Of a stretch of 64,000 nucleotides of DNA, positions 1 through 64,000 are shown one piece after another. The stretch spans positions 13,938 through 77,937 of the forward strand of contig JAUSCZ010000014.1 of assembly GCA_030674475.1 (NCBI GenBank). Direction: 5' to 3'. How positions within the stretch are numbered: the first letter of the stretch is position 1; every line of letters begins with the position of its first letter. The notes under the pieces were generated by a model. It worked only from the letters and a program-made list of their open reading frames with translations. It was not told the DNA's origin and did not search any database. A program made the position numbers and the translations under genes. This DNA is from Candidatus Omnitrophota bacterium. GTDB lineage: Bacteria; Omnitrophota; Gorgyraeia; Gygaellales; UBA12090.

Positions 1-1
1 A

Positions 2-490
2 TCCGCGAACTCCGAGCGCGGTAAAATCAATGATGAATTGCATAAAACGATGATGAACGAAACTATGCATTGGGGGATTGAGATTGTGCGCACCGAATTA
101 AAAGAGATTGACCCGCCCAAGGATGTCCAGGAGACGATGAATAAGGTAGTCAAGGCCGAGAATGAAAAGATTTCGGCTATTGATTATGCCACCGCCACCG
201 AGACCGTAGCCGACGGTCAGAAAAGGGCGGAAATAAAGAAGGCAGAAGGAATTAAGCAGGCCAGAATATTACAGGCTGAGGGTGAGGCTGAGGCAATAAA
301 GCTGGTAAACGAGGCAGCGGAAAAATATTTTGTCGGCAATGCCCAGGTTTTAAGGAAGCTGGAGATGGTAGAAAAGTCTTTAGAGCATAATACCAAAATA
401 GTTGTTCCTTCCAATGCCGAGCTGGTTAATGTAATCGGTGATATGGCCGGGATATTGCCCTTGAAGCGAGAAGAAAAAACAGAGAAATGA
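2..490 (+). CDS. SPFH/band-7 (stomatin/prohibitin-like) domain protein, 5'-truncated by window edge
   Basis: Frame is open from position 2. C-terminal coiled-coil segment QKRAEIKKAEGIKQARILQAEGEAEAIKL is typical of SPFH proteins. Stop overlaps the purD start (ATGA). Confidence 0.7.
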   Translation, partial: SANSERGKINDELHKTMMNETMHWGIEIVRTELKEIDPPKDVQETMNKVVKAENEKISAIDYATATETVADGQKRAEIKKAEGIKQARILQAEGEAEAIKLVNEAAEKYFVGNAQVLRKLEMVEKSLEHNTKIVVPSNAELVNVIGDMAGILPLKREEKTEK

Positions 491-1827
491 AAATTTTGGT
501 TATTGGTTCAGGCGGCAGGGAGCACGCGATAATCTGGAAGCTTAAGCAGTCCAAGGTTTCTCCTAATATATATTGCGCGCCGGGTAACGGCGGGATATCC
601 CGCGATGCCCGAATTGTGAGCATTCAAGCTGATGACATTAAAGGCTTGCTGGATTTCGCGGTAAAGGAGAAAATAGACTTGACTATTGTAGGGCCTGAAG
701 CGGCCCTGGCCAAGGGAATAGTGGATAGGTTTATGCGTAAAGGCTTAAGTGTTTTTGGGCCAACCAAAGAATTAGCCCTGTTGGAGTCAAGCAAGGCCTA
801 TGCCAAAGAAACTATGCGCAGGTTTAATATTCCCACTGCCGGTTTTGAGATTTTTGATGAACCTGATAAGGCCATAGATTTTACTAATAGACCGCGCCTC
901 TTTGCCGCGCATTATCCGGTAGTGGTTAAGGCTGACGGCCTGGCCGCGGGTAAAGGGGTGGTAATTTGTAAAGACCGTAAAGAGGCCCAGATGGCTATTG
1001 AAGATATGATGGTCAGAAAGGTCTTTGGCCCTGCCGGGACGCGGGTAGTGATTGAGGAGCACTTAGAAGGTGAAGAGGCCTCAATTTTAGTGGTTTCCGA
1101 CGGAATAAATTTTACCGCCTTAGCTTCGGCGCAGGATCATAAGAGGGCCTTTGACCGCGATAAGGGCCCCAATACCGGAGGCATGGGGGCCTATTCTCCG
1201 GCGCCGGTAGTAACCCGGGATATACATAAGCGCGTAATGGATCAGGTTATCGAGCCTTTAATTACCGGCCTGGCCAAGGAAGGTAAGTTTTATAAAGGGA
1301 TTCTTTATGCCGGGATAATGGTTACCAAACAAGGGCCTAAGGTTTTAGAGTTTAATGTTCGTTTTGGCGATCCCGAGACTCAAGCCATTTTGCCGCGATT
1401 GAAAACGGATTTAGCGGATTTATGTTTTGCCTCAATTGAGGATAAAATTGACCGGCTAAAATTAGAGTGGGAAGAAAAATCAGCAGTCTGCGTGGTTTTG
1501 GCCTCCGGAGGCTACCCTGGGGATTGTCAGAAGGGTTTTGAGATCTCCGGGCTGGAGGAGGCTGGCGCCTTAGCTGAGGCAGATGCCCACATCTTTCATG
1601 CCGGCACTGAATTCAAGAACAATAAATTTTTTACCTCTGGCGGCAGGGTTTTGAATGTGGTGGGTTTAGGGGATACCATTCGTCAGGCGGCGGAGAAAAC
1701 CTATAAGGTAGTCAGTAAAATAAAATTTGAGAAGATGCGCTACCGTAAGGACATTGCCCATAGGGCGCTGAAACGTAATTTGGAAGATACATTTGTGGGA
1801 ACAGAAGCAGAACCGCAGAGGCGCTGA
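487..1827 (+). CDS. purD: phosphoribosylamine--glycine ligase
   Basis: Full-length ATP-grasp enzyme. N-terminus MKILVIGSGGREHAIIWKL is the PurD signature. Length 446 aa. Confidence 0.95.
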   Translation: MKILVIGSGGREHAIIWKLKQSKVSPNIYCAPGNGGISRDARIVSIQADDIKGLLDFAVKEKIDLTIVGPEAALAKGIVDRFMRKGLSVFGPTKELALLESSKAYAKETMRRFNIPTAGFEIFDEPDKAIDFTNRPRLFAAHYPVVVKADGLAAGKGVVICKDRKEAQMAIEDMMVRKVFGPAGTRVVIEEHLEGEEASILVVSDGINFTALASAQDHKRAFDRDKGPNTGGMGAYSPAPVVTRDIHKRVMDQVIEPLITGLAKEGKFYKGILYAGIMVTKQGPKVLEFNVRFGDPETQAILPRLKTDLADLCFASIEDKIDRLKLEWEEKSAVCVVLASGGYPGDCQKGFEISGLEEAGALAEADAHIFHAGTEFKNNKFFTSGGRVLNVVGLGDTIRQAAEKTYKVVSKIKFEKMRYRKDIAHRALKRNLEDTFVGTEAEPQRR

Positions 1828-1947
1828 AGATAATGGAAACAAAAGATTCTGCAGAAACGCAGAAGAAGACTTATTGAATTTCCGCGCTTCAGCGAAGAAA
1901 AATTTTACCGTAATCTGTTGTCCTTTTCGACCAGAGGGAGAAAAAAT

Positions 1948-2436
1948 ATGCCTAAAGCCAAAATCGCGATTGTAATGGGAAGCCAATCGGATTTAGAGAC
2001 AATGAGTGAGGCGGTAAATTTATTAAAAGAATTTAACGCGGACTATGAGGTGAGGATTTTATCCGCCCACCGCACCCCTGATAAGGTGGCTAAGTTTGCC
2101 AAGGATGCCCGTAAGGATGGGGTTAAGGTTATTATTGCCGGCGCGGGGGGCGCGGCGGCTCTGGCCGGTTCAATTGCCGCCCATACCACCTTGCCGGTAA
2201 TCGGCGTGCCGATGGAGACCTCCAGCCTTAAGGGGTTGGATTCGCTTTTATCTACCGTGCAGATGCCCGGGGGCGTGCCGGTTGCTTCTATGGCTATCGG
2301 CAGGCCAGGAGCTAAAAATTCCGCTATCTTTGCTTTGGAGATTCTGGGTGTTTCTGATAAAGAAATTGAGAAAAAGTTAAACAATTATAAAAAAGAATTA
2401 GTTAAAAAAGTTACAGAAATCAAACTGAAAGTATAA
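1948..2436 (+). CDS. purE: N5-carboxyaminoimidazole ribonucleotide mutase
   Basis: KIAIVMGSQSDLETM...SAHRTPDK...IIAGAGGAAALAG motifs. ATG at 1948 sits behind GAGGGAGAAAAAAT; the track start 1918 is probably too long. Confidence 0.95.
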   Translation: MPKAKIAIVMGSQSDLETMSEAVNLLKEFNADYEVRILSAHRTPDKVAKFAKDARKDGVKVIIAGAGGAAALAGSIAAHTTLPVIGVPMETSSLKGLDSLLSTVQMPGGVPVASMAIGRPGAKNSAIFALEILGVSDKEIEKKLNNYKKELVKKVTEIKLKV

Positions 2437-2503
2437 AATGATTCAAAAGTGGTTTTTCAGCCATTAGTTGTAAGCTGATAGCCGATAGTTGATAGCTAAA
2501 AAT

Positions 2504-3583
2504 ATGCAGACTGAAGTGTTAAAGGTTGATCCGGTGAGTCCGGATTTCGCGGCAATAGAGAAAGCGGCCGGTTTTATCCGCCAGGGAAAGATTGTGGCGA
2601 TTCCCACGGATACCGTGTATGGATTGGCAGTGGATTTCGGTAATCCCCAGGCCATGAAAAGGCTTTATGAATTGAAGAAGCGTCCTTTGAATAAGCCATT
2701 TACTATCGCGGTCTCCAGTGAAGAATCTTTAGAACGCCTTACGCGGGATGCCGGACCTTTGGCCTATAAGTTGATGGAAAAATTTTGGCCCGGGCCTTTG
2801 ACTCTGGTGTTAAAATCTGCCGAAAATACCGTTGATGAGCCTGATCGAACCATCGGTTTACGTCTTCCCAATAACCGGGTGGCTTTAAGGATTATTGAGG
2901 AATCCGGATGCGCGGTGGCCCTGCCTTCAGCTAATTATTCCGGCCAGAAGCCTGCCCGCGATGCCCGGGAAGTTTTATCCGCCCTTAAGGATAGTATAGA
3001 TTTAATTATGGATGCCGGTAAAGTTGAATTAGGGATAGAGTCAACAGTGGTGGATTTGAGCACAGCTCATTTTAAGATATTGCGCGAGGGCGCGGTGAGT
3101 AAGGCTGAAATAGAAAGGCTGGCTAAACTAAAAAAAGTTCTTTTTGTCTGCACCGGAAATTCCTGCCGTTCAGTAATGGCCGAAGGCCTGCTGAAAAAAG
3201 CTCTTAAAGACAAAAACCGCGTAGATGTGGAGGTGATGTCTGCCGGCATCTCAGCTTTTGGCGGCCAGTCGGCAACGCGGGAAACCTTACATTTGCTCGC
3301 TAAAGCCGGCGTGGACATACAAAAGGTTCATTACTCCCAGAGAATAACCAAGACTATGCTTTATTCTTCGGATTTAATTTTGGTTATGGAAAATATCCAT
3401 GAGGAGTATATTCTGAATATGGCCCCGGCTGTTCGCAGCCGGCTGTATTTATTAAAAGAATTTGCTAAAATTCCAGAGATGGATTTGAATATTCTGGACC
3501 CTATCGGCCAAAGCCCGGCCTTTTATGAAATGACCTTTTCAGCCATCAAAGGAGCAGTGGAGAAGGTAGCAGATTTACTATAA
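2504..3583 (+). CDS. fusion of L-threonylcarbamoyladenylate synthase (Sua5/YrdC/YwlC) and low-molecular-weight protein phosphatase (YwlE-like)
   Basis: N-terminal half has the YrdC fold (IPTDTVYGLAVD, KPFTIAVS). C-terminal half has the LMW-PTP P-loop VLFVCTGNSCRS(V)MAEG (CX5R). Track start 2489 is TTG; ATG at 2504 is more likely. Confidence 0.85.
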   Translation: MQTEVLKVDPVSPDFAAIEKAAGFIRQGKIVAIPTDTVYGLAVDFGNPQAMKRLYELKKRPLNKPFTIAVSSEESLERLTRDAGPLAYKLMEKFWPGPLTLVLKSAENTVDEPDRTIGLRLPNNRVALRIIEESGCAVALPSANYSGQKPARDAREVLSALKDSIDLIMDAGKVELGIESTVVDLSTAHFKILREGAVSKAEIERLAKLKKVLFVCTGNSCRSVMAEGLLKKALKDKNRVDVEVMSAGISAFGGQSATRETLHLLAKAGVDIQKVHYSQRITKTMLYSSDLILVMENIHEEYILNMAPAVRSRLYLLKEFAKIPEMDLNILDPIGQSPAFYEMTFSAIKGAVEKVADLL

Positions 3584-3591
3584 GGAGTGAG

Positions 3592-4077
3592 ATGTCCGGA
3601 AATTATAAAAAGAAAACCCAAGCCGTTGTTATCGGAAGCGACCACGGCGGATTTAGATTAAAAGAGAAGATTAAAAAATTCTTAGGAGATAAGGGTTATC
3701 AGATTAAGGATGTGGGCTGCTTTAACCAAGAGCCTTGCGATTATCCGGTATACGCGTATAAGGCGGCGAAAGAGGTATCTTTAAGGAATTTTTCTAAAGG
3801 TATTTTAATCTGTAAAAGCGGAATCGGGAATTCCATGGTGGCAAATAAACTCCCCGGGGTGCGGGCGGCTTTATGTTATAATCTAAAGGCGGCTAAGCTT
3901 TCCCGTCAGCATAACGACGCCAATGTTTTGGTTTTGGGGGCCTTATTTGTTAACGAGGCCCTAGCCAAGAGAATGGCAAGCCTTTGGCTGAAAACCGAAT
4001 TTGAGGGCGGAAGGCACTTAAGAAGGGTGAAGCAAATAAAAAAGATTGAGGATGAGATAAATCAAGATTATGCTTAA
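3592..4077 (+). CDS. rpiB: ribose-5-phosphate isomerase B
   Basis: VVIGSDHGGFRLKEKI... and the C/H catalytic region (GIGNSMVANK) of the RpiB/LacAB family. The neighbours (sua5, ywlE, glyA) follow the B. subtilis gene order. Confidence 0.9.
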   Translation: MSGNYKKKTQAVVIGSDHGGFRLKEKIKKFLGDKGYQIKDVGCFNQEPCDYPVYAYKAAKEVSLRNFSKGILICKSGIGNSMVANKLPGVRAALCYNLKAAKLSRQHNDANVLVLGALFVNEALAKRMASLWLKTEFEGGRHLRRVKQIKKIEDEINQDYA

Positions 4078-4432
4078 CGCCTTTCTGCTCATCAGGCAGG
4101 TGTCTCCGGAAGACCTGAAAAAACGGGGAGTGGAATGGCATAAGAAAAGTTTTGGAGAAATATTCTGGGTTTCCTTTGGCAGCCGTAGTAAAGAGAAAGA
4201 CATTAGAATAAAAGACTACTGGCTACCCGCATTGATTGGTATTTCTGAACTGTCAGTATTTCCGATCTTGATGACTCAAGGTTTTTGGATTTTTATTGGA
4301 GCATGGATAGGGATCAAAACAGCAAGTTCTTGGGGTGGATGGCAGAAAACCCGCACAGCCTATAATCGGTTTTTATTAGGGAATATTTTATCATTAGGAT
4401 TTTCGGCACTCATTGCTTGGATATGTTTTTAG
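4070..4432 (+). CDS. hypothetical small membrane protein (start uncertain)
   Basis: ORF with a hydrophobic C-terminal half (WIFIGAWIGIK...ALIAWICF). Overlaps the rpiB stop. No recognisable family. Confidence 0.3.
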   Translation: MLNAFLLIRQVSPEDLKKRGVEWHKKSFGEIFWVSFGSRSKEKDIRIKDYWLPALIGISELSVFPILMTQGFWIFIGAWIGIKTASSWGGWQKTRTAYNRFLLGNILSLGFSALIAWICF

Positions 4433-4602
4433 AATATATCATATCACTTTTCGTCAGTAGAACGCCGCAAAAGTGCTACTTTTGCGGCGTTGGGGTGAGG
4501 ATTGAGCACAAAATAGAGGGGATTTTCTGGACTTTTGCGACGTTGAAAAGAGAACCTATCTGTAAATTTTGCATTTTCGAGTAGAATTTGGTCAGAAAAA
4601 CC

Positions 4603-4631
4603 TTGACAAAGGTTAGCAAATATGCTAACTT
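4603..4631 (+). promoter_or_regulatory. promoter (TTGACA-17-TAACTT) with embedded 16-bp palindromic operator TTAGCAAATATGCTAA for the HigB/HigA-like module
   Basis: TTGACA at 4603-4608. Perfect palindrome at 4613-4628 overlaps the spacer and -10. The HTH antitoxin is the likely autorepressor. Confidence 0.5.
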
Positions 4632-4649
4632 ATATATGAGGGGTGCAGT

Positions 4650-5057
4650 GTGGCAATTCCCAAAAAAGAAGAATACATTTTCTATCAGGGAGAGAAGTTT
4701 CAGATAGAGTTTTATTTTACTGAGACAGGAAAGATGCCCGCTAAAGAGTATTTGGAAGAGGTGGCTTTAGATGTAAAAGTAAAACTGGCCGCCCTGGTAA
4801 AATATATAGCAGAGCAGGGCAAGATATTCGATATAACAAAATTTAGAGCGGTAGATTCCCAGGAAAAAATCTACGAGTTTAAGCCTTGGCAATATCGGTT
4901 TTTTAATTTTTTCTATGAAGGAAGAAAAATAATCATTACTAATGGTTATATGAAAAAATCTCAAAAGGTAAACAGGAAAGATTTAGAAAGAGCCAGAGAT
5001 ATAAAAAAAGATTATACTTACAGAGTAAAAGGGGGTAACTATTATGGAGAAGAATAA
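4650..5057 (+). CDS. HigB/Gp49-like (RelE/ParE superfamily) toxin
   Basis: GTG start 5 nt after GAGGGGTG. Pattern ...KIYEFKPWQYRFFNFFYEGRKIIITNGYMKKSQK... matches phage Gp49-like/HigB toxins. Followed by an overlapping HTH antitoxin gene. Confidence 0.65.
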   Translation: MAIPKKEEYIFYQGEKFQIEFYFTETGKMPAKEYLEEVALDVKVKLAALVKYIAEQGKIFDITKFRAVDSQEKIYEFKPWQYRFFNFFYEGRKIIITNGYMKKSQKVNRKDLERARDIKKDYTYRVKGGNYYGEE

Positions 5058-5364
5058 AACATATATGGATAAATTAATGGCCGAAAAAGATTTCCGGGAA
5101 AAGTTTGATCAGGAATACCAGAATCTTTGTATCGCGGAGCAGATTGCCCAAGCGCGTCATCACGCGCATTTAACTCAATCTGACCTGGCTAAACGGATCC
5201 ATACTACTAAATCGGCCATTTCGCGCTATGAAAGCGCTGATTACGATAAATACGGGATTGCGCTCTTAACCAGGATTGCCAAGGCTTGTGGAGCAGATTT
5301 AAAAATAATTTTTGTTACTTCTAAAAGCGCGAAGAATGGCTCTCGTTTTGCTCCCGCATTGTAG
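5044..5364 (+). CDS. XRE-family HTH antitoxin (HigA-like)
   Basis: HTH LTQSDLAKRIHTTKSAISRYES. Overlaps the toxin by 14 nt in a toxin-first arrangement. Confidence 0.65.
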   Translation: MEKNKTYMDKLMAEKDFREKFDQEYQNLCIAEQIAQARHHAHLTQSDLAKRIHTTKSAISRYESADYDKYGIALLTRIAKACGADLKIIFVTSKSAKNGSRFAPAL

Positions 5365-5397
5365 ATAAGATTGTTTCTGAAAGGCCACACGCTACAC

Positions 5398-6630
5398 ATG
5401 AGTTATTTAGAAAAAATAGATCCGCGAATATATAAGATAATCAAGGCGGAAGGCCTGCGCCAGGAAGAAAACTTAGAGTTGATTGCCTCGGAGAACTTTA
5501 CCTCTCGGGGAGTTTTAGAGGCCCAAGGGTCAGTCCTGACCAATAAATACGCTGAAGGCTATCCCCAGCATCGCTGGTATGGCGGCTGTGTTAATGTGGA
5601 TGAGGCGGAGCATCTGGCTATCGAGCGGGCCCGGGAACTTTTTAAGGCCGAGCATGTGAATGTCCAGGCCCATTCCGGAAGCCAGGCCAATATGGCGGTT
5701 TACTTTACCTGCCTTAATGTCGGGGATACTATAATGGCTTTGGATCTTGCCTGCGGAGGGCACCTTACTCACGGTCATCCGCATAATTTCTCCGGCAAGC
5801 TTTATAAAGTGGTTTCCTATGGCGTTGATCCTAAGAGTGAACAATTAGATTATGATAAGATATTAACCTTGGCTAAAGAATGTCATCCCCGCCTGATTTT
5901 AGCCGGGGCCTCGGCTTATCCCCGGATTATTGATTTTAAGAAATTCCGGGCCATTTGTGATAAGGTGGGAGCGTATTTGTTTGTGGATATGGCCCATATC
6001 GCCGGGCTGGTGGCGGCGGGAGTTCACCCCTCTCCGGTTCCTTACGCGGAGTTTGTCAGTTCTACTACCCATAAGACCTTGCGCGGGCCGCGGGGAGGTT
6101 TTGTCCTCTGTAAAAAGGAATTCAGCCGTAAGCTGGATTTAGAGATTTTTCCGGGGATACAGGGCGGGCCTTTGATGCATACCATTGCCGCCAAGGCTGT
6201 GGCTTTTAAAGAAGCCTCAAGCGCCAAGTTTAAAAAGGACCAGAAGCAGACTGTCCGAAATGCCCAGGCCCTTTGCTCGGCCTTAGTCAAAAAAGGATAC
6301 AGGGCGGTTTCCGGAGGAACCGACAATCATCTGTTCTTATTGGATTTAACCTTAAAAGGTGTCAGCGGCAAAGAGGCTCAGGAGAAATTAGACCAGGCTG
6401 GGATTACTGTGAATAAAAACCTGATTCCTTTTGATCCTAAATCTCCAGCCTTAGCCAGCGGAATCCGTATCGGCACGCCCGCGGTTACTACCCGGGGAAT
6501 GAAGGAAAACCAAATGCGCCTCATTGCTGATTTTATTGACCGGGGACTGACCACTTCCGGAGAGAGAAAAATCAGCGAGATTAAAAAAGAGGTTAAGGCC
6601 TTGACGAAGAAATTTCCTTTATATCCTTAA
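5398..6630 (+). CDS. glyA: serine hydroxymethyltransferase
   Basis: SHMT signature throughout (HLTHGHP..., [15 protein letters not shown]-lysine region). ATG at 5398 (MSYLEKIDP) is preferred over the track start. Confidence 0.95.
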
Positions 6631-6654
6631 ATAAGATGAAACAGTTATGTTCCG

Positions 6655-6751
6655 CCGAGGTGTGGCACCAATGAGAATGAAAATAAAGTTTAGATCAGCC
6701 GTGTCGCGTAGCGGTGCGATTTATCGTACCTGTAAGGAGATTCTCAGGTGA
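6655..6751 (+). promoter_or_regulatory. conserved 5' leader with 26-codon uORF (MRMKIKFRSAVSRSGAIYRTCKEILR), copy A, upstream of dCMP deaminase
   Basis: ~80% nt identity to 53225-53321. uORF ATG at 6671, TGA at 6749-6751, overlapping the GTG start (GTGA). Hairpin GTGCGAT-tt-ATCGTAC. Confidence 0.6.
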
Positions 6752-7278
6752 AAAATAAAGAATACAAGCCCAGCCCTTGTAAGCAAGGGCTGGGTAAAGA
6801 TATCCGTCCTGATTGGGATGAATATTTCCTGGGGATAATTCAGGAAATAGCTAAAAGAGCCACCTGTGACCGGGGGAAAGCCGGCTGTGTAATCGTTAAG
6901 GATAAAAGAATCCTGGCTACCGGTTATGTGGGTTCGCCCGCCGGACAGCCGCACTGCGACGAGGCCGGGCATATGATGCGGGATGTGGTCAGCCCTGACG
7001 GCTCAATAAGCAAGCATTGTATCCGGACAATCCACGCCGAGCAGAACGCCATTTGTCAGGCGGCCCGCTTTGGCATACCTTTAGAAGGCTCAACCCTGTA
7101 TTGTAAAATGGAGCCCTGTTTTACCTGCGCCAAGATGATTGTAAACTGTGGAATAAAAAAAGTGGTCTGCTCCGGAAAATACCATGCCGCGCAGTCCAGC
7201 CGCGAATTGTTTAAAAAGGCAAAAGTAGAACTGCGCGTCTTATCTCAAGAGGTAGTAAGATATAAAGATCAGAGATAG
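6748..7278 (+). CDS. dCMP (deoxycytidylate) deaminase, ComEB-like
   Basis: Zinc-binding HAEQNAI ... PCFTCAKMIV cytidine/deoxycytidylate deaminase motifs. GTG start overlaps the stop of the conserved upstream uORF. Confidence 0.85.
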   Translation: MKNKEYKPSPCKQGLGKDIRPDWDEYFLGIIQEIAKRATCDRGKAGCVIVKDKRILATGYVGSPAGQPHCDEAGHMMRDVVSPDGSISKHCIRTIHAEQNAICQAARFGIPLEGSTLYCKMEPCFTCAKMIVNCGIKKVVCSGKYHAAQSSRELFKKAKVELRVLSQEVVRYKDQR

Positions 7279-7300
7279 TGAGGTAGCAGCATGAAAATGT

Positions 7301-7424
7301 CTAATGTCTAAATCCGAATGACGAATGAATACCTAATGCCCAAATTCCTAAATGTCCAATTTAGGAGCTCTTTCGTTATTTGGTCATTTAAGGAATTAGT
7401 CATTCGTTCGGCATTCGTCATTAG
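7301..7424. repeat. ~125-bp heptamer-periodic imperfect inverted repeat between the dCMP deaminase gene and nrdR
   Basis: Left arm CCGAATG ACGAATG AATACCT AATGCCC AAATTCC TAAATGT CCAA. Right arm TTGG TCATTTA AGGAATT AGTCATT CGTTCGG CATTCGT CATTAGG. The inner 17 bp are near-perfectly complementary. Confidence 0.6.
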
Positions 7425-7474
7425 GAATTCGCCATTAACGGTCTACAACACATATTATACGAGGGGATTTTATA

Positions 7475-7984
7475 ATGAAGTGCATTTACTGCGGGCACCT
7501 GGAAGATAAGGTTATAGATTCGCGCTCAAGTTCGGAAGGTAATTCTGTCCGGAGAAGGCGGGAGTGTCTTAAGTGCGAGAGGCGTTTTACTACCTATGAA
7601 TACATTGAGCGGATACCGCTTTTGGTGGTAAAGAAAGACGGCCGCCGCGAGGCCTTTGACCGTAATAAGATTTTAAGTGGTATTGTTAAGGCCTGTGAGA
7701 AACGTTCTATAAGTCTTAAGATGATGGAGGATATGGTGGCTTTCATTGAAAGAAGCGCAATGCGCAAATACGAAAAAGAGATGCCTGCCTCAGTTGTGGG
7801 AGAGCTGGTTATGGAGAAATTAGCTACCGTTGATGAGGTGGCTTATGTGCGCTTTGCCTCGGTATACCGGCAGTTTAAAGATGTAAACCAGTTTATGAGT
7901 GAGCTAAAGGATATATTGGGTAAGGATGTAAAAAGAGAAGGCAAGGCCGCCCCAATTAAGCCTAAAGCTAAATCCCGGAGATAA
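7475..7984 (+). CDS. nrdR: transcriptional repressor NrdR
   Basis: MKCIYCGHLEDKVIDSR...CLKCERRFTTYE zinc ribbon plus ATP-cone. Confidence 0.95.
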   Translation: MKCIYCGHLEDKVIDSRSSSEGNSVRRRRECLKCERRFTTYEYIERIPLLVVKKDGRREAFDRNKILSGIVKACEKRSISLKMMEDMVAFIERSAMRKYEKEMPASVVGELVMEKLATVDEVAYVRFASVYRQFKDVNQFMSELKDILGKDVKREGKAAPIKPKAKSRR

Positions 7985-7986
7985 TT

Positions 7987-8388
7987 ATGATTGAGATGGA
8001 GTTAAATAAAATCATTATTGATGAGAAGCGCCAGGACCAGGTGATTGTGTTAAAGGAAAAAAACGGGATTAAAACCCTTCCTATTGTTATCGGTTTACTT
8101 GAGGCCTCCAGTATCAAGATGAAGCTTTCCGGAATCCAGGCTCCCCGTCCTTTAACTCACGACCTCCTGTATTCCATAATTGAAAGTCTTAAGGTCAAGG
8201 TTGAGAAAATAGTTATTGATAAATTAGAGAATAATACCTTTTACGCCAAGATGTTTATCGCGGCCGAAAACCAGGAAACCAGGATAATTGACGCCCGCCC
8301 TTCAGATTCAATTGCCTTAGCCGTGCGCGCCAAAGCCCCTATTTTCGTTGAGGAGGAGGTTTTGGAGCAGTCCGCCAAATATAAGTAA
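7987..8388 (+). CDS. bifunctional nuclease (BFN) family protein, DUF151
   Basis: DARPSDSIALAVRAKAPIFV motif of the DUF151/BFN family. Confidence 0.75.
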   Translation: MIEMELNKIIIDEKRQDQVIVLKEKNGIKTLPIVIGLLEASSIKMKLSGIQAPRPLTHDLLYSIIESLKVKVEKIVIDKLENNTFYAKMFIAAENQETRIIDARPSDSIALAVRAKAPIFVEEEVLEQSAKYK

Positions 8389-8401
8389 ATCTTTCTTACC
8401 T

Positions 8402-9859
8402 ATGGATGCTATCCTCAAGGAAATTAAGGCGAATCCTTACCTGAAGCTCATTGCCCGCCAGCTTAATAAATATCCTCAAGAATTTTATCTGGTCGGCGGA
8501 TACCCGCGCGACCTATTTCTAAAAAGAAAAAAAGAAGTATTTGATTTTGACTTCGCGCTGTCCGCCAGCGCGATAAAAACCGGCCGGGAAATCGCCAAGA
8601 GTCTTAAAAGCGGGTTTGTGGTTTTGGATGAAGAGCACGGTTCTTGCCGGATAGTGTATAACAAAGGCGGACAATCCTGCAATTTTGATTTTACCGATTT
8701 TCGCGGGCAAGGCATCTTAGAGGATTTACTGCATCGGGATTTTACTGTTAATAGCTTAGGCCTGGATTTAAAGGCATTAGGAAAAGCTAAAAAGAGTGAA
8801 GATATTCTTATTGACCGATACGGAGCGCTAAGGGACATAAAAAATAGGACTATCCGGGTAATCTCGGAATTAAGCTTTACGGAAGACCCTTTAAGGATTT
8901 TGCGCGCCTATTCCTTAAGCGCGGTCCTGGATTTCAGGATTGAGCCGAAAACTAAAATCCTGATCAAGAAGCACAAAGATAAAATTACCTCCTCCGCTTC
9001 TGAGCGCGTAAGCGAAGAATTGTTTAAGATTTTAAATTCTAAAAAAGCATTTGCTACCTTTAAGGCGATGGCTGATACTGGAGTTTTGAATGAGATTATT
9101 CCGGAGGTCAAGGCTATGCGCAAGGTCAGCCAGGGGCCGTATCATCACTTAGATGTTTACCGGCATTGTTTTGAGGCGCTCAAGCAAATAGAGAGGCTTT
9201 TTGAGGAATTAAAAAGATATAAAGATATTCAGCTTTTTCTTAACCGGATTATATCTGGAACTCACACCAAAAGAGCCCTGCTCAAGTTTAGCGCGTTCCT
9301 GCATGATATCGGAAAGCCGGTTTCCAAAGAACATATTAAAGATAAGGTTTGTTTTCATGGCCATGAAAGGACCGGGCGTAATATCGTCAGGGGCATTGCC
9401 GAGCGCTTAAGGCTTTCTAACGATGAAAGAAACGCTTTGGATAAAATCATCTTCTGGCATCTTCGCCCCGGGTATTTGGCTGACCTTAAAGATTTAAGCC
9501 GCCGGGCGGTGTATAGATATTTCCGGGATACCCAGAATGAAGCGGTAAGCGTGGTTTTGCTTTCAATCGCTGACCAGCGCTCAACCCGGGGGCCTTTAAC
9601 CCGAGGGGCAAACCGTAAACATCATGAAGATGTCTGCCTGGGGCTGGCGAAAGATTTTTTCAGGAAGTCCAAAAAAAAGAAATTTATCAAACTGATTAAC
9701 GGGAATGATTTAATGGCGGAATTTAAGCTTGAGTCCGGCCCTTTAATCGGAAAACTCCTGATTGCGATTGAGGAGTCCCAGGCTGTCGGAGACATCCGCG
9801 ACAAAGCCCAGGCTTTTGTTCTGGCCAAAAAGCTCATCAAGAAAGAAAGGCAGAAATGA
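8402..9859 (+). CDS. cca: CCA tRNA nucleotidyltransferase with HD domain
   Basis: PolyA-polymerase head (GGYPRDLFL, DFDF), RNA-binding region and C-terminal HD (HDIGKP...H). ATG at 8402 (MDAILKEIK) is preferred. Confidence 0.85.
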   Translation: MDAILKEIKANPYLKLIARQLNKYPQEFYLVGGYPRDLFLKRKKEVFDFDFALSASAIKTGREIAKSLKSGFVVLDEEHGSCRIVYNKGGQSCNFDFTDFRGQGILEDLLHRDFTVNSLGLDLKALGKAKKSEDILIDRYGALRDIKNRTIRVISELSFTEDPLRILRAYSLSAVLDFRIEPKTKILIKKHKDKITSSASERVSEELFKILNSKKAFATFKAMADTGVLNEIIPEVKAMRKVSQGPYHHLDVYRHCFEALKQIERLFEELKRYKDIQLFLNRIISGTHTKRALLKFSAFLHDIGKPVSKEHIKDKVCFHGHERTGRNIVRGIAERLRLSNDERNALDKIIFWHLRPGYLADLKDLSRRAVYRYFRDTQNEAVSVVLLSIADQRSTRGPLTRGANRKHHEDVCLGLAKDFFRKSKKKKFIKLINGNDLMAEFKLESGPLIGKLLIAIEESQAVGDIRDKAQAFVLAKKLIKKERQK

Positions 9860-10077
9860 GAGCATTTCTTGTAGGGTTAACATTTTTAGCGGCGGTAGTG
9901 ATATTGGCGGGTATTTGGTTTTTATTATTTCCGCTTCTATTATTAATGGGTTTGCTTTTACGGTTTATGCTGGTGTGTGTATTGGTGATAGGAGGAATTT
10001 GGCTTTTGGGTAAGCTGATAATTTTTGTCTGGGGGAAATTGAATCAACAAAAGAATCTACATTCTAAAGAAAGTTAA
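9856..10077 (+). CDS. small hydrophobic membrane protein (hypothetical)
   Basis: 73 aa, two predicted TM helices. ATGA overlap with the cca stop suggests translational coupling. Confidence 0.35.
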
Positions 10078-10081
10078 GCTA

Positions 10082-11047
10082 ATGTTTATAAGAAATACTG
10101 AGATAAAGATAGTTCAGGGCGATATTACTGAAATTGAGGCTGAGGCTATTGTCAACGCCGCCAATAACCAGCTTTTGATGGGAGGAGGGGTGGCCGGAGC
10201 CATTAAGAAAAAAGGCGGAAAGATAATTGAGGATGAGGCAGTTAAAAAAGGGCCGATAGAAATCGGTGAGGCGATATCCAGCCCTGCCGGGAAGCTGAAG
10301 GCGAAATATGTTATCCACGCCGCGACTATGGGAATGGATTTCAAGACCAATGAAGTAAAAATCCGCGCGGCCTGCAATAGTTCCTTAAAAGAGGCTGAAA
10401 AACTAAAAGTTCACTCAATCGCCTTTCCGGCCTTAGGTTGCGGGGTGGGCGGCTTTCCGGAAACCGGCTCAGCCAAAATTATGGCCCAGGAGATATTCCG
10501 GCATTTGTGGTTTGACCATCCGCAGACTTCTTTAAAAGAAATAACCTTTGTCCTTTTTGATAAGCCTGCTTACGATACCTTTAATAAAAATGTGCTAAGC
10601 TATCTGGAATACATCATTCATAAAATTCAACAGGGGCCGTTTATCACCGTGGATATAATAATTGAACTCTCCGCAGGCATTGTTTTGATTGAGCGTTCCA
10701 ATCCCCCTTATGGCTGGGCCATTCCCGGAGGATTCCTGGATTATAATGAGAGCCTGGAGGATTGCGCGGTGAGGGAAGCCAAAGAAGAGACCGCCTTAGA
10801 TATATATGATTTAAAACAACTGCATACTTATTCCCGCCCCGGGCGCGACCCCCGTTTTCAGACCGTAACTACTGTATTCACGGCTAAAGCTAAAGGTAAA
10901 CCCCAGGCCGGCTCCGACGCCGCCAATCTTAAGGTCGTGAAGCCGGAGGAGGCATCGAAACTTAATCTGGCCTTTGACCATAAACAGGTTATTTCAGATT
11001 ATATATCTGCGGCCAGAAAACTTCGCTCTTTTTCGTCTATCATTTAA
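10082..11047 (+). CDS. Macro domain (ADP-ribose/O-acetyl-ADP-ribose processing) fused to NUDIX hydrolase
   Basis: N-terminal [18 protein letters not shown] macro motif. C-terminal Nudix box [24 protein letters not shown]. Confidence 0.8.
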
Positions 11048-11161
11048 TATCAGACGGGATCCCGCAGAATGCGGGAAACAGCGGGGATGAACAATGGCCG
11101 CTTGAGTATTCCGCTTTTGAGAAACCGTTCCGCCGCCGGTGGAAGGTAAAAAGAATATTTG

Positions 11162-11190
11162 TTGACAAAAGGCACACAAGATGTTACAAT
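11162..11190 (+). promoter_or_regulatory. sigma70-type promoter for brnT/brnA: TTGACA-17-TACAAT
   Basis: TTGACA at 11162-11167, a 17-nt spacer, TACAAT at 11185-11190. Lies ~10 nt upstream of the brnT RBS. Confidence 0.6.
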
Positions 11191-11199
11191 TATATTAGA

Positions 11200-11475
11200 A
11201 TGAAGTTATTCGAATGGAATAGCGAAAAAAATGCTCAATTAAAAGATGAACGCGGGGTATCCTTTGAGGATATTGTATTTTACATTGATAGGGGAGATGT
11301 ATTGGATATTGTTCCACACTCCCAGCAAAGTAAATATCCAGGGCAGAGGATGTTTATAATAAACATCGAGAACTACGCGTATTTAGTTCCTTTTATGGAA
11401 AGCCAGGATGTAATCTTTTTAAAGACAATAATTCCAAGCCGTAAGGCAACGAAAAAATACCTGAAGGGGCGATAG
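11200..11475 (+). CDS. brnT: BrnT toxin (DUF497)
   Basis: MKLFEWNSEKNAQLKDERGVSFEDIVFYIDRGDVLDIV... matches the DUF497/BrnT pattern. Confidence 0.7.
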   Translation: MKLFEWNSEKNAQLKDERGVSFEDIVFYIDRGDVLDIVPHSQQSKYPGQRMFIINIENYAYLVPFMESQDVIFLKTIIPSRKATKKYLKGR

Positions 11476-11477
11476 AT

Positions 11478-11750
11478 ATGAAAATAAAGAAAGAGGAAAA
11501 AGAAATTCTTGAGGCTTATGAGCGGGGTACTTTTAAATCCATTCCAAATGTTAAAAAAGAAATCGCGCGGTATCGTGAATACGCGAAGTCTACTTTACGC
11601 AAGAATAAGAGAATAAATATTAGGATATCGGAAACAGATATAGTGCATATTCAACGTAAGGCTGTAGAAAACGGCCTGCCTTATCAAACATTGATATCAA
11701 GCGTGCTACATAAATACGCGAACGGAAATATCATTGAAAGCGCGGCGTAA
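11478..11750 (+). CDS. brnA: BrnA antitoxin (CopG/RHH-like)
   Basis: C-terminal ...INIRISETDIVHIQRKAVENGLPYQTLISSVLHKY is typical of BrnA. Starts 3 nt after brnT. Confidence 0.7.
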   Translation: MKIKKEEKEILEAYERGTFKSIPNVKKEIARYREYAKSTLRKNKRINIRISETDIVHIQRKAVENGLPYQTLISSVLHKYANGNIIESAA

Positions 11751-12243
11751 ATTCATCTGTTTGTTTCTAGGAATAACGCCAGGATCAGCCCGCGCCAGGT
11801 GCAGAGAGATTTTAGACAACGTTAAGGTATTATGGGGAATCGCATTTCATGCTATTATAGACAAAGCGCGAAATCCAGAAATACATTTTGTGCTTGAAAG
11901 ACGAAAGTGCAGAGTGGTGTAAAAACCCATAAAAAGCGAATTCGTATATTAATTGTTAGGCATAAAAATTATGGAAATAAAAATTAAATTTATATTATCA
12001 CAAAAGATCCACCCGAAATTTCAAAATTTAACTATTGGGAAATACACTATTGAACCCTTGCCATCAAGTGGTCCCAATTTACAACAAGCATTCTTATAAC
12101 ATACTGGATTACTTATTTAATTTTCTCAGATAAAAAAACATAACAATTCGCTTCAGCGGATTGTGGCCCGAGCTGGAAGTGAAAAGGGGTCGGAGTGGAA
12201 TTCCCCTAATAAAATGGACACTTTTTAACATAGGAGAGGTAAT

Positions 12244-13287
12244 ATGTTACGCTATTTAACCGCGGGAGAGTCGCATGGGGAGGCCTTGATGGCTATTTTG
12301 GAGGGCCTGCCTGGCGGATTAAGGGTGGATAAGGAAAAAATTGATCAGGATTTAGCCCGCAGGCAGGCTGGTTATGGCCGGGGAGCGCGGATGCAGATTG
12401 AAAGAGATAAGGTTGAGGTCCTCTGCGGCTTGTATAAGGGTAAGACCATTGCCAGCCCTGTGGGGATTTTGATTAGGAATAAGGATTTTAGCTTAGATAA
12501 ACAGGCGGAAATTCTTAATCCCCGCCCCGGGCACGCGGATTTGGCCGGACTTTTAAAATATGGTTTTGAGGACGCGCGTCCGGTTTTAGAAAGGGCATCA
12601 GCCCGCTCAACTGCCGCGGCGGTGGCAGTGGGGGCGATAGGTAAGATTTTCTTGAATGAATTTGCTATTGAGATGAGCTCCCGGGTTTTAAATATCGGCG
12701 GTAAAACTACTGAAAAGGAAAGGCATAAGGCGATAGACGCGGCCAAAAGTAAAGGAGACAGCTTAGGCGGTGTATTTGAGTTAATTATTAAGGGCGTGCC
12801 TTGCGGCTTAGGCAGTTATGTTCAATTTGACCGGCGTTTGAATGCCCGCCTGTCTTACGCGCTGATGTCCATTCCCGGAATCAAGGCAGTTGAATTCGGC
12901 CTGGGTTTTGGTTATGGCTATAAATCCGGTTCTCAGACGCACGATGTAATCTGTTATTCTAAAGACAAAGGCTATTACCGCAAAACCAATAATGCCGGAG
13001 GCATCGAAGGCGGGATTTCTAACGGCGAGGATATAGTTATCCGCTGCTGCATGAAGCCGATTGCCACCTTGGCTAAGCCCTTAGCCTCGGTAGATATAAA
13101 AACCAAAAAGGCCGTTCCCGCCTCTATCCAACGCGCCGATACCTGCGCGGTGGAGGCCGCCGGGGTGGTGGCTGAGGCAGTCTCAGCCTTAGAAATCGCT
13201 AACACCTTATTGGAGAAATTCGGCGGGGATTGTTTAGCGGATATTAAACAAGCCTTTCGTGCTTACCTTAAAAGAATTAGTCAATAG
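12244..13287 (+). CDS. aroC: chorismate synthase
   Basis: MLRYLTAGESHGEALMAILEGLPGG and GGISNGE motifs. Confidence 0.95.
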   Translation: MLRYLTAGESHGEALMAILEGLPGGLRVDKEKIDQDLARRQAGYGRGARMQIERDKVEVLCGLYKGKTIASPVGILIRNKDFSLDKQAEILNPRPGHADLAGLLKYGFEDARPVLERASARSTAAAVAVGAIGKIFLNEFAIEMSSRVLNIGGKTTEKERHKAIDAAKSKGDSLGGVFELIIKGVPCGLGSYVQFDRRLNARLSYALMSIPGIKAVEFGLGFGYGYKSGSQTHDVICYSKDKGYYRKTNNAGGIEGGISNGEDIVIRCCMKPIATLAKPLASVDIKTKKAVPASIQRADTCAVEAAGVVAEAVSALEIANTLLEKFGGDCLADIKQAFRAYLKRISQ

Positions 13288-13855
13288 ATGCGTCAATAAA
13301 GACAAGTCCGCCTGGAGTGAGTTTGTCCCGCGGTTTCGTCCCGTAGTTGAGAAGTCTGTCCGCTCCAGGCTCGCCCGCCATAATTTTCCCCACACTACAG
13401 AAGACCTAAAAGATATTACCCAAGGGATATTTCTGGATATCTGGGAAAAGAATAAATTAGCGTTAGTTAAAGATGAAGATAAAATTACCGGCTGGCTGGT
13501 GGTAGTCGCGCAAAATGCCGCGATTGACTATATCCGCTCACAGGCAAAATTTAACCGCCAGCGCTCGGTGTGCGCTAATGAAGATGGCGGAGTAAATGAT
13601 ATCTTGAATATTCTGCCTTCAGAAACCAATCTTTCCCAGGAATTAGCCAAAGGGGACTTAGCTGAAGCAGTAGATGAGTTGATTAACGCCCTGGAGCCGA
13701 GAGAGAAACTGATTCTAAGGCTGAATATCCAGCACAACCAGACTCATAAGGAAATCGCGATTTTTTTGAATATCCCTATTAACACCGTTTCCAGCATTCT
13801 GCGCCGGACAATGATTAGTTTTAGGGAGGATTTGAATAAAAAGGGATATATTTAA
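13259..13855 (+). CDS. ECF-type RNA polymerase sigma factor
   Basis: Sigma-70 region 2 (IFLDIWEK...AIDYIRSQ) and region 4 (LILRLNIQHNQTHKEIAIFLNIPINTVSSILRR). GTG start overlaps the aroC 3' end. Confidence 0.75.
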   Translation: MLTLKELVNRCVNKDKSAWSEFVPRFRPVVEKSVRSRLARHNFPHTTEDLKDITQGIFLDIWEKNKLALVKDEDKITGWLVVVAQNAAIDYIRSQAKFNRQRSVCANEDGGVNDILNILPSETNLSQELAKGDLAEAVDELINALEPREKLILRLNIQHNQTHKEIAIFLNIPINTVSSILRRTMISFREDLNKKGYI

Positions 13856-13904
13856 AATATTTTTGCACGAAAACAGCCGATTCTTACGTCTTAATAAGTA
13901 GGGA
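13854..13904 (+). promoter_or_regulatory. promoter-like cassette, copy 1 (duplicated upstream of two genes)
   Basis: AAAATATTTTTGCACGAAAACAGCCGATTCTTACGTCTTAATAAGTAGGGA is ~90% identical to 14347-14397. Both copies keep the same TGCAC-N18-CGTCT spacing and the same distance to the ATG. Confidence 0.5.
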
Positions 13905-13910
13905 GGGAAT

Positions 13911-14369
13911 ATGCCGGATTTAACCAGGATAATCAAAAATGGCTTTAGCCGCACCTCATGCGGCCTTAAAAAGACTCCGCAGTGCCCGTCAGAGCTGGAG
14001 CTGGGTAAATATTTGGATAAGTCCGCCTCTGTCAGCCAGAAAGACAGGATTGAAAGACATCTGGCGAACTGCGGCTATTGCTTAGATTTATTGGTTACGG
14101 CTAAAAAGGCGCTGAAAGATTCCCCAAAAAAGCCGAATGTTCTCCAGGCCCTAAATCAGCAGAAGTGGTTTATCTTAAGTATGCTGAGCTTAGGAATGTC
14201 CTTCTTTATCAAAAGGTATTTCTTCCAATTCCTTACCCTGAGCCTCATCTTTGGCCTTAAATGGGCCCTGAGCGCCGAAGGCAGCCGGAACCTGGTAATG
14301 ATTTTCCGTAGTCTGGGCCAAAAAGATACGGCGGATAGCAAAAAAGAAAATATTTTTGCACGAAAATAG
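13911..14369 (+). CDS. zf-HC2 putative anti-sigma factor with TM segment
   Basis: HLANCGYCLDLL zinc-finger anti-sigma motif, then a hydrophobic segment. Immediately downstream of the ECF sigma. Confidence 0.6.
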   Translation: MPDLTRIIKNGFSRTSCGLKKTPQCPSELELGKYLDKSASVSQKDRIERHLANCGYCLDLLVTAKKALKDSPKKPNVLQALNQQKWFILSMLSLGMSFFIKRYFFQFLTLSLIFGLKWALSAEGSRNLVMIFRSLGQKDTADSKKENIFARK

Positions 14370-14397
14370 CCATTTCTTACGTCTATATAAGTAAGGA
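14347..14397 (+). promoter_or_regulatory. promoter-like cassette, copy 2
   Basis: AAAATATTTTTGCACGAAAATAGCCATTTCTTACGTCTATATAAGTAAGGA. Overlaps the 3' end of the anti-sigma ORF and precedes a 28-codon ORF and spoVG. Confidence 0.5.
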
Positions 14398-14503
14398 CAG
14401 AAATTATGGCAGGAAAGGCTGTAATTGGGATGTCCGAAACTTATCCCGCCGCTTTGCTTCGGAAAACGAAGCTGGGGGGTGCATTTGAGTAGGAGGTGGC
14501 AAG

Positions 14504-14767
14504 ATGGTAGAGGCAAGCGATATTCAGGTGGCTCGGCTCTTTAGGGTCGAGAAGGAAGGCAGTAAGCTTAAGGCCTTTGTAGATTTAGCCATAGGCGGCT
14601 GTCTCATTGTCAAAGGGTTTAAGATAATGCAAGGCCAGGAAGGCTTGTTTGTAAGTATGCCCAGCCAGCCAGGCAAAGACGGTAAATGGTATCAAGTGGC
14701 CTTGCCTGCCACTAAAGAAAAAGGACAGGAGATCAGCGAAATAATCCTCTCGGCCTACAGAGAATAA
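14504..14767 (+). CDS. spoVG: SpoVG family protein
   Basis: VARLFRVEKEGSKLKAFVDLAIGGCLIVKGFKIMQGQEGLFVSMPS matches the SpoVG core. Confidence 0.85.
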   Translation: MVEASDIQVARLFRVEKEGSKLKAFVDLAIGGCLIVKGFKIMQGQEGLFVSMPSQPGKDGKWYQVALPATKEKGQEISEIILSAYRE

Positions 14768-14804
14768 ACAACAGTTTGCTTTATTTTAGCGTTAAGGTAA
14801 AATA

Positions 14805-14850
14805 ACCATAAAATAGGGATAGCTTGTTATAGCTACCCCTATTTTATGGT
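14805..14850 (+). terminator. long hairpin after spoVG (ACCATAAAATAGGGATAGCT/AGCTACCCCTATTTTATGGT)
   Basis: 19-20-bp near-perfect stem with a 6-nt loop. T-rich 5' side. Marks the left edge of the AT-rich islet. Confidence 0.5.
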
Positions 14851-14946
14851 GAAGAAAAATGGTAACATTAGTCAGATGGTAATTCTTGTTGTTTAGAGTT
14901 TCCTGTAATATAATTTAAGGTATTATGCGATGTAAATCGCTTCACG

Positions 14947-15171
14947 GTGAGGCAATGGTTAAGCGGTAAGATTGTTAAAATAGCAATAAGATTGTGTTAT
15001 TGCAGGGGGGATTCAATGCTTATGGACAATCAAACTAAACAGAATATCCGTATTGTTTTAGAGTATCTTTGGCGCGATGAAGAACGGCACTATCTTGAAA
15101 GCCGGGAGTGCAAGAAGCATATTTTTCATATTTTAAAGCATTTAGCAAAAGTTGTTAAATATGAACCTTGA
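14947..15171 (+). CDS. small hypothetical protein upstream of the DpnI-like gene (true start possibly 15017)
   Basis: ORF only. RBS GGGGGGATTCA precedes the internal ATG. Overlaps the start of the REase gene. Confidence 0.3.
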   Translation: MRQWLSGKIVKIAIRLCYCRGDSMLMDNQTKQNIRIVLEYLWRDEERHYLESRECKKHIFHILKHLAKVVKYEP

Positions 15172-15931
15172 TTTGGATAAGCGAGCAGTTGAGTCCTATA
15201 AAAGCTCTTCACAAAGGGCGAGAGTTTTAACTGAGGCGTGGGTTAATAAAGAGGCTTATTGCCCTAATTGTGGTAATGCGCGTCTTACTAAATATTCTAA
15301 TAATAAGCCTGTTGCCGACTTCTTTTGTAGAAGTTGCAATGAGGATTTCGAACTTAAAAGCAAAAAGGATTCATTCGGAGCTAAAATTGTCGATGGGGAT
15401 TATCAAGCAATGCTTAAGAGATTAGCTGATGTTCATAATCCAAACTTCTTTTTGTTAAATTACGATTTATGTTCATATCAGGTTTTAAATTTCTTTGTGA
15501 TCCCAAAGCACTTTTTTGTTCCTGAAATCATCGAGGAGAGGAAACCCCTCTCAATTGACGCGGAGAGAGCGGAATGGATAGGGTGCAATATTTTATTAAG
15601 CAGAATGCCTGAAGCAGGCAGGATTTTCTTGGTTAAGGATGGACAGGTCAAACCAAAAGAAGATGTTTGCGCGGTTTGGCAAAAAACTCTATTTTTACGG
15701 GAAAAAAAGAAGGCTGAATCGAGAGGCTGGATTTTGGATGTTATGCGCTGCATTGAAGCGGTTCGCAAGAAGGAGTTTACCCTTGCGGACATTTATAAGT
15801 TTGAGTCTATACTGTTTGAACAACACCCTGACAACAGGCATATAAAAGATAAAATTAGACAGCAGCTTCAAATATTGCGAGACAAAGGCTATTTGGTATT
15901 TTTGGGAAAAGGCAGATATGGATTAGCGTGA
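15152..15931 (+). CDS. DpnI-family (Dam-replacing family) methyl-directed Type IIM restriction endonuclease
   Basis: Aligns along its whole length with R.DpnI as I recall it: YCPNCGN, PVADFFC, FELKSKK, NPNFF, WIGCNI, GRIFLV, KIRQQLQILRDK. PD-(D/E)XK N-domain plus a winged-helix C-domain. Confidence 0.75.
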   Translation: MLNMNLDLDKRAVESYKSSSQRARVLTEAWVNKEAYCPNCGNARLTKYSNNKPVADFFCRSCNEDFELKSKKDSFGAKIVDGDYQAMLKRLADVHNPNFFLLNYDLCSYQVLNFFVIPKHFFVPEIIEERKPLSIDAERAEWIGCNILLSRMPEAGRIFLVKDGQVKPKEDVCAVWQKTLFLREKKKAESRGWILDVMRCIEAVRKKEFTLADIYKFESILFEQHPDNRHIKDKIRQQLQILRDKGYLVFLGKGRYGLA

Positions 15932-16267
15932 TTAAAATTCAGCATAATTGTTCAACGACGAGATACTGGGGCGCGCGTGAGAAAGATTTTTTACTGATTA
16001 TGCATGAACATCTTTTTATATTTAGAAAGATAGGAATTGGGGAGGATAAAGCTATTTTTAGAGATAGCATTATAAGTAATGAATAAAGGCTTAAAGAAGA
16101 AAATTCTTGAAATCGCATTTTGACATTTCAAGTTTTGGTATCGTATTCTGCGATACCAAATTAGAGAGGAAAGGTTTGTGAAACAAAAATAGAAAGCGTC
16201 AATAACATATTTAATTCCACGAGAAGTTATAGAAAACAAAATATTTCTAATCAGGGGTAAAAAAGTA

Positions 16268-16534
16268 ATGCTGGATAGAAATCTGGCAATGCTGTATGAA
16301 GTGCCGCCCAAAAGATTAAATGAACAGGTAAAAAGAAATATTAAAAGATTCCCCAAGGATTTTATGTTCCAATTAACAAAAGAGGAAACAGATTCTTTAA
16401 GGTCGCAAATTGCGACCTTAAAAAGAGGGCAATATTCGAAGTACTCTTTCACTGAGCATGGAATTTTGATGCTCTCAAGCGTCCTTAATAGTGAAAAATT
16501 ATGGCAGAAAAAAGAGCCAGTATTAAAGGCTTAA
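16268..16534 (+). pseudogene. ORF6N-domain (KilA-N-like, phage antirepressor type) fragment
   Basis: LAMLYEVPPKRLNEQVKRNIKRFPKDFMFQLT...FTEHGILMLSSVLNSEKL matches the ORF6N domain. The protein ends after 88 aa, running out-of-frame into the next gene with no ORF6C part. Confidence 0.6.
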
Positions 16535-16950
16535 AGAAGAAAATTCTTAAGGTTATCAAAGGAAGCAAATTGGCCAGCCTGGCTACTGTTGTTAATGGTA
16601 AGCCGTGGGTAAGATATGTGGTTGCTCGTAGTGAAGGGTTAACCCTCTATATCTGCACCTTTAAGGATTCGCGAAAGGTTAAGCAGATTAAGAAAAATCC
16701 CAAGGTGCATATTACTATTGGCGGGAGTATGGAGAATATGGAGGCTCCCTATGTCCAGATTGCGGCTTGTGCCAAGGCGCGCTCTGACGCGGGGATTAGA
16801 AAGAGATTCTGGATGCCGTTTATGAGAAAATACTATACCGGCGTAGATGACCCTCAGTATGTGGTTATTGAGGTTCGGCCAGTGCTAATAGAATATATGA
16901 GCACAGAAACCCATACGCCGCAGATATATAAGGTTGGTAGAAGGAAGTAG
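16501..16950 (+). CDS. pyridoxamine 5'-phosphate oxidase-like FMN-binding protein (general stress protein 26 family)
   Basis: ASLATVVNGKPWVRYV...YICTFKDSRKVKQIKKNPKVHITIG is the typical PNPOx-like split-barrel sequence. Confidence 0.7.
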   Translation: MAEKRASIKGLKKKILKVIKGSKLASLATVVNGKPWVRYVVARSEGLTLYICTFKDSRKVKQIKKNPKVHITIGGSMENMEAPYVQIAACAKARSDAGIRKRFWMPFMRKYYTGVDDPQYVVIEVRPVLIEYMSTETHTPQIYKVGRRK

Positions 16951-17068
16951 CGTTGGTATAAGTAGTGATTTAACCTATTGATTATAAGAGAGTTGCAAAA
17001 ACTCGCCTCACCAAGGGGCGGGTTTTTGTTTTGACAGACCTTCCTATATATGTTAAACTTATGAGGTT

Positions 17069-17572
17069 ATGCGAAATATATACTTAACCGGCTTTATGGG
17101 GACGGGTAAGACTTCAGCCGCCCGGGAAATAGCCGGGATGTTGGGCTTAAAGTTTATAGATTTAGACGAGCTGATTGTTAAAAAAGAAGGCCGTAGCATA
17201 AATGATGTTTTTGCCCAAGACGGCGAGCCGTATTTTCGTAAAGCTGAGAAGGAGGCTTTAAGGGAAGTTTCTCAAGCTAACAGCCAGGTTGTCTCCTGCG
17301 GCGGGGGAATAGTAATTGATCCGGAAAATATTGCCATTATGAAGCAGAGTGGAAGGTTTATCGCTCTTACCGCCTGTCCGGAAGTTATTTTTGAGCGCAT
17401 CAAGAAAGAAACTCAGCGGCCGCTTCTAAATACCGCGGATCCCTTAGCTAAGATAAATGAACTGCTTACTATCCGCAAGCCCTATTATGATCAGGCCGAG
17501 TTTGTAATAGATACCTCGGATATATCTGTCCAAGAGGCGGCAGAGAAGGTAATTAAGCTGATAAATGACTGA
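17069..17572 (+). CDS. aroK: shikimate kinase
   Basis: IYLTGFMGTGKTSAAREIA P-loop and ~165 aa length. Confidence 0.9.
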   Translation: MRNIYLTGFMGTGKTSAAREIAGMLGLKFIDLDELIVKKEGRSINDVFAQDGEPYFRKAEKEALREVSQANSQVVSCGGGIVIDPENIAIMKQSGRFIALTACPEVIFERIKKETQRPLLNTADPLAKINELLTIRKPYYDQAEFVIDTSDISVQEAAEKVIKLIND

Positions 17573-18701
17573 AAGAGAAGCGCTGATAGCTTTGAATTTA
17601 ATTCCGGATATTGGAAGTATCCGCTTAAAGAATCTGCGGGAAGCCTTTGGCAGCGCGCCTAAGATATTTCTTAATTCGAAGGATTCACTTAAAAGGGTGG
17701 ATAAAATCGGAGACAAGATTGCCTCCGCTATTGCCGGGTTCTCCTTTGAGAGCCTGAAAAAAGAATTAGAATTAGCCGACAAGCTAAAGATTCAGGTAAT
17801 AACCCTGCGGGATAAGGATTATCCGCAAAGCCTCAAAGAAATTTATGACCCTCCTCTGTGCCTTTATGTTAAAGGCGGGTTATTGCCGTCGGATGTAGTG
17901 TCTTTGGCGATTGTCGGCAGTCGCCGGGCTTCTTATTACGGATTATCCTGCGCGCAAAATTTTGCTTACTCTTTAGCCGGAGCCGGGATTACCATTGTTT
18001 CCGGCCTGGCCCGGGGTATTGATACCCAGGCTCATAAGGGGGTCTTGAAAGCCAAAGGAAGGACAATAGCGGTTTTAGGCAGCGGCTTGAATTGTATCTA
18101 TCCTCCGGAAAATAAGAATTTGGCCGAGAAAATAGCCGAGAGCGGGGCGGTGGTTTCAGAATTTCCTTTAAACACCGAGCCGCTGGCCAGGAATTTTCCC
18201 CGGCGTAACCGGATCATCAGCGGCCTGTCTTTAGGGACGATTGTGGTTGAGGCCGCCAAAAACAGCGGCGCCCTGATTACCGCGGACTTTGCCCTGGAGC
18301 AGGGAAAAGATGTGTTCGCTATTCCGGGAAGCGTTACTTCCGCGACTTCCTTTGGCACAAACCAGCTGATTAAGCAAGGGGCAAAATTAGTTGACAGCGT
18401 TGAGGATATAATTGAGGAGCTAAGGCCAAGATTAGAAAATCTACTTAAGAATAAACCAATCTGTCCAATATCTGAACCTGAGACAAGAGAGGCGGTAGGT
18501 GTTAAACACAGCGGAAATAAAGCTTTAAGCGAAGAAGAGAAGAAAGTCCATAATCTATTAGAGAGTGAAAAAGCGCGTTATGTAGATGAGATTATTGAAA
18601 ATAGCGGTTTATCCAGCGCGAAGGTGATGAGTATACTCTTGAGGTTAGAAATAAATAAGCTAATCAAACAGCTTCCCGGAAAGATGTTTATAAGACAGTA
18701 A
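17565..18701 (+). CDS. dprA: DNA processing protein DprA (Smf)
   Basis: Rossmann core LAIVGSRRASYYG...GIDTQAHKGVL... plus a C-terminal winged-helix region. Confidence 0.9.
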   Translation: MTEREALIALNLIPDIGSIRLKNLREAFGSAPKIFLNSKDSLKRVDKIGDKIASAIAGFSFESLKKELELADKLKIQVITLRDKDYPQSLKEIYDPPLCLYVKGGLLPSDVVSLAIVGSRRASYYGLSCAQNFAYSLAGAGITIVSGLARGIDTQAHKGVLKAKGRTIAVLGSGLNCIYPPENKNLAEKIAESGAVVSEFPLNTEPLARNFPRRNRIISGLSLGTIVVEAAKNSGALITADFALEQGKDVFAIPGSVTSATSFGTNQLIKQGAKLVDSVEDIIEELRPRLENLLKNKPICPISEPETREAVGVKHSGNKALSEEEKKVHNLLESEKARYVDEIIENSGLSSAKVMSILLRLEINKLIKQLPGKMFIRQ

Positions 18702-18708
18702 GGCAATG

Positions 18709-18757
18709 CCTGCCTGCCGGCAGGCAGGGTTTGGCTTCCTATAGCCAAAGCCATAAG
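18709..18757. repeat. composite REP-like element: CCTGCCTGCCGGCAGGCAGG palindrome plus GGTTTGGCTTCC-N3-AGCCAAAGCCATAAG element
   Basis: Perfect 20-bp palindrome at 18709-18728, with a second palindromic unit directly after it. Both families recur elsewhere in the window. Confidence 0.7.
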
Positions 18758-18818
18758 AAGTGAGGAGTTACGCGCCTCGCCATTTGGCGGCGGCTGACAA
18801 ACTAAAAGGAGTTAAAGA

Positions 18819-20792
18819 GTGGCAAAATCATTAGTAATTGTGGAGTCACCGGCCAAGGCCAAGACTATTTCTAAGATATTAGGCAGTGGTTTTGAGGTTA
18901 TTCCTTCCATGGGCCATGTGGTGGATTTGCCCAAGACCAGGATGGGGGTGGATATTGAGAATAATTTCGCGCCTCATTTTATCGTGGCCGCCAAGCGTAA
19001 AAAGACCTTAAGTGAGATTAAGGCCGCGGCCAAAAAGGCGGATAAAATATATCTGGCTACTGACCCGGACCGGGAAGGCGAGGCGATTGCCTGGAATATC
19101 AAGGAGAAGCTAAGCCAGAATAAGAAATATTTCAGGGTGGTCTTTCATGAGATTACCCCTCAGGCTATAAAAGAGGCTTTTAAACATCCCGCGGATTTAA
19201 ACGTTCAGAAGGTAAATGCCCAGACCGCCCGAAGGGTTTTAGACCGCTTAGTGGGTTATCTATTGAGCCCGCTTCTTTGGCGTAAAATTGCCGGAGGTCT
19301 TTCCGCCGGACGGGTGCAGTCAGTCGCTCTTCGGCTGATTGTGGAGCGGGAAAGGGAGATTCTTAAGTTTATGGCTCAGGAATATTGGGAAATCACCGCC
19401 GAACTTAAGCATAAAGCAGGAACATTTTTGGCGAAGTTGGAGAAGATTGAGGACAAAAAGGCCGAGATTAAGAATGAGCAAGACGCCCAGAGGATAGCAG
19501 AGGACTTAAAAGGAAAACAGTTTGTGGTGGCTGATGTTCGAGAAACCGAGAAAAAGAAGAATCCTCTGCCTCCCTTTATCACCAGCACCTTACAGCAGGA
19601 CGCCTTTTATAAATTAAGGTTTTCCAGCGCCCGCACTATGCTGATAGCTCAACAACTTTATGAAGGAGTTGAACTGGGAAAAGAAGGAGCAGTGGGTTTA
19701 ATTACCTATATGCGCACCGATTCGGTGAATGTGGCCCAATCTGCCATTAAAGAGGTCCGCGGTTTCATTCAGGAAAAGTTCGGCCAGGATTATCTCCCTG
19801 AGTCTCCTAATCTTTATAAATCCAAAAAGCAGGCCCAGGAGGCCCACGAGGCCATCCGTCCGACTTCGGTTTCCCGTGCCCCGGAGTCGGTTAAGGAATC
19901 TCTGGCTACCGAGCAGTTTAAGTTATACACCTTGATTTATAACCGTTTTCTGGCCAGCCAGATGAAGCCGGCTATTTATAATGTTACCAGCATAGATATA
20001 CGCGCCGATAAGTATCTTTTCCGGGCCTCGGGCTCAAAGTTAATCTTTAAGGGATTTACTGCCGTCTATGAACTGCAGGAAGAAAAAGAGGAGAAAAACA
20101 CCCTGCCATCTTTAAAAAAAGAGGAGTTGTTGGAGTTGGTTAAGCTTCTTCCCTCCCAGCATTTTACCAAGCCGCCGCCGAGATTTTCCGAGGCTTCTTT
20201 GGTTAAGACCTTAGAGGAAGAAGGTATCGGCCGGCCCTCTACCTATGCCCCGACCATCCAGACCATAGTTTACCGGGATTATGTCCGCCGGCTTAAAGGG
20301 TATCTTCATCCCACGGAATTAGGGTGTAAGGTCAGTGACCTTTTGGTGGAGTATTTTGCCGAGGTAATAGATATCAAGTTTACCGCCGCTATGGAAAATG
20401 AGCTGGATGAGGTAGAAGAAGGCAACATAGAGTGGGTTAAGGTAATTAATGATTTTTACGCCCCCTTTAAAGTAAAGCTGGATTACGCCAATGAGGTTAT
20501 CCAGAAAGAGGTAATAACTACCGATGAAATTTGCGCCACCTGCGGCAAGCCGATGGTGGTTAAATGGTCAAGAAAGGGTAAGTTTTTGAGTTGTTCGGAT
20601 TTTCCTAATTGCCGCTATGCTAAATCCATAACCACTGGGATAAAATGTCCTCAGGAGGGTTGTTTGGGTGAGTTGATTGAGCGCCGGTCCCGCCGGGGAT
20701 TATTTTACGGTTGTACCAAGTATCCCAACTGTACCTATACCGCCAAGACTCTTCCCGAGGAAAAGACTGAGGAAGAAAAGCAGGAAAAATGA
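18819..20792 (+). CDS. topA: DNA topoisomerase I
   Basis: TOPRIM (LVIVESPAKAKTI), catalytic domain, and C-terminal Cys4 zinc ribbons (CATCGKPM..., CPQEGC...). GTG start. Confidence 0.95.
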   Translation: MAKSLVIVESPAKAKTISKILGSGFEVIPSMGHVVDLPKTRMGVDIENNFAPHFIVAAKRKKTLSEIKAAAKKADKIYLATDPDREGEAIAWNIKEKLSQNKKYFRVVFHEITPQAIKEAFKHPADLNVQKVNAQTARRVLDRLVGYLLSPLLWRKIAGGLSAGRVQSVALRLIVEREREILKFMAQEYWEITAELKHKAGTFLAKLEKIEDKKAEIKNEQDAQRIAEDLKGKQFVVADVRETEKKKNPLPPFITSTLQQDAFYKLRFSSARTMLIAQQLYEGVELGKEGAVGLITYMRTDSVNVAQSAIKEVRGFIQEKFGQDYLPESPNLYKSKKQAQEAHEAIRPTSVSRAPESVKESLATEQFKLYTLIYNRFLASQMKPAIYNVTSIDIRADKYLFRASGSKLIFKGFTAVYELQEEKEEKNTLPSLKKEELLELVKLLPSQHFTKPPPRFSEASLVKTLEEEGIGRPSTYAPTIQTIVYRDYVRRLKGYLHPTELGCKVSDLLVEYFAEVIDIKFTAAMENELDEVEEGNIEWVKVINDFYAPFKVKLDYANEVIQKEVITTDEICATCGKPMVVKWSRKGKFLSCSDFPNCRYAKSITTGIKCPQEGCLGELIERRSRRGLFYGCTKYPNCTYTAKTLPEEKTEEEKQEK

Positions 20793-21661
20793 TTTCGGAA
20801 ACAGATCGGCATATTGAAAAATACATTCGCTATCTGGAAATTGAAAAAAACGCCTCGGAACATACTATTTTGAATTATAAAAAAGACCTGGAAGAATTTA
20901 AGAAATTCCTGGGAGAGGCCCAAATAGAAAACGTCAGTTACCTTACTTTAAGGAAATTCTTAAGCACCTTAAAGGAAAGAAGCCTTAAGAGCCGTTCCAT
21001 ATCCCGAAAGCTTTCCTCTTTGAGGAGTTTTTTCAGATTTCTCAACCGCGAAGGCTTCTTAAAGAATGATCCCACTTCGGCCATATCCAGCCCGAAATTA
21101 GAAAAACATCTGCCGATTTTTCTCACTGAGGATGAAATAACCAGATTAGTGGAATCCCCGGACACCAAAGAGTTGTCGGGATTCAGGGATAGGGCAATTT
21201 TAGAAACCTTTTATTCTACCGGTATGCGGGTGAGCGAGCTGATAGGTTTGAATCAGGAGAATATTGATTTCTTCGGCGGAGTGACTAAGGTTATGGGTAA
21301 AGGCAAGAAAGAACGCCTGACGCCGATTGGGGACAGGGCTCTACAGGCTATCCGGGAGTATTTAGAGCGCCGCGATAACTCTCAGCCGGCGGTTTTCCTG
21401 AATAAGAATGGCCGCAGATTAACTGCCCGGGGAGTGCGCGTGATTCTAGATAAGTATGTGCGAATTCTGGCCTTGCGGGAAAACATCTCGCCGCATAGCT
21501 TGAGACATTCTTTTGCCACCCATCTTCTCAACCGGGGCGCGGACCTGCGCTCGGTCCAGGAGCTCTTGGGACATGCTAACCTTTCAACCACTCAAATTTA
21601 TACCCATCTGACCACCGACAGGTTAAAAAGCGTATACGATAAAGCCCATCCGCGGGCGTAG
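20789..21661 (+). CDS. xerC: tyrosine recombinase XerC/XerD
   Basis: SAM-like N-domain plus catalytic R..HxxR..Y (HSLRHSFATHLL...LGHANLSTTQIYTH). Confidence 0.9.
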   Translation: MISETDRHIEKYIRYLEIEKNASEHTILNYKKDLEEFKKFLGEAQIENVSYLTLRKFLSTLKERSLKSRSISRKLSSLRSFFRFLNREGFLKNDPTSAISSPKLEKHLPIFLTEDEITRLVESPDTKELSGFRDRAILETFYSTGMRVSELIGLNQENIDFFGGVTKVMGKGKKERLTPIGDRALQAIREYLERRDNSQPAVFLNKNGRRLTARGVRVILDKYVRILALRENISPHSLRHSFATHLLNRGADLRSVQELLGHANLSTTQIYTHLTTDRLKSVYDKAHPRA

Positions 21662-21669
21662 AAAATAGT

Positions 21670-21713
21670 TATCAGCTTTCAGCTTTCAGCTGTCAGCCGA
21701 TAGCCGATAGCCG
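21670..21713. repeat. heptanucleotide tandem array abutting the waaA start codon
   Basis: TTCAGCT TTCAGCT GTCAGCC GATAGCC GATAGCC GATG. Ends directly in the ATG with no SD-like sequence. Confidence 0.8.
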
Positions 21714-23003
21714 ATGTTCATCCTTTACGATTTTATTTTTATAATTTTTGTTTTACTGTATTTGCCGGGTTTTATTTTTAGAGGAAAATTTCACCCGGGG
21801 TTTTTGAACCGTTTGGGATTTTTTCCGAAAGATGTCCAAAATAGCTTAGCCGGAAAGCGTCCAATATGGCTGCATATGGTAAGCGTGGGAGAGGCACAGG
21901 CCTTAAGGATTCTTCTGGAGAAACTGCGCAAGGAGTATCCGGACAGAAAAATTGCTCTTTCTACGGTTACCCCGACCGGAAATAAAATTGCCAGGTCAAT
22001 AGCTGTTGAAGGCGATTTAGTCTTTTATCTTCCTTTGGATATAAGTTTTATCGTTAGATCCGTGGTGGATTTGATTAATCCCTGTCTTTTTGTTATTGCC
22101 GAGACCGAAATCTGGCCAAACTTAATAATGTATCTTACTACACGCGACATTCCGATAATCAGCGTAAACAGCCGGATATCCGATAAGTCTTTTAAAAGCT
22201 ATGCACTGATTAAATTCCTGCTCCAGGGTATCTTAAACAAAATAAGCTTTTTTTGCGTCCAAACCCAGACGGATTCCCAGCGCCTGTTGGCTTTAGGGGT
22301 TAATCCAGAGAAGATAAAGCTGACCGGGAATATGAAATTTGATAACGCGGATTTCGCGGAGAAAAAAAACAACGCAGATTCCGCGGATACAAGAAAACGT
22401 ATGCTCGCTTTAAAAGAAAAGGATACTCTTTGGGTGGCGGGAAGCACGCATCCGGGCGAAGAAGAAATCATCCTGGGAGTGTATAAAAACTTATTGCCGG
22501 AATTTCCTTTTTTAAAACTCCTTATCGCCCCTCGCCATCCTGAGCGGGCCAGGGAGATAGAAAAAGTAGTTCTTAATTATGGTTTTGATTCCGTATTTAT
22601 TTCCAAACTGCGACCATCGACTATTGACCATCGACCATCGACTATTTTTATTCTGGATACTATCGGCCAGCTTAAGGATTTTTACGCTGCCTCAGACATT
22701 GTTTTTATAGGCGGCAGCCTGATAAGAAAGGGCGGGCAGAATATTTTAGAACCGGCCCTCTTTTCCAAGCCGATTATCTTTGGGCCGTATATGTTTAACT
22801 TTCGGGATATCGCTGAACTTTTTCTTGTCTCAGGCGCCGCGGTCTTAGTAAAAGATAAAGAGGAATTGAGAGAAAAGATAAAAGATTTGTTGCTTCATCC
22901 GGAGTCTGCCTTAGAACTTGGCCGCCGGGCCAAGGAGTTATTACTGAAGAACCAAGGGGCCAGCGAAAGAAATATGGAAATTATAAAACAAGTTTTGGGT
23001 TAA
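21714..23003 (+). CDS. waaA: 3-deoxy-D-manno-octulosonic acid (KDO) transferase
   Basis: IWLHMVSVGEAQAL and C-terminal GT motifs. N-terminus resembles E. coli WaaA. Contains an in-frame 21-nt heptamer-based duplication at 22611-22652 (RPSTIDH/RPSTIFI). Confidence 0.9.
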   Translation: MFILYDFIFIIFVLLYLPGFIFRGKFHPGFLNRLGFFPKDVQNSLAGKRPIWLHMVSVGEAQALRILLEKLRKEYPDRKIALSTVTPTGNKIARSIAVEGDLVFYLPLDISFIVRSVVDLINPCLFVIAETEIWPNLIMYLTTRDIPIISVNSRISDKSFKSYALIKFLLQGILNKISFFCVQTQTDSQRLLALGVNPEKIKLTGNMKFDNADFAEKKNNADSADTRKRMLALKEKDTLWVAGSTHPGEEEIILGVYKNLLPEFPFLKLLIAPRHPERAREIEKVVLNYGFDSVFISKLRPSTIDHRPSTIFILDTIGQLKDFYAASDIVFIGGSLIRKGGQNILEPALFSKPIIFGPYMFNFRDIAELFLVSGAAVLVKDKEELREKIKDLLLHPESALELGRRAKELLLKNQGASERNMEIIKQVLG

Positions 23004-23005
23004 AA

Positions 23006-24034
23006 TTGATGAAGGATTTTTTTTTAGAGATTGCCCTGAATAGAAAAAAAGGGCTGGCCGCTTTTTTTTTAAGGCCGCTGTTATATCTTCTATCGCTTAT
23101 TTACGGGTTATTGGTCAAAGGGATTTGCTGGGTTTATAAACGCGGAATACTTCCTGGATATAGGCCTCAAGCTAAGGTAATCAGCGTGGGTAATATTACC
23201 CTGGGTGGAACCGGCAAGACCCCTTTGGTTGAATTCTTGGCTGAAGCCTTACTGCGTAAAGGCAAAAGGGTGGTTGTCTTAAGCCGGGGTTATAGCCTGG
23301 ATGAGCCGCGGATGTTAGAGAATAAAATAAAGGGCTTAAGGGTATTTACCGGAAGGGACAGGATAAAGACAGCCAAAGAAGCCCAGGATGCCCTTGATCC
23401 TGAGGTGATGATTCTGGATGACGGCTTTCAGCACTGGCGGCTAAAGAGGGATTTGGATATTGTTTTACTGAACAGCCGTAATTATTTCGGCAATAGAAGT
23501 CTTATCCCCAGGGGTATATTGAGAGAACCGCCTTCTTCTTTGGCCCGCGCGGATGTGATTGTAATTTCTAAGGTAGATTCTGTCAAGGATATATCCCTGA
23601 TAAAAAATGAATTGGGACAAATCAATCCCAGGGCCTTGATTGTGGAATGCGCGTATAAGCCGGAGTGTGTCACGGACGCCCAGGGAAAGGTGTATGCTTG
23701 GGGTATTATTGAGAATAAGAATATTTGTCTTTTAAGCGGTATCGCCGACCCGGATTATTTTAAGAAGACGGCCTCTGATTTAGGCGCGCGGATAGTCTCG
23801 GATCAGCGTTTTCCGGACCACCACCAATACCATAAAGGCGATATTGAAAAGATTGTTCGGGCCTGCCGAAAGAAGAATGTGGACACGATAGTAACTACCG
23901 AAAAAGATCTCACTCGCCTTCCCCTGAGTGAGTTTGCTTCGGATATAAAGATCCTTATTTTAAAGATAAAGTTGGTTATAACCCACAATGAAGAAAGCCT
24001 CTTTAATCGAGTATTTGGCTTATTGGCTGGTTAG
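23006..24034 (+). CDS. lpxK: tetraacyldisaccharide 4'-kinase
   Basis: GNITLGGTGKTP P-loop and ~340 aa length. Confidence 0.9.
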   Translation: MMKDFFLEIALNRKKGLAAFFLRPLLYLLSLIYGLLVKGICWVYKRGILPGYRPQAKVISVGNITLGGTGKTPLVEFLAEALLRKGKRVVVLSRGYSLDEPRMLENKIKGLRVFTGRDRIKTAKEAQDALDPEVMILDDGFQHWRLKRDLDIVLLNSRNYFGNRSLIPRGILREPPSSLARADVIVISKVDSVKDISLIKNELGQINPRALIVECAYKPECVTDAQGKVYAWGIIENKNICLLSGIADPDYFKKTASDLGARIVSDQRFPDHHQYHKGDIEKIVRACRKKNVDTIVTTEKDLTRLPLSEFASDIKILILKIKLVITHNEESLFNRVFGLLAG

Positions 24035-25907
24035 GTTCTTCAGCTTAGTAGTGATTGCCTTGCCGCCCAAGGCTAATTTTATCCTGGGTAGAGCCCTGGG
24101 TGTCTCCGGCTATTATCTGCTTAAGAAAAAAAGAAACCTGGCGCTTAAGAATTTAAAGACTGTTTTCCGGGATGAGTTTGAATATTGGCAGATAGAGCGT
24201 CTCGCTAAGAAGGCGTTTATCAGCCTGGCCCTGAATATCATTGAAGCCTTATATATCCCTAAGATAGACTCTCGTTATATAAACAAGCATATCCGGATAG
24301 AAAACCTTAAATTTCTGGATGAGGCCTTAAAAAAAGGAAAAGGAGCCATTCTTTTGGCCTATCATTTAGGCAACTGGGAGTTGTCTAATATTACCTGTAG
24401 TCTGGAGGGGTATGAGTATAAGGTTATTGTGAATGAGCAAAGGTATCCGCTTTTAAATGAACTTTTAAACCGCTACCGCCAATCTAAAGGCTGTAAAATC
24501 ATTCCCCGGGGAATGGCCTTAAGGGAAATCATTAAGGCTTTAAAAAGTAATCAGGTGGTGGCGATGGCCGGAGACCAGGGTGGCAAGGAAGGTTATCTGA
24601 GTGAGATGTTTGGTTTGCCAATTTCCACGCCTAGCGGTTTTGTCAGGTTTGCCGCAAATACCCACTCCGCGGTAATCCCGGCTATTATTGTCAGAGAACG
24701 CAGGTTTTATCACCGGATTATCCTGGAGGCCCCGCTTGAGCTGGAGGGAAAAGATGAAACAGAGACCTTAGAAAATTGTTTGCGTAAGTCCAACGCGATC
24801 TTAGAGCGGTATATCCGCGAGTATCCCCAGGAATATTTCTGGTTTTATAAAATATGGAAATATTCGCCTTTCAGGAAGGTGATAGTTTTATCCGACGGCA
24901 AGGCCGGACATCTGAGGCAGATGGAAGCTTTACAGAAAATAGCTGATGGTTTAGGATTTAGGGTTTATAGCAAGATTGTAGAAATAAGGTTTAGAAACAG
25001 GTTGGCAAAAATCCTGGCTAATGTGTGCGCCGGGTTTGGCCTGGATATTTTTGAGCTGTGTATAAGCGAAGAATCTTATTTGGCTTTAAGGAGAGCGAGC
25101 GCGGATGTGGTTATTTCCTGCGGCGCGTCTTTGGCCGGGCTTAATTTGGCGATAGCCAGGGACAACCTGGCCCGTTCTGTCTGCGTGATGAATCCGGGCA
25201 TCGCGGGAAGAAGGAGATTTGATTTAGTGATTATGCCTAAGCACGATGGCTCGCGGCATCAGAAAAATACCGTAATTACTGATGGCGCCCTTAATTTAAT
25301 CGATCAGGATTATTTAAGTCAGCAAACCCAGGGCCTTCTTAAAGTGATTACTCCGGATAGAGCCTTGAAAAATTCTATCGGCGTATTAATCGGCGGGGAT
25401 ACCAAAAAATATAAATTAACCCAAAGATTAATCACGGTGGTTTCCTCCCAGATAAAAAAGGCGGCCTCGGACTTAGGGATGGATATATTGCTTACTACTT
25501 CCCGCAGGACGTCCGATAAGGCAGAGGAGATAATTAAAAAAGAATTTGGCGGCTTAAAGGAATGTCCGCTTCTGGTGATTGCCAGGGAAAAAAATATCCC
25601 GCAGGCAGTAGGAGGGATTCTGGGGTTATGCGAATGTGTGGTTGTCTCCGGCGAGAGTATTTCAATGGTCTCGGAGGCGGCGGCTTCCGGTAAGTATGTC
25701 CTGGTTTTCAGGCTTAAAGGCACTTATTTAGGTAAAGAGGGCAGGCACGAGCGATTTTTAAGAAATTTGGAGAGTGAGGGCTATATCCGGATAACCCAAC
25801 CTGAAAATATCGCGGATAAAATTAAAGAGCTTATCCGGGATAAACCACCGATAAAGAAATTGGATGACCGGGCCAAGGTTAAAGAAGCGATGAGGAAGCT
25901 GTTATGA
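23988..25907 (+). CDS. lipid A late acyltransferase (LpxL/HtrB family) fused to a DUF1022/ELM1-like domain
   Basis: N-terminal half has the LpxL-type HX4D region (LAYHLGNWEL). C-terminal half (VIVLSDGKAGHLRQMEAL...) resembles the COG3660/DUF1022 family. Confidence 0.7.
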   Translation: MKKASLIEYLAYWLVRFFSLVVIALPPKANFILGRALGVSGYYLLKKKRNLALKNLKTVFRDEFEYWQIERLAKKAFISLALNIIEALYIPKIDSRYINKHIRIENLKFLDEALKKGKGAILLAYHLGNWELSNITCSLEGYEYKVIVNEQRYPLLNELLNRYRQSKGCKIIPRGMALREIIKALKSNQVVAMAGDQGGKEGYLSEMFGLPISTPSGFVRFAANTHSAVIPAIIVRERRFYHRIILEAPLELEGKDETETLENCLRKSNAILERYIREYPQEYFWFYKIWKYSPFRKVIVLSDGKAGHLRQMEALQKIADGLGFRVYSKIVEIRFRNRLAKILANVCAGFGLDIFELCISEESYLALRRASADVVISCGASLAGLNLAIARDNLARSVCVMNPGIAGRRRFDLVIMPKHDGSRHQKNTVITDGALNLIDQDYLSQQTQGLLKVITPDRALKNSIGVLIGGDTKKYKLTQRLITVVSSQIKKAASDLGMDILLTTSRRTSDKAEEIIKKEFGGLKECPLLVIAREKNIPQAVGGILGLCECVVVSGESISMVSEAAASGKYVLVFRLKGTYLGKEGRHERFLRNLESEGYIRITQPENIADKIKELIRDKPPIKKLDDRAKVKEAMRKLL

Positions 25908-25909
25908 CA

Positions 25910-25977
25910 AGCTATCAGCTATCAGCTATCAGTAATCAGCTGAAAGCCGAAAGCTGAAAGCCGAAAGCTGAAAGCCG
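25910..25977. repeat. heptanucleotide tandem array abutting the start codon of the GT4-GT9 gene
   Basis: AGCTATC x3, AGTAATC, then AGCTGAA/AGCCGAA alternating x5, ending ...AGCCGATG at the ATG. Confidence 0.8.
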
Positions 25978-28065
25978 ATGAATATTCTGCAAATATTGCC
26001 TGAACTTAATTACGGCGGGGTGGAGACCGGAACGGTGGACTTGGCTAAGTACTTAGTCAAGGCTCAGCATAAGGCGGTAGTGGTTTCCGCCGGAGGAGAA
26101 TTAGTAGATAAGCTTAAATGCTTGGGCGCTGTTCATTATTCTCTGGCAGTTAATAAAAAATCCTTATTTTCAATTGTCCGGGCTTGTTTTGAGCTGGTAA
26201 AGATTATTCAAAGAGAAGATATCCGGGTAGTCCATGCCCGTTCCCGGGTTCCGGCCTGGAGCGCTTATTTTGCCGCTAAGCTAACCAATGTCCCTTTTAT
26301 TACCACTTGCCATGGTTATTATTCCCGGCATATTTTAAGCCGGGTGATGGGCTGGGGAAAATTAGTGATTGTGCCCAGTCAGATAATCGGAAGGCGCATG
26401 ATTGATGATTTCGCGGTATCCCCGGAGAGGATAAGGTTGATACCGCGCGGTGTGGATGCCGAAAATTTTACCTTTATCTTACCTGAGGAAAAAAGCCGCA
26501 CCGAGTTCGTGATTGCTTTTATCGCCAGGATTACTCCGATAAAGGGACATCTTTATTTTATCAAGGCAATCCAGCGGGTTTACCGCAGTATTCCTAATAT
26601 TAAGGTCTGGATTATCGGCACCGCCCCCAAATCCAAGTTTCATTATAAAGAGGACCTGGAGATTCTGGTCAAGCGTTTGGGATTGGCGCATATCGTTGAA
26701 TTTTTAGGCAAGAGAAACGATATCCCTCAGCTTTTTTCTAAAATCAATCTTTTGGTTATGGCCTCAACTACCCACGAGGCCTTTGGCCGGGTGATTGTCG
26801 AGGCTCAAATCTCCGGGGTTCCGGTAGTGGCTACCCGGGTAGGAGGGGTGGTAGACATTGTCGAGGATGGCGTGGATGGCCTCCTGTGCGTTCCTAAAGA
26901 TTCTGAAGGTATGGCTGAGGCAATTATCAGGATTTTAAGGGATAATGAGCTAAGCTCTCTATTAGCCAAAAACGGCCATCTTAAAGCGCTTTCAAAATTC
27001 AACTTAGAGAAGATGGCTAAAGACACCCTGGAGGTTTATCAGGAGGCAGTTGGTTTTAAAAGAATTCTGATAATAAAACTGAGCGCTTTGGGCGACCTTA
27101 TCCTTTCGATTCCGGCCTTGAAGGCGATACGTAAGAAATACCATTCTCCTCATAAGATAACCCTGCTTACCGGAAAGGCGATAGCCGCGGTAGTAAGTAA
27201 TTGTCCTTATCTGGATGAGGTAATGGTGTATGATTTTAATGAGAGCGATAAAGGCATCTTCAAGCTTTTTCACCTGGGTAAGGAATTAAGAAGAAAGAAT
27301 TTTGATATGGTCGTTGACCTGCAGAATAATCGCAAGAGCCATATCCTCTGCGCCCTTTCTTTAGCCTCGCTAAGATGCGGCTATCAAAATAAGAAGTTTA
27401 GCTTTTTGCTTAATCGTAAGGTCAAAGAAGATAAATTTATCCTGGGCCCCCTGGAACATCAGTTCCGGGTTTTAAATCTGTTGGATATTGAACTCAAAGA
27501 CAGAAAGATTGAACTTTGGCCTTCAAAAGAGGATGAGAGATATATTGATGATTTTTTAAATTCAGAATGGTTGAGCGGGAGTCAGATTTTGGTGGGGGTC
27601 CACCTTAGTTCTTCCCAGAAATGGCTTACCAAGCGCTGGCCGCTGGAATATGCCGCCCATTTGGTTGAAGAGCTGGCTTTAAGGGATATTCGCGTGGTTT
27701 TAACCGGAGAAAGAATGCCTCAAAATGAGTTGAGAGTTTTTAACGAGATGGCCAAGAAGTCTAAGCCGATTATCGCCTGCGGAAAAACCACCATCAATCA
27801 GCTGGCCTGCCTGATTAAACGTTGTAATGTATTTATCTCAGGCGATACCGCGCCTTTACATATTGCCTCCGGAATCGGCACGCCGGTAATCGCGCTATTC
27901 GGCCCGACTGACCCGCGCCGGCATATCTCCTCGGAGAAAGACGCGTTGATATTAAAAAAAGACTTAGAGTGTCAGCCCTGCTATAAGCCAAAATGCGTAT
28001 CCATAGAGTGCATGAAGAAGATAAGCGTGGATGAGGTCAAAGAGGCGGTATTAAAGCTATTATGA
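25978..28065 (+). CDS. fusion of a GT4 glycosyltransferase (N-terminal) and an ADP-heptose:LPS heptosyltransferase (GT9, C-terminal)
   Basis: GT4 C-terminal motif EAFGRVIVEAQISGVPVVATRVGG. GT9 N-terminus RILIIKLSALGDLILSIPAL and C-terminus LHIASGIGTPVIALFGPTDP. Confidence 0.8.
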   Translation: MNILQILPELNYGGVETGTVDLAKYLVKAQHKAVVVSAGGELVDKLKCLGAVHYSLAVNKKSLFSIVRACFELVKIIQREDIRVVHARSRVPAWSAYFAAKLTNVPFITTCHGYYSRHILSRVMGWGKLVIVPSQIIGRRMIDDFAVSPERIRLIPRGVDAENFTFILPEEKSRTEFVIAFIARITPIKGHLYFIKAIQRVYRSIPNIKVWIIGTAPKSKFHYKEDLEILVKRLGLAHIVEFLGKRNDIPQLFSKINLLVMASTTHEAFGRVIVEAQISGVPVVATRVGGVVDIVEDGVDGLLCVPKDSEGMAEAIIRILRDNELSSLLAKNGHLKALSKFNLEKMAKDTLEVYQEAVGFKRILIIKLSALGDLILSIPALKAIRKKYHSPHKITLLTGKAIAAVVSNCPYLDEVMVYDFNESDKGIFKLFHLGKELRRKNFDMVVDLQNNRKSHILCALSLASLRCGYQNKKFSFLLNRKVKEDKFILGPLEHQFRVLNLLDIELKDRKIELWPSKEDERYIDDFLNSEWLSGSQILVGVHLSSSQKWLTKRWPLEYAAHLVEELALRDIRVVLTGERMPQNELRVFNEMAKKSKPIIACGKTTINQLACLIKRCNVFISGDTAPLHIASGIGTPVIALFGPTDPRRHISSEKDALILKKDLECQPCYKPKCVSIECMKKISVDEVKEAVLKLL

Positions 28066-28082
28066 TAAGCGCTAAGAATAAC

Positions 28083-28222
28083 CAAACACCAAATCCCAAA
28101 TTACAAATAATAATCAATAATCAAATCCCAATAACCAAACCAAGATAGATTCTTCGTTTGGATGATTGGTTATTGATGTTTGGAATTTATTTGGTGCTTG
28201 TTATTTGGTTATTGGTGATTCA
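28083..28222. repeat. heptamer-periodic long imperfect inverted repeat in the 5' leader of the GT4 gene
   Basis: Left arm AATAACC AAACACC AAATCCC AAATTAC.... Right arm GTTTGGA TGATTGG TTATTGA TGTTTGG ... TTGGTTATTGG. The arms are largely complementary. Confidence 0.65.
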
Positions 28223-28223
28223 G

Positions 28224-29336
28224 AATATGAATATTTTAATTCTGGCCAATCATTTTAATCCCGGAGGGATATCCAGCTATATCTTAAATTTGGCTCAAGG
28301 ATTGGCGGTGAAAGGACATCAGGTATCTGTCGGTTCCGCGGGCGGGGAGTGGGTGGAGAGGCTTAAGAAAAATAATATAGAACATATTAATCTGCCTTTA
28401 AAAACCAAATCCATAATCAGCCCTAAGCTTTTGTTTTCTTATTTTATTTTAAAGAAGGAGTTAAGGGATAAACGGATTGATATAATCCACAGCCAGACCC
28501 GGGTTACCAGCGTTTTGGCTTATTGGTTATCCCGAAAGACCCTGGTTCCTTTTATTTCTACCGCCCATGGTTTTTTTAAGCCGCGCTGGGTGAGGTTAAG
28601 ATTTCCCTGTTGGGGGGATTTGGTTATTGCTATCTCAGAGGCAGTCAAAGAGCATTTAATCGCGGATTTTAAGGTTATTCCGAATAAGATACGATTGGTG
28701 CATAATGGAATTAGCCTGAGCAGAGAACAGATAAACACCTGCCTGCCGGCAGGCAGGGATAACAGAGAACAGATAAGGAAAGGGCTTGGATTAAAAGAGG
28801 GGCCGGTGGTGGGAATTATTGCCCGGCTTTCTGAGGTAAAAGGACATATATATTTGATTCAGGCAATGAAGAAGGTTATCGAAGAAATCCCGGAGGCCCA
28901 ACTTTTGAGCGTGGGAGACGGAGCGATAAAAAAAGAATTAGAGAATCTCGCGCGCAGTTTGGGTGTCTTAGGGCGGATAAGTTTTGTTCCCGCGGTCGCG
29001 GACACCCGGGAGGCGCTCTCGGTAATGGATGTCTTTGTGATGCCCTCTTTGCAGGAAGGATTGGGTCTATCTATAATGGAGGCGATGCTTTCCGGACTGG
29101 CGGTAATCGCTTCTTCAGTCGGAGGCATACCGTCTTTGATTAAAGACGGACACACTGGGATATTAGTCGCGCCTAAAGACGCGGAGGCTTTAGCTCAGGC
29201 GATAATCAGCCTGTTGAGGGATAATAAAAAGGCATTCGAATTAGGCAAAAATGCCCGGGAATTGATTGTAAAAGAATTTTCTTTAGAGAGAATGGTTCAG
29301 GAGACAGAAGAGGTTTATCAACAATGCCTAAGGTAA
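28224..29336 (+). CDS. GT4 glycosyltransferase (group 1) carrying a 14-aa in-frame repeat-derived insertion
   Basis: GT4 motifs (EGLGLSIMEAMLSGLAVIASSVGG). Internal ATG at 28224 (MNILILANHFNPGG) is preferred. The track ORF starts at 28158 inside the inverted repeat. Confidence 0.8.
   Translation, partial: NMNILILANHFNPGGISSYILNLAQGLAVKGHQVSVGSAGGEWVERLKKNNIEHINLPLKTKSIISPKLLFSYFILKKELRDKRIDIIHSQTRVTSVLAYWLSRKTLVPFISTAHGFFKPRWVRLRFPCWGDLVIAISEAVKEHLIADFKVIPNKIRLVHNGISLSREQINTCLPAGRDNREQIRKGLGLKEGPVVGIIARLSEVKGHIYLIQAMKKVIEEIPEAQLLSVGDGAIKKELENLARSLGVLGRISFVPAVADTREALSVMDVFVMPSLQEGLGLSIMEAMLSGLAVIASSVGGIPSLIKDGHTGILVAPKDAEALAQAIISLLRDNKKAFELGKNARELIVKEFSLERMVQETEEVYQQCLR
28735..28762. repeat. 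REP-like palindrome CCTGCCTGCCGGCAGGCAGG inserted in-frame inside the GT4 CDS
   Basis: 28-nt insert flanked by 14-nt direct repeats CAGAGAACAGATAA (28721-28734 and 28763-28776). Net +42 nt, read as REQI-NTCLPAGRDN-REQI. Confidence 0.75.
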
Positions 29337-30127
29337 TAAAATTCGGGTTAGTATTTCTTCTTTTTTCTTTCTTTAGCTTTTTAATCTGGCTTAGCACAGT
29401 GCTTAGCCATTATACCGCGCCTATCCTGATGTATCATTACATCAATAATGAGGAGCCGCTCAGAAGCAGGCTGGGGGTGAGTCCGGAGAGCTTTGAAAGG
29501 CAGATGCGTTTTTTAAGAGAGCGTAAATACAATATTGTTTCTCTGGAGGAGTTAACCGATTTGATAAAGAATAAAAAAAGGATACCTTCCGGGACCGTAG
29601 CCATCACCTTTGACGATGGTTATTTGGATAATTATACTAATGCCTATCCGGTGCTGAAAAAATACAATATCCCGGTAACTATTTTCGTGGTAATTAACCG
29701 GATAGGTAAGCATTTAGGAAATGACGATTATATGTCCTGGAGCCAGATAAGAGAGCTTTCCGAAAGCGGCCTGATTACTATCGGAAGCCATAGCATGAAT
29801 CATCCCAACCTAAGCGAAATCAGTTCAGAAGAGCAATTAAAAGAGGAAATCTTTGAGTCAAAAAAAATATTGGAAAAGGAATTGAATCAAGAGGTTAAAT
29901 TTTTCAGTTATCCTTTTGGCGGCCGGAGCCCTGAGGCGCGCCGGATTGTGTCTTTATCCGGCTATAAGGCAGCCGTGGGAACCAATTTTCCTAAAGGTTC
30001 TCCCGGCGACGACATCTACGCCTTGAAGAGACTGCGTATTTCAGAAAACTGCCGGAACCTGTTCATCTTCTGGGTAGAGGCATCCGGTTTTTATACCCAT
30101 ATTAAAGAACAGAGGGATGATTATTAA
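29324..30127 (+). CDS. polysaccharide deacetylase (NodB-homology) with N-terminal TM
   Basis: TFDDGY...NYT, H-x-x-x-H (GSHSMNHPNL) motifs. Confidence 0.8.
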   Translation: MPKVIKFGLVFLLFSFFSFLIWLSTVLSHYTAPILMYHYINNEEPLRSRLGVSPESFERQMRFLRERKYNIVSLEELTDLIKNKKRIPSGTVAITFDDGYLDNYTNAYPVLKKYNIPVTIFVVINRIGKHLGNDDYMSWSQIRELSESGLITIGSHSMNHPNLSEISSEEQLKEEIFESKKILEKELNQEVKFFSYPFGGRSPEARRIVSLSGYKAAVGTNFPKGSPGDDIYALKRLRISENCRNLFIFWVEASGFYTHIKEQRDDY

Positions 30128-30131
30128 ATGA

Positions 30132-30163
30132 GTAGGGGCGAACCTGCGTGTTCGCCCGAATAA
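30132..30163. repeat. GTAG-headed REP-like hairpin (GTAGGGGCGAAC-CTGCGT-GTTCGCCC-GAATAA)
   Basis: Near-identical copy at 42221-42252 (1-nt difference in the loop). Both sit directly after stop codons. Confidence 0.7.
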
Positions 30164-30348
30164 TGACTATGAGAGAGAAGATGACAGAGCCAAATAAACC
30201 TATCGGGAAGATGATCAGAATTGATGATTTTCTGCCGCCGCCAGAGGAGTTAGTCATTCCTCAAGAGACGGTAAAGGTTACGATAGCTCTTAGTAAATTA
30301 AGCATAGGTTTTTTTAAGCATCAAGCCAAGCAACACCGCACGCGCTAA
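30148..30348 (+). pseudogene. truncated BrnA/CopG-like antitoxin fragment (orphan)
   Basis: ...IRIDDFLPPPEELV...VKVTIALSKLSIGFFKHQAK matches the N-terminal two thirds of BrnA-like antitoxins. The C-terminal GxPYQTLI part is missing. No toxin gene nearby. Confidence 0.5.
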
Positions 30349-30463
30349 GACACATCGCAGGGACAAGGCTTCTAACGGGCCAGAGGGCCGTGCCTACCGG
30401 TAAGGAACCGAATAGCCAAAGCCAAGGAATTCTAATCCAGGGGGATATTAAACGAGGTGAGTA

Positions 30464-30853
30464 ATGAGAAAAGAAGTTTTAGATAATGAATTGGCTAAAA
30501 TAGAAAAGATTAGCAAAGAGTTTGATGTGAAAAAAGTATTTTTGTTTGGTTCGTGTCTCGAAAGCGTTGAGACGGCTAATGATATTGATATAGCAGTAGA
30601 GGGAATTAAGGCCAAGGACTTTTTTAAATACTATGGAAGAATCTCTATGGCTACAGATAATGAAGTTGACTTAGTTGATTTGGATGATATTAGAGAGCAT
30701 TTCCAGAAAAGAATTTTATCTAAAGGGAGGATTATATATGAAAGAGCAGTAAGAGCGATACAGGTGGATGATTTTATTTTAGATTCTTTGAAATTTCCAG
30801 TGGGTAAGATAGAAATCCTCCCCTTACCAAGGGGAGGCGGGGAGGGGTTATAA
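30464..30853 (+). CDS. minimal nucleotidyltransferase (MntA/Pol-beta superfamily), orphan
   Basis: FLFGSCLESVETANDIDIAV (GS-X9-DxD) motif. Its C-terminal 12 codons read into palindromic repeat copy 1. No HEPN partner follows. Confidence 0.6.
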   Translation: MRKEVLDNELAKIEKISKEFDVKKVFLFGSCLESVETANDIDIAVEGIKAKDFFKYYGRISMATDNEVDLVDLDDIREHFQKRILSKGRIIYERAVRAIQVDDFILDSLKFPVGKIEILPLPRGGGEGL

Positions 30854-31350
30854 CCAAGGCATTTAATAGACCAGAGCAAAAACTAAAGCGCAAGGCATTG
30901 AGACGCAATATGCCCTTAGCTGAAGTTATTTTATGGAGTAGATTAAAAGGCAAACAATTAGAAGGCTGTAAATTCAGAAGGCAGTATTTGAAATCCTCCC
31001 CTTAACAAGGGGAGGCGGGGTGGGGTCATTAAGCATTTTGTCATAGATTTTTATTCTACTGAATTAAGATTAGCCATAGAACTTGACGGAGAGTCTCACT
31101 ATGTCCAGGACGCGCCGTTGGCGGATAGGGAGAGACAAAACCAAATTAAGGTATTCGATGTTCAATTCCTGAGGTTTACGAACCAGGATATATATGAAAA
31201 TTTAGAAGGGGTATTATTAAAGATAGTTGAACAGATTAAACAAATTACCTCCCCTACCCCTCCTTGGTAAGGAGGGGATAAGAAATCTTTCTATTAACAA
31301 ATGAGGTAAGAAATCCTCCCCTTACCAAGGGGAGGCGGGGAGGGTAAGAA
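30813..31350. repeat. cluster of four ~40-bp palindromic repeats (AAATCCTCCCCTTACCAAGGGGAGGCGGGGAGGG), three direct and one inverted
   Basis: Copies at 30813-30853, 30991-31033, 31247-31286 (inverted) and 31311-31350. Copy 2 splits a DUF559 ORF and brings in a TAA stop. Confidence 0.75.
30868..31270 (+). pseudogene. DUF559 (Vsr-like endonuclease domain) gene disrupted by a palindromic repeat
   Basis: N-part RRNMPLAEVILWSRLKGKQLEGCKFRRQY. C-part VIDFYSTELRLAIELDGESHY...VQFLRFTNQDIYENLEGVL. The two parts match consecutive DUF559 blocks and are separated by the 43-nt repeat at 30991-31033. Confidence 0.65.
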
Positions 31351-31467
31351 AGTAGTTTTGTAGTCAACGAATGAATTTACTCACTCAAAACTTTAAAGGA
31401 CCTAAAATATGCCTGGCCAGGAGATTTTTTGGCTCATTAATGCTTAGATACATGGACTTAACTAAAA

Positions 31468-32544
31468 ATGAAAATACTTATCGTTGAGGTCAATTGGCTG
31501 GGGGATGTGTTGTTTTCTACCCCGGCTATTAAGGCGTTGCGTAATAAATTTCCGGACAGCCGTATCAGTTGTCTGATTGTCCCCAGGGTAAAAGAGGTGT
31601 TAGAGAATAATCCCTCTATCGATGAGCTTATTATTAATGATGAGGAGGGGCTGCATAAAGGATTTTTGGGCGGGTTGAAATTAGTTGAAGCCTTAAGAGG
31701 CAAGAATTTTGATTTGGCGGTTTTTTTTCACCGTTCTTTCTCCCGGGCAGTAATCGCTTATCTGGCCGGAATTCCCCGGAGGCTGGGTTACGTTACCTGG
31801 AAAAGAAGATTCCTGCTGACCGAAGCCATACCAATGCCTAAAAAAGACAGCCTGCATCGGGTGGACCATTATCTAAACATAGTTAAACCCTTAGGATGCG
31901 CTGTGGATGATAGGCAATATGAATTTTTCTTGAGCGAAGAAGATGAAAAGTTCGCTGAGGATTTCTGGAGCAGGGAAGGCTTAAAAAAAGACGATTGGAT
32001 AGTTTGTTTGAATCCGGGAGGAAATTGGGGCCCTAAGCGCTGGCCAAAAGAGAATTTTGCTTTACTTGCTGACTGGCTTATCCGCGAGTATCACGCCAGG
32101 ATTATTTTTAGCGGTTCAAAAGCTGACACTTTGCTGATAGAAGAAATAACCCGGATGATGGAGCAAAAGGAATTTATCATATCCGCCGGATATACCAACC
32201 TTAAAGCTGCCGGGGCTATTTTTAAGAAGGCGAATTTGACGATTTCCGGGGATTCCGGGCCTTTGCATATTGCCGCCAGTGTCGGGGCAAATGTCCTGGC
32301 CTTATTCGGCCCGACCTCGCCCGCGATCACCGGGCCGATTGGTAAAGGCAGGATCGTGGTTATTCACAAGCCAGAGGGCGGTGGTTTGGCTTCCCCCAGC
32401 CAAAGCCATAAGCCGCTGGAGTGCCGGGTTCCTTGTTATGACGCGGCCTGTAATGATAACCGCTGTATGCGGGAAATTAAAGTTGAAGATGTATTGGCAG
32501 AGGTGAAGAAATTAGCGGAGGATGCTCACAGAAATGAAGTTTAG
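31468..32544 (+). CDS. ADP-heptose:LPS heptosyltransferase (GT9) with a 14-aa in-frame repeat insertion
   Basis: MKILIVEVNWLGDVLFSTPAIKAL and LHIAASVGANVLALFGPTSP motifs. The extra EGGGLASPSQSHKP is absent from the two paralogous GT9 C-termini in this window. Confidence 0.85.
   Translation: MKILIVEVNWLGDVLFSTPAIKALRNKFPDSRISCLIVPRVKEVLENNPSIDELIINDEEGLHKGFLGGLKLVEALRGKNFDLAVFFHRSFSRAVIAYLAGIPRRLGYVTWKRRFLLTEAIPMPKKDSLHRVDHYLNIVKPLGCAVDDRQYEFFLSEEDEKFAEDFWSREGLKKDDWIVCLNPGGNWGPKRWPKENFALLADWLIREYHARIIFSGSKADTLLIEEITRMMEQKEFIISAGYTNLKAAGAIFKKANLTISGDSGPLHIAASVGANVLALFGPTSPAITGPIGKGRIVVIHKPEGGGLASPSQSHKPLECRVPCYDAACNDNRCMREIKVEDVLAEVKKLAEDAHRNEV
32365..32415. repeat. GGTTTGGCTTCC-N3-AGCCAAAGCCATAAGCC element inserted in-frame in the heptosyltransferase CDS
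   Basis: 9-nt direct repeats CACAAGCCA / CATAAGCCG lie exactly 42 nt apart (HKP...HKP in protein). The same element occurs intergenically at 18728-18757 and as a tandem at 38721-38825. Confidence 0.65.
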
Positions 32545-33619
32545 GCGGCGGCAAAAAAATTACTTTAACAGAATATTGGTGGTGCGCACGGATAGAATCG
32601 GGGATGTGGTCTTAACCACTCCGGTTTTAAAAGCCTTAAGAGAAAATTATCCTGAAAGCCATATTGCTATGATGGTTAATCCCCAGACCAAAGAACTGCT
32701 TGAGGATAATCCTTATCTTAATGAGGTGATTGTGTATGATAAGGATAAAAAAGATAAAGGGATGCTGGGCTTCTGGAGATTTATCTTGGAATTAAAAAGA
32801 AAAAGATTTGATTTGGCTATAGTATTGCATACTAAAAACCGCCTTAATCTGATTACCTATCTTGCCGATATCAAGCGCCGGGCCGGCTACAAAAATAATA
32901 AATTCGGCTTTTTGCTCACGGATAAACTGATGGATATCCGCCCTCTGGGCCTAAAACACGAGGTTGATTATTGTCTGGACATTCTAAGAAAGCTTGGCCT
33001 GAAAATAAGTGATAAGATTCCTTATATAGCAGTTAAAAAGGAAGATATGGATTCGGTGGGTAATATTCTTGAGGCTGAGGGCATAGGTAGTTCGACTGCG
33101 CTCACCACAGGCCGCGATATTAAGATTGCCGCTATTCATCCCGGCTCAAGCTGTATTTCCAAACGCTGGCCAAGAGAGAGATTTGTGGTTTTGGCTAACC
33201 GGCTGGTTGAGGATTATGGCCTGAAGGTCATTCTGATTGCTTCGGGTGAAGAGAATGAGGCTATTGCTAATGAGATAGCCAAACAGATAAGATATCCGGT
33301 TCTGAATCTATCCGGAAAGTTATCTCTGGGCCAATTATCCGCGCTTTTAAAACGCTGTGTTATTTTTATTTCTAACGATTCCGGCCCGGTGCATATTGCC
33401 AGCGCCGTGGGCACGCCGGTAGTCTCTATCTTTGGCCGCAACCAGGCGGGTTTAAGCCCGGCGCGTTGGGCCCCGGTAGGGAGAAAAGATGCGTATCTGC
33501 ATAAAGAGGTGGGTTGCTCGATATGCCTGGCGCATAACTGTAATATCGGTTTTGACTGTCTGAAGGCCATAACCGTGGAGGATGTGTTAAAGGCAGTTGA
33601 CGATATCCTCAAGGCGTGA
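32522..33619 (+). CDS. ADP-heptose:LPS heptosyltransferase II-like (GT9)
   Basis: RILVVRTDRIGDVVLTTPVLKAL, VHIASAVGTPVVSIFG motifs. Confidence 0.85.
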   Translation: MLTEMKFRRRQKNYFNRILVVRTDRIGDVVLTTPVLKALRENYPESHIAMMVNPQTKELLEDNPYLNEVIVYDKDKKDKGMLGFWRFILELKRKRFDLAIVLHTKNRLNLITYLADIKRRAGYKNNKFGFLLTDKLMDIRPLGLKHEVDYCLDILRKLGLKISDKIPYIAVKKEDMDSVGNILEAEGIGSSTALTTGRDIKIAAIHPGSSCISKRWPRERFVVLANRLVEDYGLKVILIASGEENEAIANEIAKQIRYPVLNLSGKLSLGQLSALLKRCVIFISNDSGPVHIASAVGTPVVSIFGRNQAGLSPARWAPVGRKDAYLHKEVGCSICLAHNCNIGFDCLKAITVEDVLKAVDDILKA

Positions 33620-33684
33620 TATTATACACTGATAACTCAAAGAAGTTTTAGACTTCGTAAGTTAACCATAGAACGAAATGTAAG

Positions 33685-34617
33685 ATGAGTGTAGACCTGA
33701 ATAAAGTTAAAACCTATTCTATAAAAAAGAGATTATCTATGGTGGATAAGAAAGCCTTCGCCGGGGTTTCGGCCAAGGGTGGAAGTTTTCAAGAATTTTA
33801 TGAGTCTCTGCCTGATATTCTTAAAGTCCGCGACCTGAAGGCGGTGGTGAGTGCTATTATCAGGGCCAGGAAGAAGAAAAGGGCGGTAATTTTTATGATG
33901 GGAGCCCATGTGATCAAGTGCGGCCTCAGCCCCTTAGTTATAGATTTAATCCGCAAGAAAATAATCAGCTCTATTGTCTTAAACGGCGCCGGAATAATCC
34001 ATGATTTTGAGATTGCCTATCAGGCCCGGACCTCGGAAGATGTGGCCAGTGCCTTAAGGCTGGGGAGTTTTGGAATGGCCCGGGAAACAGCCGAGTTTGT
34101 TAATAACGCGGTCAACCAGGGTGTCCAAGAAGGATTGGGCCTGGGCGAGGCAGTGGGCAGACAAATAGCCCGGGGAGGATTAAAGTTTAAGGATTGCAGT
34201 ATCTTATATGCTTGCTATAAAGCGAATATTCCGGTAAGCGTGCAGGTGGCTATCGGAACGGATATAATCCATCAGCATCCTTCTTTTGACGGGGCGTTGA
34301 CCGGTGAAGGCTCGCAAAGAGATTTCTTGAAATTAGTTGAAGCTGTTGGCGGTTTAGGAGGCGGTGGGGTAGTTTTGAATTTCGGCTCAAATGTTATTTT
34401 GCCGGAGGTTTTCTTAAAGGCTCTGAACCTGGCCCGGAATTTAGGAAAAAAGATAGACAATTTTACCGCGGCCAATTTTGATATGGTTCATCATTACCGG
34501 CCGCAGATGAATGTGGTGAGTCGGCCCACCCAGGATAGCGGCCACGGCTATTACATTATCGGCCATCACGAGATTATGCTTCCTTTGCTGCATAGGGGAA
34601 TAATTGAATATATGTAA
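33685..34617 (+). CDS. deoxyhypusine synthase-like (DHS-like NAD-binding fold) family protein
   Basis: Blocks FMMGAHVIKCGLSPLVIDLI, IVLNGAGIIHDFE and LGGGGVVLNFGSN align with the DHS TSNLISSG / TTAGGVEEDL / GGGV blocks. The assignment is from memory. Confidence 0.45.
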   Translation: MSVDLNKVKTYSIKKRLSMVDKKAFAGVSAKGGSFQEFYESLPDILKVRDLKAVVSAIIRARKKKRAVIFMMGAHVIKCGLSPLVIDLIRKKIISSIVLNGAGIIHDFEIAYQARTSEDVASALRLGSFGMARETAEFVNNAVNQGVQEGLGLGEAVGRQIARGGLKFKDCSILYACYKANIPVSVQVAIGTDIIHQHPSFDGALTGEGSQRDFLKLVEAVGGLGGGGVVLNFGSNVILPEVFLKALNLARNLGKKIDNFTAANFDMVHHYRPQMNVVSRPTQDSGHGYYIIGHHEIMLPLLHRGIIEYM

Positions 34618-34671
34618 GAAATAGCTTTCAGCGGTCGGCTCTCGGCTTTCAGCTAAAAATTGATTATAATA

Positions 34672-35643
34672 ATGAAGACAAAATTGAAATCTATAATTCA
34701 GAAATTCTCTAAGGCCAAGGTGTTGGTTATCGGAGATTTGATTCTGGATGAGTTTATTTGGGGCAAGGTAGATAGAATTTCACCCGAGGCTCCTGTTCCG
34801 GTGGTATTAGTAAGCTCCGAGTCGTTTATGCCCGGGGGTGCTTCCAATGTGGCCAATAATATCGCTTCTTTAGGAGGGAGTTCCGGAATCTGCGGGGTAA
34901 TCGGCGAAGATAAGTCCGGGCGCATCCTGGTTGAGGAGTTAAAGAAAAAAGGCGTGGATGTCTCGGGAATAGTAATTGACGCGCAGCGGCCGACTACGGT
35001 CAAGACCCGCGTCATTGCCCATCATCAGCAGATGGTCAGGGTGGACCGGGAGAAGATGGGATCTATTGATGACAATCTCCTGGAGCAGGTTTTGTCTTTT
35101 ATCCGCCGCGAGATAAATGAAATTGACGCCCTGATTATTGAAGACTACGGTAAAGGGGTGATTACCCCGCGGCTGTTGGCCGAGATAGTGCCACTGGCCA
35201 AAAAACATAAAAAGATAATCACTGTTGATCCTAAGGTAAGCCATTTTCCTTACTATCAAGGAGTAACCTGCATTACTCCTAATGAAAAAGAGGCCCAGGG
35301 CGGCTCAGGTATTGATATTCAGAATGACGAAGACATTAATAGGGCCGGAAAAAAACTGCTTAAGGATCTAAACTTGGAAGCGGCGCTGATTACTTTGGGG
35401 GAAAACGGGATGCGCTTATTTGAGAAAAGCGGCCCGGTTACCCATATCCCTACAGTGGCCCAGGAGGTTTTTGATGTCTCCGGCGCCGGGGATACGGTTA
35501 TTGCCGCCTTTACTTTGGCCTTAGCCAGCGGAGCCACCAAGCAGGAAGCGGCCTATATTTCCAATTTTGCCGCCGGCATCGTAGTCAGCAAGGTAGGAAC
35601 CGCGGTGGTAACTAAAGAGGAACTGTTAGAAAGAATTAAATGA
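34672..35643 (+). CDS. hldE: D-glycero-beta-D-manno-heptose-7-phosphate kinase (HldE/RfaE domain I only)
   Basis: PfkB carbohydrate kinase: VLVIGDLILDEFIWGKVDRISPEAPVPVV, GGASNVANN, DVSGAGDTV. No adenylyltransferase domain. ATG at 34672. Confidence 0.85.
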   Translation: MKTKLKSIIQKFSKAKVLVIGDLILDEFIWGKVDRISPEAPVPVVLVSSESFMPGGASNVANNIASLGGSSGICGVIGEDKSGRILVEELKKKGVDVSGIVIDAQRPTTVKTRVIAHHQQMVRVDREKMGSIDDNLLEQVLSFIRREINEIDALIIEDYGKGVITPRLLAEIVPLAKKHKKIITVDPKVSHFPYYQGVTCITPNEKEAQGGSGIDIQNDEDINRAGKKLLKDLNLEAALITLGENGMRLFEKSGPVTHIPTVAQEVFDVSGAGDTVIAAFTLALASGATKQEAAYISNFAAGIVVSKVGTAVVTKEELLERIK

Positions 35644-35671
35644 TAGCCTTAATCGAACGAAGTGAGGGAAA

Positions 35672-36394
35672 ATGGATGTAATCGGAGTAATTCCAGCAAG
35701 ATACGGTTCAACCCGTTTTGAAGGCAAGGTATTAGCTGACCTACACGGTAAACCGATGATTCAATGGGTATGGGAAGCGGCAAAAAAAGCCAAGATTTTG
35801 GATGAGGTGATTGTTGCCTGTGATGATAAAAGAATAGAGGAGGCGGTTAAATCCTTCGGGGGCAAGGTAGTTTTTACCTCTAAAGAACATACCTGCGGAA
35901 CGGATAGAATTTGCGAGGTGGTGAATCCCTTAGAGGTTAAAGTGATAGTGAATATCCAGGCTGATGAGCCGTTGTTGGACCCGGTAATGATTGAGAATGT
36001 GGCTCGTCCGCTGTTGGATAACCCCGCGTTAAATATGGCCACCCTGATGAAAAGAATAGATGAACATCGGGAAATTGCCGACCCAAATGTAGTTAAGGTG
36101 CTTACGGATAAAAACGGCCTGGCCCTTTATTTTTCGCGTTCAGCTGTCCCCTATCAACAGGATAAGTCCGTCCGCGCGGTCTATTACAAGCACATCGGCC
36201 TGTATGCCTATACCAAGGATTTTCTTTTTATCTTCAAGAATCTTCCTGAATCTTATTTGGAGAAGATGGAAAAGTTGGAACAGCTGCGGGTTCTGGAGGC
36301 CGGTTTCAGGATAAAAGTGATTGAAACTAAAGTTTCGACTATCGGCGTGGATACCCCTGAGGATTTAGAAAAGGCTAAGAAGATAATTTCTTAA
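35672..36394 (+). CDS. kdsB: 3-deoxy-manno-octulosonate cytidylyltransferase (CMP-KDO synthetase)
   Basis: VIGVIPARYGSTRFEGKVLADLHGKPMIQWV, NIQADEP motifs. Confidence 0.9.
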   Translation: MDVIGVIPARYGSTRFEGKVLADLHGKPMIQWVWEAAKKAKILDEVIVACDDKRIEEAVKSFGGKVVFTSKEHTCGTDRICEVVNPLEVKVIVNIQADEPLLDPVMIENVARPLLDNPALNMATLMKRIDEHREIADPNVVKVLTDKNGLALYFSRSAVPYQQDKSVRAVYYKHIGLYAYTKDFLFIFKNLPESYLEKMEKLEQLRVLEAGFRIKVIETKVSTIGVDTPEDLEKAKKIIS

Positions 36395-36399
36395 AGAAG

Positions 36400-37218
36400 A
36401 TGACCAGAGAGATAAAGATAAAAGATATAAAGATCGGCGCGGGGAATCCGCTGGTGTTAATTGCCGGGCCTTGCGTGATTGAGAATAAAAAGTTGACTCT
36501 GGATACCGCCCGGGCTTTAAAGGATTTAAGCTCGGAAGTTGAAATCCCTTTTATCTTTAAGTCCAGCTATGATAAGGCTAACCGCACCTCTTTGGATTCT
36601 TACCGCGGCCCGGGTTTAAAAAAAGGTTTAGAGATATTGAAAGAAGTTAAAGAAAAATTAGGGCTTCCAATCTTAAGCGATGTGCATTGCCGGCAGGATG
36701 TAAAAGCGGCGGCTAAGGTTTTGGATATAATTCAGATTCCGGCGTTTTTATCCCGTCAGACCGACCTTTTGATTGAGGCGGCGCATACGGGAAAAGTGGT
36801 TAATATCAAAAAGGGCCAATTCCTGGCTCCCTGGGATATGGCACCCAGTATCAAGAAGATAGAAGCCAGCGGAAATAAAAATATCCTGATTACCGAAAGA
36901 GGGGTGAGCTTCGGCTATAATAATCTGGTTTCGGATTTACGGGCTTTAGCCATAATCCGGGATTTTGGTTATCCGGTGATTTATGATGCCACCCACAGCG
37001 TTCAGCTTCCCGGGGGAGGAGGCAGTTGTTCGGGCGGCGAGCGTCGTTTTGTCCCGGGCCTGTCCCGGGCGGCAGTGGCCTTTGGCTGTGACGGATTATT
37101 TCTGGAGGTGCACCCTGACCCTGATAAGGCTCTTTGTGATGGGCCGAACATGGTTTCTTTGAAAGAACTTAAAGCCCTGCTTAAACAGGTTAAAAACATT
37201 GAAAGGGCGTTGAAATGA
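36400..37218 (+). CDS. kdsA: 2-dehydro-3-deoxyphosphooctonate aldolase (KDO-8-P synthase)
   Basis: LIAGPCVIEN..., KSSYDKANRTS, IIRDFGYPVIYDATHSVQ motifs. Confidence 0.9.
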   Translation: MTREIKIKDIKIGAGNPLVLIAGPCVIENKKLTLDTARALKDLSSEVEIPFIFKSSYDKANRTSLDSYRGPGLKKGLEILKEVKEKLGLPILSDVHCRQDVKAAAKVLDIIQIPAFLSRQTDLLIEAAHTGKVVNIKKGQFLAPWDMAPSIKKIEASGNKNILITERGVSFGYNNLVSDLRALAIIRDFGYPVIYDATHSVQLPGGGGSCSGGERRFVPGLSRAAVAFGCDGLFLEVHPDPDKALCDGPNMVSLKELKALLKQVKNIERALK

Positions 37219-38174
37219 TTCTTAGCCGGGCTAAAGAGGTTTTTAAAATAGAAGCTGAGGCGATAGCCAGCCTCTCTTCCAAGTTAGATGATAATTTCGT
37301 CCAGGCGGTAGAGGCGATGTATAATTGCCGGGGGCGGGTGGTGGTCAGCGGAATGGGTAAGACCGGCATCATCGGCCAGAAGATATCCGCGACCCTGTCT
37401 TCTTTGGGAACCCCCAGCATTTGGCTGCATTCCGCGGAGGCCGCGCACGGAGACCTGGGAAGGGTAACTAAGGATGATGTGGTAATTATTCTTTCTCACA
37501 GCGGGGAGACTGAGGAGACAAAAAATTTAGTCCCCGTATTAAAGAAGCTTGGATCCAAGCTTATTGCCATTACCGGAAATAAAAATTCCACCTTAGCCAA
37601 ATATTCGGATATGGTCCTGGATGTTTCGGTTAAAAAAGAGGCCTGCACCTTAGGGTTGGCCCCTACCTCATCCACTACTGCCGCCCTGGCCATGGGAGAT
37701 GCCCTGGCCGTATGTCTGGTGGAAAAAAAAGGTTTTAAAGAAAAAGATTTTGCCCTTTTTCATCCCGGGGGTTTATTAGGGAAGAGACTGCTTTTAAAAG
37801 TTGAAGATATTATGCGTAAAGGAAAAGCCAATCCTATTGTCAGGGAAGAGGCGATTGTTAAAGACGTGCTTTACGCTATTACCGGCGCCCGGGCCGGAGC
37901 GGCCTCGGTTATAGATAAGTCAGGAAGACTAAGCGGTATTTTTACCGACGGAGATCTGAGAAGACATTTAGAGCGAAATACAGATTTAGCTTCACGAAAA
38001 ATAAAAGAGGTGATGACTAAAAATCCCGTTACCATCCAGCCGCAAAGATTAGCGGTGGAGGCCTTAAGAATCCTGGAAGAAAAAAAGATTGATGAGCTTC
38101 CGGTAGTGGATGCGGCGCTTAAGCCGGTGGGCATGCTGGATATCCAGGATGTTTTAAGAGCGGGACTGGTGTAA
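37215..38174 (+). CDS. kpsF: arabinose-5-phosphate isomerase (KpsF/GutQ; SIS plus tandem CBS)
   Basis: SIS domain GRVVVSGMGKTGIIGQKISATLSSLGTP plus two CBS domains. Confidence 0.9.
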   Translation: MILSRAKEVFKIEAEAIASLSSKLDDNFVQAVEAMYNCRGRVVVSGMGKTGIIGQKISATLSSLGTPSIWLHSAEAAHGDLGRVTKDDVVIILSHSGETEETKNLVPVLKKLGSKLIAITGNKNSTLAKYSDMVLDVSVKKEACTLGLAPTSSTTAALAMGDALAVCLVEKKGFKEKDFALFHPGGLLGKRLLLKVEDIMRKGKANPIVREEAIVKDVLYAITGARAGAASVIDKSGRLSGIFTDGDLRRHLERNTDLASRKIKEVMTKNPVTIQPQRLAVEALRILEEKKIDELPVVDAALKPVGMLDIQDVLRAGLV

Positions 38175-38186
38175 AGAAAGTTAACA

Positions 38187-38714
38187 GTGAACAGAGTACA
38201 GATAACAGAAAAAATAAAAAAGATAAAATTGCTTATTCTGGATGTGGATGGAGTGCTTACTGACGGCAGGATAATTTATGATTCTCAGGGCCGGGATTCC
38301 AAGTTTTTTGATGTTCATGACGGCCTGGGGGTGTATCTTTTAAAAATGGCGGGGATTAAAACCATCCTGATTACCGCTAAAGGTTCAAAAACAATTAAAC
38401 CTAGAGCCAAAGATATGCGGGTTGAGGAGTTTTACGAAGACATTTTTCCTAAAACAAAAGTTTTGGCTAAAATTCTTAAAAAACACCGGATAAAAACTGA
38501 GAATATCTGTTTTATCGGTGATGATTTGGTGGATTTAAGCATAATGAAGGCGGTGGGCTTTCCGGTGGCTGTGGCCAACGCCAGCGAGGATATCAAGGCC
38601 GCCGCAAGTTATATTACCCAAAAAAAAGGCGGCCGGGGCGCGGTCCGGGAGACAGCTGAGCTGATTTTAAAGACTCAAGGTAAATGGCGGAAAGCAATTA
38701 GTATATATCAATAG
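38187..38714 (+). CDS. kdsC: KDO-8-phosphate phosphatase (HAD superfamily)
   Basis: LLILDVDGVLTDGRIIYD...GDDLVDL motifs and ~175 aa length. Confidence 0.85.
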   Translation: MNRVQITEKIKKIKLLILDVDGVLTDGRIIYDSQGRDSKFFDVHDGLGVYLLKMAGIKTILITAKGSKTIKPRAKDMRVEEFYEDIFPKTKVLAKILKKHRIKTENICFIGDDLVDLSIMKAVGFPVAVANASEDIKAAASYITQKKGGRGAVRETAELILKTQGKWRKAISIYQ

Positions 38715-38720
38715 AGCCGG

Positions 38721-38825
38721 CAAGCCAAAGCCATAAGCCAGAGGGCGATGGTTTGCATTCCATATAAGCAAAGCCATAAGCCAGAGGGCGATGGTTTGCA
38801 TTCCATATAAGCAAAGCCATAAGCC
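38721..38825. repeat. ~44-bp tandem repeat x2.4 (AAGCAAAGCCATAAGCCAGAGGGCGATGGTTTGCATTCCATAT)
   Basis: Two full units (38721-38765, 38766-38808) and a partial third. The unit contains the AGCCAAAGCCATAAGCC core shared with the in-CDS insertion at 32365-32415. Followed by TTGACA at 38827. Confidence 0.8.
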
Positions 38826-38878
38826 TTGACAAGGTTCTGGGAGTTGTTATTATATAATTTCCGAAAAAACCAAAAATT

Positions 38879-39814
38879 ATGAATAAGACCGTTTTAGCGC
38901 TTATTTTTTTATTCAGTCTGAGTTTTACTCTGGACGCGGCCCAGAAAAGCATGCCTAAGAAAAACCAGACGCAATCCGAGGACTCTGACCAAAGGATAGA
39001 TGATTTCTCCCTTTCCGGCGGCAACCAAAGAGGAAAGAAGGCCTGGGAGGTTAAGGGAAAGTCTGCCGATATCTTTACCGATGTGGTCAAGCTTACCAGC
39101 GTAAACGCTAATGTCTACGGTGAGGAAGAGGATGTGAACTTGGTTGGAGATAAGGGCTCTTACGATAAGGCCAGCGGCAAGATGCACCTGGAGGATAATG
39201 TGGTAATTACTACTACCGGCGGCGGGAAGATGACTACCGATTATTTGGATTGGGATAAGGAGTCGCAAAGGGTGAGTACCGAGGCCATGGTGAATATTGA
39301 AAGACAGAATATTAAGGCCACGGCCAAGGGTTTGGAGGGTGAGCCTAATTTAAAAAGGATTTCTTTAAAAGATAATGTTAAGGTGGAAATTAGGGAGCAG
39401 GCCGAGGCGCTCATCGCGCCGCTGGCGCCTCTCGCTCCTCAGGCGGCCGCGGCGGATGAATCGAAAATTTCCGACCCTCTTTTTTCCGCCAAGGAACCGA
39501 CGATTATTACCTGCGCCGGACCCTTAGAAATAGATTATGAGAAAGAAATAGCGGTTTTCCATAATAATGTTATGGTGGATCAGAAGGACCAAGGGGTTAT
39601 GTATGCCGATAGGATGGACGCCTATTTTGATTTTAAGAACAAAAAGATTTTACGGATAATTTCTAAAGGCAACGTTAAAATTGTCAAGGATGAAAATACT
39701 TCTTACAGCGATGAGGCGTTGTATTCCGCCCAAGACGGTAAATTAACCTTAAGCGGAAATCCACGCTTAGTCATTAATTCCAAGGATAAAATACTCAACG
39801 CGTCGTCAGAGTAG
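38879..39814 (+). CDS. LPS export periplasmic protein with two OstA-like (LptC/LptA-type) beta-jellyroll domains
   Basis: Signal/anchor MNKTVLALIFLFSLSFTL, two OstA-like repeats separated by an Ala/Pro-rich linker. Lies between kdsC and lptB, as lptC-lptA do in E. coli. Confidence 0.55.
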   Translation: MNKTVLALIFLFSLSFTLDAAQKSMPKKNQTQSEDSDQRIDDFSLSGGNQRGKKAWEVKGKSADIFTDVVKLTSVNANVYGEEEDVNLVGDKGSYDKASGKMHLEDNVVITTTGGGKMTTDYLDWDKESQRVSTEAMVNIERQNIKATAKGLEGEPNLKRISLKDNVKVEIREQAEALIAPLAPLAPQAAAADESKISDPLFSAKEPTIITCAGPLEIDYEKEIAVFHNNVMVDQKDQGVMYADRMDAYFDFKNKKILRIISKGNVKIVKDENTSYSDEALYSAQDGKLTLSGNPRLVINSKDKILNASSE

Positions 39815-39832
39815 TTTTTATATAGGTTAAAA

Positions 39833-40555
39833 ATGCATCTACTGGAAACTAAAGGTTTAGAAAAATCTTACGGGGGCAGGAAGGTTGTCTGCGGGGTGGA
39901 CATCTTGGTCAAAAGGGGCGAGGTGGTCGGGCTCCTGGGCCCCAACGGCGCGGGCAAAACCACTACCTTTTATATGGTGGTGGGTATAGTCAAGCCGGAC
40001 AAGGGCAATGTGGTCTTTGACAATGAAGACATCACCGCTCTTCCTATTCATGAACGCAGCCGTTTAGGTATAGGTTACCTGGCTCAGGAAAGGTCGGTTT
40101 TCAGGAAGCTTAGCGTAGCGGAGAATATTATGGCCATACTGGAAACCCTGCCTTTAAGCCCGGGTCAGCGCAAAAAGAGGCTTGAGGAATTGTTAGCCGA
40201 ACTAAATATAGCTCATTTGGCCAAGTCTAAGGCCTATACCTTATCCGGAGGGGAGACCCGGCGCCTGGAGATTACCCGGGCCCTGGTTACCCGGCCGTCG
40301 TTTATCCTTCTGGATGAACCTTTTTCCGGAATTGATCCTATAGTTGTTTCCGAGGCCCAGGCTATAATCCGGGAGCTTAAGGTCAAGGGTTTAGGGGTAT
40401 TGGTTACTGACCATAATGTCCGGGAGACCCTGGCTATTACCGACCGGGCTTATTTAATCTCTGACGGAAAGATTTTGATTTCCGGCGGAGCCGATGACCT
40501 GATTAACAATCCTCAGGCCCGTTCTATTTATCTGGGTGAGAAGTTTAGGATGTGA
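39833..40555 (+). CDS. lptB: LPS export ABC transporter ATP-binding protein
   Basis: Walker A GPNGAGKTT, signature LSGGETRRLEI, Walker B ILLDEP. C-terminal SIYLGEKFRM is typical of LptB. Confidence 0.9.
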   Translation: MHLLETKGLEKSYGGRKVVCGVDILVKRGEVVGLLGPNGAGKTTTFYMVVGIVKPDKGNVVFDNEDITALPIHERSRLGIGYLAQERSVFRKLSVAENIMAILETLPLSPGQRKKRLEELLAELNIAHLAKSKAYTLSGGETRRLEITRALVTRPSFILLDEPFSGIDPIVVSEAQAIIRELKVKGLGVLVTDHNVRETLAITDRAYLISDGKILISGGADDLINNPQARSIYLGEKFRM

Positions 40556-40557
40556 GA

Positions 40558-40650
40558 ACACGGATAGACACGGATAAAAGTACGGATTAACGCGGATAAA
40601 AAATCCGTGTCTATCTGTGTATTAAAAATCCGGGTTAATCCGTGTTTATA
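40558..40650. promoter_or_regulatory. array of ACGGATA direct/inverted half-sites forming an 18-bp-arm inverted repeat upstream of tig
   Basis: ACACGGATAGACACGGAT (40558-40575) pairs with ATCCGTGTCTATCTGTGT (40603-40620). Additional ACGGATT, GCGGATA, ATCCGGG and ATCCGTG half-sites lie in and after the loop. Confidence 0.5.
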
Positions 40651-40665
40651 GTGAAAGGAAAATAA

Positions 40666-41541
40666 ATGAAGGTTGAAGCCAAAAAATTAGACGCGAGTAA
40701 AGTGCAGTTGGATATTGAAGTCCCTCAGGAGACAGTAAAAAAGAAATTTGAAGAGGTGTATGAAAAGGTGGGCAAGGAAGCCAGGATTCCCGGTTTTCGT
40801 CCGGGGAAGGCCCCTAAGGATATATTAGAGAAGCATCACGGCCGGCTGATTCAGGATGAGGTAATCAAAGGCCTTATTCCGGAAGCCTACCGGGGTTCAA
40901 TTGAGAAAGAAAAAATTGACGTGGTGGAAATGCCTGAGATAAGCCAGGTAAAATTAGAATCAAATATCCTCTCTTTCCGGGCGGTGGTTGAGGTAAAGCC
41001 CCAGATAGAGATCAAGGAGTATAAAAACATTAAGCTTAAATATAAAAAGATAGCTGTCGGGCCGCAAGAGATTGATAAGTCTTTAGACAGCTTTAAAGAA
41101 AGCCATAAGATATCCGCTCTTGACGATAAATTTGCCAAAGGCTTAGGCTATAAGACATTAGCTGATATGCGCGCGTCTATCGAGCGCAGGCTCCTGACCC
41201 AAAAAGAGGATGAATTGAGGCGTCAACTTCAAGATGACCTGCTTAAGCAGATTTTAGATAAGGCGCGCTTTAGGGTTCCTCCGTCTTTGATTGCCCAGCG
41301 TTTGGAAGAATTAGTAAAGGATGCCAAGGTTCAGCTGGCCATCAGGCAGGTGCCCAGGGAGCAGATTGCCTCTCACGATGAGAAATTAAGAAAAGAGCTC
41401 TTGCCCGAAGCTGAGACGCAGGTCAAGACATTTTTGGTTTTAGAAGAAATAGCCAAAAAGGAAAACATAACCGATGCCGAGCATTTGACTCAAAGGACAA
41501 TTGAGTTTTTGTTAAGCGAAGCTAATTGGATTGAAGAATAA
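40666..41541 (+). CDS. tig: trigger factor lacking the PPIase (FKBP) domain
   Basis: N-terminal ribosome-binding domain with GFRPGKAP signature. C-terminal arm domain ([10 protein letters not shown]...). The ~100-aa FKBP domain is absent, so the protein is 291 aa rather than ~430. Confidence 0.8.
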
Positions 41542-41606
41542 AAGAGCTTTCAGCCTTCAGCAGAAAGCAGAAAGCAGAAAGCTGTTTAACGGAGGAGGAC
41601 ATTAAG

Positions 41607-42212
41607 ATGTATATAAAAGCGCAGACATTGGTTCCGATGGTGGTAGAGCAGACCTCTAAGGGTTTTGAGCGGGCTTATGATATATTCTCCCGTCTGCTTA
41701 AAGACAGGATTGTGTTTATCGGCACCCCGATTGACGATACCGTGGCTAATTTGGTCATCGCCCAACTGCTTTTTCTGCAGATGGAGGATGTCAATAAAGA
41801 AATCAGTATTTATATTAATTCACCCGGAGGCTCGGTAACCGCGGGTATGGCAATTTATGATACGATACAGTTTGTAAAATGCGATGTGTCTACTTATTGC
41901 GTTGGCCAGGCCGCCAGCATGGCCGCGCTTTTACTTTGCGCCGGAAGCAAGGGGAAACGTTTCTGCCTGCCTAATTCCCGGGTTATGATTCATCAGCCCT
42001 GGGGAGGGGTGCAGGGCCAGGCCTCGGATATTTCAATTCAGGCCAAGGAGATACTCCGCCTTCGGGACCGGATAAATGAGATTTTATCCCACCATACCGG
42101 CCAATCTCTGGAGAAAATCCAAAAAGACACTGATCGGGATTTCTTTATGTCCGGAGAAGAATCTAAGGCCTATGGATTGGTGGATGAAGTGGTTGCCGGA
42201 AAGAAGAAATAA
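41607..42212 (+). CDS. clpP: ATP-dependent Clp protease proteolytic subunit
   Basis: [11 protein letters not shown]..., catalytic GQAASMAA (Ser), MIHQP (His). Confidence 0.95.
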
Positions 42213-42220
42213 ACATCACT

Positions 42221-42283
42221 GTAGGGGCGAACCTGTGTGTTCGCCCGAATAACAGCGGGCAGACACGTAGGTCTGCCCCTACA
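42221..42283. repeat. nested REP-like element: GTAGGGGCGAAC-loop-GTTCGCCC hairpin plus GGGCAGAC-acgtag-GTCTGCCCCTAC hairpin
   Basis: First hairpin is the twin of 30132-30163. The whole unit is bracketed by GTAGGGGC...GCCCCTAC. Confidence 0.7.
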
Positions 42284-42301
42284 CACGAGGTAGAATATCC
42301 T

Positions 42302-43447
42302 ATGAAGAAAAATTATTTGTTGACGCCGGGTCCAACGCCATTACCGCCTCAGGTGCGCGAGGCCCTGGCTAAGCCGATAATCCATCACCGCACCCCGCAA
42401 TTTCAGGCTATCCTCAAGGAAGCGGTAGAGGGATTAAAGTATGTCTTTCAGACTAAGTCCGAGGTGTTTATTTTATCTTCTTCCGGCACCGGGGCAATGG
42501 AGGCGGCTGTGGCCAATCTGTTGACTTGCGGCGATAGCGCGATAATCATTGAGGGCGGTAAATTCGGAGAGAGATGGACGGAGTTGTGTCAGGCTTATGG
42601 AATAAAACCTGAGGTGATTAAGGTTGCCTGGGGCAAGGTTTTTAATATTGAGGAGTTGAAGGATAAATTAAAGTCCTCTCCGGCTAAGGTGGTATTTGCC
42701 ACTCTTTGCGAGACCTCTACCGGAGTTGACTTTGATATAAAGGCAATCGCTCACGCGGTAAAAAATAGCGCCGCGGTTTTGGCGGTGGATGCTATTAGCG
42801 GCTTAGGGGTGGTGGATTTGAAGACCGATGAATGGGGGGTGGATGTAGTAGTAAGCGGCTCGCAAAAGGGCCTGATGCTTCCTCCGGGCCTGGGTTTTAT
42901 CAGCGTGAGTGGTGAAAAAGCCTGGAAGCTGATTAATCAATCCAGGAGTCCGCGCTATTATTTTGACTTGCGTTTAGCTAAAGGCGCCTGGGAGCAAACT
43001 GATACCCCTTTTACTACATCAGTATCCTTGGTGGTGGCTTTAAACGCCGCCTTAAAGATGATTAAGGAAGAAGGCTTAGAGAATGTCTTTAAACGCTGTA
43101 GCAAATTAGCTCAAGGGATAAGAAGCGCGGCTAAGGCCTTGGGATTGAAACTTTTCGCGGATGAGGGGTGTTCTTCGCGCGCCATTACTGCCGTGAATGT
43201 TCCCGCGGGCGTAGACGGTGAAAAATTAGTTAAGACCATGCGCGATGCGCATGGAGTAACCATCGCCGGGGGCCAGGCTGAGCTTAAGGGAAAGGCCTTT
43301 CGGATTGCTTCAATGGGCTATCTTAATGAATTTGATATAATTTTAGCTCTCTCTTGTCTGGAGAAGGTTTTACATCAGATGGGCTATAAATTTGAACTGG
43401 GCTCGGGCCTGAAAGCCGCCCAAGAGGTGTTTCTAATTGAAAATTAA
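42302..43447 (+). CDS. class V aminotransferase (phosphoserine / serine-pyruvate aminotransferase family)
   Basis: PLP-lysine region VVVSGSQKGLMLPPGLG. Adjacent to serA, which suggests phosphoserine aminotransferase. Confidence 0.75.
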   Translation: MKKNYLLTPGPTPLPPQVREALAKPIIHHRTPQFQAILKEAVEGLKYVFQTKSEVFILSSSGTGAMEAAVANLLTCGDSAIIIEGGKFGERWTELCQAYGIKPEVIKVAWGKVFNIEELKDKLKSSPAKVVFATLCETSTGVDFDIKAIAHAVKNSAAVLAVDAISGLGVVDLKTDEWGVDVVVSGSQKGLMLPPGLGFISVSGEKAWKLINQSRSPRYYFDLRLAKGAWEQTDTPFTTSVSLVVALNAALKMIKEEGLENVFKRCSKLAQGIRSAAKALGLKLFADEGCSSRAITAVNVPAGVDGEKLVKTMRDAHGVTIAGGQAELKGKAFRIASMGYLNEFDIILALSCLEKVLHQMGYKFELGSGLKAAQEVFLIEN

Positions 43448-43459
43448 GCGAGGAATAAG

Positions 43460-45046
43460 ATGATTAAGATATTGGTTAGCGACAATTTGTCTGAAGAAGG
43501 ATTAAAGATACTTAAAGAGGTAAAAGGCTTTGAGGTTGAGGTTAAGACTGAACTTAAGCCGGATGAGCTTAAGGCGATAATTAAGGATTACGAGGCTTTG
43601 ATAGTGCGCTCAGCCACCAAAGTTACCAGGGATATTATTCAGTCCGGGACTAAGCTTAAGGTTATCGGCCGGGCCGGAGTAGGTTTGGATAATGTAGATC
43701 TGGAAGCCGCTACCAATAGAGGCATTATCGTGATGAATACTCCGGGAGGAAATACTATCTCTACCGCTGAACATACTATGAGTATGCTTTTGGCTCTTTC
43801 CAGGAATATCCCCACTGCCGACCATTCTTTAAAATCCGGAGAGTGGAAGCGCTCCAAGTTTATGGGGGTTGAGCTTTATGGAAAGACTTTAGGTATTTTG
43901 GGCTTAGGGAGGATTGGCAAAGAGGTTTCTAAGCGGGCGCTTTCTTTCGGGATGAAGGTGATTGCCTATGACCCGTTTTTATCCATAGAGGTAGTTAATC
44001 AATTAGGGATAGAGGTGGTGGATTTAGGGCAGTTATTTAAGGACTCGGATTTTATTAGCGTGCATAGCCCGCTTACTGAGGAGACCCGGCATATCATCTC
44101 GGATAAGGAAATAGCCTTGATGAAGCCCGGGGTGCGTTTGATTAACTGCGCCCGGGGCGGGATAATTGATGAGGCGGCTCTTCTGAGAGGTTTAGAATCC
44201 GGTAAGGTAGCCGGGGCGGCCTTGGATGTTTTTGAACAGGAACCGCCGGATTTTTCTTCGGCCTTGCTCAAGCATAAAAATGTGGTGATCACCCCGCATT
44301 TAGGCGCCTCTACCGAGGAGGCCCAGGTGAATGTGGCGGTTGAGGTAGCTTTGTCAGTGCGGGATGCCCTTTTAAACAAGGGTATCCGTAATGCCGCTAA
44401 CTTTCCCTGCCTGGCAGCGGAAGTCTGTCAGCTCTTACAGCCTTATATAACCTTGAGCGAAAAGCTGGGTATGTTGGCCGGACAGCTCTTTGAAGGCAGG
44501 ATATCCGAGCTTAAAATAAGCTATACCGGTGAGATAATTAAAAACGATCTTAGCCCCCTGACCATGGCCATTATTAAGGGAATTTTGACTCCGGTGCTCC
44601 AGGAGACAGTCAATTATATCAATGCCAAAAATTTAGCTAAAGAGCGGGGGATAAAGGTGTTGGAATCCAAGACTGAGAGGGAAGAGGATTTTACCAATCT
44701 CATTCTTTTAGAGGTAACTATTGAAGGAAAGCGCTATAGCGTTGCCGGTACTCTCTTTACCAATAATGAGCCGCGCATCGTTAATGTGAATGGTTTGTAT
44801 GTGGAAACTATACCCAAGGGCTATATGTTGTTTCTGGAGAATTGGGATAAGCCGGGAGTAATCGGAGGCCTGGGAACACTCTTAGGCGGTAATGGAATTA
44901 ATATCGCCGGAATGACTTTCGGAAGAGATAAGCCGGGCGGAAAGGCAGTCTCGGCCTTAAATATTGACAGCCCGGTCTCAGCTAAGGTCTTAGATGAGAT
45001 AAGAAAGTTAGAAAATATTCTTTCGGTGAAACTGGTGAAGCTGTAG
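43460..45046 (+). CDS. serA: D-3-phosphoglycerate dehydrogenase with ASB and ACT domains
   Basis: NAD-binding GLGRIGKEV, catalytic R/E/H residues, C-terminal ACT domain. 528 aa. Confidence 0.9.
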   Translation: MIKILVSDNLSEEGLKILKEVKGFEVEVKTELKPDELKAIIKDYEALIVRSATKVTRDIIQSGTKLKVIGRAGVGLDNVDLEAATNRGIIVMNTPGGNTISTAEHTMSMLLALSRNIPTADHSLKSGEWKRSKFMGVELYGKTLGILGLGRIGKEVSKRALSFGMKVIAYDPFLSIEVVNQLGIEVVDLGQLFKDSDFISVHSPLTEETRHIISDKEIALMKPGVRLINCARGGIIDEAALLRGLESGKVAGAALDVFEQEPPDFSSALLKHKNVVITPHLGASTEEAQVNVAVEVALSVRDALLNKGIRNAANFPCLAAEVCQLLQPYITLSEKLGMLAGQLFEGRISELKISYTGEIIKNDLSPLTMAIIKGILTPVLQETVNYINAKNLAKERGIKVLESKTEREEDFTNLILLEVTIEGKRYSVAGTLFTNNEPRIVNVNGLYVETIPKGYMLFLENWDKPGVIGGLGTLLGGNGINIAGMTFGRDKPGGKAVSALNIDSPVSAKVLDEIRKLENILSVKLVKL

Positions 45047-45086
45047 ATTAACTTTATATCTTGACTGTCCAAATTAGCCATTACGT

Positions 45087-45181
45087 TGTCATTCCCGCAA
45101 TCTTTTGGCGGGAATCCACGACGATAGAAAAACCTGCCTGCCTGCCGGTAGGCAGGGATGCCCGCCTTCGCGGGCATGACA
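45087..45181. repeat. composite MITE-like palindromic element (TGTCATTCCCGC ... CCTGCCTGCCTGCCGGTAGGCAGGGA ... GCGGGCATGACA)
   Basis: Terminal inverted repeats TGTCATTCCCGC / GCGGGCATGACA. Internal GCGGGAA hairpin and a family-1 palindrome. A related shorter copy is at 48251-48294. Confidence 0.65.
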
Positions 45182-45259
45182 ATTTTGGAATCTCAAAATA
45201 ATTTCGTCGTCGGTATTCATTGGTTAATTTGGACATAAGTGACTTTATATCTTAAATCA

Positions 45260-46414
45260 ATGGCGAAATCCTTAAAAGTTCTTTGGTTCTTCGGTTTTTT
45301 AGTCCTGGGGTTGATTACTACCTCTTACGCCGAGCAGAAAATCAATCTGCCCGCGGGCCGGGAATATGATTTAGGAAATTTAGAGGAGGGTGAACTTTAT
45401 CAGCGCGATTTTACCATAGCCAATTCCGGGGATAAACCATTAGAGGTGAAGGTGGTTCGGGTGGGCTGCGGCTGTACCACTATCCTTTATCCTAAGAAAA
45501 GATTAGAGATTGCTCCGGGTGAGTCCATTGAGGCCAAATTCAGCTATAATACCGAAGGCATGGAAGGTGAGGAGATAAAGTATATCTATATTGAGTCCAA
45601 TGATCCGAATACGCCTTTATTAAAACTTAAATTGATTGCCCAGGTTCAAAGAAAACAGTCCGCGGCAATCAAACGTTTTCTTTCCTGGGGGCTTCTTACA
45701 GTAGTGGGGGCAGGTTTGATTGACGGGATTAATCCTTGCGCCTTTACCGTGTTGGTATTTTTTATCTCTTTCTTAAATTTCGTAGGTTACCGTAAAAGAG
45801 AGCTTTTAGTTCTGGGGATGGTCTTTATCTTCGCGGTATTCCTTACGTATATCCTGCTGGGTTTAGGGTTGTTTAAGTTTATCCAATCCCTGGAAGCGTT
45901 TACCTGGTTCTCTAAGATTATTTATTTAGGCACCGCCTCTTTGGCTATAATTTTAGGGATATACAGTCTTTATGACTGCTATATCTACCGCAAGACTGGT
46001 AATCCCGAAGACGTAAAACTAAGGCTTCCGGATTTTATTAAGCAAAAGATTCATAAAACCATTCAGAGCGCCTCGCGTAACAAGAAGAAGGCGCTGACAG
46101 AGCTGGCCGGGGCGGTATTTTTAAGCGGTTTTATCGTTTCTCTCCTGGAGTCGGTTTGCACCGGGCAGACCTATATCCCGACCATTGCCTACGTGTTCAA
46201 GGAACCGGGTTTAAGGATACACGCGCTGGGATATCTGGTTTTGTATAATCTGATGTTTATTCTGCCCCTGGTAATTATTCTGATCGCGGGATTAGCCGGT
46301 GTCGGCTCAGAGGTATTTTCCAGGTTGGCGCGAAAACATTTAGGGACAGTGAAGCTGTTGACCGCGGTTTTATTTTTTCTCCTGGGAATACTTTTATTTA
46401 TCGCAAAAGGGTAG
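45260..46414 (+). CDS. DUF1573 domain plus DsbD/CcdA-like transmembrane thiol:disulfide transfer protein
   Basis: Signal peptide, LEVKVVRVGCGCTT (DUF1573). C-terminal TM region has the two conserved Cys segments (GINPCAFTVL and LLESVCTGQTYIP). Confidence 0.65.
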   Translation: MAKSLKVLWFFGFLVLGLITTSYAEQKINLPAGREYDLGNLEEGELYQRDFTIANSGDKPLEVKVVRVGCGCTTILYPKKRLEIAPGESIEAKFSYNTEGMEGEEIKYIYIESNDPNTPLLKLKLIAQVQRKQSAAIKRFLSWGLLTVVGAGLIDGINPCAFTVLVFFISFLNFVGYRKRELLVLGMVFIFAVFLTYILLGLGLFKFIQSLEAFTWFSKIIYLGTASLAIILGIYSLYDCYIYRKTGNPEDVKLRLPDFIKQKIHKTIQSASRNKKKALTELAGAVFLSGFIVSLLESVCTGQTYIPTIAYVFKEPGLRIHALGYLVLYNLMFILPLVIILIAGLAGVGSEVFSRLARKHLGTVKLLTAVLFFLLGILLFIAKG

Positions 46415-46422
46415 TTTTAAAA

Positions 46423-48222
46423 ATGACAGCGAGAAATCAGAAGCTAATAAAAATTTCTTTACTGGTTACTGGTTACTGGTTACTTTTCTCCGCGCATTGT
46501 TTCGCTGAAAAGATAACCATCCTTTACACCGGGTCAACCCATGCCGCGCTCTATCATTGTGATTGTCCGGTTCAGCCGGACGGCGGAGTGGGCCGGAGAA
46601 TGGCTAAAGTCAAAGAGCTGCGCGATAAGAATCCTAATGTTATTTTGGTAGACGCGGGAGGATTCTTTGCCGGCGGGGAGCCGGATGAACACAGCCAAGG
46701 CGTCCAATTAGATAAAACGCGCACCGAAATCAACCTGAAGGCCCTTGAGCTTATGGGCTATGACGCCGTGGCTGTCGGTGATGATGAATTTAACTTTGGC
46801 CGGGATTATTTATCCGCTCAAATCAAAAAATCAAAGATTGCCTTTTTATCCTGCAACTTGAAGATGGATGGCCTGAAGCCTTATCTGATTAAAAAAGTGT
46901 CTGGCCTTAACGTCGCTCTTATCGGCTTAACCAATCCTCAAACCAAGGCTAAGTCGGACGGATTGGAAGTAGAGGACCCCTATCAGGCCTTAGCCAGAAC
47001 TATTTCTGAGGTCAAGACAAATAAGGCTGATCTGGTGGTAGTTTTAAGTTATCTGGGGGAAGAAGAAGATACTAAGTTGATTACCCAGATTGACGGTGTG
47101 GATGTTATTGTCTCTGCCAGGCCTCAGGACAGTAAAGAGCCTTTCAGCAAAATCGGCAAAGGTATCCTGGTCCGGGCCTCCTGGCAGGGAAGGCATTTAG
47201 GAAAATTGAATATGGAGTTGGAGAATAAGAAGATAAAAGAAACCAAAGTAGAAGATATCCGTCTATCTAATGAAATAGCCGATTGGCCCCAGCTAAAAAA
47301 ACAAGTGCCGGCCTGTTTTGAGGATTCCGCCTGCCGTAAGGAGGGCTTAATCGGTAAATGCCTTAATCCCGGCAAGATCAACTCTTCTTGCGGTTATGAG
47401 AAACCCAAACAGATTTCTCTTTTGGTTATCCAGCCCAAAGATATAAAAGACGTTCAGCAGGAAAAATTTTTAAGCTTCTTAAGGAAGCTTTTTCCGGGAT
47501 TACAGGTTAATTTTGTTGATTCTGATTCCGCGGCTGGTAAATCCTGGATAGTAAGAACTCAGGCCAAGCTTTTGCCGGTGTATCTGATTGCCAAGGAGGC
47601 GGATACGCAAGGGGAATTCAAGGATATCAAGGATTTTGCCGAGCTAAAAGATGATTATTATTGTCTAAGCCCGCGGCTTTCCGGCGGCCTGATATTCATT
47701 GGCCGGCCCAGGATAGCCCATACCTTAGATGTCTTTATGGGAACTAAAGGCAATAAAGGCTCAGAGGTCTTATCCTTGTTAAGAGACCTCCGGGCCGGGC
47801 ATAAAGAATTAGGTATTAAACTGCATTATCTGGCAATTGAGACTCAAAATGGTTTCGCCGCCCCCGGCGGCATAGCGGAATTAGAAGAAGATATGAGGCA
47901 GGTTTGCCTCGGTAAATATCAGCCGGATAAGCTCTGGGATTACGCTTTGTGCCGTTTCAAAAATCAGGATAGTTCCTGGTGGGAGGTGTGCGCCGAGCAG
48001 TTTGGGATTAACCCGACAGCGATCAAGAAATGCGCTCTTTCCCAGGAAGGGTTGGATTTGTTACGAGAAAACATTGGATTGAATAAAGAGCTGGAAATAT
48101 CCATCGGGCCGGTGTTTTTGGTGAATAATAATGAGGTATACGCGGCTAAAAATTTCAGCCGGGTTGAGGAGTTGGAAAAACTCCTGGGTTTAGTCGGCCA
48201 TATAGAAAAAAATAAGGATTAA
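46423..48222 (+). CDS. secreted 5'-nucleotidase/calcineurin-like metallophosphoesterase with a C-terminal thioredoxin-like region
   Basis: Signal peptide. UshA-like blocks ILYTGSTHAALY, DAGGFFAGG, GYDAVAVGDDEFNFG. Has an in-frame TGGTTAC x3 heptamer triplet at 46464-46484. Confidence 0.55.
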   Translation: MTARNQKLIKISLLVTGYWLLFSAHCFAEKITILYTGSTHAALYHCDCPVQPDGGVGRRMAKVKELRDKNPNVILVDAGGFFAGGEPDEHSQGVQLDKTRTEINLKALELMGYDAVAVGDDEFNFGRDYLSAQIKKSKIAFLSCNLKMDGLKPYLIKKVSGLNVALIGLTNPQTKAKSDGLEVEDPYQALARTISEVKTNKADLVVVLSYLGEEEDTKLITQIDGVDVIVSARPQDSKEPFSKIGKGILVRASWQGRHLGKLNMELENKKIKETKVEDIRLSNEIADWPQLKKQVPACFEDSACRKEGLIGKCLNPGKINSSCGYEKPKQISLLVIQPKDIKDVQQEKFLSFLRKLFPGLQVNFVDSDSAAGKSWIVRTQAKLLPVYLIAKEADTQGEFKDIKDFAELKDDYYCLSPRLSGGLIFIGRPRIAHTLDVFMGTKGNKGSEVLSLLRDLRAGHKELGIKLHYLAIETQNGFAAPGGIAELEEDMRQVCLGKYQPDKLWDYALCRFKNQDSSWWEVCAEQFGINPTAIKKCALSQEGLDLLRENIGLNKELEISIGPVFLVNNNEVYAAKNFSRVEELEKLLGLVGHIEKNKD

Positions 48223-48250
48223 CCTGAGACTGTTGCAAAATGTCTAAAAA

Positions 48251-48294
48251 TGTCATTCCCGCGAAAGCGGCCTGCCTGCCGGTAGGCAGGGAAT
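48251..48294. repeat. REP-like element TGTCATTCCCGC-gaaa-GCGG-CCTGCCTGCCGGTAGGCAGG-GAAT
   Basis: Family-1 palindrome nested in ATTCCC/GGGAAT arms. Shares its 5' end with the 45087 element. Confidence 0.65.
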
Positions 48295-48403
48295 CCATAA
48301 CCCTAATAAAATCAATATGTTTGGATTGCCCAGTCAAGCCGGGCAATGACAAAAATGGAGTTTTGCAACAGCCTGAAGGCGGAATTATTTAAGAGGTGAG
48401 AAA

Positions 48404-49642
48404 ATGAAACAACCGAAGATTTATATTCTGGATGTAACCAATCGCGACGGGGTGCAGACCTCGCGGATATGTCTTTCCAAGTTAGAAAAGACAATGATTA
48501 ATGTGTACTTGAATCAAATGGGAGCGGCTCAATCCGAGTTCGGCTTTCCGGTTACCCGTCATGAAACCAATTACCTGAATGCCAATCTGGAGCTGGCTGA
48601 AGAAGGGTTTTTGTCTCCGATAATCTTGAGCGGCTGGATGCGGGCAACTAAGGAGGATGTAAAGGAGAGCTTTAAGCTTGTTCCCAGGTTAAAGTATGTC
48701 AATCTTTCCATATCAACATCCGACCAGATGATTGTGCATAAGTTTAAAGGAAAGTTAGACCATGCTTCCGTAATCAAGGAGATGATTGAGGCGGTGAAGT
48801 TGGCCAGGAAGCATGGCGCTGAAATTATCGGGGTAAACGCCGAGGATGCCTCCCGAACCCGGATGGATTATTTAATTGAGTTTGCCCTGGCGGCTAAAGA
48901 TGCCGGGGCCGACCGTATTCGCTATTGCGATACCTTAGGCTGTGACAGTCCGTTTACTATGTATGATAGAATAAGGCTTTTAGCCGACGCGGTAAAATTA
49001 CCCATTGAAATTCATTGTCATAATGATTTAGGAATGGTAGTGGCCAATTCCGTCTCCGGAGCCAAGGCCGCTCTTGATGCCGGGGTGGATGCCTATATTA
49101 ATACCTGCGTTAACGGTATGGGCGAGCGGGCCGGGAACGCGGATTTAGTCAGCGTAATCCTGGCCTTAAAATACGCCGGCGGCTTTGAGGGGAAGTATGT
49201 CCTGGATGAAAGGATGAATCTAAAGGAGGCCTGGAAGATATGCAAATATGCCTCTTACGCCTTTGGCGTGCCTATCCCCATAAATCAGCCTGGGATCGGC
49301 TCAAACGCCTTTGCCCATGAATCCGGTATCCATGCTGACGGAGCCCTTAAGGACAGAAAAAACTATGAGCTTTATGATTTTGAAGAGCTGGGCCGGGGCG
49401 AGCCGGAGATTATTGAAACGGGGCGAAAAATTACCGCCGGGGAGTATTCCGGGATCAAGGGTTTTCGTAACGTCTACGAGAAGCTGGAGGTGGAATTTAA
49501 GGATGATGCCCAGGCCACCGAGATCCTGGAGCTGGTGCGTTATGCCAATGTGCACAATCAAAAGCCGCTGGTGGATGATGAGTTGAAATTTATCGCTCAA
49601 CATCCCAAAATAGCCAGGAAGATATTCACGATGATACCGTAG
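48404..49642 (+). CDS. HMGL-like DRE-TIM metallolyase (2-isopropylmalate/homocitrate/citramalate synthase family)
   Basis: DVTNRDGVQT and HCHNDLGMVVANSVSGAKAALDAGVD (HxH metal site) motifs. The LeuA regulatory domain is missing. Confidence 0.65.
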   Translation: MKQPKIYILDVTNRDGVQTSRICLSKLEKTMINVYLNQMGAAQSEFGFPVTRHETNYLNANLELAEEGFLSPIILSGWMRATKEDVKESFKLVPRLKYVNLSISTSDQMIVHKFKGKLDHASVIKEMIEAVKLARKHGAEIIGVNAEDASRTRMDYLIEFALAAKDAGADRIRYCDTLGCDSPFTMYDRIRLLADAVKLPIEIHCHNDLGMVVANSVSGAKAALDAGVDAYINTCVNGMGERAGNADLVSVILALKYAGGFEGKYVLDERMNLKEAWKICKYASYAFGVPIPINQPGIGSNAFAHESGIHADGALKDRKNYELYDFEELGRGEPEIIETGRKITAGEYSGIKGFRNVYEKLEVEFKDDAQATEILELVRYANVHNQKPLVDDELKFIAQHPKIARKIFTMIP

Positions 49643-49766
49643 TGCGCTGTTAATTTGATTTTTAATAAGACAGCGCACAGAGCAATTGAGCAATAGACAA
49701 TAGAACAATAGACAAACAAAAGCTCAATTGCGGTCTAATGCTCTATTGTTCAAAAACTAATTTTAA

Positions 49767-51038
<1,272 letters not shown>

Positions 51039-51040
51039 TG

Positions 51041-51085
51041 GCTTATAGCTAATGGCTTTTCACTATAAGCCATAAGCCATAAGCA
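51041..51085. repeat. palindromic heptamer array ATGGCTT ATAGCTA ATGGCTT ... ATAAGCC ATAAGCC ATAAGCA upstream of hppA
   Basis: GGCTTAT-type heptamers on the left and their reverse complement ATAAGCC repeated on the right. Confidence 0.7.
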
Positions 51086-51103
51086 AAGAGGGGGGTTTAG
51101 AAG

Positions 51104-53200
51104 ATGAATTTATTCTGGCTGGCGCCTTTAGGTTCGTGTTTGGCTTTGGGTTTTGTGGTGTATCTGATTTTTGTGGTGATTTTGCCTAAAGACCCCGGTA
51201 CGGATAAAATGCAGGAGATTGCCCGCTATGTCTCCGAGGGGGCTTATGCCTATTTGAAAAGGCAGTATTCAATAGTGGGGATATTTTTCGCGGTAGTTTT
51301 TTGTATACTTTTGTGGATGGTTCACCAGGGGTATTTGGTTATTTTTGTGCCTTTTGCTTTTTTAAGCGGCGGGTTTTTCTCCGGCCTTTCCGGATTTATC
51401 GGGATGACTATCGCCACTAAGGCCTCCAATCGCACTACCTCAGCCGCCCGGATCAGCTTGAATTCGGCCTTGAGGGTAGCCTTCTCCGCCGGAAGCGTGA
51501 TGGGTTTTACCGTGGTGGGTTTGGGGTTATTAGACTTAGTCATCTGGTATGGTATTTTAGATTGGTATTACGCTACTCATCCTATTGTTATAGGGATGGA
51601 TAAAATTTCCGCCATTACTTCAACTATGCTTTGTTTTGGAATGGGGGCATCCAGCCAGGCCCTTTTTGCCCGGGTAGGGGGAGGAATATTCACTAAGGCC
51701 GCGGATGTGGGGGCCGATCTTGTGGGTAAGGTTGAGGCCGGCATTCCGGAGGATGATCCCAGAAACCCGGCGGTAATTGCCGATAATGTCGGGGATAATG
51801 TGGGAGATGTGGCCGGGATGGGGGCGGACCTTTATGAGTCTTATGTGGGCTCAATTGTGGCTACCAGCGCTCTCGGCGTGGCCGCCGGCCTGGGGCTGGC
51901 CGGGGTAATCGTGCCGATGGCTATGGCCGGATTAGGAGTGGTGGCTTCAATAATCGGAACATTCTTTGTTAATACCAAAGAGGATGCCTCCCAGGGAACA
52001 CTGTTAGCTGCCTTAAGGAGAGGGGTGCTGGTCAGCGCGGGCATCATTGTGGTTACTTCGTTTTTTCTGGTGAAGTGGACCCTGGGCAGCCATAATTTAG
52101 GGTTTTACTGGTCAATTATTTTTGGGCTTTTGGCCGGGATAATCATTGGCATAGTTACTGAATATTATACCTCATCCGGCTTTAAGCCGACCAAACAGAT
52201 TGCCGAGTCGGCCTTAACCGGACCGGCCACGGTAATTATCAGCGGTATTGCCGTGGGTATGCTTTCTACCCTGGTGCCGGTAATAGTGGTGGGTATAGCC
52301 ATATTGGCTTCTTTTTATGTGTCCGGAGGAGCGGTTAATTTTAATTCCGGATTATACGGGATAGCCATATCCGCCGTGGGTATGCTCTCTACCTTGGGGA
52401 TTACCCTGGCTACCGATGCCTATGGCCCGATAGCCGATAATGCCGGAGGGAATGCCCAGATGTCTGGTCAGCCGCCGGAGGTCAGGGCCAGGACCGATGC
52501 CCTGGATGCCTTGGGTAATACTACTGCCGCTACCGGAAAAGGCTTTGCCATCGGTTCAGCCGCTCTTACCGCCCTGGCCTTGATTGCCGCCTATAAGGAT
52601 CAGGTTTTGATTTTAGGCAAAGATTTAAAGTTGGATTTGATGGATCCTAGGATTTTAGTCGGGCTCTTTATCGGCGGGATGCTTCCTTATTTATTCTGCT
52701 CTTTAACTATGCAGGCAGTAGGCCGGGCCGCGGGTAAGATTGTGGTGGAGGTCAGGAGGCAGTTTAAGGAAATTAAGGGTTTATTTGAGGGCACGGCCAA
52801 GGCCGATTATGTCCGCTGTGTGGGCATAGCCACCTCCGCCGCCCAAAAAGAGATGATTCTGCCTTCATTGCTGGCGGTGTTGGCTCCCATCATTGTGGGT
52901 ATGCTTATCGGACTGGAGGCTGAGGTCGGGCTCCTGGTCGGGGCTCTGGTTTCGGGATTTGTCTTGGCAGTGATGATGGCCAATTCCGGGGGAGCCTGGG
53001 ATAACGCCAAGAAATATATTGAGGAAGGAAATCTCGGGGGCAAAGGCTCCCTGCCGCATAAGGCGGCAGTGGTCGGAGATACCGTGGGCGACCCTTTCAA
53101 AGACACCGCCGGCCCTTCTTTAAATATCCTGATTAAACTGATGTCTATGGTCTCTATAGTCTTTGCCGGTTTTATCCTCAAGAACACCTTGATGAAGTAG
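51104..53200 (+). CDS. hppA: membrane-bound proton-translocating pyrophosphatase
   Basis: Multi-TM protein with [14 protein letters not shown] and [15 protein letters not shown] signatures. Confidence 0.9.
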
Positions 53201-53224
53201 TTAAAATTAAACAATCATGCCCGC

Positions 53225-53321
53225 CAAAGGCGTGACACCAATGAACATGAAAATAGAGTTTGGGTTATCCGTATTCCGTAGCGGCGCGATTTATCGCGCT
53301 GGAGAGGAGATTTTCAGGTGA
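53225..53321 (+). promoter_or_regulatory. conserved 5' leader with 26-codon uORF (MNMKIEFGLSVFRSGAIYRAGEEIFR), copy B, upstream of aminotransferase
   Basis: Same 81-nt uORF length. TGA overlaps the GTG start at 53318. Hairpin GCGCGAT-tt-ATCGCGC shows compensatory changes relative to copy A. Confidence 0.6.
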
Positions 53322-54472
53322 AAGATATTATTGCTAAGAAAGTCCGGGATATGCGGCCATCGGGGATAAGGGCGTTTTTTGACCTGGTGCTGGGGATGAA
53401 GGATGTCATATCCTTAGGAGTGGGCGAACCGGATTTTGCCACTCCCTGGAGCATTCGGGAATCGGCGATATTTTCCCTGGAGCAGGGTTGGACTAGTTAT
53501 ACCTCAAATAAAGGTTTGATGAAGTTAAGGATGGGTATCTCGCGTTTTCTTAAAAACCATCACGGCCTTGCTTATAATCCTGAGGATGAAATTTTAGTAA
53601 CCGTGGGGGTGAGCGAGGCCCTGGATTTGGCGGCGCGCTCAATTTTAAATCCCGGGGATAAGGTTTTGATTCCTGAACCCTGTTATGTTTCTTATGGCCC
53701 GGTATGCGCTTTGGCCGGAGGAGAGCCGGTGTATATCTCAACCGCCAAGTCTAATTTTAAGCTCAGGCCGGCGGATATCGAGAAAAACTGTGATGCTAAA
53801 ACTAAGGCTATAATTTTTAATTATCCGGCCAATCCTACGGGAGTTTCTTATACCAAAAAGGAATTAGAGGAAATCAAAAAGGTAATTCTAAAACATAAAC
53901 TGATTATGATTAGTGATGAGGTGTATGATGAGCTGACCTATGATTTTAAACATACGCCTTTCGCCTCGCTATCCGGAGCAAAAAACAATACCCTTTATCT
54001 GAATGGTTTTTCTAAAAGCTACGCCATGACCGGCTGGCGGGTGGGATATGCCTGTGGCCCTCGCGAGATAATCGCGGCAATGACCAAGATTCATCAGTAT
54101 ACCATTATGTGCGTGTCCACAATTAGTCAGATGGCATCCTGCGAGGCTTTGCAAGGCGCCGGTAAAGCGGTTAGTGAAATGAGGCGGGAATATCAGAGGA
54201 GGAGAGAGCTTGTGGTGGATGGCCTAAACCGGATGGGGCTAAAGTGCCTTAAGCCCCAGGGGGCCTTTTACGCCTTCGCCGGCATAGAAAGTACCGGCTT
54301 AAGCTCAATGGATTTTTGCTCCAGGCTCCTTAAGGAGCAGAAGGTGGCGGTGGTTCCGGGAAATGCCTTTGGAGATTCGGGAGAAGGCTATATCCGTATT
54401 TCCTACGCCTCAAGCTTAGAGAATCTGCGCGAGGCCTTAAGTAGAATGGCTGTGTTCTTAAAGAAGTTATAA
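53318..54472 (+). CDS. class I/II PLP-dependent aminotransferase (aspartate aminotransferase-like)
   Basis: NPTG, SFSKSYAMTGWRVGY (PLP lysine) motifs. GTG start overlaps the conserved uORF stop. Confidence 0.85.
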   Translation: MKDIIAKKVRDMRPSGIRAFFDLVLGMKDVISLGVGEPDFATPWSIRESAIFSLEQGWTSYTSNKGLMKLRMGISRFLKNHHGLAYNPEDEILVTVGVSEALDLAARSILNPGDKVLIPEPCYVSYGPVCALAGGEPVYISTAKSNFKLRPADIEKNCDAKTKAIIFNYPANPTGVSYTKKELEEIKKVILKHKLIMISDEVYDELTYDFKHTPFASLSGAKNNTLYLNGFSKSYAMTGWRVGYACGPREIIAAMTKIHQYTIMCVSTISQMASCEALQGAGKAVSEMRREYQRRRELVVDGLNRMGLKCLKPQGAFYAFAGIESTGLSSMDFCSRLLKEQKVAVVPGNAFGDSGEGYIRISYASSLENLREALSRMAVFLKKL

Positions 54473-54562
54473 ATCGGAAGTTATAAGTTGGCATTGTTGT
54501 CCAAATTATTGCAGTGTCTACAGCCCACAGGCAGGATGCCTGTGCCACTGGAAAGGGCATAG

Positions 54563-55015
54563 ATGATGTTAGAAGAAAAAATATTGGAAGATTTTAAGAA
54601 GGCGATGAAAGACAAGGACGCGCCAAGGGTTTCCACCTTAAGTTTTCTGAGGTCAGAACTGAAGAATATCGCTATTGAAAAGAGGGCGGCAAAACTTGAG
54701 GATGCCGATGTCCTCGCGGCCATCAAAAAGCAGATAAAACAGCGTCAGGACTCCATTGAGCAGTTTACAGCCGGGGGACGGGTGGATTTGGCGCAGAAAG
54801 AGAGCAAAGAGCTGGAGATTTTAAAATCCTATTTGCCCGAGCAGTTGTCCGAAGGTAAGATAAAAGAGATAATTGATCAGGTGGTGAGCCTGGTCGGCGC
54901 GAAGCAGCCTCAGGATATGGGGAAGGTGATGAAGGAATTATTGCCTAAGTTGGCAGGAGGGGCGGATAATAAATTGGTCAGCGAGCTGGTAAAGCAAAGG
55001 TTAAGCGGGGTTTAA
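54563..55015 (+). CDS. GatB/YqeY domain protein
   Basis: MMLEEKILEDFKKAMKDKD...LRSELKN... has the YqeY-family architecture. Confidence 0.7.
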   Translation: MMLEEKILEDFKKAMKDKDAPRVSTLSFLRSELKNIAIEKRAAKLEDADVLAAIKKQIKQRQDSIEQFTAGGRVDLAQKESKELEILKSYLPEQLSEGKIKEIIDQVVSLVGAKQPQDMGKVMKELLPKLAGGADNKLVSELVKQRLSGV

Positions 55016-55016
55016 T

Positions 55017-55316
55017 ATGTCTACAGTCAAAAAGTTGGTTGAGGAGTCGCATAAAATCGCCCGGGAAAAAGGCTGGTGGCAGAACGAAAGGAACGATGCC
55101 GAGTTGATCGCTCTTATGCATTCGGAGCTTTCCGAGGCCTTGGAGGCAATGCGCAATCACGCCAAGACCGAAGAGGTTGCCGAGGAGCTGGCAGACTGCT
55201 GTATCCGGATATTTGATTATTGCGGGGCCCGCGGTATAGACCTGCAGGACGCGATTAAAAAGAAGATAGCGAAAAACCGCGCCCGGCCCTATCGCCACGG
55301 GAATAAGAAATTTTAA
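55017..55316 (+). CDS. MazG-like nucleotide pyrophosphohydrolase domain protein
   Basis: EExxELxEA-type helix (MHSELSEALEAMRNH ... EELADCCIRIFDY). Confidence 0.55.
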   Translation: MSTVKKLVEESHKIAREKGWWQNERNDAELIALMHSELSEALEAMRNHAKTEEVAEELADCCIRIFDYCGARGIDLQDAIKKKIAKNRARPYRHGNKKF

Positions 55317-55317
55317 A

Positions 55318-55629
55318 ATGTTTATCCACTCTGTTTTGTTTGAAATTGAGCCCGAGGAAATAATGGCCTATCGTAAGGACTGTAAGATGTGGGCCGGTTA
55401 TGCCGGAAAGGCCAAAGGTTTTATCCGTTATATGACCGTAAAACGACTTGACTATAAGAATCAGTTCGCCTCGGTTTATGAATGGAAGACGAAAAGTTTT
55501 CACGATGCCTTTATGAAAAAATACCACGACTGGCTGGTGTCTAAGTCTGAGGCCAAGGTTAAGGTTTTGGGGTATTATAACCTAAAGTCCCAGCAGGAAA
55601 CGCGCGCTGCGCAGGCGAGGCAGGCGTAA
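55318..55629 (+). CDS. small ABM/Dabb-like (antibiotic biosynthesis monooxygenase fold) protein, tentative
   Basis: ~100 aa. IHSVLFEIEP start and a KGFIRY segment consistent with a ferredoxin-like ABM fold. Weak. Confidence 0.3.
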   Translation: MFIHSVLFEIEPEEIMAYRKDCKMWAGYAGKAKGFIRYMTVKRLDYKNQFASVYEWKTKSFHDAFMKKYHDWLVSKSEAKVKVLGYYNLKSQQETRAAQARQA

Positions 55630-55647
55630 TAAAAAAGGTTATTCTTA

Positions 55648-56478
55648 ATGTCTGACGCAAAATGTCCGGGGCAGAATCCCCAATATTGGAAGCCGGAAGA
55701 TGCCTTTGAGGTTAGCTGTCCTAATTGTAAGGAAATAGTTGAGTTTTTTAAGGATGAGCCCAAGAGGCGATGCCATAACTGTAAGCAAGAGGTAGTTAAT
55801 CCTAAGGTTGACTTTGGCTGCGCCCTTTGGTGCCCTAAGGCAGTTGACTGTATCGGTCAGGAGCGTTATCAACAATTATTGGCCGCGGCCAAGAGTCAGC
55901 CCAAGCCGGATAAATACCGGACTAAAAAAGACCTTCTGCTTTTTGAGATGGAAAAGTATTTCGGAGGTGATGAGCGCCGGATAAACCATGCCAGGAAGGT
56001 TTTGGAGTTTGCTGAGCAACTGCTTGAAAAAGAGCAGGCGGCTTGGGCTATGGGAAGCTCAACCCTGCCTACCGGCCAGGCAGGCACAGCCTGCCGGCCA
56101 GCCGATCCCCTGGTGGTTATTTCCGCGGCCATACTCCATGATATCGGAATACATAAGGCCCAAGAAAAATATAAAAGCAGTGCCGGGAATTACCAGGAGA
56201 TAGAGGGGCCTCCCATTGCCAGGGTTATTATGGAGAAGCTCCAGTTTAAAAAAGAGATAATTGACGAGGTCTGCGAGATTGTTGCCCATCATCATTCTCC
56301 GGGTAAGGTTGATACTCTTAATTTTAAAGTGCTTTATGACGCGGACTGGTTAGTCAATCTCAAGGATGAATTTGATACCAGTAGTAAAGAAAAACTGGCC
56401 AAAACAATTAATAAGGTATTTCTCACCTCTAGCGGGAAAGAATTAGCGAACCAGATTTATAGTAGGGGCGGGTTCTAA
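55648..56478 (+). CDS. zinc-ribbon plus HD-domain phosphohydrolase
   Basis: N-terminal CPxC...CxNC pairs. HD motifs H(N)H...ILHDIG...AHHHSP...YDADWL. Has an internal CCTGCCTACCGGCCAGGCAGG palindrome at 56066-56102. Confidence 0.65.
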   Translation: MSDAKCPGQNPQYWKPEDAFEVSCPNCKEIVEFFKDEPKRRCHNCKQEVVNPKVDFGCALWCPKAVDCIGQERYQQLLAAAKSQPKPDKYRTKKDLLLFEMEKYFGGDERRINHARKVLEFAEQLLEKEQAAWAMGSSTLPTGQAGTACRPADPLVVISAAILHDIGIHKAQEKYKSSAGNYQEIEGPPIARVIMEKLQFKKEIIDEVCEIVAHHHSPGKVDTLNFKVLYDADWLVNLKDEFDTSSKEKLAKTINKVFLTSSGKELANQIYSRGGF

Positions 56479-56490
56479 ACCCGCCCCTAC
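56462..56490. repeat. 29-nt GTAG-headed REP hairpin GTAGGG-GCGGGTT-cta-AACCCGC-CCCTAC
   Basis: Same 6+7+3+7+6 architecture as 60052-60080 and 63458-63486, with a fully covarying inner stem. Lies across the stop codon of the upstream gene. Confidence 0.8.
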
Positions 56491-56502
56491 CAAAGAACCA
56501 CG

Positions 56503-58467
56503 ATGAACAAAGAAGAGGCTTTGTGGGATTTTCTGGCCAGCCTTAAAACCTCGCTGAACAATGCCGCGGTTTATTTTAAAGACCATCCTGTTTTCTTGAA
56601 ATCCGCCGAAGACCTGAAAGCAAAAGCGGATTCACTCCTTGTCTTTCTTAGCCCCATAAAAATCGGCATCAGCCCGAATTCGCTCTTCATAGACGGTAAG
56701 AATTGGGAAAAGTCCGGCCTGTCTAAAGAATTAGCCTCATTTTTTCATTTCCGCAAAGTTGAAACAATAGAGATAAAAAGCGGTGTCAGCTTCAAGGAGC
56801 TGATTTTTTTTATTTCCAAGGTTTCTTTGGCTCCGAAAGAGATTCTTAAAGCAGGTGGAATAGAGGCTATTCTGGGAAAAGAAAATATGCCTTTTATCCT
56901 GGCGAAGGGATTGGATTATTCCCGGCTCTTAGGGATTCAGGGAAAGGAATACAAGGATATCTGGACCCATATGTTTCAGGAGGCCGCCGAGAAGGGGACT
57001 CCTCAGGATATATTCGGCTTAGCGGATAACTTTGGTAAGATTATAGAGAAATTTAAGGTCAATGATCTTTTAGAAAACAAGGATTTACGCGAAAACATCC
57101 ATAATTTTCTCAACTATTTAAAGGATGAAGACAGAGATAAATTCAACGCGTGTTCTAAGGAGATGGCCAATTTGATTTTGAGGGATAAGACTATATTTAA
57201 GGTTGATCAGTTGGGGACACTGCGGGTATTTTTTAAAGACTTAAGCGGTAATGAATTTAGTGATATTTTATGGGAAGCGGCGGTTTCGAATAAAGATTTT
57301 GACGCTCTTAGTTTTGAATTGCTATCCTCATTTTTGGATAAAAATCAGCATGAGCGCGCCGCTTCGTCATTGGCCGATAAAATCAAAACCAAAAATTCTC
57401 CGGAGGTTAATCCCCAGGCGGTAAGAAGGCTTAAGGATCTTTTCTTTGCCGCCAAGGATCAAGCGCACACTTACGACCCCTACCGTAAAAACCTGGAATT
57501 CTTATTTAAAAATACTTTTTTTGAAGAGGCCGGTTCTCGCGGCCTCGACTTAGAATCCACGCGCGCGAGTTATCAGTTTCTTATCCTTAATTCGCTTATA
57601 GGGGAAAAGAATAAAACAAAATTAAGCCTGCTTAAAGATTTGGTTAAGGAGGAGTTTGATTCCGTGATAAAAAACAAAGACACGGAGTTTTTAAGGCATT
57701 TTCTGGAAATCTGCGAGAGGAGGAGGAAGGAATCAAGTTTCTCCGGCATATTCGATCCGATAAAGAATGACGCCCTTTCATCTATTGAAAATATTATTTT
57801 TCAAGGCTCGCCTCGCGGGGAATTTGAAGGTTTCTTAAATCTGCTCAACAGAAGTTTTTTGGGCGCGCAGTATTACCTGAATAAAATGTTTAATGAAAAC
57901 AGAATAAGTCCCGGCATTTTGAAAATGTATTTTAAATTCTTTCCGGATACGCGGAATGTTTTCTACGACAATTTAAAGAAAAAGTCCCCCGACGCCGAAT
58001 TCTTAAAGATTCTAATTGATGCTGTCCAGGAAATCCATTCCGCTTTAAGTTTAGAGATATTAAGAAATATTTTTTCCTTCTCGCATAGCTTGATGAAGTT
58101 GGAAATACTTAAGGCGATGCGGGAGCTGCCGGAGCGGGATGAAAATTTCTTATTCTCCGTTCTTAGGGAAGAAAGTGTTTTCTTAAGGAAAGAAGCGCTT
58201 GGAGTTTTAGTATTTAAGGAAGGCCTGGGAAGCGAAGCCGGCCAAAGTAACACGGCGGCTGAAGCCTTAAAATTGCTTCTGGATATGCCGGATTCCTGGG
58301 GAAAGAAGAACAAGGTTTTAGAAGAGAATATTGATATTGTGGTTGAGGAGGGCCTGACCGAGCCGGCGAGGGATTTTCTGCTTGTCTTAAGCAGGAGGGG
58401 ATTCTTCTGGAATAAGAAGGTTAGGGAAAAGGCGAAGGCCGCTTTGGAGAGTTTATTCGGGGGATAG
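56503..58467 (+). CDS. large all-alpha hypothetical protein sharing a ~110-aa N-terminal domain with the downstream HD-GYP protein
   Basis: N-terminus (L..L..SL..A..Y...HP.F..S.E...L......S..ELS.FI) aligns with the N-terminus of ORF 58523. The remainder has no catalytic motifs and looks helical-repeat-like. Confidence 0.5.
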   Translation: MNKEEALWDFLASLKTSLNNAAVYFKDHPVFLKSAEDLKAKADSLLVFLSPIKIGISPNSLFIDGKNWEKSGLSKELASFFHFRKVETIEIKSGVSFKELIFFISKVSLAPKEILKAGGIEAILGKENMPFILAKGLDYSRLLGIQGKEYKDIWTHMFQEAAEKGTPQDIFGLADNFGKIIEKFKVNDLLENKDLRENIHNFLNYLKDEDRDKFNACSKEMANLILRDKTIFKVDQLGTLRVFFKDLSGNEFSDILWEAAVSNKDFDALSFELLSSFLDKNQHERAASSLADKIKTKNSPEVNPQAVRRLKDLFFAAKDQAHTYDPYRKNLEFLFKNTFFEEAGSRGLDLESTRASYQFLILNSLIGEKNKTKLSLLKDLVKEEFDSVIKNKDTEFLRHFLEICERRRKESSFSGIFDPIKNDALSSIENIIFQGSPRGEFEGFLNLLNRSFLGAQYYLNKMFNENRISPGILKMYFKFFPDTRNVFYDNLKKKSPDAEFLKILIDAVQEIHSALSLEILRNIFSFSHSLMKLEILKAMRELPERDENFLFSVLREESVFLRKEALGVLVFKEGLGSEAGQSNTAAEALKLLLDMPDSWGKKNKVLEENIDIVVEEGLTEPARDFLLVLSRRGFFWNKKVREKAKAALESLFGG

Positions 58468-58522
58468 GCCGGCACATCCTCCGCCTGAATAAGCGGGGCA
58501 GGCTTTCAAGGAAGGGTTAGGC

Positions 58523-59863
58523 ATGGCAGAAGCCATTGAAAATTCATTAAGAAGTTTGATTTCATCTTTGCAGTCAGCCAAGATATACCCTCTAGAACAT
58601 CCTAAGTTTAAGGAGTCTTTGGAGAACGCGCATAACAGTCTGCGGAATCTTCTGGGGGAGAGAAACGAGCTGGTAATCGGAATTATCGGGGAGGAGCTGG
58701 CTTTTGAAAAAGAGATATTCTTTGATTTAAGTAAGTCGGTTAAGCCTTTTATCCAGTATTTAAAGGAAAGAGGGATTGAGAGGATTGCCTTTACCCGCGG
58801 CATTACTAAAGAAGAATTGTCAGCCTTCATCATATTTTTAATAACTCCTAAGGATGAGATCGGCCCCGGCGTCCAGGAGTATTTGTTGAATAAAGGAATA
58901 AAGAATATAGTCATCGGTAAAATAAAGGCCGGGGATAACTCTTTAAGAAAAGAAGCCCTGGATTCGGTAAATTATTTAAGGCAGTATGAAGATTCTTTAA
59001 GCAAGATTTCTGTTTCTTTGGATGCTATTGTAAAAAATGAGGCATTTGATTATCCGCAGTTAAAATATACGCTGGGTAATATGATGGAGAATTTATTCAA
59101 GAGTTATCAGGAATTCCTGAAGCTTGCCGCCTTGAAAAGGCACGATATAGGCACCTTTGTCCATCTTTTGAATACGGCGGTATTGTCTATGTATTTTTCT
59201 TTCCGGCTCGGCTTTAATAAAGACGATGTGTTGAATATCGGCATGGCCGCGTTATTCCATGATATCGGCAAGATTTACGTATCCGGGCAGTTAATCAAAA
59301 GCCCGGATAAGCTTAGCGATGAAGAATTTGAGATGATGAAAAGCCATACCGAGCTGGGCTCGGATATACTTTTAAGGCATACCCGGCAATTAGGAGTCCT
59401 TCCGGCAATAGTCGCCTTTGAGCATCATCTCAGGTATGACCTTAGGGGTTACCCTAAGCTTTATTTCGCCTCCAGGCCGCATATTGCTTCCTTGATTGTT
59501 TCGCTCTGCGATGTCTACGATGCCCTTAACGCCAGAAGAAGCTATAAGAAAAGTTACCCCCCGGAGTTTATTCATAGTCTCATGCTCAAAGAAAAAGGCA
59601 AGATGTTTGAACCTGAACTTTTGGAGAAGCTTTTTATGATAATGGGCGTGTGGCCGGTAGGCACGATTGTTTATTTGACTGATAAAAGCGTGGCCATAGT
59701 CCGGGAAGAGAATGAAGATGATATATTCTCTCCCAAAGTAGAGGTAGTTTTTCCTTTTGATAAAAGCGGGCCCCTGGACTTAAGAATGAAGAAAGAAGAG
59801 TTAAAAATAGAATCCGCCCTTGACGCGCAAGGCGAAGGAAAAAAGTATTATCATCTGGTTTGA
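58523..59863 (+). CDS. HD-GYP domain phosphodiesterase with a novel N-terminal domain
   Basis: HD (LFHDIGK) and GYP (HHLRYDLRGYPK) motifs. N-terminal ~110 aa is paralogous to ORF 56503. Confidence 0.75.
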   Translation: MAEAIENSLRSLISSLQSAKIYPLEHPKFKESLENAHNSLRNLLGERNELVIGIIGEELAFEKEIFFDLSKSVKPFIQYLKERGIERIAFTRGITKEELSAFIIFLITPKDEIGPGVQEYLLNKGIKNIVIGKIKAGDNSLRKEALDSVNYLRQYEDSLSKISVSLDAIVKNEAFDYPQLKYTLGNMMENLFKSYQEFLKLAALKRHDIGTFVHLLNTAVLSMYFSFRLGFNKDDVLNIGMAALFHDIGKIYVSGQLIKSPDKLSDEEFEMMKSHTELGSDILLRHTRQLGVLPAIVAFEHHLRYDLRGYPKLYFASRPHIASLIVSLCDVYDALNARRSYKKSYPPEFIHSLMLKEKGKMFEPELLEKLFMIMGVWPVGTIVYLTDKSVAIVREENEDDIFSPKVEVVFPFDKSGPLDLRMKKEELKIESALDAQGEGKKYYHLV

Positions 59864-60051
59864 CATGAACAAAAAGGGGACAGGCTGATTTTATTCTGAT
59901 TGTTCCCATATAGTAATTTGTAGCGGTTGCCGCCTGCCTGCCGGCAGGTAAGGCAACTAGTGGTGAGCGCAGTCGAACCACGATATCATAAGGTCAGTGG
60001 ACACTGACCCCTACACGCTGACCGCTACAGACTGATTCTTGTAGATTGAAT

Positions 60052-60080
60052 GTAGGGAACGGTTTGAAACCGTTCCCTAC
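60052..60080. repeat. 29-nt GTAG-headed REP hairpin GTAGGG-AACGGTT-tga-AACCGTT-CCCTAC
   Basis: Sits within a 320-bp intergenic region packed with palindromes (59933-59955 family-1 copy, 59990-60008 GGTCAG hairpin). Confidence 0.8.
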
Positions 60081-60186
60081 TGGCGGAGAAAGCGCTTTCT
60101 CGAAAATCGTGTTTTGGCCTTGTTTTTCTATCTTTGTGTGGTATATTTTAATTACACATGATGAATAAACTTATTAAAACAAGGAG

Positions 60187-61263
60187 ATGGCAATGTTCAA
60201 GAAAATATTTTTTACGCTATTACCTTTAATTTTAGTTTTTAGCAGCGATCCCGCCTTTTGCGCCATCACCACTGTGGATACCAAGCGTGACTGGAAAGCC
60301 CAGAATTTTATCGCTAATCAAATCAAGGGAATTGGCTTGGTAGATTCCTACCAGGAGGATGGAGAAAACCGAAGTTATGTTTACGACAATGCCTTGGCCG
60401 CTATGGCTTGTATGGCTGAGGGAAATTTTGGTTTGGCTAAAGAAATCCTGGACACCTTATCTAATGAGGTAAATCATAGTTCGTATGAGGTTCCTTATGA
60501 AAGCTATCTTTATTCTGGCACGAACGGGGCTGGATATGGAATTTCTTACGCCGGAAATTCCGCCTGGCTGCTCCAGGCCTTAAATATCTACCAGAAGTTA
60601 AGAAGCGATAAGACTTACTATGCTGTTCAGAAAAAATTGGCTGATTTTTTATTGTCCCTGCAGGATTCAAGCGATGGAGGAATAAAAGGAAGCAAGAGCG
60701 ATACCTGGAAAAGCACCGAACATAATATCATCGCCTATTGCGCGATCAGGAATTTCGGCAGGCTGAATAATGTGTCCAGCTACACCACTAGCGCTGAGAA
60801 AATAAAGACTTTTCTGACTGGCTCAAGCATATGGACCGGGGAGAGGTTTAACCGGGGTAAGAATGATTCAGCCAAGGTGGTGGATACTCAGGCTTTAGGA
60901 GTATTGCTTTTGGGGAGCAGTTACTCCAAAGCCTTAATCTGGGCGGAGAAAAATCTTAAACTTTCCAAAACCTACAATTACCAGACGGTAACCGGATTTG
61001 ACTTTGACAGTAATCTGGATACGGTTTGGCTGGAGGGAACCCTGCAGATGGCCCTGTCTTTTTATAAAAGCAATAATACTTCTAACGGCGATACCTACTA
61101 CAATGAAGCGCTCAAGACCGTGCAAAGCGACGGTTCGCTAATTTTAGCCACTAATAAAGGCTCAGCCAGCGATTATTGGACTTTACAGGTCTGGCGGGCA
61201 ATTGCTCCCACTAGTTGGCTTATCTTTTATTATCTTAAGTTCAGCCCTCTGGTTTTATATTAA
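60187..61263 (+). CDS. secreted protein, possibly an (alpha/alpha)6-toroid glycoside-hydrolase-like fold
   Basis: Signal peptide (start possibly ATG 60193 after AAGGAG). Recurrent helical hairpin motifs (YDNALAAMA, SAWLLQAL, WLEGTLQMALSF). Family assignment is weak. Confidence 0.35.
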   Translation: MAMFKKIFFTLLPLILVFSSDPAFCAITTVDTKRDWKAQNFIANQIKGIGLVDSYQEDGENRSYVYDNALAAMACMAEGNFGLAKEILDTLSNEVNHSSYEVPYESYLYSGTNGAGYGISYAGNSAWLLQALNIYQKLRSDKTYYAVQKKLADFLLSLQDSSDGGIKGSKSDTWKSTEHNIIAYCAIRNFGRLNNVSSYTTSAEKIKTFLTGSSIWTGERFNRGKNDSAKVVDTQALGVLLLGSSYSKALIWAEKNLKLSKTYNYQTVTGFDFDSNLDTVWLEGTLQMALSFYKSNNTSNGDTYYNEALKTVQSDGSLILATNKGSASDYWTLQVWRAIAPTSWLIFYYLKFSPLVLY

Positions 61264-61307
61264 TCAGAGACAAGGACAACCTAAATAATAATAAATAATA
61301 ATTTTTC

Positions 61308-61335
61308 TTGACAGAATAATTTTATGTGGTATATT
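61308..61335 (+). promoter_or_regulatory. sigma70-type promoter TTGACA-16-TATATT with extended -10 (TGgTATATT)
   Basis: The 19-nt core TGTGGTATATTTAAATTAC (61325-61343) recurs as TGTGGTATATTTTAATTAC at 60136-60154 upstream of the secreted-protein gene. Confidence 0.5.
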
Positions 61336-61382
61336 TAAATTACGAAATTTACAAGGCAGTAATACGCAAAGTAGCGTTTAGA

Positions 61383-61423
61383 TTGAAAGTGCAGTCTGAA
61401 CGCTTTTTTATTGTAACCGCGGA
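61383..61423 (+). terminator. intrinsic terminator-like hairpin AGCGTT-N20-AACGCT followed by TTTTTTATT, ~40-75 nt downstream of the promoter
   Basis: Stem 61383-61388 / 61409-61414 with a T-run at 61415-61423. Lies inside the leader of the sigma-factor gene, so it could be an attenuator or the 3' end of a short RNA. Confidence 0.45.
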
Positions 61424-61494
61424 ACAGGGATAAAGAGGTCCCAAATATAGCTAAGAAAGTAAAAGCTGTGTTTGGGATTTTTTATTTTTAAGAT

Positions 61495-62022
61495 ATGGAT
61501 AAACAGGAATTTACGAAATTAGCCAACGAACTCAAGCCTCACTTAAAGAGAATTTCCGCGAAAAGGAGATTCCTGGGCTTTATAGATGCTGACGACCTCT
61601 GTCAGGAGGCTTTGATAAATCTATGGAAACGTTCTAAGAATGGCGAATTTCAGGACAAAACTGTAAGTTATATTATCCGGAGCTGTTATTTCCACATTCA
61701 AAACTATATCCGCACCCACAAGGTCAGGGCGGATATGCTTAGCCTGGAGGAGCCTGTGGCGTATAATGCTGAGGATTCTTTCTGTCTTAAGGATATTGTG
61801 GTTGATGAAAGCGGATTTTTCTTTGATAAGCTTAACAGCCGTTTGATTGTTAATGAAATGATGAATAACGGGCTTAAAAAGAAGGAAAAAGATGTTTTGC
61901 GTTTTTTATATCAGGGGTTAAGTCTGAGAGAGACAGCCAGGCGCCTGGGTATGTCGCATGTGGGGGTCTTGAAAATCAAGAAAAAGATTAGTTTGAAATA
62001 CGCGGCAAAGTATTACAGATAA
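61495..62022 (+). CDS. sigma-70 family (ECF-like) RNA polymerase sigma factor
   Basis: Region 2 DDLCQEALINLWKR and region 4 HTH LSLRETARRLGMSHVGVLKIKKKI. Confidence 0.6.
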   Translation: MDKQEFTKLANELKPHLKRISAKRRFLGFIDADDLCQEALINLWKRSKNGEFQDKTVSYIIRSCYFHIQNYIRTHKVRADMLSLEEPVAYNAEDSFCLKDIVVDESGFFFDKLNSRLIVNEMMNNGLKKKEKDVLRFLYQGLSLRETARRLGMSHVGVLKIKKKISLKYAAKYYR

Positions 62023-62101
62023 AATTCCCGCTACAAAAATTGGCGGGTCAGCCTGGTCGGATTGAAGTTGTGGTGGTTATTTAGTAGGTTAATTCGCGCT
62101 T

Positions 62102-62138
62102 ATCACTTACGTTACTCAAAAAGCGTAACGTAAGTGAT
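62102..62138. promoter_or_regulatory. perfect 14-bp inverted repeat ATCACTTACGTTAC-N9-GTAACGTAAGTGAT upstream of amtB
   Basis: ~28 nt upstream of the amtB ATG. Candidate operator for a nitrogen regulator, or a stem-loop in the 5' UTR. Confidence 0.4.
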
Positions 62139-62165
62139 GTGCTCATTAAAGAAGGAGGAGTAAAG

Positions 62166-63392
62166 ATGAACTCAGGAGATACAGCGTTTATTTTAATTTC
62201 ATCAGCTTTGGTAATGCTGATGACACCGGGACTGGCCTTTTTCTACGGAGGTATGGTCAGACGGAAGAATATGTTGAGTATTTTGATGCAGTGTTTTATT
62301 GTCCTGTGCGCTTTAAGCCTGCAGTGGGTGCTTTTCGGCTATAGCCTTTCTTTCGCTCCGGGAAGCGGCTTTTGGGGCGGTTTGAGGTGGGCCGGGTTAA
62401 ATGGCGTGGGCTTAGAGCCTTACGCGGATTATTCCGCCACCATACCTCATCAGGCCTTTATGATTTTCCAGGCCATGTTTGCCATAATCACACCGGCTTT
62501 GATTATCGGGGCTTTTGCCGAGAGGATGAAGTTTTCCGCTTTTTTGATCTTTACCCTTCTCTGGGCGACATTTGTGTATGATCCGGTTTGCCATTGGGTC
62601 TGGGGAATCGGCGGATGGCTTAGGAACTTAGGGGCATTGGATTTTGCCGGAGGAACCGTGGTTCATATCAACGCCGGAATCGCCGCCTTGGTCAGCGCCC
62701 TGGTAATCGGAAGGAGAAAAAATTTAGATCATCATGCTCCGGCTCCGCATAACCTGCCCTTTATCGTGTTAGGGACAGGCCTGCTTTGGTTCGGTTGGTT
62801 TGGTTTTAACGCCGGGAGCGCCTTGGCGGCTAACGGATTGGCAGTGAACGCCTTTGTGGTTACCAATACCGCCGCGGCCGCGGCCGGATTGAGCTGGGCC
62901 TTGATAGAGTGGTTTCGTCACGGAAAGCCCACGATGTTCGGAACCGCCAGCGGTGTGGTAGCCGGATTAGTCGCGATTACCCCGGCGGCAGGCTATGTCA
63001 GCGTGATACCGGCGATTATTATCGGAATTTTGGTAAGCGTGATTTGTTTTATCGCGGTAAGCGTGATCAAGCCGAAATTAGGATATGATGATTCTTTGGA
63101 TGCCTTCGGAGTTCACTGCGTAGGCGGCATTTGGGGGGCCTTGGCCACCGGGCTGTTTGCTTCAAAAAGCGTGAATCCGGCCGGCGCCGATGGATTGTTT
63201 TTTGGCAATCCCCAGTTATTTATGATTCAACTGAAGGCAGTGGCAGTAGTCGCGGCCTACTCGTTTATAGTAACATTTGTTATTTATAAATTGGTAGATA
63301 TGATTATCGGGGTGAGGGTAAGCGATAAAGAGGAATCTATGGGGCTTGACCTGACTCAGCATCAGGAGAGGGCGTATACGGTGTTAGAATAA
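62166..63392 (+). CDS. amtB: ammonium transporter
   Basis: NSGDTAFILISSALVMLMTPGLAFFYGG and later Amt signatures. ATG at 62166 after GAAGGAGGAG. Confidence 0.95.
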   Translation: MNSGDTAFILISSALVMLMTPGLAFFYGGMVRRKNMLSILMQCFIVLCALSLQWVLFGYSLSFAPGSGFWGGLRWAGLNGVGLEPYADYSATIPHQAFMIFQAMFAIITPALIIGAFAERMKFSAFLIFTLLWATFVYDPVCHWVWGIGGWLRNLGALDFAGGTVVHINAGIAALVSALVIGRRKNLDHHAPAPHNLPFIVLGTGLLWFGWFGFNAGSALAANGLAVNAFVVTNTAAAAAGLSWALIEWFRHGKPTMFGTASGVVAGLVAITPAAGYVSVIPAIIIGILVSVICFIAVSVIKPKLGYDDSLDAFGVHCVGGIWGALATGLFASKSVNPAGADGLFFGNPQLFMIQLKAVAVVAAYSFIVTFVIYKLVDMIIGVRVSDKEESMGLDLTQHQERAYTVLE

Positions 63393-63457
63393 CATCAATT
63401 TACGCGCTTCAGGCTCAAAGCTCTTAGCGCGCGGCTATTATAAAGGTTAAGGCTAAC

Positions 63458-63486
63458 GTAGGGACAGAACATTGTTCTGTCCCTAC
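63458..63486. repeat. 29-nt GTAG-headed REP hairpin GTAGGG-ACAGAAC-att-GTTCTGT-CCCTAC
   Basis: Lies between amtB and glnK. Third member of the identical-architecture family. Confidence 0.8.
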
Positions 63487-63553
63487 AGAAACCTTGACCT
63501 TAGCCTCAGCCTTTTCATTTAACAATATTGCTGGTTTTAATAGGGAGGACGAT

Positions 63554-63895
63554 ATGAAATTGATAATTGCGATTATTCAGCCTTATAAATTAGATGATGT
63601 TAAGGAGGAGCTTTATAAGGCGGGGGTGAATTTGATTACGGTAAGCGAGGTTTTGGGCCACGGCCGTCAAAAAGGAATTACTGAGGTTTATCGCGGCTCA
63701 AAAGAGAGCGGTAATCTCTTGAGGAAGGTGCGCCTGGAGATCGCGGTGAATGAGGAGTTTGTTGAGCCGACTATTAAGGCCATTACCAACTCAGCCAAGA
63801 CCGGCGAGATAGGCGACGGAAAGATCTTTGTCCTGGACCTGAAAGAATGTATTCGTATCCGCACCGCGGAAAAAGGTCCGGCGGCTATCGGGTAA
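63554..63895 (+). CDS. glnK: nitrogen regulatory protein P-II
   Basis: [20 protein letters not shown]...GHGRQKG... T-loop region. Paired with amtB. Confidence 0.95.
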
Positions 63896-64000
63896 GTAGG
63901 TTAACTAAGGGTAATGCGTCAGTTAATGGGGGCGCTGGTAGCCGCAGGCTTCAGCCTGCGTCCTAAGGCGCAAGCTAAAGCTTGCGACTACCATAGAATT

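Follow-up and report, generated by a model that had tools for sequence, protein, structure and literature searches.

A short repeat that probably moves into ATGAAA gene starts of Candidatus Omnitrophota, bringing its own ribosome-binding site and start codon

In the 64-kb stretch of Candidatus Omnitrophota DNA analysed here (the window), two genes of unrelated function, one for a dCMP deaminase and the other for a class-I aminotransferase, are preceded by similar leaders. This raises the question of whether the leaders represent a shared regulatory device or whether they reached these genes by some other route. An earlier note on the window favored the first answer, describing positions 6655-6751 and 53225-53321 as ~80% identical and as either a leader-peptide attenuator or a riboswitch-like element. 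Comparison of the window with itself extends the similarity to a gapless direct repeat of 126 nt (6632-6757 and 53202-53327, 75% identical), which is among the longest direct repeats of the window. The duplication is real, although the measured identity of the shorter segments is lower than claimed (75/97, or 77%). The flanks are indeed unrelated, 100 nt on each side being 29-31% identical, which is the random level. Both 81-nt upstream ORFs (uORFs), at 6671-6751 and 53241-53321, translate exactly as quoted, in both copies the TGA of the uORF overlaps the GTG start of the downstream gene, and a GGAG Shine-Dalgarno (SD) sequence is present in each. What had been overlooked is a second ATGAAA that opens the repeat at 6636-6641 (ATTAAA at 53206-53211), just 3' of the upstream stop codon. 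A search with nhmmer and the family profile described below finds only these two copies in the window, which we call A and B. Their features are as follows.

Copy A, before the dCMP deaminase gene:
6636-6641, + strand: old (native) start and Lys codon, ATGAAA, the 5' direct repeat; 5 nt past the glyA stop TAA (6628-6630) and contiguous in the empty-site ortholog L032
6642-6753, + strand: inserted segment of 112 nt, from C to GTGAAA, delimited by the filled/empty alignment; nhmmer match 6636-6754, E=5e-35
6646-6667, + strand: 5' GC-rich hairpin P0, degenerate; -4.4 kcal/mol, z=0.2 when folded separately (L017: -20.4, z=-5.3)
6636-6674, + strand: ORF0, 12 codons read from the old start and ending in AATGA, where its TGA (6672-6674) and the uORF ATG (6671-6673) overlap
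6666-6688, + strand: conserved block 1, CACCAATGAGAATGAAAATAAAG, with the stop/start overlap and an internal ATGAAA, from the family alignment
6671-6751, + strand: uORF1, 26 codons, with its TGA over the new GTG start, from ORF geometry
6708-6730, + strand: GTAG tag and REP-like hairpin GGTGCGA-TTTA-TCGTACC, a helix 100% paired across the family
6734-6739, + strand: SD AAGGAG, 8 nt before the new start; the GGAG/GGGA block is invariant in the family
6748-6753, + strand: 3' direct repeat formed by the new start GTG and AAA; codons 1 and 2 of the dCMP deaminase gene (6748-7278)

Copy B, before the aminotransferase gene:
53206-53211, + strand: decayed old start ATTAAA, for which the orthologous copy L008/L023 has ATGAAA; 5 nt past the TAG stop (53198-53200) of the H+-pyrophosphatase gene
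53212-53323, + strand: inserted segment of 112 nt; nhmmer match 53207-53324, E=1e-34; aminotransferase orthologs start natively with ATGAAAGATATT and without the element
53236-53258, + strand: conserved block 1, CACCAATGAACATGAAAATAGAG, unchanged relative to the orthologous copy in L023
53241-53321, + strand: uORF1, 26 codons, with its TGA over the GTG start, from ORF geometry
53278-53300, + strand: GTAG tag and hairpin GGCGCGA-TTTA-TCGCGCT, from the sequence and the family alignment
53304-53309, + strand: SD GAGGAG, from the sequence
53318-53323, + strand: 3' direct repeat formed by the new start GTG and AAA; the class-I aminotransferase gene (53318-54472) begins here

The origin of the leaders is best illustrated by relatives that have the same gene junctions without them. 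At the glyA–dCMP deaminase junction the element is absent from a relative (loci L032-L035) with 89% protein identity and the same rpiB-glyA-comEB-nrdR order. Its empty site is one contiguous stretch, TAA-GCTAAAGAG-ATGAAA-AATAAAGA, with a 9-nt spacer, and the filled site of the window, with a 5-nt spacer, reads TAA-ATAAG-ATGAAA[CAGTT...CTCAGGTGAAA]AATAAAGA, the 3' end of the insert being also given as CAGGTGAAA. Since the element lies between direct repeats, the insertion boundary of copy A could equally sit 5-6 nt further left. The leuB–asd junction provides the second comparison: in L041 it is empty, with ATGAAA located 15 nt past the leuB stop and followed directly by AAGAAAGC, and in L001 it is filled, ATGAAA[C...CAGATGAAA]AAGAAGGC. 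At the aminotransferase locus L028 reads TTGTTATGAAAGATATT and lacks the element, and most of the 120 orthologs listed start with MK(D/N) exactly at the position of the window gene. Thus, in all three comparisons (L032, L041 and L028 against the window and L001) the gene natively began with ATGAAA, and a duplicated (R)TGAAA brackets the element. Together with the presence or absence of the element at the same junction, this duplication indicates the behavior of an insertion element and not of an ancestral regulatory leader. The idea of a shared cis-regulatory leader is supported in part: the two regions do share, beyond chance, an element that supplies the SD and start codon of unrelated genes. 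The two flanking repeats also differ in codon usage. Among 14 copies the 5' RTGAAA has ATG in 11, GTG in two and a decayed codon in one, which corresponds to native start-codon usage, whereas the 3' RTGAAA has GTG in 11 and ATG in three. With ATG present at each of the three empty sites, it follows that the element provides the new start with its first base. The direction of each event, presumed to be insertion rather than precise deletion between the direct repeats, is assigned by parsimony rather than from a dated tree.

The copies come from one scan of genomes with a hairpin-centred pattern and one scan of metagenomes with a pattern centred on the 5' block. The genome scan returned three true copies in Candidatus Omnitrophota MAGs, namely UBA12090 (two contigs) and E14_maxbin.253. 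The metagenome scan returned 22 loci before duplicate removal; after it, the set comprises 16 distinct sequences at 14 loci, from Omnitrophota MAGs and several metagenomes. As these patterns were exact, the invariance of ACCAATGA..ATGA.AATA and of GTAGCGG is partly built in, and copies that lack those motifs or lie away from gene starts would escape the search. At all 14 loci the element is co-oriented with the downstream gene, each time a different one, and fused to its RTGAAA start. The genes include those for dCMP deaminase and aminotransferase, asd, a GlmM-like and a glycosyltransferase-like gene, and genes for lipoproteins and for membrane proteins, with no common pathway. The earlier note had proposed searching relatives, listing the downstream genes and checking conservation of the uORF ATG; the 14 loci exclude a private duplication, the genes prove to be unrelated and every family copy has an ATG-initiated ORF. 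All copies are single, with no tandem arrays, and are sharply delimited by RTGAAAC on the 5' side and by RTGAAA on the 3' side, the RTG of the latter being the downstream start. Of nine copies checked, six have the stop codon of the upstream gene within 10 nt of their 5' end, and in L010/L026 the TGA of that stop runs into the old start as GTGA, an arrangement usual for coupled genes. L011 and L014, which precede different genes, have identical 5' halves with a unique +3 hairpin variant and different middles, so that L011 is a mosaic of a 5' half common with L014 and a middle common with L018; we regard this sharing as signs of recent spread and exchange, judging from the sequences. The 5'-truncated copies L007 and L025 and the remnants L031 and L042 retain the 3' RBS module. 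In viral contigs the hairpin pattern had no matches, and the 3' RBS module alone, which is a generic strong RBS, had 67, none of them with the element. A Chloroflexia contig from the genome scan carries the GTAG-tagged hairpin only. The repeat family is undescribed in the literature searched.

From 5' to 3' the element consists of the old start ATGAAA, P0, block 1, 16 variable nt, the GTAG tag with its hairpin, a variable linker, AAGGAG, 8 nt and RTG-AAA. P0, with each copy folded separately, ranges from -20 kcal/mol in L017 to none in L001, L009 and copy A (z about 0), a range that reads as decay. Block 1, CACCAATGAG.ATGA.AATAGAG, holds both the AATGA stop/start overlap and a third ATGAAA. 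The tagged hairpin has the form GTAG plus 7 bp closed by a TTTA loop, and all full copies fit GTAG-C-GGYGCGA-TTTA-TCGCRCY. The same tagged hairpin occurs alone in L005, and other GTAG hairpins are present in the window at 30132 and 42221. Terminal inverted repeats (TIRs) are absent, the best end-to-end inverted match scoring 5 against a shuffle mean of 5.5, and the element is therefore not a classical miniature element (MITE).

The ORF geometry depends on the length of the element. In eight of the 14 copies the distance between the old and the new start is 113 or 116 nt (2 mod 3), which places the ORF of the old start in the uORF frame; in five of them this ORF spans the whole element (38-39 codons) to the TGA over the new start, and in three it ends 17 nt upstream of the new start, just before the SD. 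In the 112-nt class (copy A and L003) the old-start ORF stops at the TGA of CCAATGA, over the uORF ATG, and uORF1 reaches the overlapping TGA. In total, a chain of ORFs leads from the old start or an internal ATG to the overlapping TGA, or to 17 nt short of it, in 12 of the 14 copies, and is broken in L001 and L016. The coupled short ORF reported for the window is thus recurrent, uORF1 ending on RTGA in 9/14 copies and the ORF from the old start in 5. The overlapping TGA itself is intrinsic to the target, A-TGA-AA. About seven indel events are found in the family and six of them shift the frame; the relay ORF is not strictly maintained, and the SD alone is probably sufficient once the element is fixed. 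The proposed constraint on the peptide finds no support. Variable columns number 12, 13 and 13 at codon positions 1, 2 and 3, and most substitutions are non-synonymous. Five of the 14 copies, including L008, the ortholog of copy B, stop at codon 21, and a 1-nt deletion breaks two more; L016 stops at codon 8 and L001 is frameshifted. Judged from these sequences, the uORF peptide is not under selection.

Based on these observations, we consider it likely that the two leaders are copies of a mobile element from one Candidatus Omnitrophota lineage, which is short (~112-116 nt), non-coding and non-autonomous, similar to the mycobacterial MIRUs and distinct from riboswitches and attenuators. Family membership, insertion polymorphism, direct repeats and ORF geometry can all be seen directly in the copies compared. 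From them we infer translation through the element followed by re-initiation, in the following way. The element would integrate in a single orientation at the pentanucleotide TGAAA of an ATG-AAA gene start, leaving the native start codon at its 5' edge, still beside the stop of the upstream gene. Its last base, usually G, would join the second TGAAA to rebuild a GTG-AAA start with AAGGAG 8 nt ahead. Ribosomes initiating at the old start would then enter the element, where in the 113/116-nt class their frame would merge with that of the uORF and end either on the target TGA (A-TGA-AA), overlapping the new start by 4 nt, or 17 nt ahead of that start. In the 112-nt class, copy A included, they would stop at CCAATGA and might restart at the overlapping ATG. 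With such a relay, insertion would barely disturb expression of the target gene.

As to the enzyme that moves the element, it is tempting to think of a single-strand HUH enzyme of the RAYT or IS200/IS605 TnpA type, since the hairpin is GTAG-tagged, further GTAG hairpins occur in the window, TIRs are lacking, the pentanucleotide at the left flank is constant and there is a single orientation. This can be offered only as a tentative guess. The ends are explained just as well by cut-and-paste transposition that duplicates 5 bp of target. No transposase domain was detected in the 20 small ORFs of the window, nor is a transposase family listed among the Pfam assignments of the genes called in L028-L043.

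An unlikely variant adds a role for the host. It would combine site-specific single-strand (HUH/RAYT-like) or otherwise undescribed machinery acting at TGAAA starts, an evolved translational relay by which insertions into essential genes stay phenotypically silent, and co-option of the conserved hairpin and the A-rich block by the host as a leader that puts scattered genes under common translational control. The orthologous copies in the window and L023 differ at 8 positions in 122 nt, against about 18 expected, with 4-fold sites of the flanking genes differing by 13-17%. No difference falls into block 1, the hairpin or the SD. This low divergence suggests, at the level of sequence comparison, either host-level constraint or gene conversion, and a purely selfish model leaves it unaccounted for; the mosaic copies L011, L014 and L018 support gene conversion. 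A similar estimate from L002 and L009 was discarded as uninformative, because 4-fold divergence is 31% over whole genes but 7-10% in the local flanks.

The same data speak for an unlikely alternative, in which a structured mRNA leader acting in cis, be it a riboswitch, an RNA thermometer or an operator for some global RNA-binding protein, holds a set of genes under common control of translation, and mobility is merely how this regulon was assembled. Between the orthologs, none of the 61 nt that make up CACCAATGA..AATAGAG, the GTAG hairpin and the SD region has changed, where about 9 changes would be expected from 4-fold sites. The hairpin is fully paired in all copies with G-U intermediates, and the folds of the two window copies are slightly more stable than those of shuffled sequences (z about -2). 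In addition, UGAAAAU of block 1 in copy A has its complement, AUUUUCA, in the stretch that separates SD and start, according to pair counts and self-complementarity; this 7-bp pairing, which could mask the spacer between SD and start, is kept in 98% of cases, with one-sided changes only. In the fold predicted by RNAalifold, P0 and the GTAG hairpin are accompanied by pairings in which SD and start are masked. However, covariation does not exceed that of shuffles, either in pairs or in pair types. Over the whole fold of 14 sequences, 95.5% of cells are paired and 4 pairs are changed on both sides, against 3.1 in shuffles, with 163 of 500 shuffles reaching 4 in what is a shallow family. The hairpin itself is present in both window copies as the earlier note had described, but its compensatory change amounts to one U-A to C-G exchange plus G-U pairs; the exchange is confined to one subfamily, with U-G and G-U intermediates. 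The RNA-structure constraint that had been deduced from it is not supported on this basis. A structured RNA is nonetheless plausible as a model, with part of the sequence invariance imposed by the search patterns. Rfam likewise offers no match over the whole window at the gathering threshold or over the element copies of the 14 further loci, and at E<=10 positions 6500-6900 give noise only (E 2.6-6.2). This agrees with the impression that no known riboswitch family is involved. The riboswitch or attenuator reading proposed along with it is not supported, given the missing Rfam match at E<=10, the lack of a conserved terminator and the functionally unrelated downstream genes. Further evidence against a regulatory leader is that those genes share no pathway, that close relatives have or lack the element at the same junction and that the remnants L031 and L042 precede, and still serve, the same genes without the hairpin. 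The mosaic copies, moreover, make gene conversion an alternative source of the conservation.

Three other pairings were considered and rejected. A long-range helix, CACC..UGAG with CUCA..GGUG, derived from the two window copies, is dropped by the family, whose AGUG and GAUG start variants are uncompensated. A helix closing the element between the 5' UGAAA and UUUCA shows no compensation and has mismatches in copies A and B and in L017 (by inspection). Finally, a helix masking the start, UCAUC/GGUGA, has 4 double changes that all belong to one subfamily, along with 4 broken cells.

It is quite improbable that the element is a mobile promoter cassette, comparable to Neisseria REP2, the Borrelia IR repeats or the 'putative mobile promoters', which would create a new transcription unit with its own promoter, RBS and start codon. 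The architecture does resemble that of REP2 in having no TIRs, two internal stem-loops and an RBS with a start codon right before genes (PMC3184786), and copy B contains a weak -35/-10 match (GTGACA-16-TAGAGT, 9/12). Yet copy A has no sigma-70-like site, and in most copies the -10-like hexamer, TAGAGC, misses the final T. Most copies, besides, lie within operons right after a stop codon, and separate canonical promoters are found upstream in L007 (TGTCAA-17-TATAAT) and in L002/L009. A sigma-54 reading of TGGCAC was dismissed by eye.

Still less probable is that an intergenic leader, with no dedicated mobility, was simply copied inside one genome by segmental duplication or gene conversion. The presence of just two copies in the 64-kb window and the mosaic copies would agree with it, but 14 loci have the same sharp edges on a 5-6-nt direct repeat between unrelated flanks, three independent empty sites exist, and homologous recombination requires more than six nucleotides of homology. 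The weakest reading, an attenuator whose 26-codon peptide senses an amino acid or an antibiotic, is largely refuted: an ATG-initiated ORF in every copy and a stop overlapping the gene start in 9/14 speak for it, but against it stand the lack of codon periodicity with mostly non-synonymous substitutions, premature stops or frameshifts in 7/14 copies, no run of regulatory codons, no conserved terminator or antiterminator (the sole terminator-like match, in copy A, lacks a U tract and is missing in copy B) and no SD ahead of the uORF ATG in copies A and B.

Among known systems, the mycobacterial MIRUs seem by analogy to be the closest to the mobile element that we propose. In the summaries of the work of Supply et al. 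(1997) given in PMC12548453 and PMC3184786, they are short non-coding intergenic repeats of operons, co-oriented with the flanking genes, that insert at start codons and contain an internal ORF with a 4-nt overlap on the downstream start, so that insertion is tolerated through translational coupling. Empty and filled sites and short direct repeats have been described as well (PMC3184786). The Omnitrophota element shares the dispersed, co-oriented arrangement, the empty and filled sites, the insertion at start codons and the ORF with a 4-nt overlap. Unlike MIRUs, with which it is likened by description, it belongs to a different phylum, is longer (~112 nt) and occurs in single copies without VNTR arrays. 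It also has a strong SD, rebuilds a mostly GTG start on a fixed TGAAA, carries the GTAG-tagged hairpin and has often lost its coupling ORF to decay. In the literature searched, no repeats other than MIRUs are described that insert at start codons and carry a coupled ORF.

The repeats named REP2 in Neisseria and IR in Borrelia measure roughly 100-150 bp, have no TIRs, form two internal stem-loops and provide an RBS and an initiation codon to many unrelated genes (PMC3184786). The Omnitrophota element is like them in size, in the absence of TIRs, in the two stem-loops, in its position before unrelated genes and in supplying the RBS and start. They have a promoter, however, and none was detected in the Omnitrophota element; nor is a target duplication at the start codon or an old start at the 5' edge described for them. 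A GTAG tag beside a hairpin (PMC3733652) is typical of the GTAG-tagged REPs and BIMEs associated with RAYT transposases (PMC3733652, PMC2817692, PMC3479197). Here, too, GTAG is located directly 5' of a GC-rich hairpin, of 7 bp, with G-T/G-U tolerated, and TIRs are lacking. In contrast to the 20-40-nt REP palindromes, the Omnitrophota element is a composite of ~112 nt with a fixed insertion motif and a gene-directed orientation, and no RAYT gene was seen in the loci examined.

Palindrome-associated elements (PATEs) derived from IS200/IS605 have no TIRs, carry subterminal hairpins and show a constant pentanucleotide just 5' of the left end and a strict orientation. The Omnitrophota element agrees in lacking TIRs, in its subterminal hairpins, in the constant 4-5-nt target at its left flank and in its one orientation. 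It differs in that its two hairpins are dissimilar, the left one being poorly conserved, and in that a plain 5-bp target duplication fits as well; no autonomous TnpA/TnpB element that could act as partner was seen in the loci examined. Classical bacterial MITEs, such as Correia, ERIC and RUP, are small, non-autonomous and multi-copy, display presence/absence polymorphism and influence the expression of neighbouring genes. These traits, along with target-site duplication and the absence of coding capacity, are common to them and the Omnitrophota element, whereas the latter has no TIRs, keeps one orientation and targets start codons in place of TA or random sites.

A gene is normally inactivated when something inserts into its start codon. 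The element nevertheless repeatedly enters the starts of housekeeping genes (asd, the GlmM-like gene, dCMP deaminase, aminotransferase), bringing its own RBS and start codon. As for the uORF, its coupling is real but belongs, in our reading, to a MIRU-like mobile insertion and not to an attenuator or riboswitch. A second case of the MIRU strategy in an uncultivated phylum suggests that the strategy may be convergent. For annotation, the element means start codons shifted from ATG to GTG, spurious small ORFs and N-terminal fusions such as P0244, and in riboswitch scans it can mimic a conserved regulatory leader. For synthetic biology, it represents a natural compact cassette of bicistronic design. 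Finally, in other relatives the same glyA-comEB junction is occupied by unrelated repeat-rich inserts, of 181 nt in L036/L040 and of 274 nt in L038; such junctions are general landing sites for repeats.

Apart from the probably mobile repeat of about 112 nt that occupies ATGAAA gene starts (hereafter, the element), the window carries several other repeats:

30132-30163 and 42221-42280: two REP-like hairpins that carry a GTAG tag, GTAGGGGCGAACCTG(C/T)GTGTTCGCCC
42253-42280: inverted partner GGGCAGACACGTAGGTCTGCCCCTAC of the GTAG hairpin, making a BIME-like pair with the hairpin preceding it
30812-30851, 30990-31029 and 31310-31349: three copies of a 40-nt hairpin repeat GAAATCCTCCCCTTACCAAGGGGAGGCGGGGAGGGG, 88-100% identical and lying within 540 nt
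38726-38811: two identical copies, in tandem, of the 43-nt unit CAAAGCCATAAGCCAGAGGGCGATGGTTTGCATTCCATATAAG
13854-13909 and 14347-14402: 56-nt repeat in two 86% identical copies, with the ECF-promoter-like motif GAAAAC...CGTCT

Given the hairpins at 30132-30163 and 42221-42280, the genome hosts GTAG repeat families. The element's own hairpin (GTAG plus GGCGCGA-TTTA-TCGCGCC) is also found in a Chloroflexia metagenome-assembled genome (L005, 4455-4490), where some 30 of 34 nt are identical to the element copy preceding the aminotransferase gene. It stands there without the remainder of the element, on a GC-rich contig from another phylum, and its presence could reflect a common REP class, transfer or mis-binning.

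Counting ORFs that reach 70 aa or more, the window has 66, and 64 of them lie on the forward strand; at least four further ORFs (487, 11478, 31468 and 48404) have an ATGAAA start without the element. At the junction of glyA and the dCMP deaminase gene, close relatives have unrelated repeat-rich inserts (L036, 1304-1484; L040, 9820-10000; L038, 2227-2500), accompanied by a different N-terminus, MIKHQ... or MIKQK.... Several repeat families appear to use gene junctions of these genomes as hot spots. In the window, the dCMP deaminase gene has a 30-nt in-frame insertion (about 6765-6794) in the part encoding the protein's N-terminal tail, and this insertion contains a perfect 26-nt palindrome, CCCAGCCCTTGTAAGCAAGGGCTGGG, at 6769-6794; the ortholog at the empty site, L032, lacks the palindrome. 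The palindrome recalls the Rickettsia RPEs, which are coding palindromes.

In two loci carrying the element, L002 (minus strand) and L009, the stretch about 60-190 nt upstream of it holds a canonical TTGACA-17-TATATA promoter and, after that, a conserved 5' UTR in which AGCCACGG(A/G)A occurs as a direct repeat, all ahead of a lipoprotein-like gene; this promoter-5' UTR region had no match in Rfam. In two other loci of relatives, L042 (9900-10000, asd) and L031 (1-41, aminotransferase), the 3' module GGAGATTTTCAGGTGAAA is the sole surviving part of the element, and is joined to other repeats of the TATAGTCTATGG type or to AT-rich filler where the GTAG hairpin would stand. The database protein P0244 (367 aa) represents the uORF of the element fused in frame to Asd (MSMKIELRSSVSRSVRFIAPVRDFQMKKKAKFNV...); therefore, the element causes either N-terminal mis-annotation or real extensions.

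As for the remaining repeats, one 56-nt copy is located 3' of an ECF-type sigma factor gene (13259-13855) and 5' of a zf-HC2 anti-sigma-like ORF, and the other precedes SpoVG (14504). The three 40-nt hairpins adjoin a nucleotidyltransferase ORF (30464-30853), and shorter relatives of the 43-nt unit occur at 18728 and 32359-32412.

Follow-up and report, generated by a model that had tools for sequence, protein, structure and literature searches.

How did an Omnitrophota genome come to carry a DpnI-family endonuclease gene in an AT-rich pocket that spoVG borders on one side and a PNPOx-like gene on the other? We analyzed a stretch of 64,000 nucleotides (the window) and consider, with a probability of ∼80%, that one Omnitrophota clade has a polymorphic restriction locus and that positions 14863–16487 are its DpnI allele. 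The locus is organized as spoVG, a variable slot, the PNPOx-like gene, and then aroK-dprA-topA (Table 1). As the earlier note on this DNA had claimed, the variable part is a low-GC islet: with 36.1% GC, compared with 44.9% across the window, it has the lowest GC content of any 1.6-kb stretch of the 64 kb; 0.3% of sliding windows go as low. All features named in the note were found at their given positions or a few bases away. Relatives of the locus, given here by L-numbers, are metagenome contigs and bins, and their designation as strains of one population rests on 85–95% nucleotide identity in the flanks. L002, L082, and L088–L090 come from Hainich groundwater samples.

Table 1. Features of the variable slot and its flanks (positions in the window)
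Feature	Position	Strand	Remarks
spoVG	14504–14767	+	Conserved left flank gene; PF04026, 3.3e-19
Hairpin 3′ of spoVG	14805–14850	+	Terminator-like, part of the flank; folding z-score −6.7
Candidate sigma-70-like cassette promoter	14886–14914	+	TTGTTG-17-TATAAT; putative, read from sequence only
51-aa orphan ORF	15016–15171	+	Stop overlaps DpnI start; gene call in public contig
DpnI-family Type IIM endonuclease	15161–15931	+	PD-(D/E)XK domain with Cys4 zinc site; C-terminal winged helix
Scar of M2 (second methyltransferase, PF01555 type)	15928–16086	+	Last ∼52 codons, fused to DpnI stop
Orphaned alternative PNPOx 5′ end	16078–16108	+	ATG at 16078, MNKGLKKKIL; contains left repeat copy
ORF6N pseudogene	16178–16496	+	GTG start at 16178; TAG at codon 5 (16190–16192); 3′ end deleted
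PNPOx-like gene	16501–16950	+	Right flank; PF01243, 2.8e-18

The central gene encodes a methyl-directed endonuclease of the DpnI family, as had been proposed. PF06044 (DpnI), the family expected, matches at 2e-76 (profile positions 1–182 of 183), PF17726 (DpnI_C, the winged-helix DNA-binding domain) at 1.6e-31 (positions 1–68 of 70), and the PADLOC model mREase_II at 4e-109. The protein aligns over its full length, up to the end of the structure, with PDB code 4esj (1.5e-86). The catalytic residues Glu-25, Asp-53, Glu-64, and Lys-66 and both CXXC motifs of the Cys4 zinc site align with R.DpnI, for which the catalytic and zinc-binding residues have been defined (PMC3424567), and the motifs LTEAW, PVADF, FELKSKK, CPNC, and CRSC are in register. 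The earlier note had read the ORF from 15152; its full-length alignment stands, and the start is better placed at the ATG at 15161, which agrees with residue 1 of DpnI and with the public gene call, the TTG at 15152 being possible. In an exact-protein look-up, the ATG-start version was 100% identical to a protein of the public contig, and the TTG-start version returned none. Against homologues with estimable dS, dN/dS is 0.07–0.17, indicating purifying selection; no ratio is given for most of the distant comparisons because dS is saturated there. At 50–60% identity to R.DpnI, the protein is predicted to cut GATC solely when the adenine is methylated, and, by homology, both the PD-(D/E)XK/zinc domain and the winged-helix domain would read G(m6A)TC.

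Comparison of the spoVG–PNPOx junction among relatives shows that the slot is occupied by different restriction modules. L085–L087 share the DpnI cassette of the window, and L089 carries a 75%-identical DpnI at the same locus. In L098, the same slot holds an intact DpnII-type operon consisting of a Dam-like methylase M1 (PF02086, 7e-60), a DpnII endonuclease (PF04556, 4.5e-97), and the second methylase M2 (PF01555, 4.7e-28). In L002 and L101, it holds a different nuclease, unrelated to DpnI; the L002 nuclease gives a weak HARE-HTH match and nothing else against Pfam and the PDB, and the label NmeDI_C is the precomputed annotation of its homologue in L101. L003 has an empty site with spoVG directly beside aroK, and the PNPOx gene is absent in L003 and L005. 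DpnI alleles (window, L085–L087, and L089) and the DpnII allele (L098) all lie downstream of spoVG. On the right, PNPOx is reached in the window, L086, L087, and L098, the contigs of L085 and L089 ending sooner; PNPOx orthologues are found in L002, L086, L087, L098, and L101.

These alleles bear on what the gene does. A DpnI homologue kept for a non-defense, housekeeping-like role, as reported for neisserial Drg, which affects viability and biofilm formation in Neisseria gonorrhoeae (PMC4269198), would agree with the purifying selection on the gene and with its stable linkage to housekeeping genes. However, the locus swaps restriction modules (a DpnII operon, the L101 nuclease of the NmeDI_C-carrying type, and DpnI), and the neighboring slots of relatives hold toxin–antitoxin, AbiEii, Bro-N, and ORF6N genes. 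Together, this is the signature of a defense hotspot, and we regard a housekeeping role as quite unlikely.

The flanks of the slot are conserved and mosaic. spoVG adjoins the slot in all relatives, and the hairpin behind it has 20-nt arms with 95% complementarity, 3 of whose 20 pairs show compensatory double changes across six relatives. L089 and L090 also have a hairpin here, but its sequence differs. The hairpin had been noted as the left boundary of the islet; it is present as described and belongs to the conserved spoVG flank, its pairing being kept by compensatory changes. A role as a repeated element or recombination site was rejected because the hairpin occurs once in the window and behaves as a conserved structural part of the flank of spoVG. 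An Rfam scan of 13800–17200 gave sub-threshold chance matches alone. Homology between strains stops ∼12 nt past the hairpin, at about 14862, and for the alternative alleles resumes at 15928. The window spoVG allele is itself mosaic, with 86% nucleotide identity to L086 and 91–92% to L082/L083; relative to L086, the backbone is 89–92% and DpnI 95% identical. The mosaic identities of spoVG, cassette, and backbone and the common breakpoints are consistent with cassette exchange by homologous recombination or transformation.

The right part of the islet holds an ORF6N gene that is an older resident of the locus and is a pseudogene here. The truncated remnant described earlier is indeed one: its fragment 16268–16534 matches PF10543 at 4.9e-27 (profile positions 12–86) and PADLOC PDC-S05 at 2e-42, it carries an early stop codon, and, compared with L101, a deletion of 234 bp at the microhomology AGTGAAA has removed its 3′ end. 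The region is collinear with L101 4126–4704 at 92% nucleotide identity, where ORF6N is intact and encodes 177 aa. L102, equally collinear at 92% identity, also has an intact copy, and L088 and L005 have more divergent intact ones; the ORF6N genes of relatives encode about 173–190 aa with an N-terminal domain and a C-terminal region, in contrast to the window copy. A direct repeat duplicates the 5′ end of the PNPOx gene, as had been observed; it is exact and 25 nt long (16084–16108 and 16524–16548, the right copy inside the PNPOx-like gene), not 24 nt. In L086 and L087, the alternative 5′ end runs straight into PNPOx, without the 440 bp that separate the two copies in the window. The left copy also occurs almost unchanged in L101 and L102, with about 89% identity over 28 nt. 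We considered whether the repeat marks the ends of a DpnI islet, as an att site or target-site duplication, and rejected this: both copies occur in L101/L102, which lack DpnI, and L086/L087 carry DpnI and a single copy. The repeat flanks the ORF6N segment only.

These results largely refute the interpretation in the earlier note of a small, recently acquired mobile or phage-derived islet that brought DpnI together with the ORF6N remnant and is bounded by the hairpin and the repeat. Its low GC content would suit such an origin, as would the ORF6N gene: phages often carry ORF6N/KilA-N-like domains, which PADLOC also lists among its defense candidates. Moreover, DpnI and an M2 scar lie near a serine recombinase and a primase–polymerase in L097, and the module can therefore travel on mobile DNA elsewhere. 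Here, however, no recombinase, integrase, transposase, tRNA gene, att-like boundary, or matching boundary repeats were found at the locus, the hairpin is a flank structure, and the repeat brackets ORF6N alone. ORF6N did not arrive with DpnI, being intact at the locus in four relatives that include L101 and L102, and DpnI is common to the locus in lineages whose DpnI proteins are 75% identical, which argues against a recent, genome-specific acquisition. DpnI homologues are virtually absent from the phage and plasmid collections: 50,697 phage records gave one partial match, and 72,556 plasmid records gave only two, both 2.17-Mb N. gonorrhoeae records and thus chromosome-sized. A mobile origin is therefore very unlikely.

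The history of the allele can be read from the 52-codon ORF fused to the DpnI stop codon. It matches PADLOC MTase_II PDLC03376 at positions 214–249 of 249 (E 4.6e-7) and shares 77% amino acid identity with residues 177–228 of the L098 M2 and 87.5% nucleotide identity with L098 3244–3347. Full-length M2 homologues are found within M1–DpnII–M2 operons. The ORF thus being the 3′ end of M2 points to the replacement of a GATC restriction–modification operon by DpnI. Alone, the 52-aa ORF has no match in Pfam, NCBIfam, or the PDB and is recognized only by PADLOC and genomic context. A reading as a conserved small protein family (8 of 8 homologues had 66–88 aa) was dropped as the primary one because a longer query returned 535 relatives, including full-length methylases of about 215–222 aa, and because one homologue (P0004) is part of an M2 gene split solely by an assembly gap of Ns. 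The scar shows dN of 0.01–0.03, with dS saturated. The earlier note had missed both the nature of this ORF and the intact operon in the same slot of L098.

DpnI beside M2 remnants recurs at three other loci. In L096, Dam-like M1 fragments (residues 1–30 and 258–284) lie directly 5′ of DpnI and an M2 fragment 3′ of it; in L097 and L103/L104, DpnI is followed by truncated M2; L100 has an intact M1–DpnII–M2 operon. At our locus, the L089 DpnI has a truncated ORF165 on one side and an M2 fragment on the other, both 85–92% identical in nucleotides to L098, and L002 and L101 carry M2 scars without DpnI. The reverse history, with DpnI ancestral and the operon inserted later in L098, would have the numbers on its side (DpnI in the window, L085–L087, and L089; the operon in L098 only) and is hardly tenable, since truncated M2 (and M1 in L096) beside DpnI can derive only from full-length genes, M2 scars also occur in L002 and L101, which lack DpnI, and the scars start at different M2 residues (about 82, 115, 140, 156, and 177).

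We therefore keep to the replacement of the operon by DpnI. The allele probably arose when DpnI took the place of a DpnII-type operon (Dam-like M1, DpnII endonuclease, and M2), with the last ∼52 codons of M2 persisting as the scar. The most likely route of allele exchange would be homologous recombination in the shared flanks. DNA that arrives from Dam+ or DpnII+ cells, whether of phage or other origin, would be destroyed by the enzyme, and the GATC sites of the host would be safe because they are presumably unmethylated. For a cell in the methylated, DpnII+ state, acquiring DpnI should be lethal unless the enzyme is expressed with a delay. Sister strains with the DpnII operon or the other nuclease in the slot suggest that complementary states of GATC methylation coexist in the population, as they do in Streptococcus pneumoniae.

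A more tentative extension is that DpnI genes may spread as “usurpers” of DpnII-type operons. Leftover ends of the two GATC methylase genes, flanking DpnI, would serve as homology arms for recombination into any DpnII-type operon, and restriction and methylation would be deleted in one step. This would account for the position of DpnI beside pieces of M2 (and M1) at no fewer than four unrelated loci. It would also explain why the M2 fragment is conserved more than DpnI itself (82% versus 56% amino acid identity between L096 and L097), because live M2 genes would supply the scar anew time after time. Alternatively, the M2 fragment may itself be a small protein under selection.

The host is predicted to lack GATC adenine methylation. 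Within the 64-kb window, we found no homologue of dam (M1) or DpnII, and M2 is present just as the 52-codon scar. The observed/expected ratio of GATC is 0.32–0.40 in the window and 0.24–0.54 in close relatives. GATC is thus strongly depleted, and, for the window, the earlier expectation that a dam homologue is absent holds; a GATC methylase may lie elsewhere in the genome. CTAG and GTAC are depleted as well as GATC, so GATC restriction need not be the cause.

Complementary DpnI and DpnII cassettes were reportedly described in S. pneumoniae by Lacks and colleagues in 1986. Related pneumococcal strains carry either DpnI or DpnII with two methylases at one locus, and each cell type restricts phage DNA marked in the other (Johnston et al. 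2013, PMC3573125, PMC3812788). The Omnitrophota locus is similar in that one position with conserved flanks holds either a DpnI-family endonuclease or DpnII and two methylases, one of the D12/Dam class and one of the PF01555 class. Unlike in pneumococcus, the operon order is M1-R-M2 instead of dpnM-dpnA-dpnB, and the M2 3′ end, a piece of the DpnII operon, is kept in the DpnI allele, which leaves some homology between the two. Further differences are a 51-aa orphan ORF upstream of DpnI in place of dpnD, a third allele (the nuclease of the NmeDI_C-carrying type in L101) and an empty site, and an uncultivated Omnitrophota host. The protein also aligns over its full length with the R.DpnI structures 4esj/4kyw (Siwek et al. 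2012, PMC3424567), from which it has diverged in a different phylum.

In Neisseria, the dam-replacing gene drg (NmeBII/Drg) occupies the leuS/dam locus (PMC516771, PMC4269198). There, as here, a DpnI-family gene with GC content below that of the genome stands in place of a GATC adenine methylase gene, and Dam activity and a methyl-GATC nuclease are therefore mutually exclusive. The window protein is 44% identical to the neisserial one. Whereas Neisseria replaces a solitary dam, here a whole operon (two methylases and DpnII) is replaced and recognizable scars are left; the locus and flanking genes also differ. A complementary polymorphism of cutting methylated or unmethylated GATC, already known from pneumococcus and in simpler form from Neisseria, is thus indicated for the uncultivated groundwater phylum Omnitrophota, and the direction of change is recorded by the DpnII-type operon remnants on which DpnI sits. 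In metagenomic methylomes, m6A in GATC is predicted to be missing from bins that carry the DpnI allele and present in those that carry the DpnII allele. That DpnI is recurrently paired with truncated methylase genes at unrelated loci hints that there may be a general way for methyl-dependent nucleases to displace restriction–modification systems.

The small ORF upstream of DpnI that had been noted earlier exists, although its conserved coding part begins at 15016 rather than at 14947. Compared with L085–L087, 5 of 6 substitutions fall on third codon positions (dN 0.008, dS 0.20). Its homologues are restricted to this clade, it matches no family in Pfam, PADLOC, or NCBIfam, and it is probably co-translated with DpnI. 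The candidate promoter ahead of it was not reported by a consensus scan; its TATAAT box is kept in L085–L087.

The variable slot of the window lies in a housekeeping run (aroC, ECF sigma factor, anti-sigma factor, spoVG, PNPOx-like gene, aroK, dprA, and topA), and this gene order is also common to more distant Omnitrophota. The closest genome is L002, a bin labeled "Omnitrophica bacterium." Alignments with relatives break at two shared points, the first just past the hairpin behind spoVG, and between these points the relatives differ. The DpnI allele has a GC content of 36.1% versus 44.9% for the window, the lowest for any stretch of that size in the window, in agreement with the AT-rich segment described in the earlier note. 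A direct repeat that flanks the anti-sigma gene on both sides is visible as cross-matches in blastn searches against L001 and L002.

Features of the window and of related public contigs or bins (L numbers)
Sequence	Position	Feature
Window	13413-16422	100% identical to public contig L001
Window	13854-13904; 14347-14397	~50-nt direct repeat (~88% identity)
Window	~14862; 15928	Shared alignment breakpoints
Window	14863-16487	DpnI allele of the slot
Window	15016-15171	51-aa ORF upstream of DpnI
Window	15161-15931	DpnI homolog
Window	15927-16496	Collinear match to L101, L102 (92% identity)
Window	15928-16086	M2 scar: 52-codon ORF overlapping the DpnI stop
Window	16078	Equivalent of PNPOx start ATG in L086/L087
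Window	16190-16192	TAG at codon 5 of ORF6N
Window	16396-16422	Perfect 13+13-nt palindrome
L085, L086, L087		Slot: same 51-aa ORF and DpnI, 95-97% aa identity to window
L089		Slot: DpnI 75% identical to that of window; neighbors differ
L002, L101		Slot: nuclease unrelated to DpnI
L098		Slot: complete DpnII-type operon, flanked by same spoVG and PNPOx genes
L003		Slot: empty site, spoVG directly adjoins aroK
L005		Slot: ORF6N gene alone
L002	7689-8422	Alternative nuclease allele
L096	5703-5915	Zinc-ribbon ORF
L101	~3745-3950	Zinc-ribbon ORF
L097	1461-2749, 3800-8749 (given jointly)	DpnI and M2 scar beside YhcG-like nuclease gene; primase-polymerase and serine recombinase a few kilobases away
L083/L084	6264-12261	spoVG and hairpin, then two-component system and phosphate-transport genes, no aroK-dprA-topA
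L082	2645-2908(-)	ParE toxin, anti-sigma-spoVG interval
L083	5225-5518	ParE toxin, anti-sigma-spoVG interval
L088	2704-3525	Bro-N protein, anti-sigma-spoVG interval
L090	1442-2503, 2945-3604 (given jointly)	Large secreted-looking protein, anti-sigma-spoVG interval; AbiEii gene and DUF6922 ORF downstream of spoVG

The central gene of the slot encodes an intact DpnI homolog that matches PF06044 (2e-76), PF17726 (1.6e-31), the PADLOC model mREase_II (4e-109), and, over the whole chain, R.DpnI (PDB code 4esj, 1.5e-86). The key residues of R.DpnI known from mutagenesis and structure (E25, D53, E64, K66, and four zinc-holding cysteines; PMC3424567) are all kept in register, so that the proposed DpnI-family assignment holds. 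The 51-aa ORF, whose homologs are confined to the clade of the window, is a real coding sequence, because dN is 0.008 and dS is 0.20.

The ORF that overlaps the DpnI stop codon aligns with just the C terminus of a Type II methylase model (PADLOC) and is 77% (protein) and 87.5% (DNA) identical to the 3′ end of the second methylase, M2, in L098. The operon of L098 comprises a D12/Dam-class methylase (M1; PF02086, 7e-60), a DpnII endonuclease (PF04556, 4.5e-97), and M2 (PF01555, 4.7e-28; PADLOC PDLC03376, 2.7e-56); elsewhere (L100), M1-DpnII-M2 operons carry full-length M2 relatives (∼217 aa) in third position. On these sequence comparisons, DpnI sits where a DpnII-type operon once lay. Other carriers of DpnI back this independently. 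In L089, DpnI is flanked by a truncated copy of the first gene of the L098 locus (ORF165) and an M2 fragment. At an unrelated locus, in L096, M1 fragments (residues 1-30 and 258-284, with a degenerate PFLKWAGGK motif) directly precede DpnI and an M2 fragment follows it; in L097 and L103/L104, DpnI is followed by a truncated M2.

Between L096 and L097, the M2 scar is more conserved (82% aa identity) than DpnI (56%), and between distant carriers its dN is 0.01-0.03 with synonymous sites saturated. Because of this conservation, DpnI might be a "usurper" of DpnII-type operons that uses methylase scars as homology arms, an idea that we regard as rather unlikely. In both L096, the DpnI carrier, and L101, the carrier of the other nuclease, a ∼65-70-aa zinc-ribbon ORF (MK..KKCGGD..FCKNCD.DYSE) directly precedes the M2 scar, which suggests an old junction common to both.

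The earlier note had proposed a small mobile or phage-derived insertion, which finds no backing: neither a recombinase nor a tRNA lies near the slot, and 50,697 phage records yielded one partial match to DpnI. No Rfam family was found around the slot. The only two matches in a plasmid collection are 2.17-Mb, chromosome-sized Neisseria gonorrhoeae records. The mosaic identity to L086 (backbone 89-92%, spoVG 86%, DpnI 95% nt) fits an exchange of alleles through homologous recombination better than an insertion at a specific site. In L097, the DpnI and M2 scar module may be carried on a mobile element, because a primase-polymerase and a serine recombinase are encoded a few kilobases away.

The two features proposed as boundaries of the islet are present, but neither belongs to the DpnI segment. 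The hairpin is present on the left and single-copy in the window, but it is structurally conserved across six relatives, three of its base pairs showing compensatory changes, which places it in the spoVG flank rather than the islet; L089/L090 have a hairpin of other sequence in the same place. We read it as a terminator-like element of spoVG that closes off the conserved flank. The direct repeat on the right is exact (25 nt, not 24) but was rejected as a boundary of the DpnI segment. In L101/L102, the M2 scar is followed by the left repeat copy, an intact ORF6N of 177 aa, and PNPOx, whereas L086/L087 lack the whole stretch between the copies, indicating that the repeat brackets the ORF6N segment and that a sister lineage lost this segment through it. 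The ORF6N gene of the window is indeed a remnant, as claimed, with its early stop codon and a 3′ end shortened by 234 bp at the microhomology AGTGAAA. Within this coding remnant lies the palindrome TTTAAGGTCGCAA T TTGCGACCTTAAA, 100% conserved in L101/L102 versus 92% for the surrounding DNA, which could be an operator or a minus-strand terminator.

Probing the 64-kb window with M1, DpnII endonuclease, and M2 of L098 recovered the scar alone, with no dam or DpnII homolog in these 64 kb. GATC, for which a count had been proposed, is depleted: 85 sites, where dinucleotide shuffles give an expectation of 210 and a Markov model one of 269 (observed/expected 0.32), third among avoided tetramers behind CTAG and GTAC. 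The ratio is 0.24-0.54 in close relatives and 0.57-0.71 in more distant Omnitrophota. The depletion would accord with GATC-directed restriction having acted on the clade over a long time, without proving it. CTAG (0.13), GTAC (0.17), TCGA (0.54), and CATG (0.60) are also low across the window, which suggests that this DNA has been heavily exposed to several restriction specificities of 4 bases.

By analogy with R.DpnI (PMC3424567) and the pneumococcal system (PMC3812788, PMC3573125), the enzyme would cut fully adenine-methylated GATC, and host GATC sites would stay unmethylated. Dam+ or DpnII+ DNA, including that of sibling strains with the L098 allele, would be restricted by the DpnI host, and the reverse would also apply. 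The nearest known counterparts are the DpnI/DpnII cassettes of pneumococci and the dam-replacing gene of Neisseria, the latter likewise of low GC (PMC4269198, PMC516771). The locus described here differs in its phylum, in the M1-R-M2 order of the DpnII operon, in keeping methylase scars beside DpnI, and in the extra alleles at the slot.

The L002 nuclease gives only weak matches (HARE-HTH in Pfam, REase_II in PADLOC), and its L101 homolog has a precomputed NmeDI_C match. An in-frame TAA follows codon 12 of the apparent HARE-HTH N terminus in L002, and its M2 scar has an internal stop; this allele may be decaying, or the stops may be assembly errors. The genes following the hairpin in L083/L084 show that a larger rearrangement begins at the same breakpoint as the slot. 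The anti-sigma-spoVG interval, 134 bp in the window, holds accessory genes in relatives; both sides of spoVG are thus accessory-gene hotspots, as seen from the gene content of L082, L083, L088, and L090.

Follow-up and report, generated by a model that had tools for sequence, protein, structure and literature searches.

Heptanucleotide tandem arrays in gene spacers and protein loops of Candidatus Omnitrophota

The analysed stretch of Candidatus Omnitrophota DNA (64,000 nucleotides, hereafter the window) carries dispersed heptanucleotide tandem repeats of the STRR type, a form of long simple sequence repeat (SSR). At the level of sequence, duplication and homogenisation in a fixed register of 7 nt, less often 8 nt, have evidently written arrays of three to six units into tolerant DNA, that is, into the stop-to-start spacers of co-directional genes and a small number of variable loops on protein surfaces. 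The best explanation, to which we assign a probability of roughly 0.55, would be STRR-type heptanucleotide repeats that are lineage-wide in Candidatus Omnitrophota genomes and written into permissive DNA, their function being unproven.

Period-7 arrays in the window and in related loci

An earlier note on this DNA had described recurring arrays of 7-nt repeats, and these were confirmed by TRF, which returned period 7 in 17 of 53 rows (Table 1). Strict lag-7 clusters numbered five in the window, four of them intergenic, against 0.03 in dinucleotide shuffles, which bears out, for the window, the enrichment over shuffled sequence that had been proposed as a check. Each of the other periods from 4 to 15 gave zero or one such cluster. 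Short intergenic regions of the window reached an identity of 0.337 at lag 7 and 0.300 at lag 14 over a background of about 0.26, and its coding sequence had no identity peak at either lag. As a control, 50 kb around waaA of E. coli K-12 yielded eight TRF rows, none of them with period 7. The 12 array sites span 2.4 to 51 kb of the window, and the arrays are almost confined to short spacers between same-strand genes. Consisting of at least three head-to-tail 7-nt copies, above chance, dispersed and mostly non-coding, they agree with the note's assignment to STRR-type heptanucleotides; its remark that the gene content is not cyanobacterial is likewise correct, the host being Candidatus Omnitrophota. 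The main unit family is AGCYGAW/WTCRGCT, accompanied by four to five minor ones, and the families AGCYGAW, AATGTCT, CCAAATN, CAATAGA and ATAAGCC, which share the genome of the window, are unrelated. No tRNA or tmRNA was found, and Rfam gave no match at the gathering threshold in the whole window and none at E<=1 for 6500-7500.

Several further elements lie beside the tabulated arrays. The AACAGAG unit family also flanks a palindrome at 28738, a GC-rich hairpin at 49643-49677 is separate from and 5' of the CAATAGA array, and separate GTAG-initial palindromes occur at 30133 and 42222. Arrays also inflate ORF calls: the GT4 gene 3' of the 28083-28222 hairpin probably starts at ATG 28227 rather than at TTG 28158.

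Table 1. Array sites in the window, with TRF period-7 calls and folding (energies in kcal/mol, sense RNA unless stated otherwise; z scores with the interval folded)
Feature	Position	Strand	Basis	TRF period-7 calls	Setting	Folding
Direct array AGCTGAT/AGCCGAT/AGTTGAT x3.6	2471-2497	+	TRF	2473-2497	just 5' of sua5/yrdC-LMW phosphatase gene (likely true start ATG near 2504)	not significant (2437-2500)
Long imperfect hairpin, heptamer-periodic arms (left AATGTCT..., right ...TTCGKCA)	7296-7436	+	TRF, fold	7296-7311; 7407-7436	between dCMP-deaminase-like gene and nrdR	-40.1; z -4.6 (7290-7439)
Focal array, left half TCAGCTT x3.7, right half AGCCGAT x3.0	21670-21716	+	TRF, sequence, fold	21672-21697 (left); 21695-21715 (right)	xerC/D-waaA spacer	-17.0, z -3.0 (21659-21725); antisense -26.9, z -6.2
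In-frame array CGACCAT x4.6	22611-22642	+	TRF		inside waaA	
Palindromic array, left arm AGCTATC x4.6, right arm AGCTGAAAGCCGAA x2.9	25910-25978	+	TRF, fold	25910-25941; 25938-25978	fills spacer from lipid A acyltransferase/ELM1-like gene to GT4-GT9 gene, reaching ATG 25978	-28.5, z -5.6 (25905-25985); antisense -36.7, z -6.7
Long single hairpin, heptamer-periodic arms (A/C-rich left arm CCAAATN, T/G-rich right arm ATTTGGN)	28083-28222	+	TRF, fold	28109-28124	between GT4-GT9 gene and next GT4 gene	-45.7; antisense -48.8; left arm alone (28066-28157) not significant
Degenerate direct array AGCTTTC AGCGGTC GGCTCTC GGCTTTC AGCT (4.6 units)	34623-34655	+	visible in sequence; below TRF threshold		5' of pfkB-family kinase gene	not significant (34615-34662)
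Direct array AACAGAG x3.9	38183-38209	+	TRF		junction of kdsD-like gene and HAD (kdsC-like) gene	
Hairpin array AGCTTTC AGCCTTC / AGCAGAA x3.4	41546-41585	+	TRF, fold	41559-41582	immediately 3' of trigger-factor gene; followed by GGAGGAGG, Shine-Dalgarno sequence of clpP	-17.7; z -2.4 (41540-41610)
In-frame array TTACTGG x3.7	46459-46484	+	TRF		36 nt into ORF 46423-48222 (no Pfam match)	
Hairpin with CAATAGA/AGAGCAAT units	49680-49751	+	TRF, fold	49691-49715	5' of purA	z -4.8 (49643-49769)
Hairpin, left GGCTTAT..., right ATAAGCC x2.9	51041-51085	+	TRF, fold	51065-51084	3' of purA; followed by Shine-Dalgarno of H+-PPase gene	-20.9; z -2.7 (51036-51106)

The Omnitrophota-wide sample comprised 1.95 Mb, namely the window and 160 related loci, with about 12% intergenic DNA; gene calls in the related loci are crude longest-ORF calls. 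Non-redundant intergenic arrays numbered 105 at period 7 and 34 at period 14, compared with 9 at period 6, 26 at period 8, 18 at period 9 and 16 at period 10, so that period 7, together with 14, dominates the intergenic tandem repeats. A 7-nt periodicity was seen in 30 of the 61 unique waaA upstream spacers that measure 25 nt or more, and their units are specific to the species. The description of the arrays as genome-wide is assessed here on the 64-kb window and the 160 related loci. Arrays occupy 67 of 554 co-directional spacers and 1 of 76 convergent or divergent ones (Fisher p = 0.0024), beginning 0-10 nt past the stop codon and ending 0-15 nt ahead of the next start. The genes 3' of arrays include sua5/yrdC-like, nrdR, pfkB kinase, clpP, purA and H+-PPase genes. 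A special association with LPS genes did not hold up, as arrays precede housekeeping genes (nrdR, clpP, purA, H+-PPase, sua5-like) equally often. Unit pairs no more than one base apart make up 26% of comparisons between separate loci of one genome and 5% of those between genomes, a likeness that purely local slippage does not predict and that may point to dispersal, to a common target preference or to a constraint particular to each genome.

Start codons, hairpins and a possible RNA role

The focal array occupies the full 52-nt spacer between xerC/D and waaA, its two halves meeting at a central CAGCTG. The waaA ATG (21714), a start confirmed by the conserved N-terminus MFILYDFI, takes its A and T from the last unit, and the focal array region recurs with 100% identity in L081, an independent Logan assembly. 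As the earlier note had observed, the arrays at waaA and at the GT4-GT9 gene (25978) join the ATG as ...AGCCGATG, with no Shine-Dalgarno-like sequence between. The starts at 28227, 34660 and 49770 are likewise without a Shine-Dalgarno sequence 3' of the array, and those at 7475, 41607 and 51104 possess one. The suggestion that the array leaves waaA without such a sequence was not borne out in the sense of a removal, because most inspected waaA orthologs have no strong Shine-Dalgarno, array or not, including those in which the upstream stop is only 2-8 nt away. Among spacers 5' of waaA, 33% of those with period 7 carry a Shine-Dalgarno-like motif, compared with 42% of the others and 10% of the short ones. 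Given the general weakness of this signal in the inspected orthologs, the effect of the focal array on expression is probably small. By holding the xerC/D stop near the waaA start, the focal hairpin could allow translational coupling to survive the insertion.

The pairing of half-arrays into imperfect palindromes, also described earlier, was confirmed at several sites by sense-RNA folding (Table 1). As antisense RNA, the focal array forms 6-bp helices separated by 1x1 mismatches, and both focal hairpins (21659-21725 and 25905-25985) fold better on that strand by 8-10 kcal/mol. Array spacers in general are as stable on one strand as on the other (-20.6 vs -20.7 kcal/mol, p = 0.9), whereas those without arrays are more stable on the sense strand (-23.5 vs -20.7 kcal/mol, p = 1.5e-24). 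Selection on the arrays as sense RNA is unsupported by this equality.

These folds bear on a reading in which the arrays are functional intercistronic RNA hairpins, bridging a stop and a start without Shine-Dalgarno in coupling or reinitiation, or serving as REP-like mRNA stabilisers or processing sites, with the heptamer merely building the stem. We regard this reading as rather unlikely. It would account for the significant stability (z -2.4 to -5.6), for the stem at 25905-25985 that runs from 3 nt past the stop to 2 nt before the ATG, for the restriction of arrays to co-directional spacers, and for the strong sense fold of the L002 ortholog (-38.6 kcal/mol). Moreover, the waaA spacer of close relatives holds another palindrome, GTAGGGGCGGTTCGCGAACCGCCCCTAC, which argues that some hairpin is kept at the site, and REPs lie mainly 3' of ORFs between unidirectional or convergent genes (PMC3733652). 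However, an inverted partner is present in just 32-48% of intergenic arrays and many direct-array spacers have an MFE of about 0, and neither the missing sense-strand advantage nor the better antisense folding of the focal hairpins is in line with a role in mRNA. The left arm with AGCTATC/AGTAATC in the window reads AGCAATC in L002 without a compensating change in the right arm, and arrays also lie in coding loops, where an intercistronic role is impossible.

Other signals were sparse. Neither promoter- nor terminator-like sites were found in the four array spacers checked (21662-21713, 25908-25977, 28066-28226 and 34618-34659), and a single weak promoter-like match (9 of 12) at 38202-38229 overlaps the AACAGAG array; a promoter or terminator role was rejected on these grounds. 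No array spacer between 20.5 and 40.4 kb matched an intrinsic terminator, the hairpins being followed by the next start codon. Two further models were discarded: a mini-hairpin with a palindromic 4-mer core and 3-nt loop fits 37.2% of units against 37.5% of shuffled ones, and a stop in all frames fails as a general rule, with a sense stop in 44.9% of units against 45.0% after shuffling.

Coding arrays, turnover and alternative origins

Inside waaA, the array encodes a variable loop, RPSTIDHRPST (residues 300-310), and eight of these residues (rpstidhr) have no counterpart in the alignment with the solved structure of Aquifex WaaA (2XCI), where they face a gap. It lies at 70% of the gene length, not near the 5' end. 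The corresponding array of L082 has equal length with C/T unit changes, and that of L083 is shorter by 21 nt (three units). Among 147 unique waaA loops, 16 are strongly 7-periodic and 14 strongly 8-periodic, compared with about 0.05 per period in shuffles; periods 5, 6 and 9-12 occurred in none of the 147. A loop of topA, a gene generally essential in bacteria, carries 7- or 8-nt arrays too, again in frame. Coding arrays reach a density of 11.8 per 100 kb in waaA/lpxK/lpxL-like genes and 3.5 in topA, compared with about 0.3 elsewhere in the coding sequence (~0.9 Mb), which corresponds to a roughly 35-fold concentration in the waaA/lpxK/lpxL-like genes. The term permissive loop is an after-the-fact account of this concentration. 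Because the coding loops of many species show 7- or 8-nt units alone, although 6, 9 and 12 nt would be frame-neutral, and change in 21-nt steps, the data suggest that a mutational mechanism, not selection, sets the unit length.

Orthologous arrays contain like units within an array and different units across species, a pattern of concerted evolution. Array lengths differ among relatives by whole units (7 nt in the spacer, 21 nt inside waaA). Between the window and its species-level relative L002, the 25938-25978 array has gained or lost a single 7-nt unit, and relatives 94-97% identical in waaA have whole spacers replaced by a different palindrome. When comparing contig pairs of 99.4-99.99% identity (L001/L083/L141, L023/L130, L044/L158, L004/L089, L054/L145, L098/L099), we observed no array-length indels; the comparison of copy number between strains that the note had proposed thus gave zero differences at 99.4% identity or above, and this invariance implies that the process is slow or episodic. 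The megablast gap census stops at divergent spacers and therefore under-samples array indels between species-level relatives. An exact-protein look-up retrieved one other contig, Logan SRR13727527, which matches window 20034-27661 with 100% identity over 7,628 bp and is uninformative on polymorphism. Among the functions that the earlier note had listed, the recombination hotspot fits best, in the wider sense of a recombination or turnover hotspot, and is favoured because of the species-level copy-number difference and the whole-spacer swaps.

Slipped-strand switching of LPS genes, another function on that list, found no such support. As contingency loci, the arrays would slip frequently and switch or tune LPS-gene expression, including through the 7/8-nt arrays in waaA, lpxK and an acyltransferase gene. 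Many species do carry perfect arrays of four to five non-3n units at conserved positions within LPS genes, concerted evolution implies continuing unit turnover, and LPS genes are a classic case of phase variation in host-adapted bacteria (PMC2651432). Yet all 159 called waaA ORFs are intact, with 0 of 159 frameshifted, the within-gene length difference of 21 nt keeps the frame, the waaA array sits far from the 5' end, the same kind of array occurs in frame in topA, and housekeeping genes are preceded by intergenic arrays as often as LPS genes. Adding or removing 7 nt in an intergenic stop-to-start array also leaves the reading frame unaltered. Because no length differences appear at 99.4% identity or above, the 159 waaA ORFs are intact and topA carries arrays as well, LPS phase variation is not supported by these sequences, and we consider contingency loci highly improbable. 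Such a reading would be warranted only by population data.

Direct-only arrays are biased on the sense strand (71 TAG against 18 CTA, the arrays being phylogenetically non-independent), which could reflect an RNA-level role. One such role would be that of rows of binding sites for a single-strand binder with a footprint of about 7 nt, such as a cold-shock-domain protein, ribosomal protein S1 or a HutP-like NAG-N4 reader, governing translation without a Shine-Dalgarno sequence. The genome-specific unit families and one clade with CAGTAGG TAGNAGT TAGTAGG arrays 5' of waaA are consistent with this proposal, and similar proposals exist for TAACTGA in Beggiatoaceae (PMC4679880) and for start-overlapping heptamers in Nostoc (bioRxiv 10.1101/2022.06.06.494920). 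It is nevertheless quite improbable: one genome holds several unrelated unit families, units vary freely among species at a single site, coding-loop arrays consist of frame-incompatible units, no candidate binding protein was found, and the TAG bias comes from related species at one orthologous spacer.

A spread by transposase would make the palindromic arrays small non-autonomous mobile elements of the MITE/REPIN kind, or else footprints that the small CCTGCCTGCCGGCAGGCAGG palindrome has left. One unit family recurs at several loci of a genome, close relatives swap the entire spacer between a heptamer hairpin and a GTAG-type palindrome, and the 20-nt palindrome lies repeatedly within 7/8-nt arrays with the same units on both sides. 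The copies, however, share the unit type alone and have no fixed ends or length, the arrays are without the GTAG tag of REPs, a Pfam scan of ~40 window ORFs found no RAYT/IS200-like gene and no Y1 transposase, and palindrome insertions outside arrays are without target-site duplication. As orthologous arrays also persist and alter unit by unit, we judge a mobile origin very improbable. Units arising as target-site duplications of the CCTGCC...GGCAGG palindrome were rejected as well, since no flanking duplication accompanies the insertions outside arrays.

Mechanism and comparison with known repeat systems

For the preferred reading of STRR-type repeats in permissive DNA, we infer that strand misalignment in replication or repair would generate the units and that the resulting 7-8-nt loops would escape mismatch repair. 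The register would be set by an enzyme, not by selection, and arms homogenised independently would become hairpins of 6-bp helices with one mismatch per 7 nt. Several points stand against the preferred reading: the likeness of units between separate loci of one genome, the concentration of coding arrays in waaA/lpxK/lpxL-like genes, the invariance of length at 99.4% identity or above, the TAG bias of direct-only arrays, the crude gene calls in the related loci, and the expectation that generic slippage would favour 3n coding units and single-unit steps. The 21-nt coding step requires either a multi-unit event or a transient frameshift. A more specific proposal is that Omnitrophota, perhaps also heterocystous cyanobacteria and Beggiatoaceae, possess a replication or repair activity that writes several 7/8-nt units at once by 'stuttering' templated insertion in a fixed register, even in topA and waaA, and that is linked to the nested 20-nt palindromes; inverted arrays might then serve secondarily as stop-to-start bridges for coupling without Shine-Dalgarno. 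We hold this proposal to be unlikely. Any mechanism is constrained by the 7/8-nt units alone where 6, 9 or 12 would be frame-neutral, and by coding arrays that change in three-unit steps. The origin of the 7-nt register could be approached by phylogenetic profiling, in search of replication and repair genes that co-occur with array density. The arrays also make Omnitrophota spacers hypervariable markers.

Heptanucleotide STRRs have been known since 1990, with no accepted origin or function, and the canonical cyanobacterial units are CCCCAGT, TTGGTCA and CAACAGT. These short tandemly repeated heptanucleotides of cyanobacteria were reportedly described by Mazel et al. in 1990. Cyanobacterial STRRs and the Omnitrophota arrays are alike as short 7-nt tandems with several families per genome, a dispersed and mostly intergenic position and no established function. 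They differ in the host phylum and in that the three canonical units never occur in tandem in the window; canonical units and a cyanobacterial host belong to the original STRR1-3 description, not to the wider heptamer-SSR class. Small dispersed repeats in Nostoc, the subject of Elhai et al. in 2008, are said to offer a parallel to palindromes nested in heptamer arrays. For Calothrix PCC 7601, three heptanucleotides are cited in PMC4692102. Certain heptamer arrays of Nostoc extend into the start codon by two bases, as at 21714 and 25978 here (bioRxiv 10.1101/2022.06.06.494920). Heptanucleotides are the commonest prokaryotic class of long SSRs, and polymerase slippage has been proposed for them (Mrazek 2007, as related in PMC4679880).

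The TAACTGA direct repeats of marine Beggiatoaceae, some Cyanobacteria and Bacteroidetes (MacGregor 2015, PMC4679880) likewise precede unrelated and essential genes. Related strains in that system differ in 7-nt increments, comparable to the 7-nt spacer step seen here, and Cyanothece strains differ mainly by indels in 7-nt increments. The start-proximal placement of TAACTGA-type heptamers, replacing the Shine-Dalgarno region, recurs here at 21714 and 25978. In BOGUAY, by contrast, one unit dominates with one inverted repeat in 170 sets (PMC4679880), whereas here there are many units per genome and a third to half of the arrays are inverted pairs. TAACTGA itself is present in the window as one forward and three reverse single copies, none in tandem. 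The GGGAATC/GGGGAYT repeats of Xanthomonas and Nostoc (Rehm et al. 2015, PMC4692102) are also heptameric, rich in non-coding DNA, placed between aligned ORFs and rare between divergent ones, but they form G-quadruplexes with four units preferred, and the Omnitrophota units are not G-tracts. GGGAATC is not tandem in the window.

Borg repeat units are longer, in multiples of three. Like the arrays described here, Borg repeats are pervasive, fast-evolving and independently arising, lie in intergenic regions and ORFs, and have a conserved hotspot in homologous proteins (Schoelmerich et al. 2023, PMC9879509). Their ORF repeats give perfect amino-acid repeats (PMC9879509), whereas a 7/8-nt unit keeps the frame over three units only, and Borgs are archaeal extrachromosomal elements as opposed to a bacterial chromosome. 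REP, REPIN and GTAG palindromes (Di Nocera 2013, PMC3733652; Bertels and Rainey 2011, PMC3116915) are likewise short intergenic hairpins 3' of ORFs in unidirectional genes and sometimes intragenic, and in close relatives a GTAG-initial palindrome takes the exact spacer of the heptamer hairpin. Unlike them, the arrays bear neither a GTAG nor a CGTC tag, vary in both sequence and length, and have arms made of tandem repeats. Phase-variable SSRs of host-adapted bacteria, such as those of H. influenzae LPS genes, share non-3n units in or beside LPS genes (PMC2651432, PMC12721329). The arrays of the present study differ from them in that no strain-level length variation or OFF alleles were seen, the frame is kept, and topA and housekeeping genes are involved as well.

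Against this background, inverted half-arrays filling stop-to-start spacers and in-frame 7/8-nt arrays in enzyme loops are quantified here. As far as these genomic sequences can tell, a heptamer phenomenon of the cyanobacterial type extends across an unrelated, uncultivated phylum, and the Omnitrophota arrays provide a second large comparative data set on heptanucleotide STRRs.

Heptamer arrays in the window

The spacer between the XerC/D-type recombinase gene and waaA is filled by heptamer half-arrays, TATCAGCT TTCAGCT TTCAGCT GTCAGCC GATAGCC GATAGCC GATG, continuous with the waaA ATG at 21714. Period 7 accounts for 17 of the 53 TRF tandem-repeat rows in the window, and these rows cover nearly all of the arrays listed in an earlier note, whose description of them was accurate. 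That note had made their significance depend on genome-wide enrichment over shuffled sequence; within the window such enrichment is present. A strict lag-7 test, requiring 13 or more matches out of 14, yields five clusters in the window, four of which are intergenic; dinucleotide-preserving shuffles give 0.03, and each of the other periods from 4 to 15 yields 0 or 1. Within 29 short intergenic regions, identity is 0.337 at lag 7 and 0.300 at lag 14 over a background of ~0.26; coding sequence displays only the usual 3-nt ripple. In E. coli K-12, the 50 kb surrounding waaA give eight TRF rows at the same settings, none with period 7. The heptamer arrays are a real, non-random feature.

Arrays occupy the whole stop-to-start spacer of co-directional genes, beginning 0-10 nt past the stop codon and ending 0-15 nt short of the next start. 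Each unit of the main family contains an AGCY core, with left arms of (AGCT NTC)n, right arms of (AGCY GAN)n and a CAGCTG centre. The arms pair as 6-bp helices with one mismatch per seven nucleotides, as expected if they were homogenised separately after diverging at one or two positions. Significant structure is found in six window elements; three others are simple direct arrays. For the elements before waaA and the GT4-GT9 gene, the antisense RNA folds better by 8-10 kcal/mol, because the sense strand has A-C mismatches where the antisense has G-U pairs.

Between 20.5 and 40.4 kb, four array spacers were scanned (21662-21713, 25908-25977, 28066-28226 and 34618-34659), with no promoter-like or terminator-like site in any of them, and clear sigma-70-like promoters are present in longer, array-free spacers; the arrays are therefore operon-internal. 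The window contains no tRNA genes and no Rfam matches. The + strand carries nearly all of its genes, with a strongly positive GC skew in every 2-kb bin (0.07-0.21). Downstream of waaA follow lpxK, a fused lipid A acyltransferase/ELM1-like gene, a GT4-GT9 fusion, a GT4 gene, a polysaccharide deacetylase gene, two GT9 genes, a pfkB kinase gene, kdsB-, kdsA-, kdsD- and kdsC-like genes, and lptC/lptA. Arrays also precede the sua5/yrdC-like gene, nrdR, clpP, purA and the H+-pyrophosphatase gene, so the intergenic arrays are not specific to LPS genes.

Clear GGAGG-type Shine-Dalgarno sequences occur in many window genes. Most waaA orthologs inspected have no strong one, including species whose ATG lies 2-8 nt past the upstream stop, and SD-like motifs precede waaA in 33% of spacers with period 7, 42% of the other spacers and 10% of the short ones. 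waaA did not lose a Shine-Dalgarno sequence to the array; SD-independent, probably coupled, initiation appears to be ancestral.

Coordinates of arrays, palindromes and neighbouring features in the window
Position	Feature	Remark
6631-6747; 53201-53317	117-nt upstream regions, ~70% identical, both ending GGAGATTYTCAGGTG; no Rfam match	Precede dCMP-deaminase-like and class I/II aminotransferase genes, respectively; may be a shared leader, small ORF or regulatory RNA
11048-12243; 14370-15151; 15152-15931	Long "intergenic" stretches	Short unannotated ORFs
15152-15931	DpnI-family (Dam-replacing) restriction endonuclease gene	
18709-18728; 28738-28757; 45133-45156; 48271-48290; 59933-59948	CCTGCCTGCCGG(C/T)AGGCAGG palindrome	Related copy at 56064-56084
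20789-21661	XerC/D-type recombinase gene	Upstream of focal spacer
21670-21716 (+)	Focal half-arrays	
21714-23003	waaA	Downstream of focal spacer
22611-22642	waaA loop array, CGACCAT x4.6	Peptide RPSTIDHRPST
23909-23932	Small hairpin CTCACTCGCCTTCCCCTGAGTGAG	Inside lpxK 3' end (~0.9), the site of perfect heptamer arrays in relatives L004/L045 (TTACGAG x5.3, CTATGGA x4.3)
28083-28222	One long hairpin, arms heptamer-periodic	GT4 gene 3' of it most likely starts at ATG 28227
30133-30158; 42222-42250	GC-rich palindromes beginning GTAG (GTAGGGGCGAACCTGCGTGTTCGCCC...)	
30817-30837; 31315-31335	Repeated CCTCCCCTTGGTAAGGGGAGG hairpins	Flank 614-nt stretch 30854-31467, which has no ORF of 100 aa or more
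38183-38209	Array	Overlapped by weak promoter-like match (9 of 12)
38726-38825	Perfect 43-bp tandem repeat x2.3, score 200	Contains AAGCCAA/AGCCATA heptamers; directly 5' of the next feature
38826-38853	Strong sigma-70-like promoter TTGACA-16-TATTAT	Before lptC/lptA-like gene

Arrays in relatives and their turnover

The survey comprised 80 genome loci and 80 metagenome loci around waaA which, with the window, amount to 1.95 Mb. The window WaaA is 87% identical to that of Candidatus Omnitrophota UBA12090 and 83% to that of "Omnitrophica bacterium GWA2_41_15"; 78 of its 80 best genome matches are Omnitrophota or obviously mislabelled relatives, in line with the non-cyanobacterial host first suggested. 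Although intergenic DNA makes up only ~12% of the sample, 105 of the 230 non-redundant TRF arrays of period 7 are intergenic. The corresponding counts are 9 of 36 for period 6, 26 of 100 for period 8, 18 of 155 for period 9, 16 of 79 for period 10 and 34 of 53 for period 14. Arrays occur in 67/554 co-directional spacers against 1/76 convergent or divergent ones (Fisher p = 0.0024). An inverted partner lies within 150 nt of 32-48% of intergenic arrays, against 3-18% in reversed or complemented controls. Of the 90 unique spacers that precede waaA, 61 reach 25 nt or more; 30 of those 61 are 7-periodic. The unit upstream of waaA is specific to species or clade (AGTTCAT, ATAGCGT, TAGTCCA, AAGTTAT, TAGNAGT and others), and unit pairs match with at most one mismatch in 26% of comparisons between different loci of one genome versus 5% between genomes. 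One clade (L098, L133, L143, L153, L154, L042, L109, L140) carries C-poor direct arrays, CAGTAGG TAGNAGT TAGTAGG TAGAATA TAGGG, with a sense-strand TAG every 7 nt, SD-like GGGGA at the end and no hairpin (minimum free energy 0); they look conserved across several species.

The possibility that the arrays are binding sites is hinted at by a sense-strand TAG excess in direct arrays (TAG 71 vs CTA 18); most of this signal is contributed by related species at a single spacer. Some observations favour a functional hairpin that serves translational coupling or acts like a REP element. Stems span from just past the stop to just short of the start, and a different palindrome takes the same site in the xerC-waaA spacer of relatives. 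However, about half of the arrays are unpaired, arrays occur inside genes too, and the sense-strand folding advantage that is strong in non-array spacers (-23.5 vs -20.7 kcal/mol, p = 1.5e-24) is absent in array spacers.

The independent Logan assembly SRR13727527 matches 7.6 kb of the window without a single difference and thus says nothing on polymorphism. Contig pairs 99.4-99.99% identical have no array-length differences, so the arrays are long-lived at the strain scale. At the species scale whole units change, since L002, a more distant relative, has an ortholog of the array at 25910-25978 that differs by one 7-nt unit and by unit-level substitutions; no compensating right-arm changes accompany them. 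Arrays can also be replaced wholesale: L002 carries a heptamer hairpin of the window's family in the xerC-waaA spacer, while relatives with 94-97% waaA DNA identity (L082; L083, L141, L001) have the palindrome GTAGGGGCGGTTCGCGAACCGCCCCTAC followed by AATAAAATTGATTAA.

This replacement is of the GTAG type and shares bases of its GTAG with the xerC stop codon. Heptamer hairpins in L002 sit where the window has GTAG-type palindromes, and conversely. The small palindrome CCTGCCTGCCGG(C/T)AGGCAGG occurs 30 times in the 1.95 Mb, 17 times inside ORFs, and is also present in L007, L017, L092, L097, L100 and L139. The copy in the window GT4 gene is in frame (peptide TCLPAGR) with CAGAGAACAGATAA on both flanks; elsewhere the palindrome lies within 7/8-nt arrays of spacers or the waaA loop of other species, or is nested in other palindromes (48271). 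No target-site duplication was found at copies outside arrays.

Arrays inside genes

Some TRF arrays with 7- or 8-nt units fall within ORFs. Their units differ between orthologs, but their relative position is shared: 0.69-0.70 of waaA, 0.30 of topA, 0.27 and 0.90 of lpxK, and ~0.73 of acyltransferase/ELM1. The waaA site is a hypervariable loop between "...FISKL" and "IFILDTIGQL" in the protein alignment, where eight residues lie opposite a gap in 2XCI, the solved WaaA structure of Aquifex aeolicus. Strong 7-periodicity marks 16 of the 147 unique loop sequences (most of them 39 nt) and strong 8-periodicity 14 (most of them 42 nt). Periods 5, 6, 9, 10, 11 and 12 have none; shuffles predict ~0.05 per period. 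The DNA topoisomerase I (topA) loop behaves alike, with 7-nt units AGTTCAC, AAGCCTC, AAGTCAC and AGTCCAC and 8-mers GACACCAG and AAAGTGTC, though not in the window or L002. Coding arrays number 45 in waaA/lpxK/acyltransferase (11.8 per 100 kb), 7 in topA (3.5), 5 in glycosyltransferases (2.4) and 3 in the remaining ~0.9 Mb of ORFs (about 0.3); waaA, topA, lpxK and acyltransferase orthologs hold ~35 times more than other ORFs.

Most informative among the new facts is that arrays within essential genes keep exclusively to a 7/8-nt register. Since the units are frame-incompatible at sites where frame-neutral ones would be much easier, we infer that a mutational mechanism sets the register, and that selection only filters frame (three-unit steps) and loop length. 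Slipped-strand switching of LPS genes, a candidate function in the earlier note, is not supported, and phase variation is disfavoured: all 159 called waaA ORFs are intact, topA carries arrays too, lengths are constant at the strain level, and the waaA loop, equally long in L082 and the window, is shorter in L083 by exactly 21 nt.

Proposed origin and known repeat systems

Slippage or recombination of the STRR (short tandemly repeated repetitive) or long-SSR (simple sequence repeat) type, acting on permissive DNA, is the best-supported account; the hairpin architecture would arise when a short palindromic seed expands in both arms. It agrees with the summary in PMC4679880, which ranks heptanucleotide repeats first among the long SSR classes of prokaryotes and gives polymerase slippage as the proposed cause, and with Cyanothece strains, which differ from each other by indels in steps of 7 nt. 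Genome-specific unit families, the concentration of coding arrays in a few genes and the 21-nt jump inside genes do not fit simple slippage well. A mobile element would account poorly for arrays without defined ends or tags, and no RAYT or IS200-like transposase gene turned up among the roughly 40 window ORFs scanned against Pfam.

Full-text literature searches gave no paper that connects Omnitrophota with intergenic repeats of the heptamer or tandem kind, and no canonical heptamer unit of known systems occurs in tandem in the window. REP/GTAG palindromes (PMC3733652) have their genomic niche in common with the arrays, which lack their defining tag. Borg tandem repeats (PMC9879509) likewise occupy intergenic DNA and ORFs with a conserved hotspot, but encode perfect amino-acid repeats. 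The closest known kind is the cyanobacterial STRR or heptanucleotide long SSR, with close parallels in the TAACTGA repeats of Beggiatoaceae, which abut start codons (PMC4679880), the G-rich heptamers between aligned ORFs of Xanthomonas and Nostoc (PMC4692102), and the Nostoc heptamers overlapping start codons (bioRxiv 10.1101/2022.06.06.494920). Omnitrophota are a new lineage for this known but unexplained repeat class.
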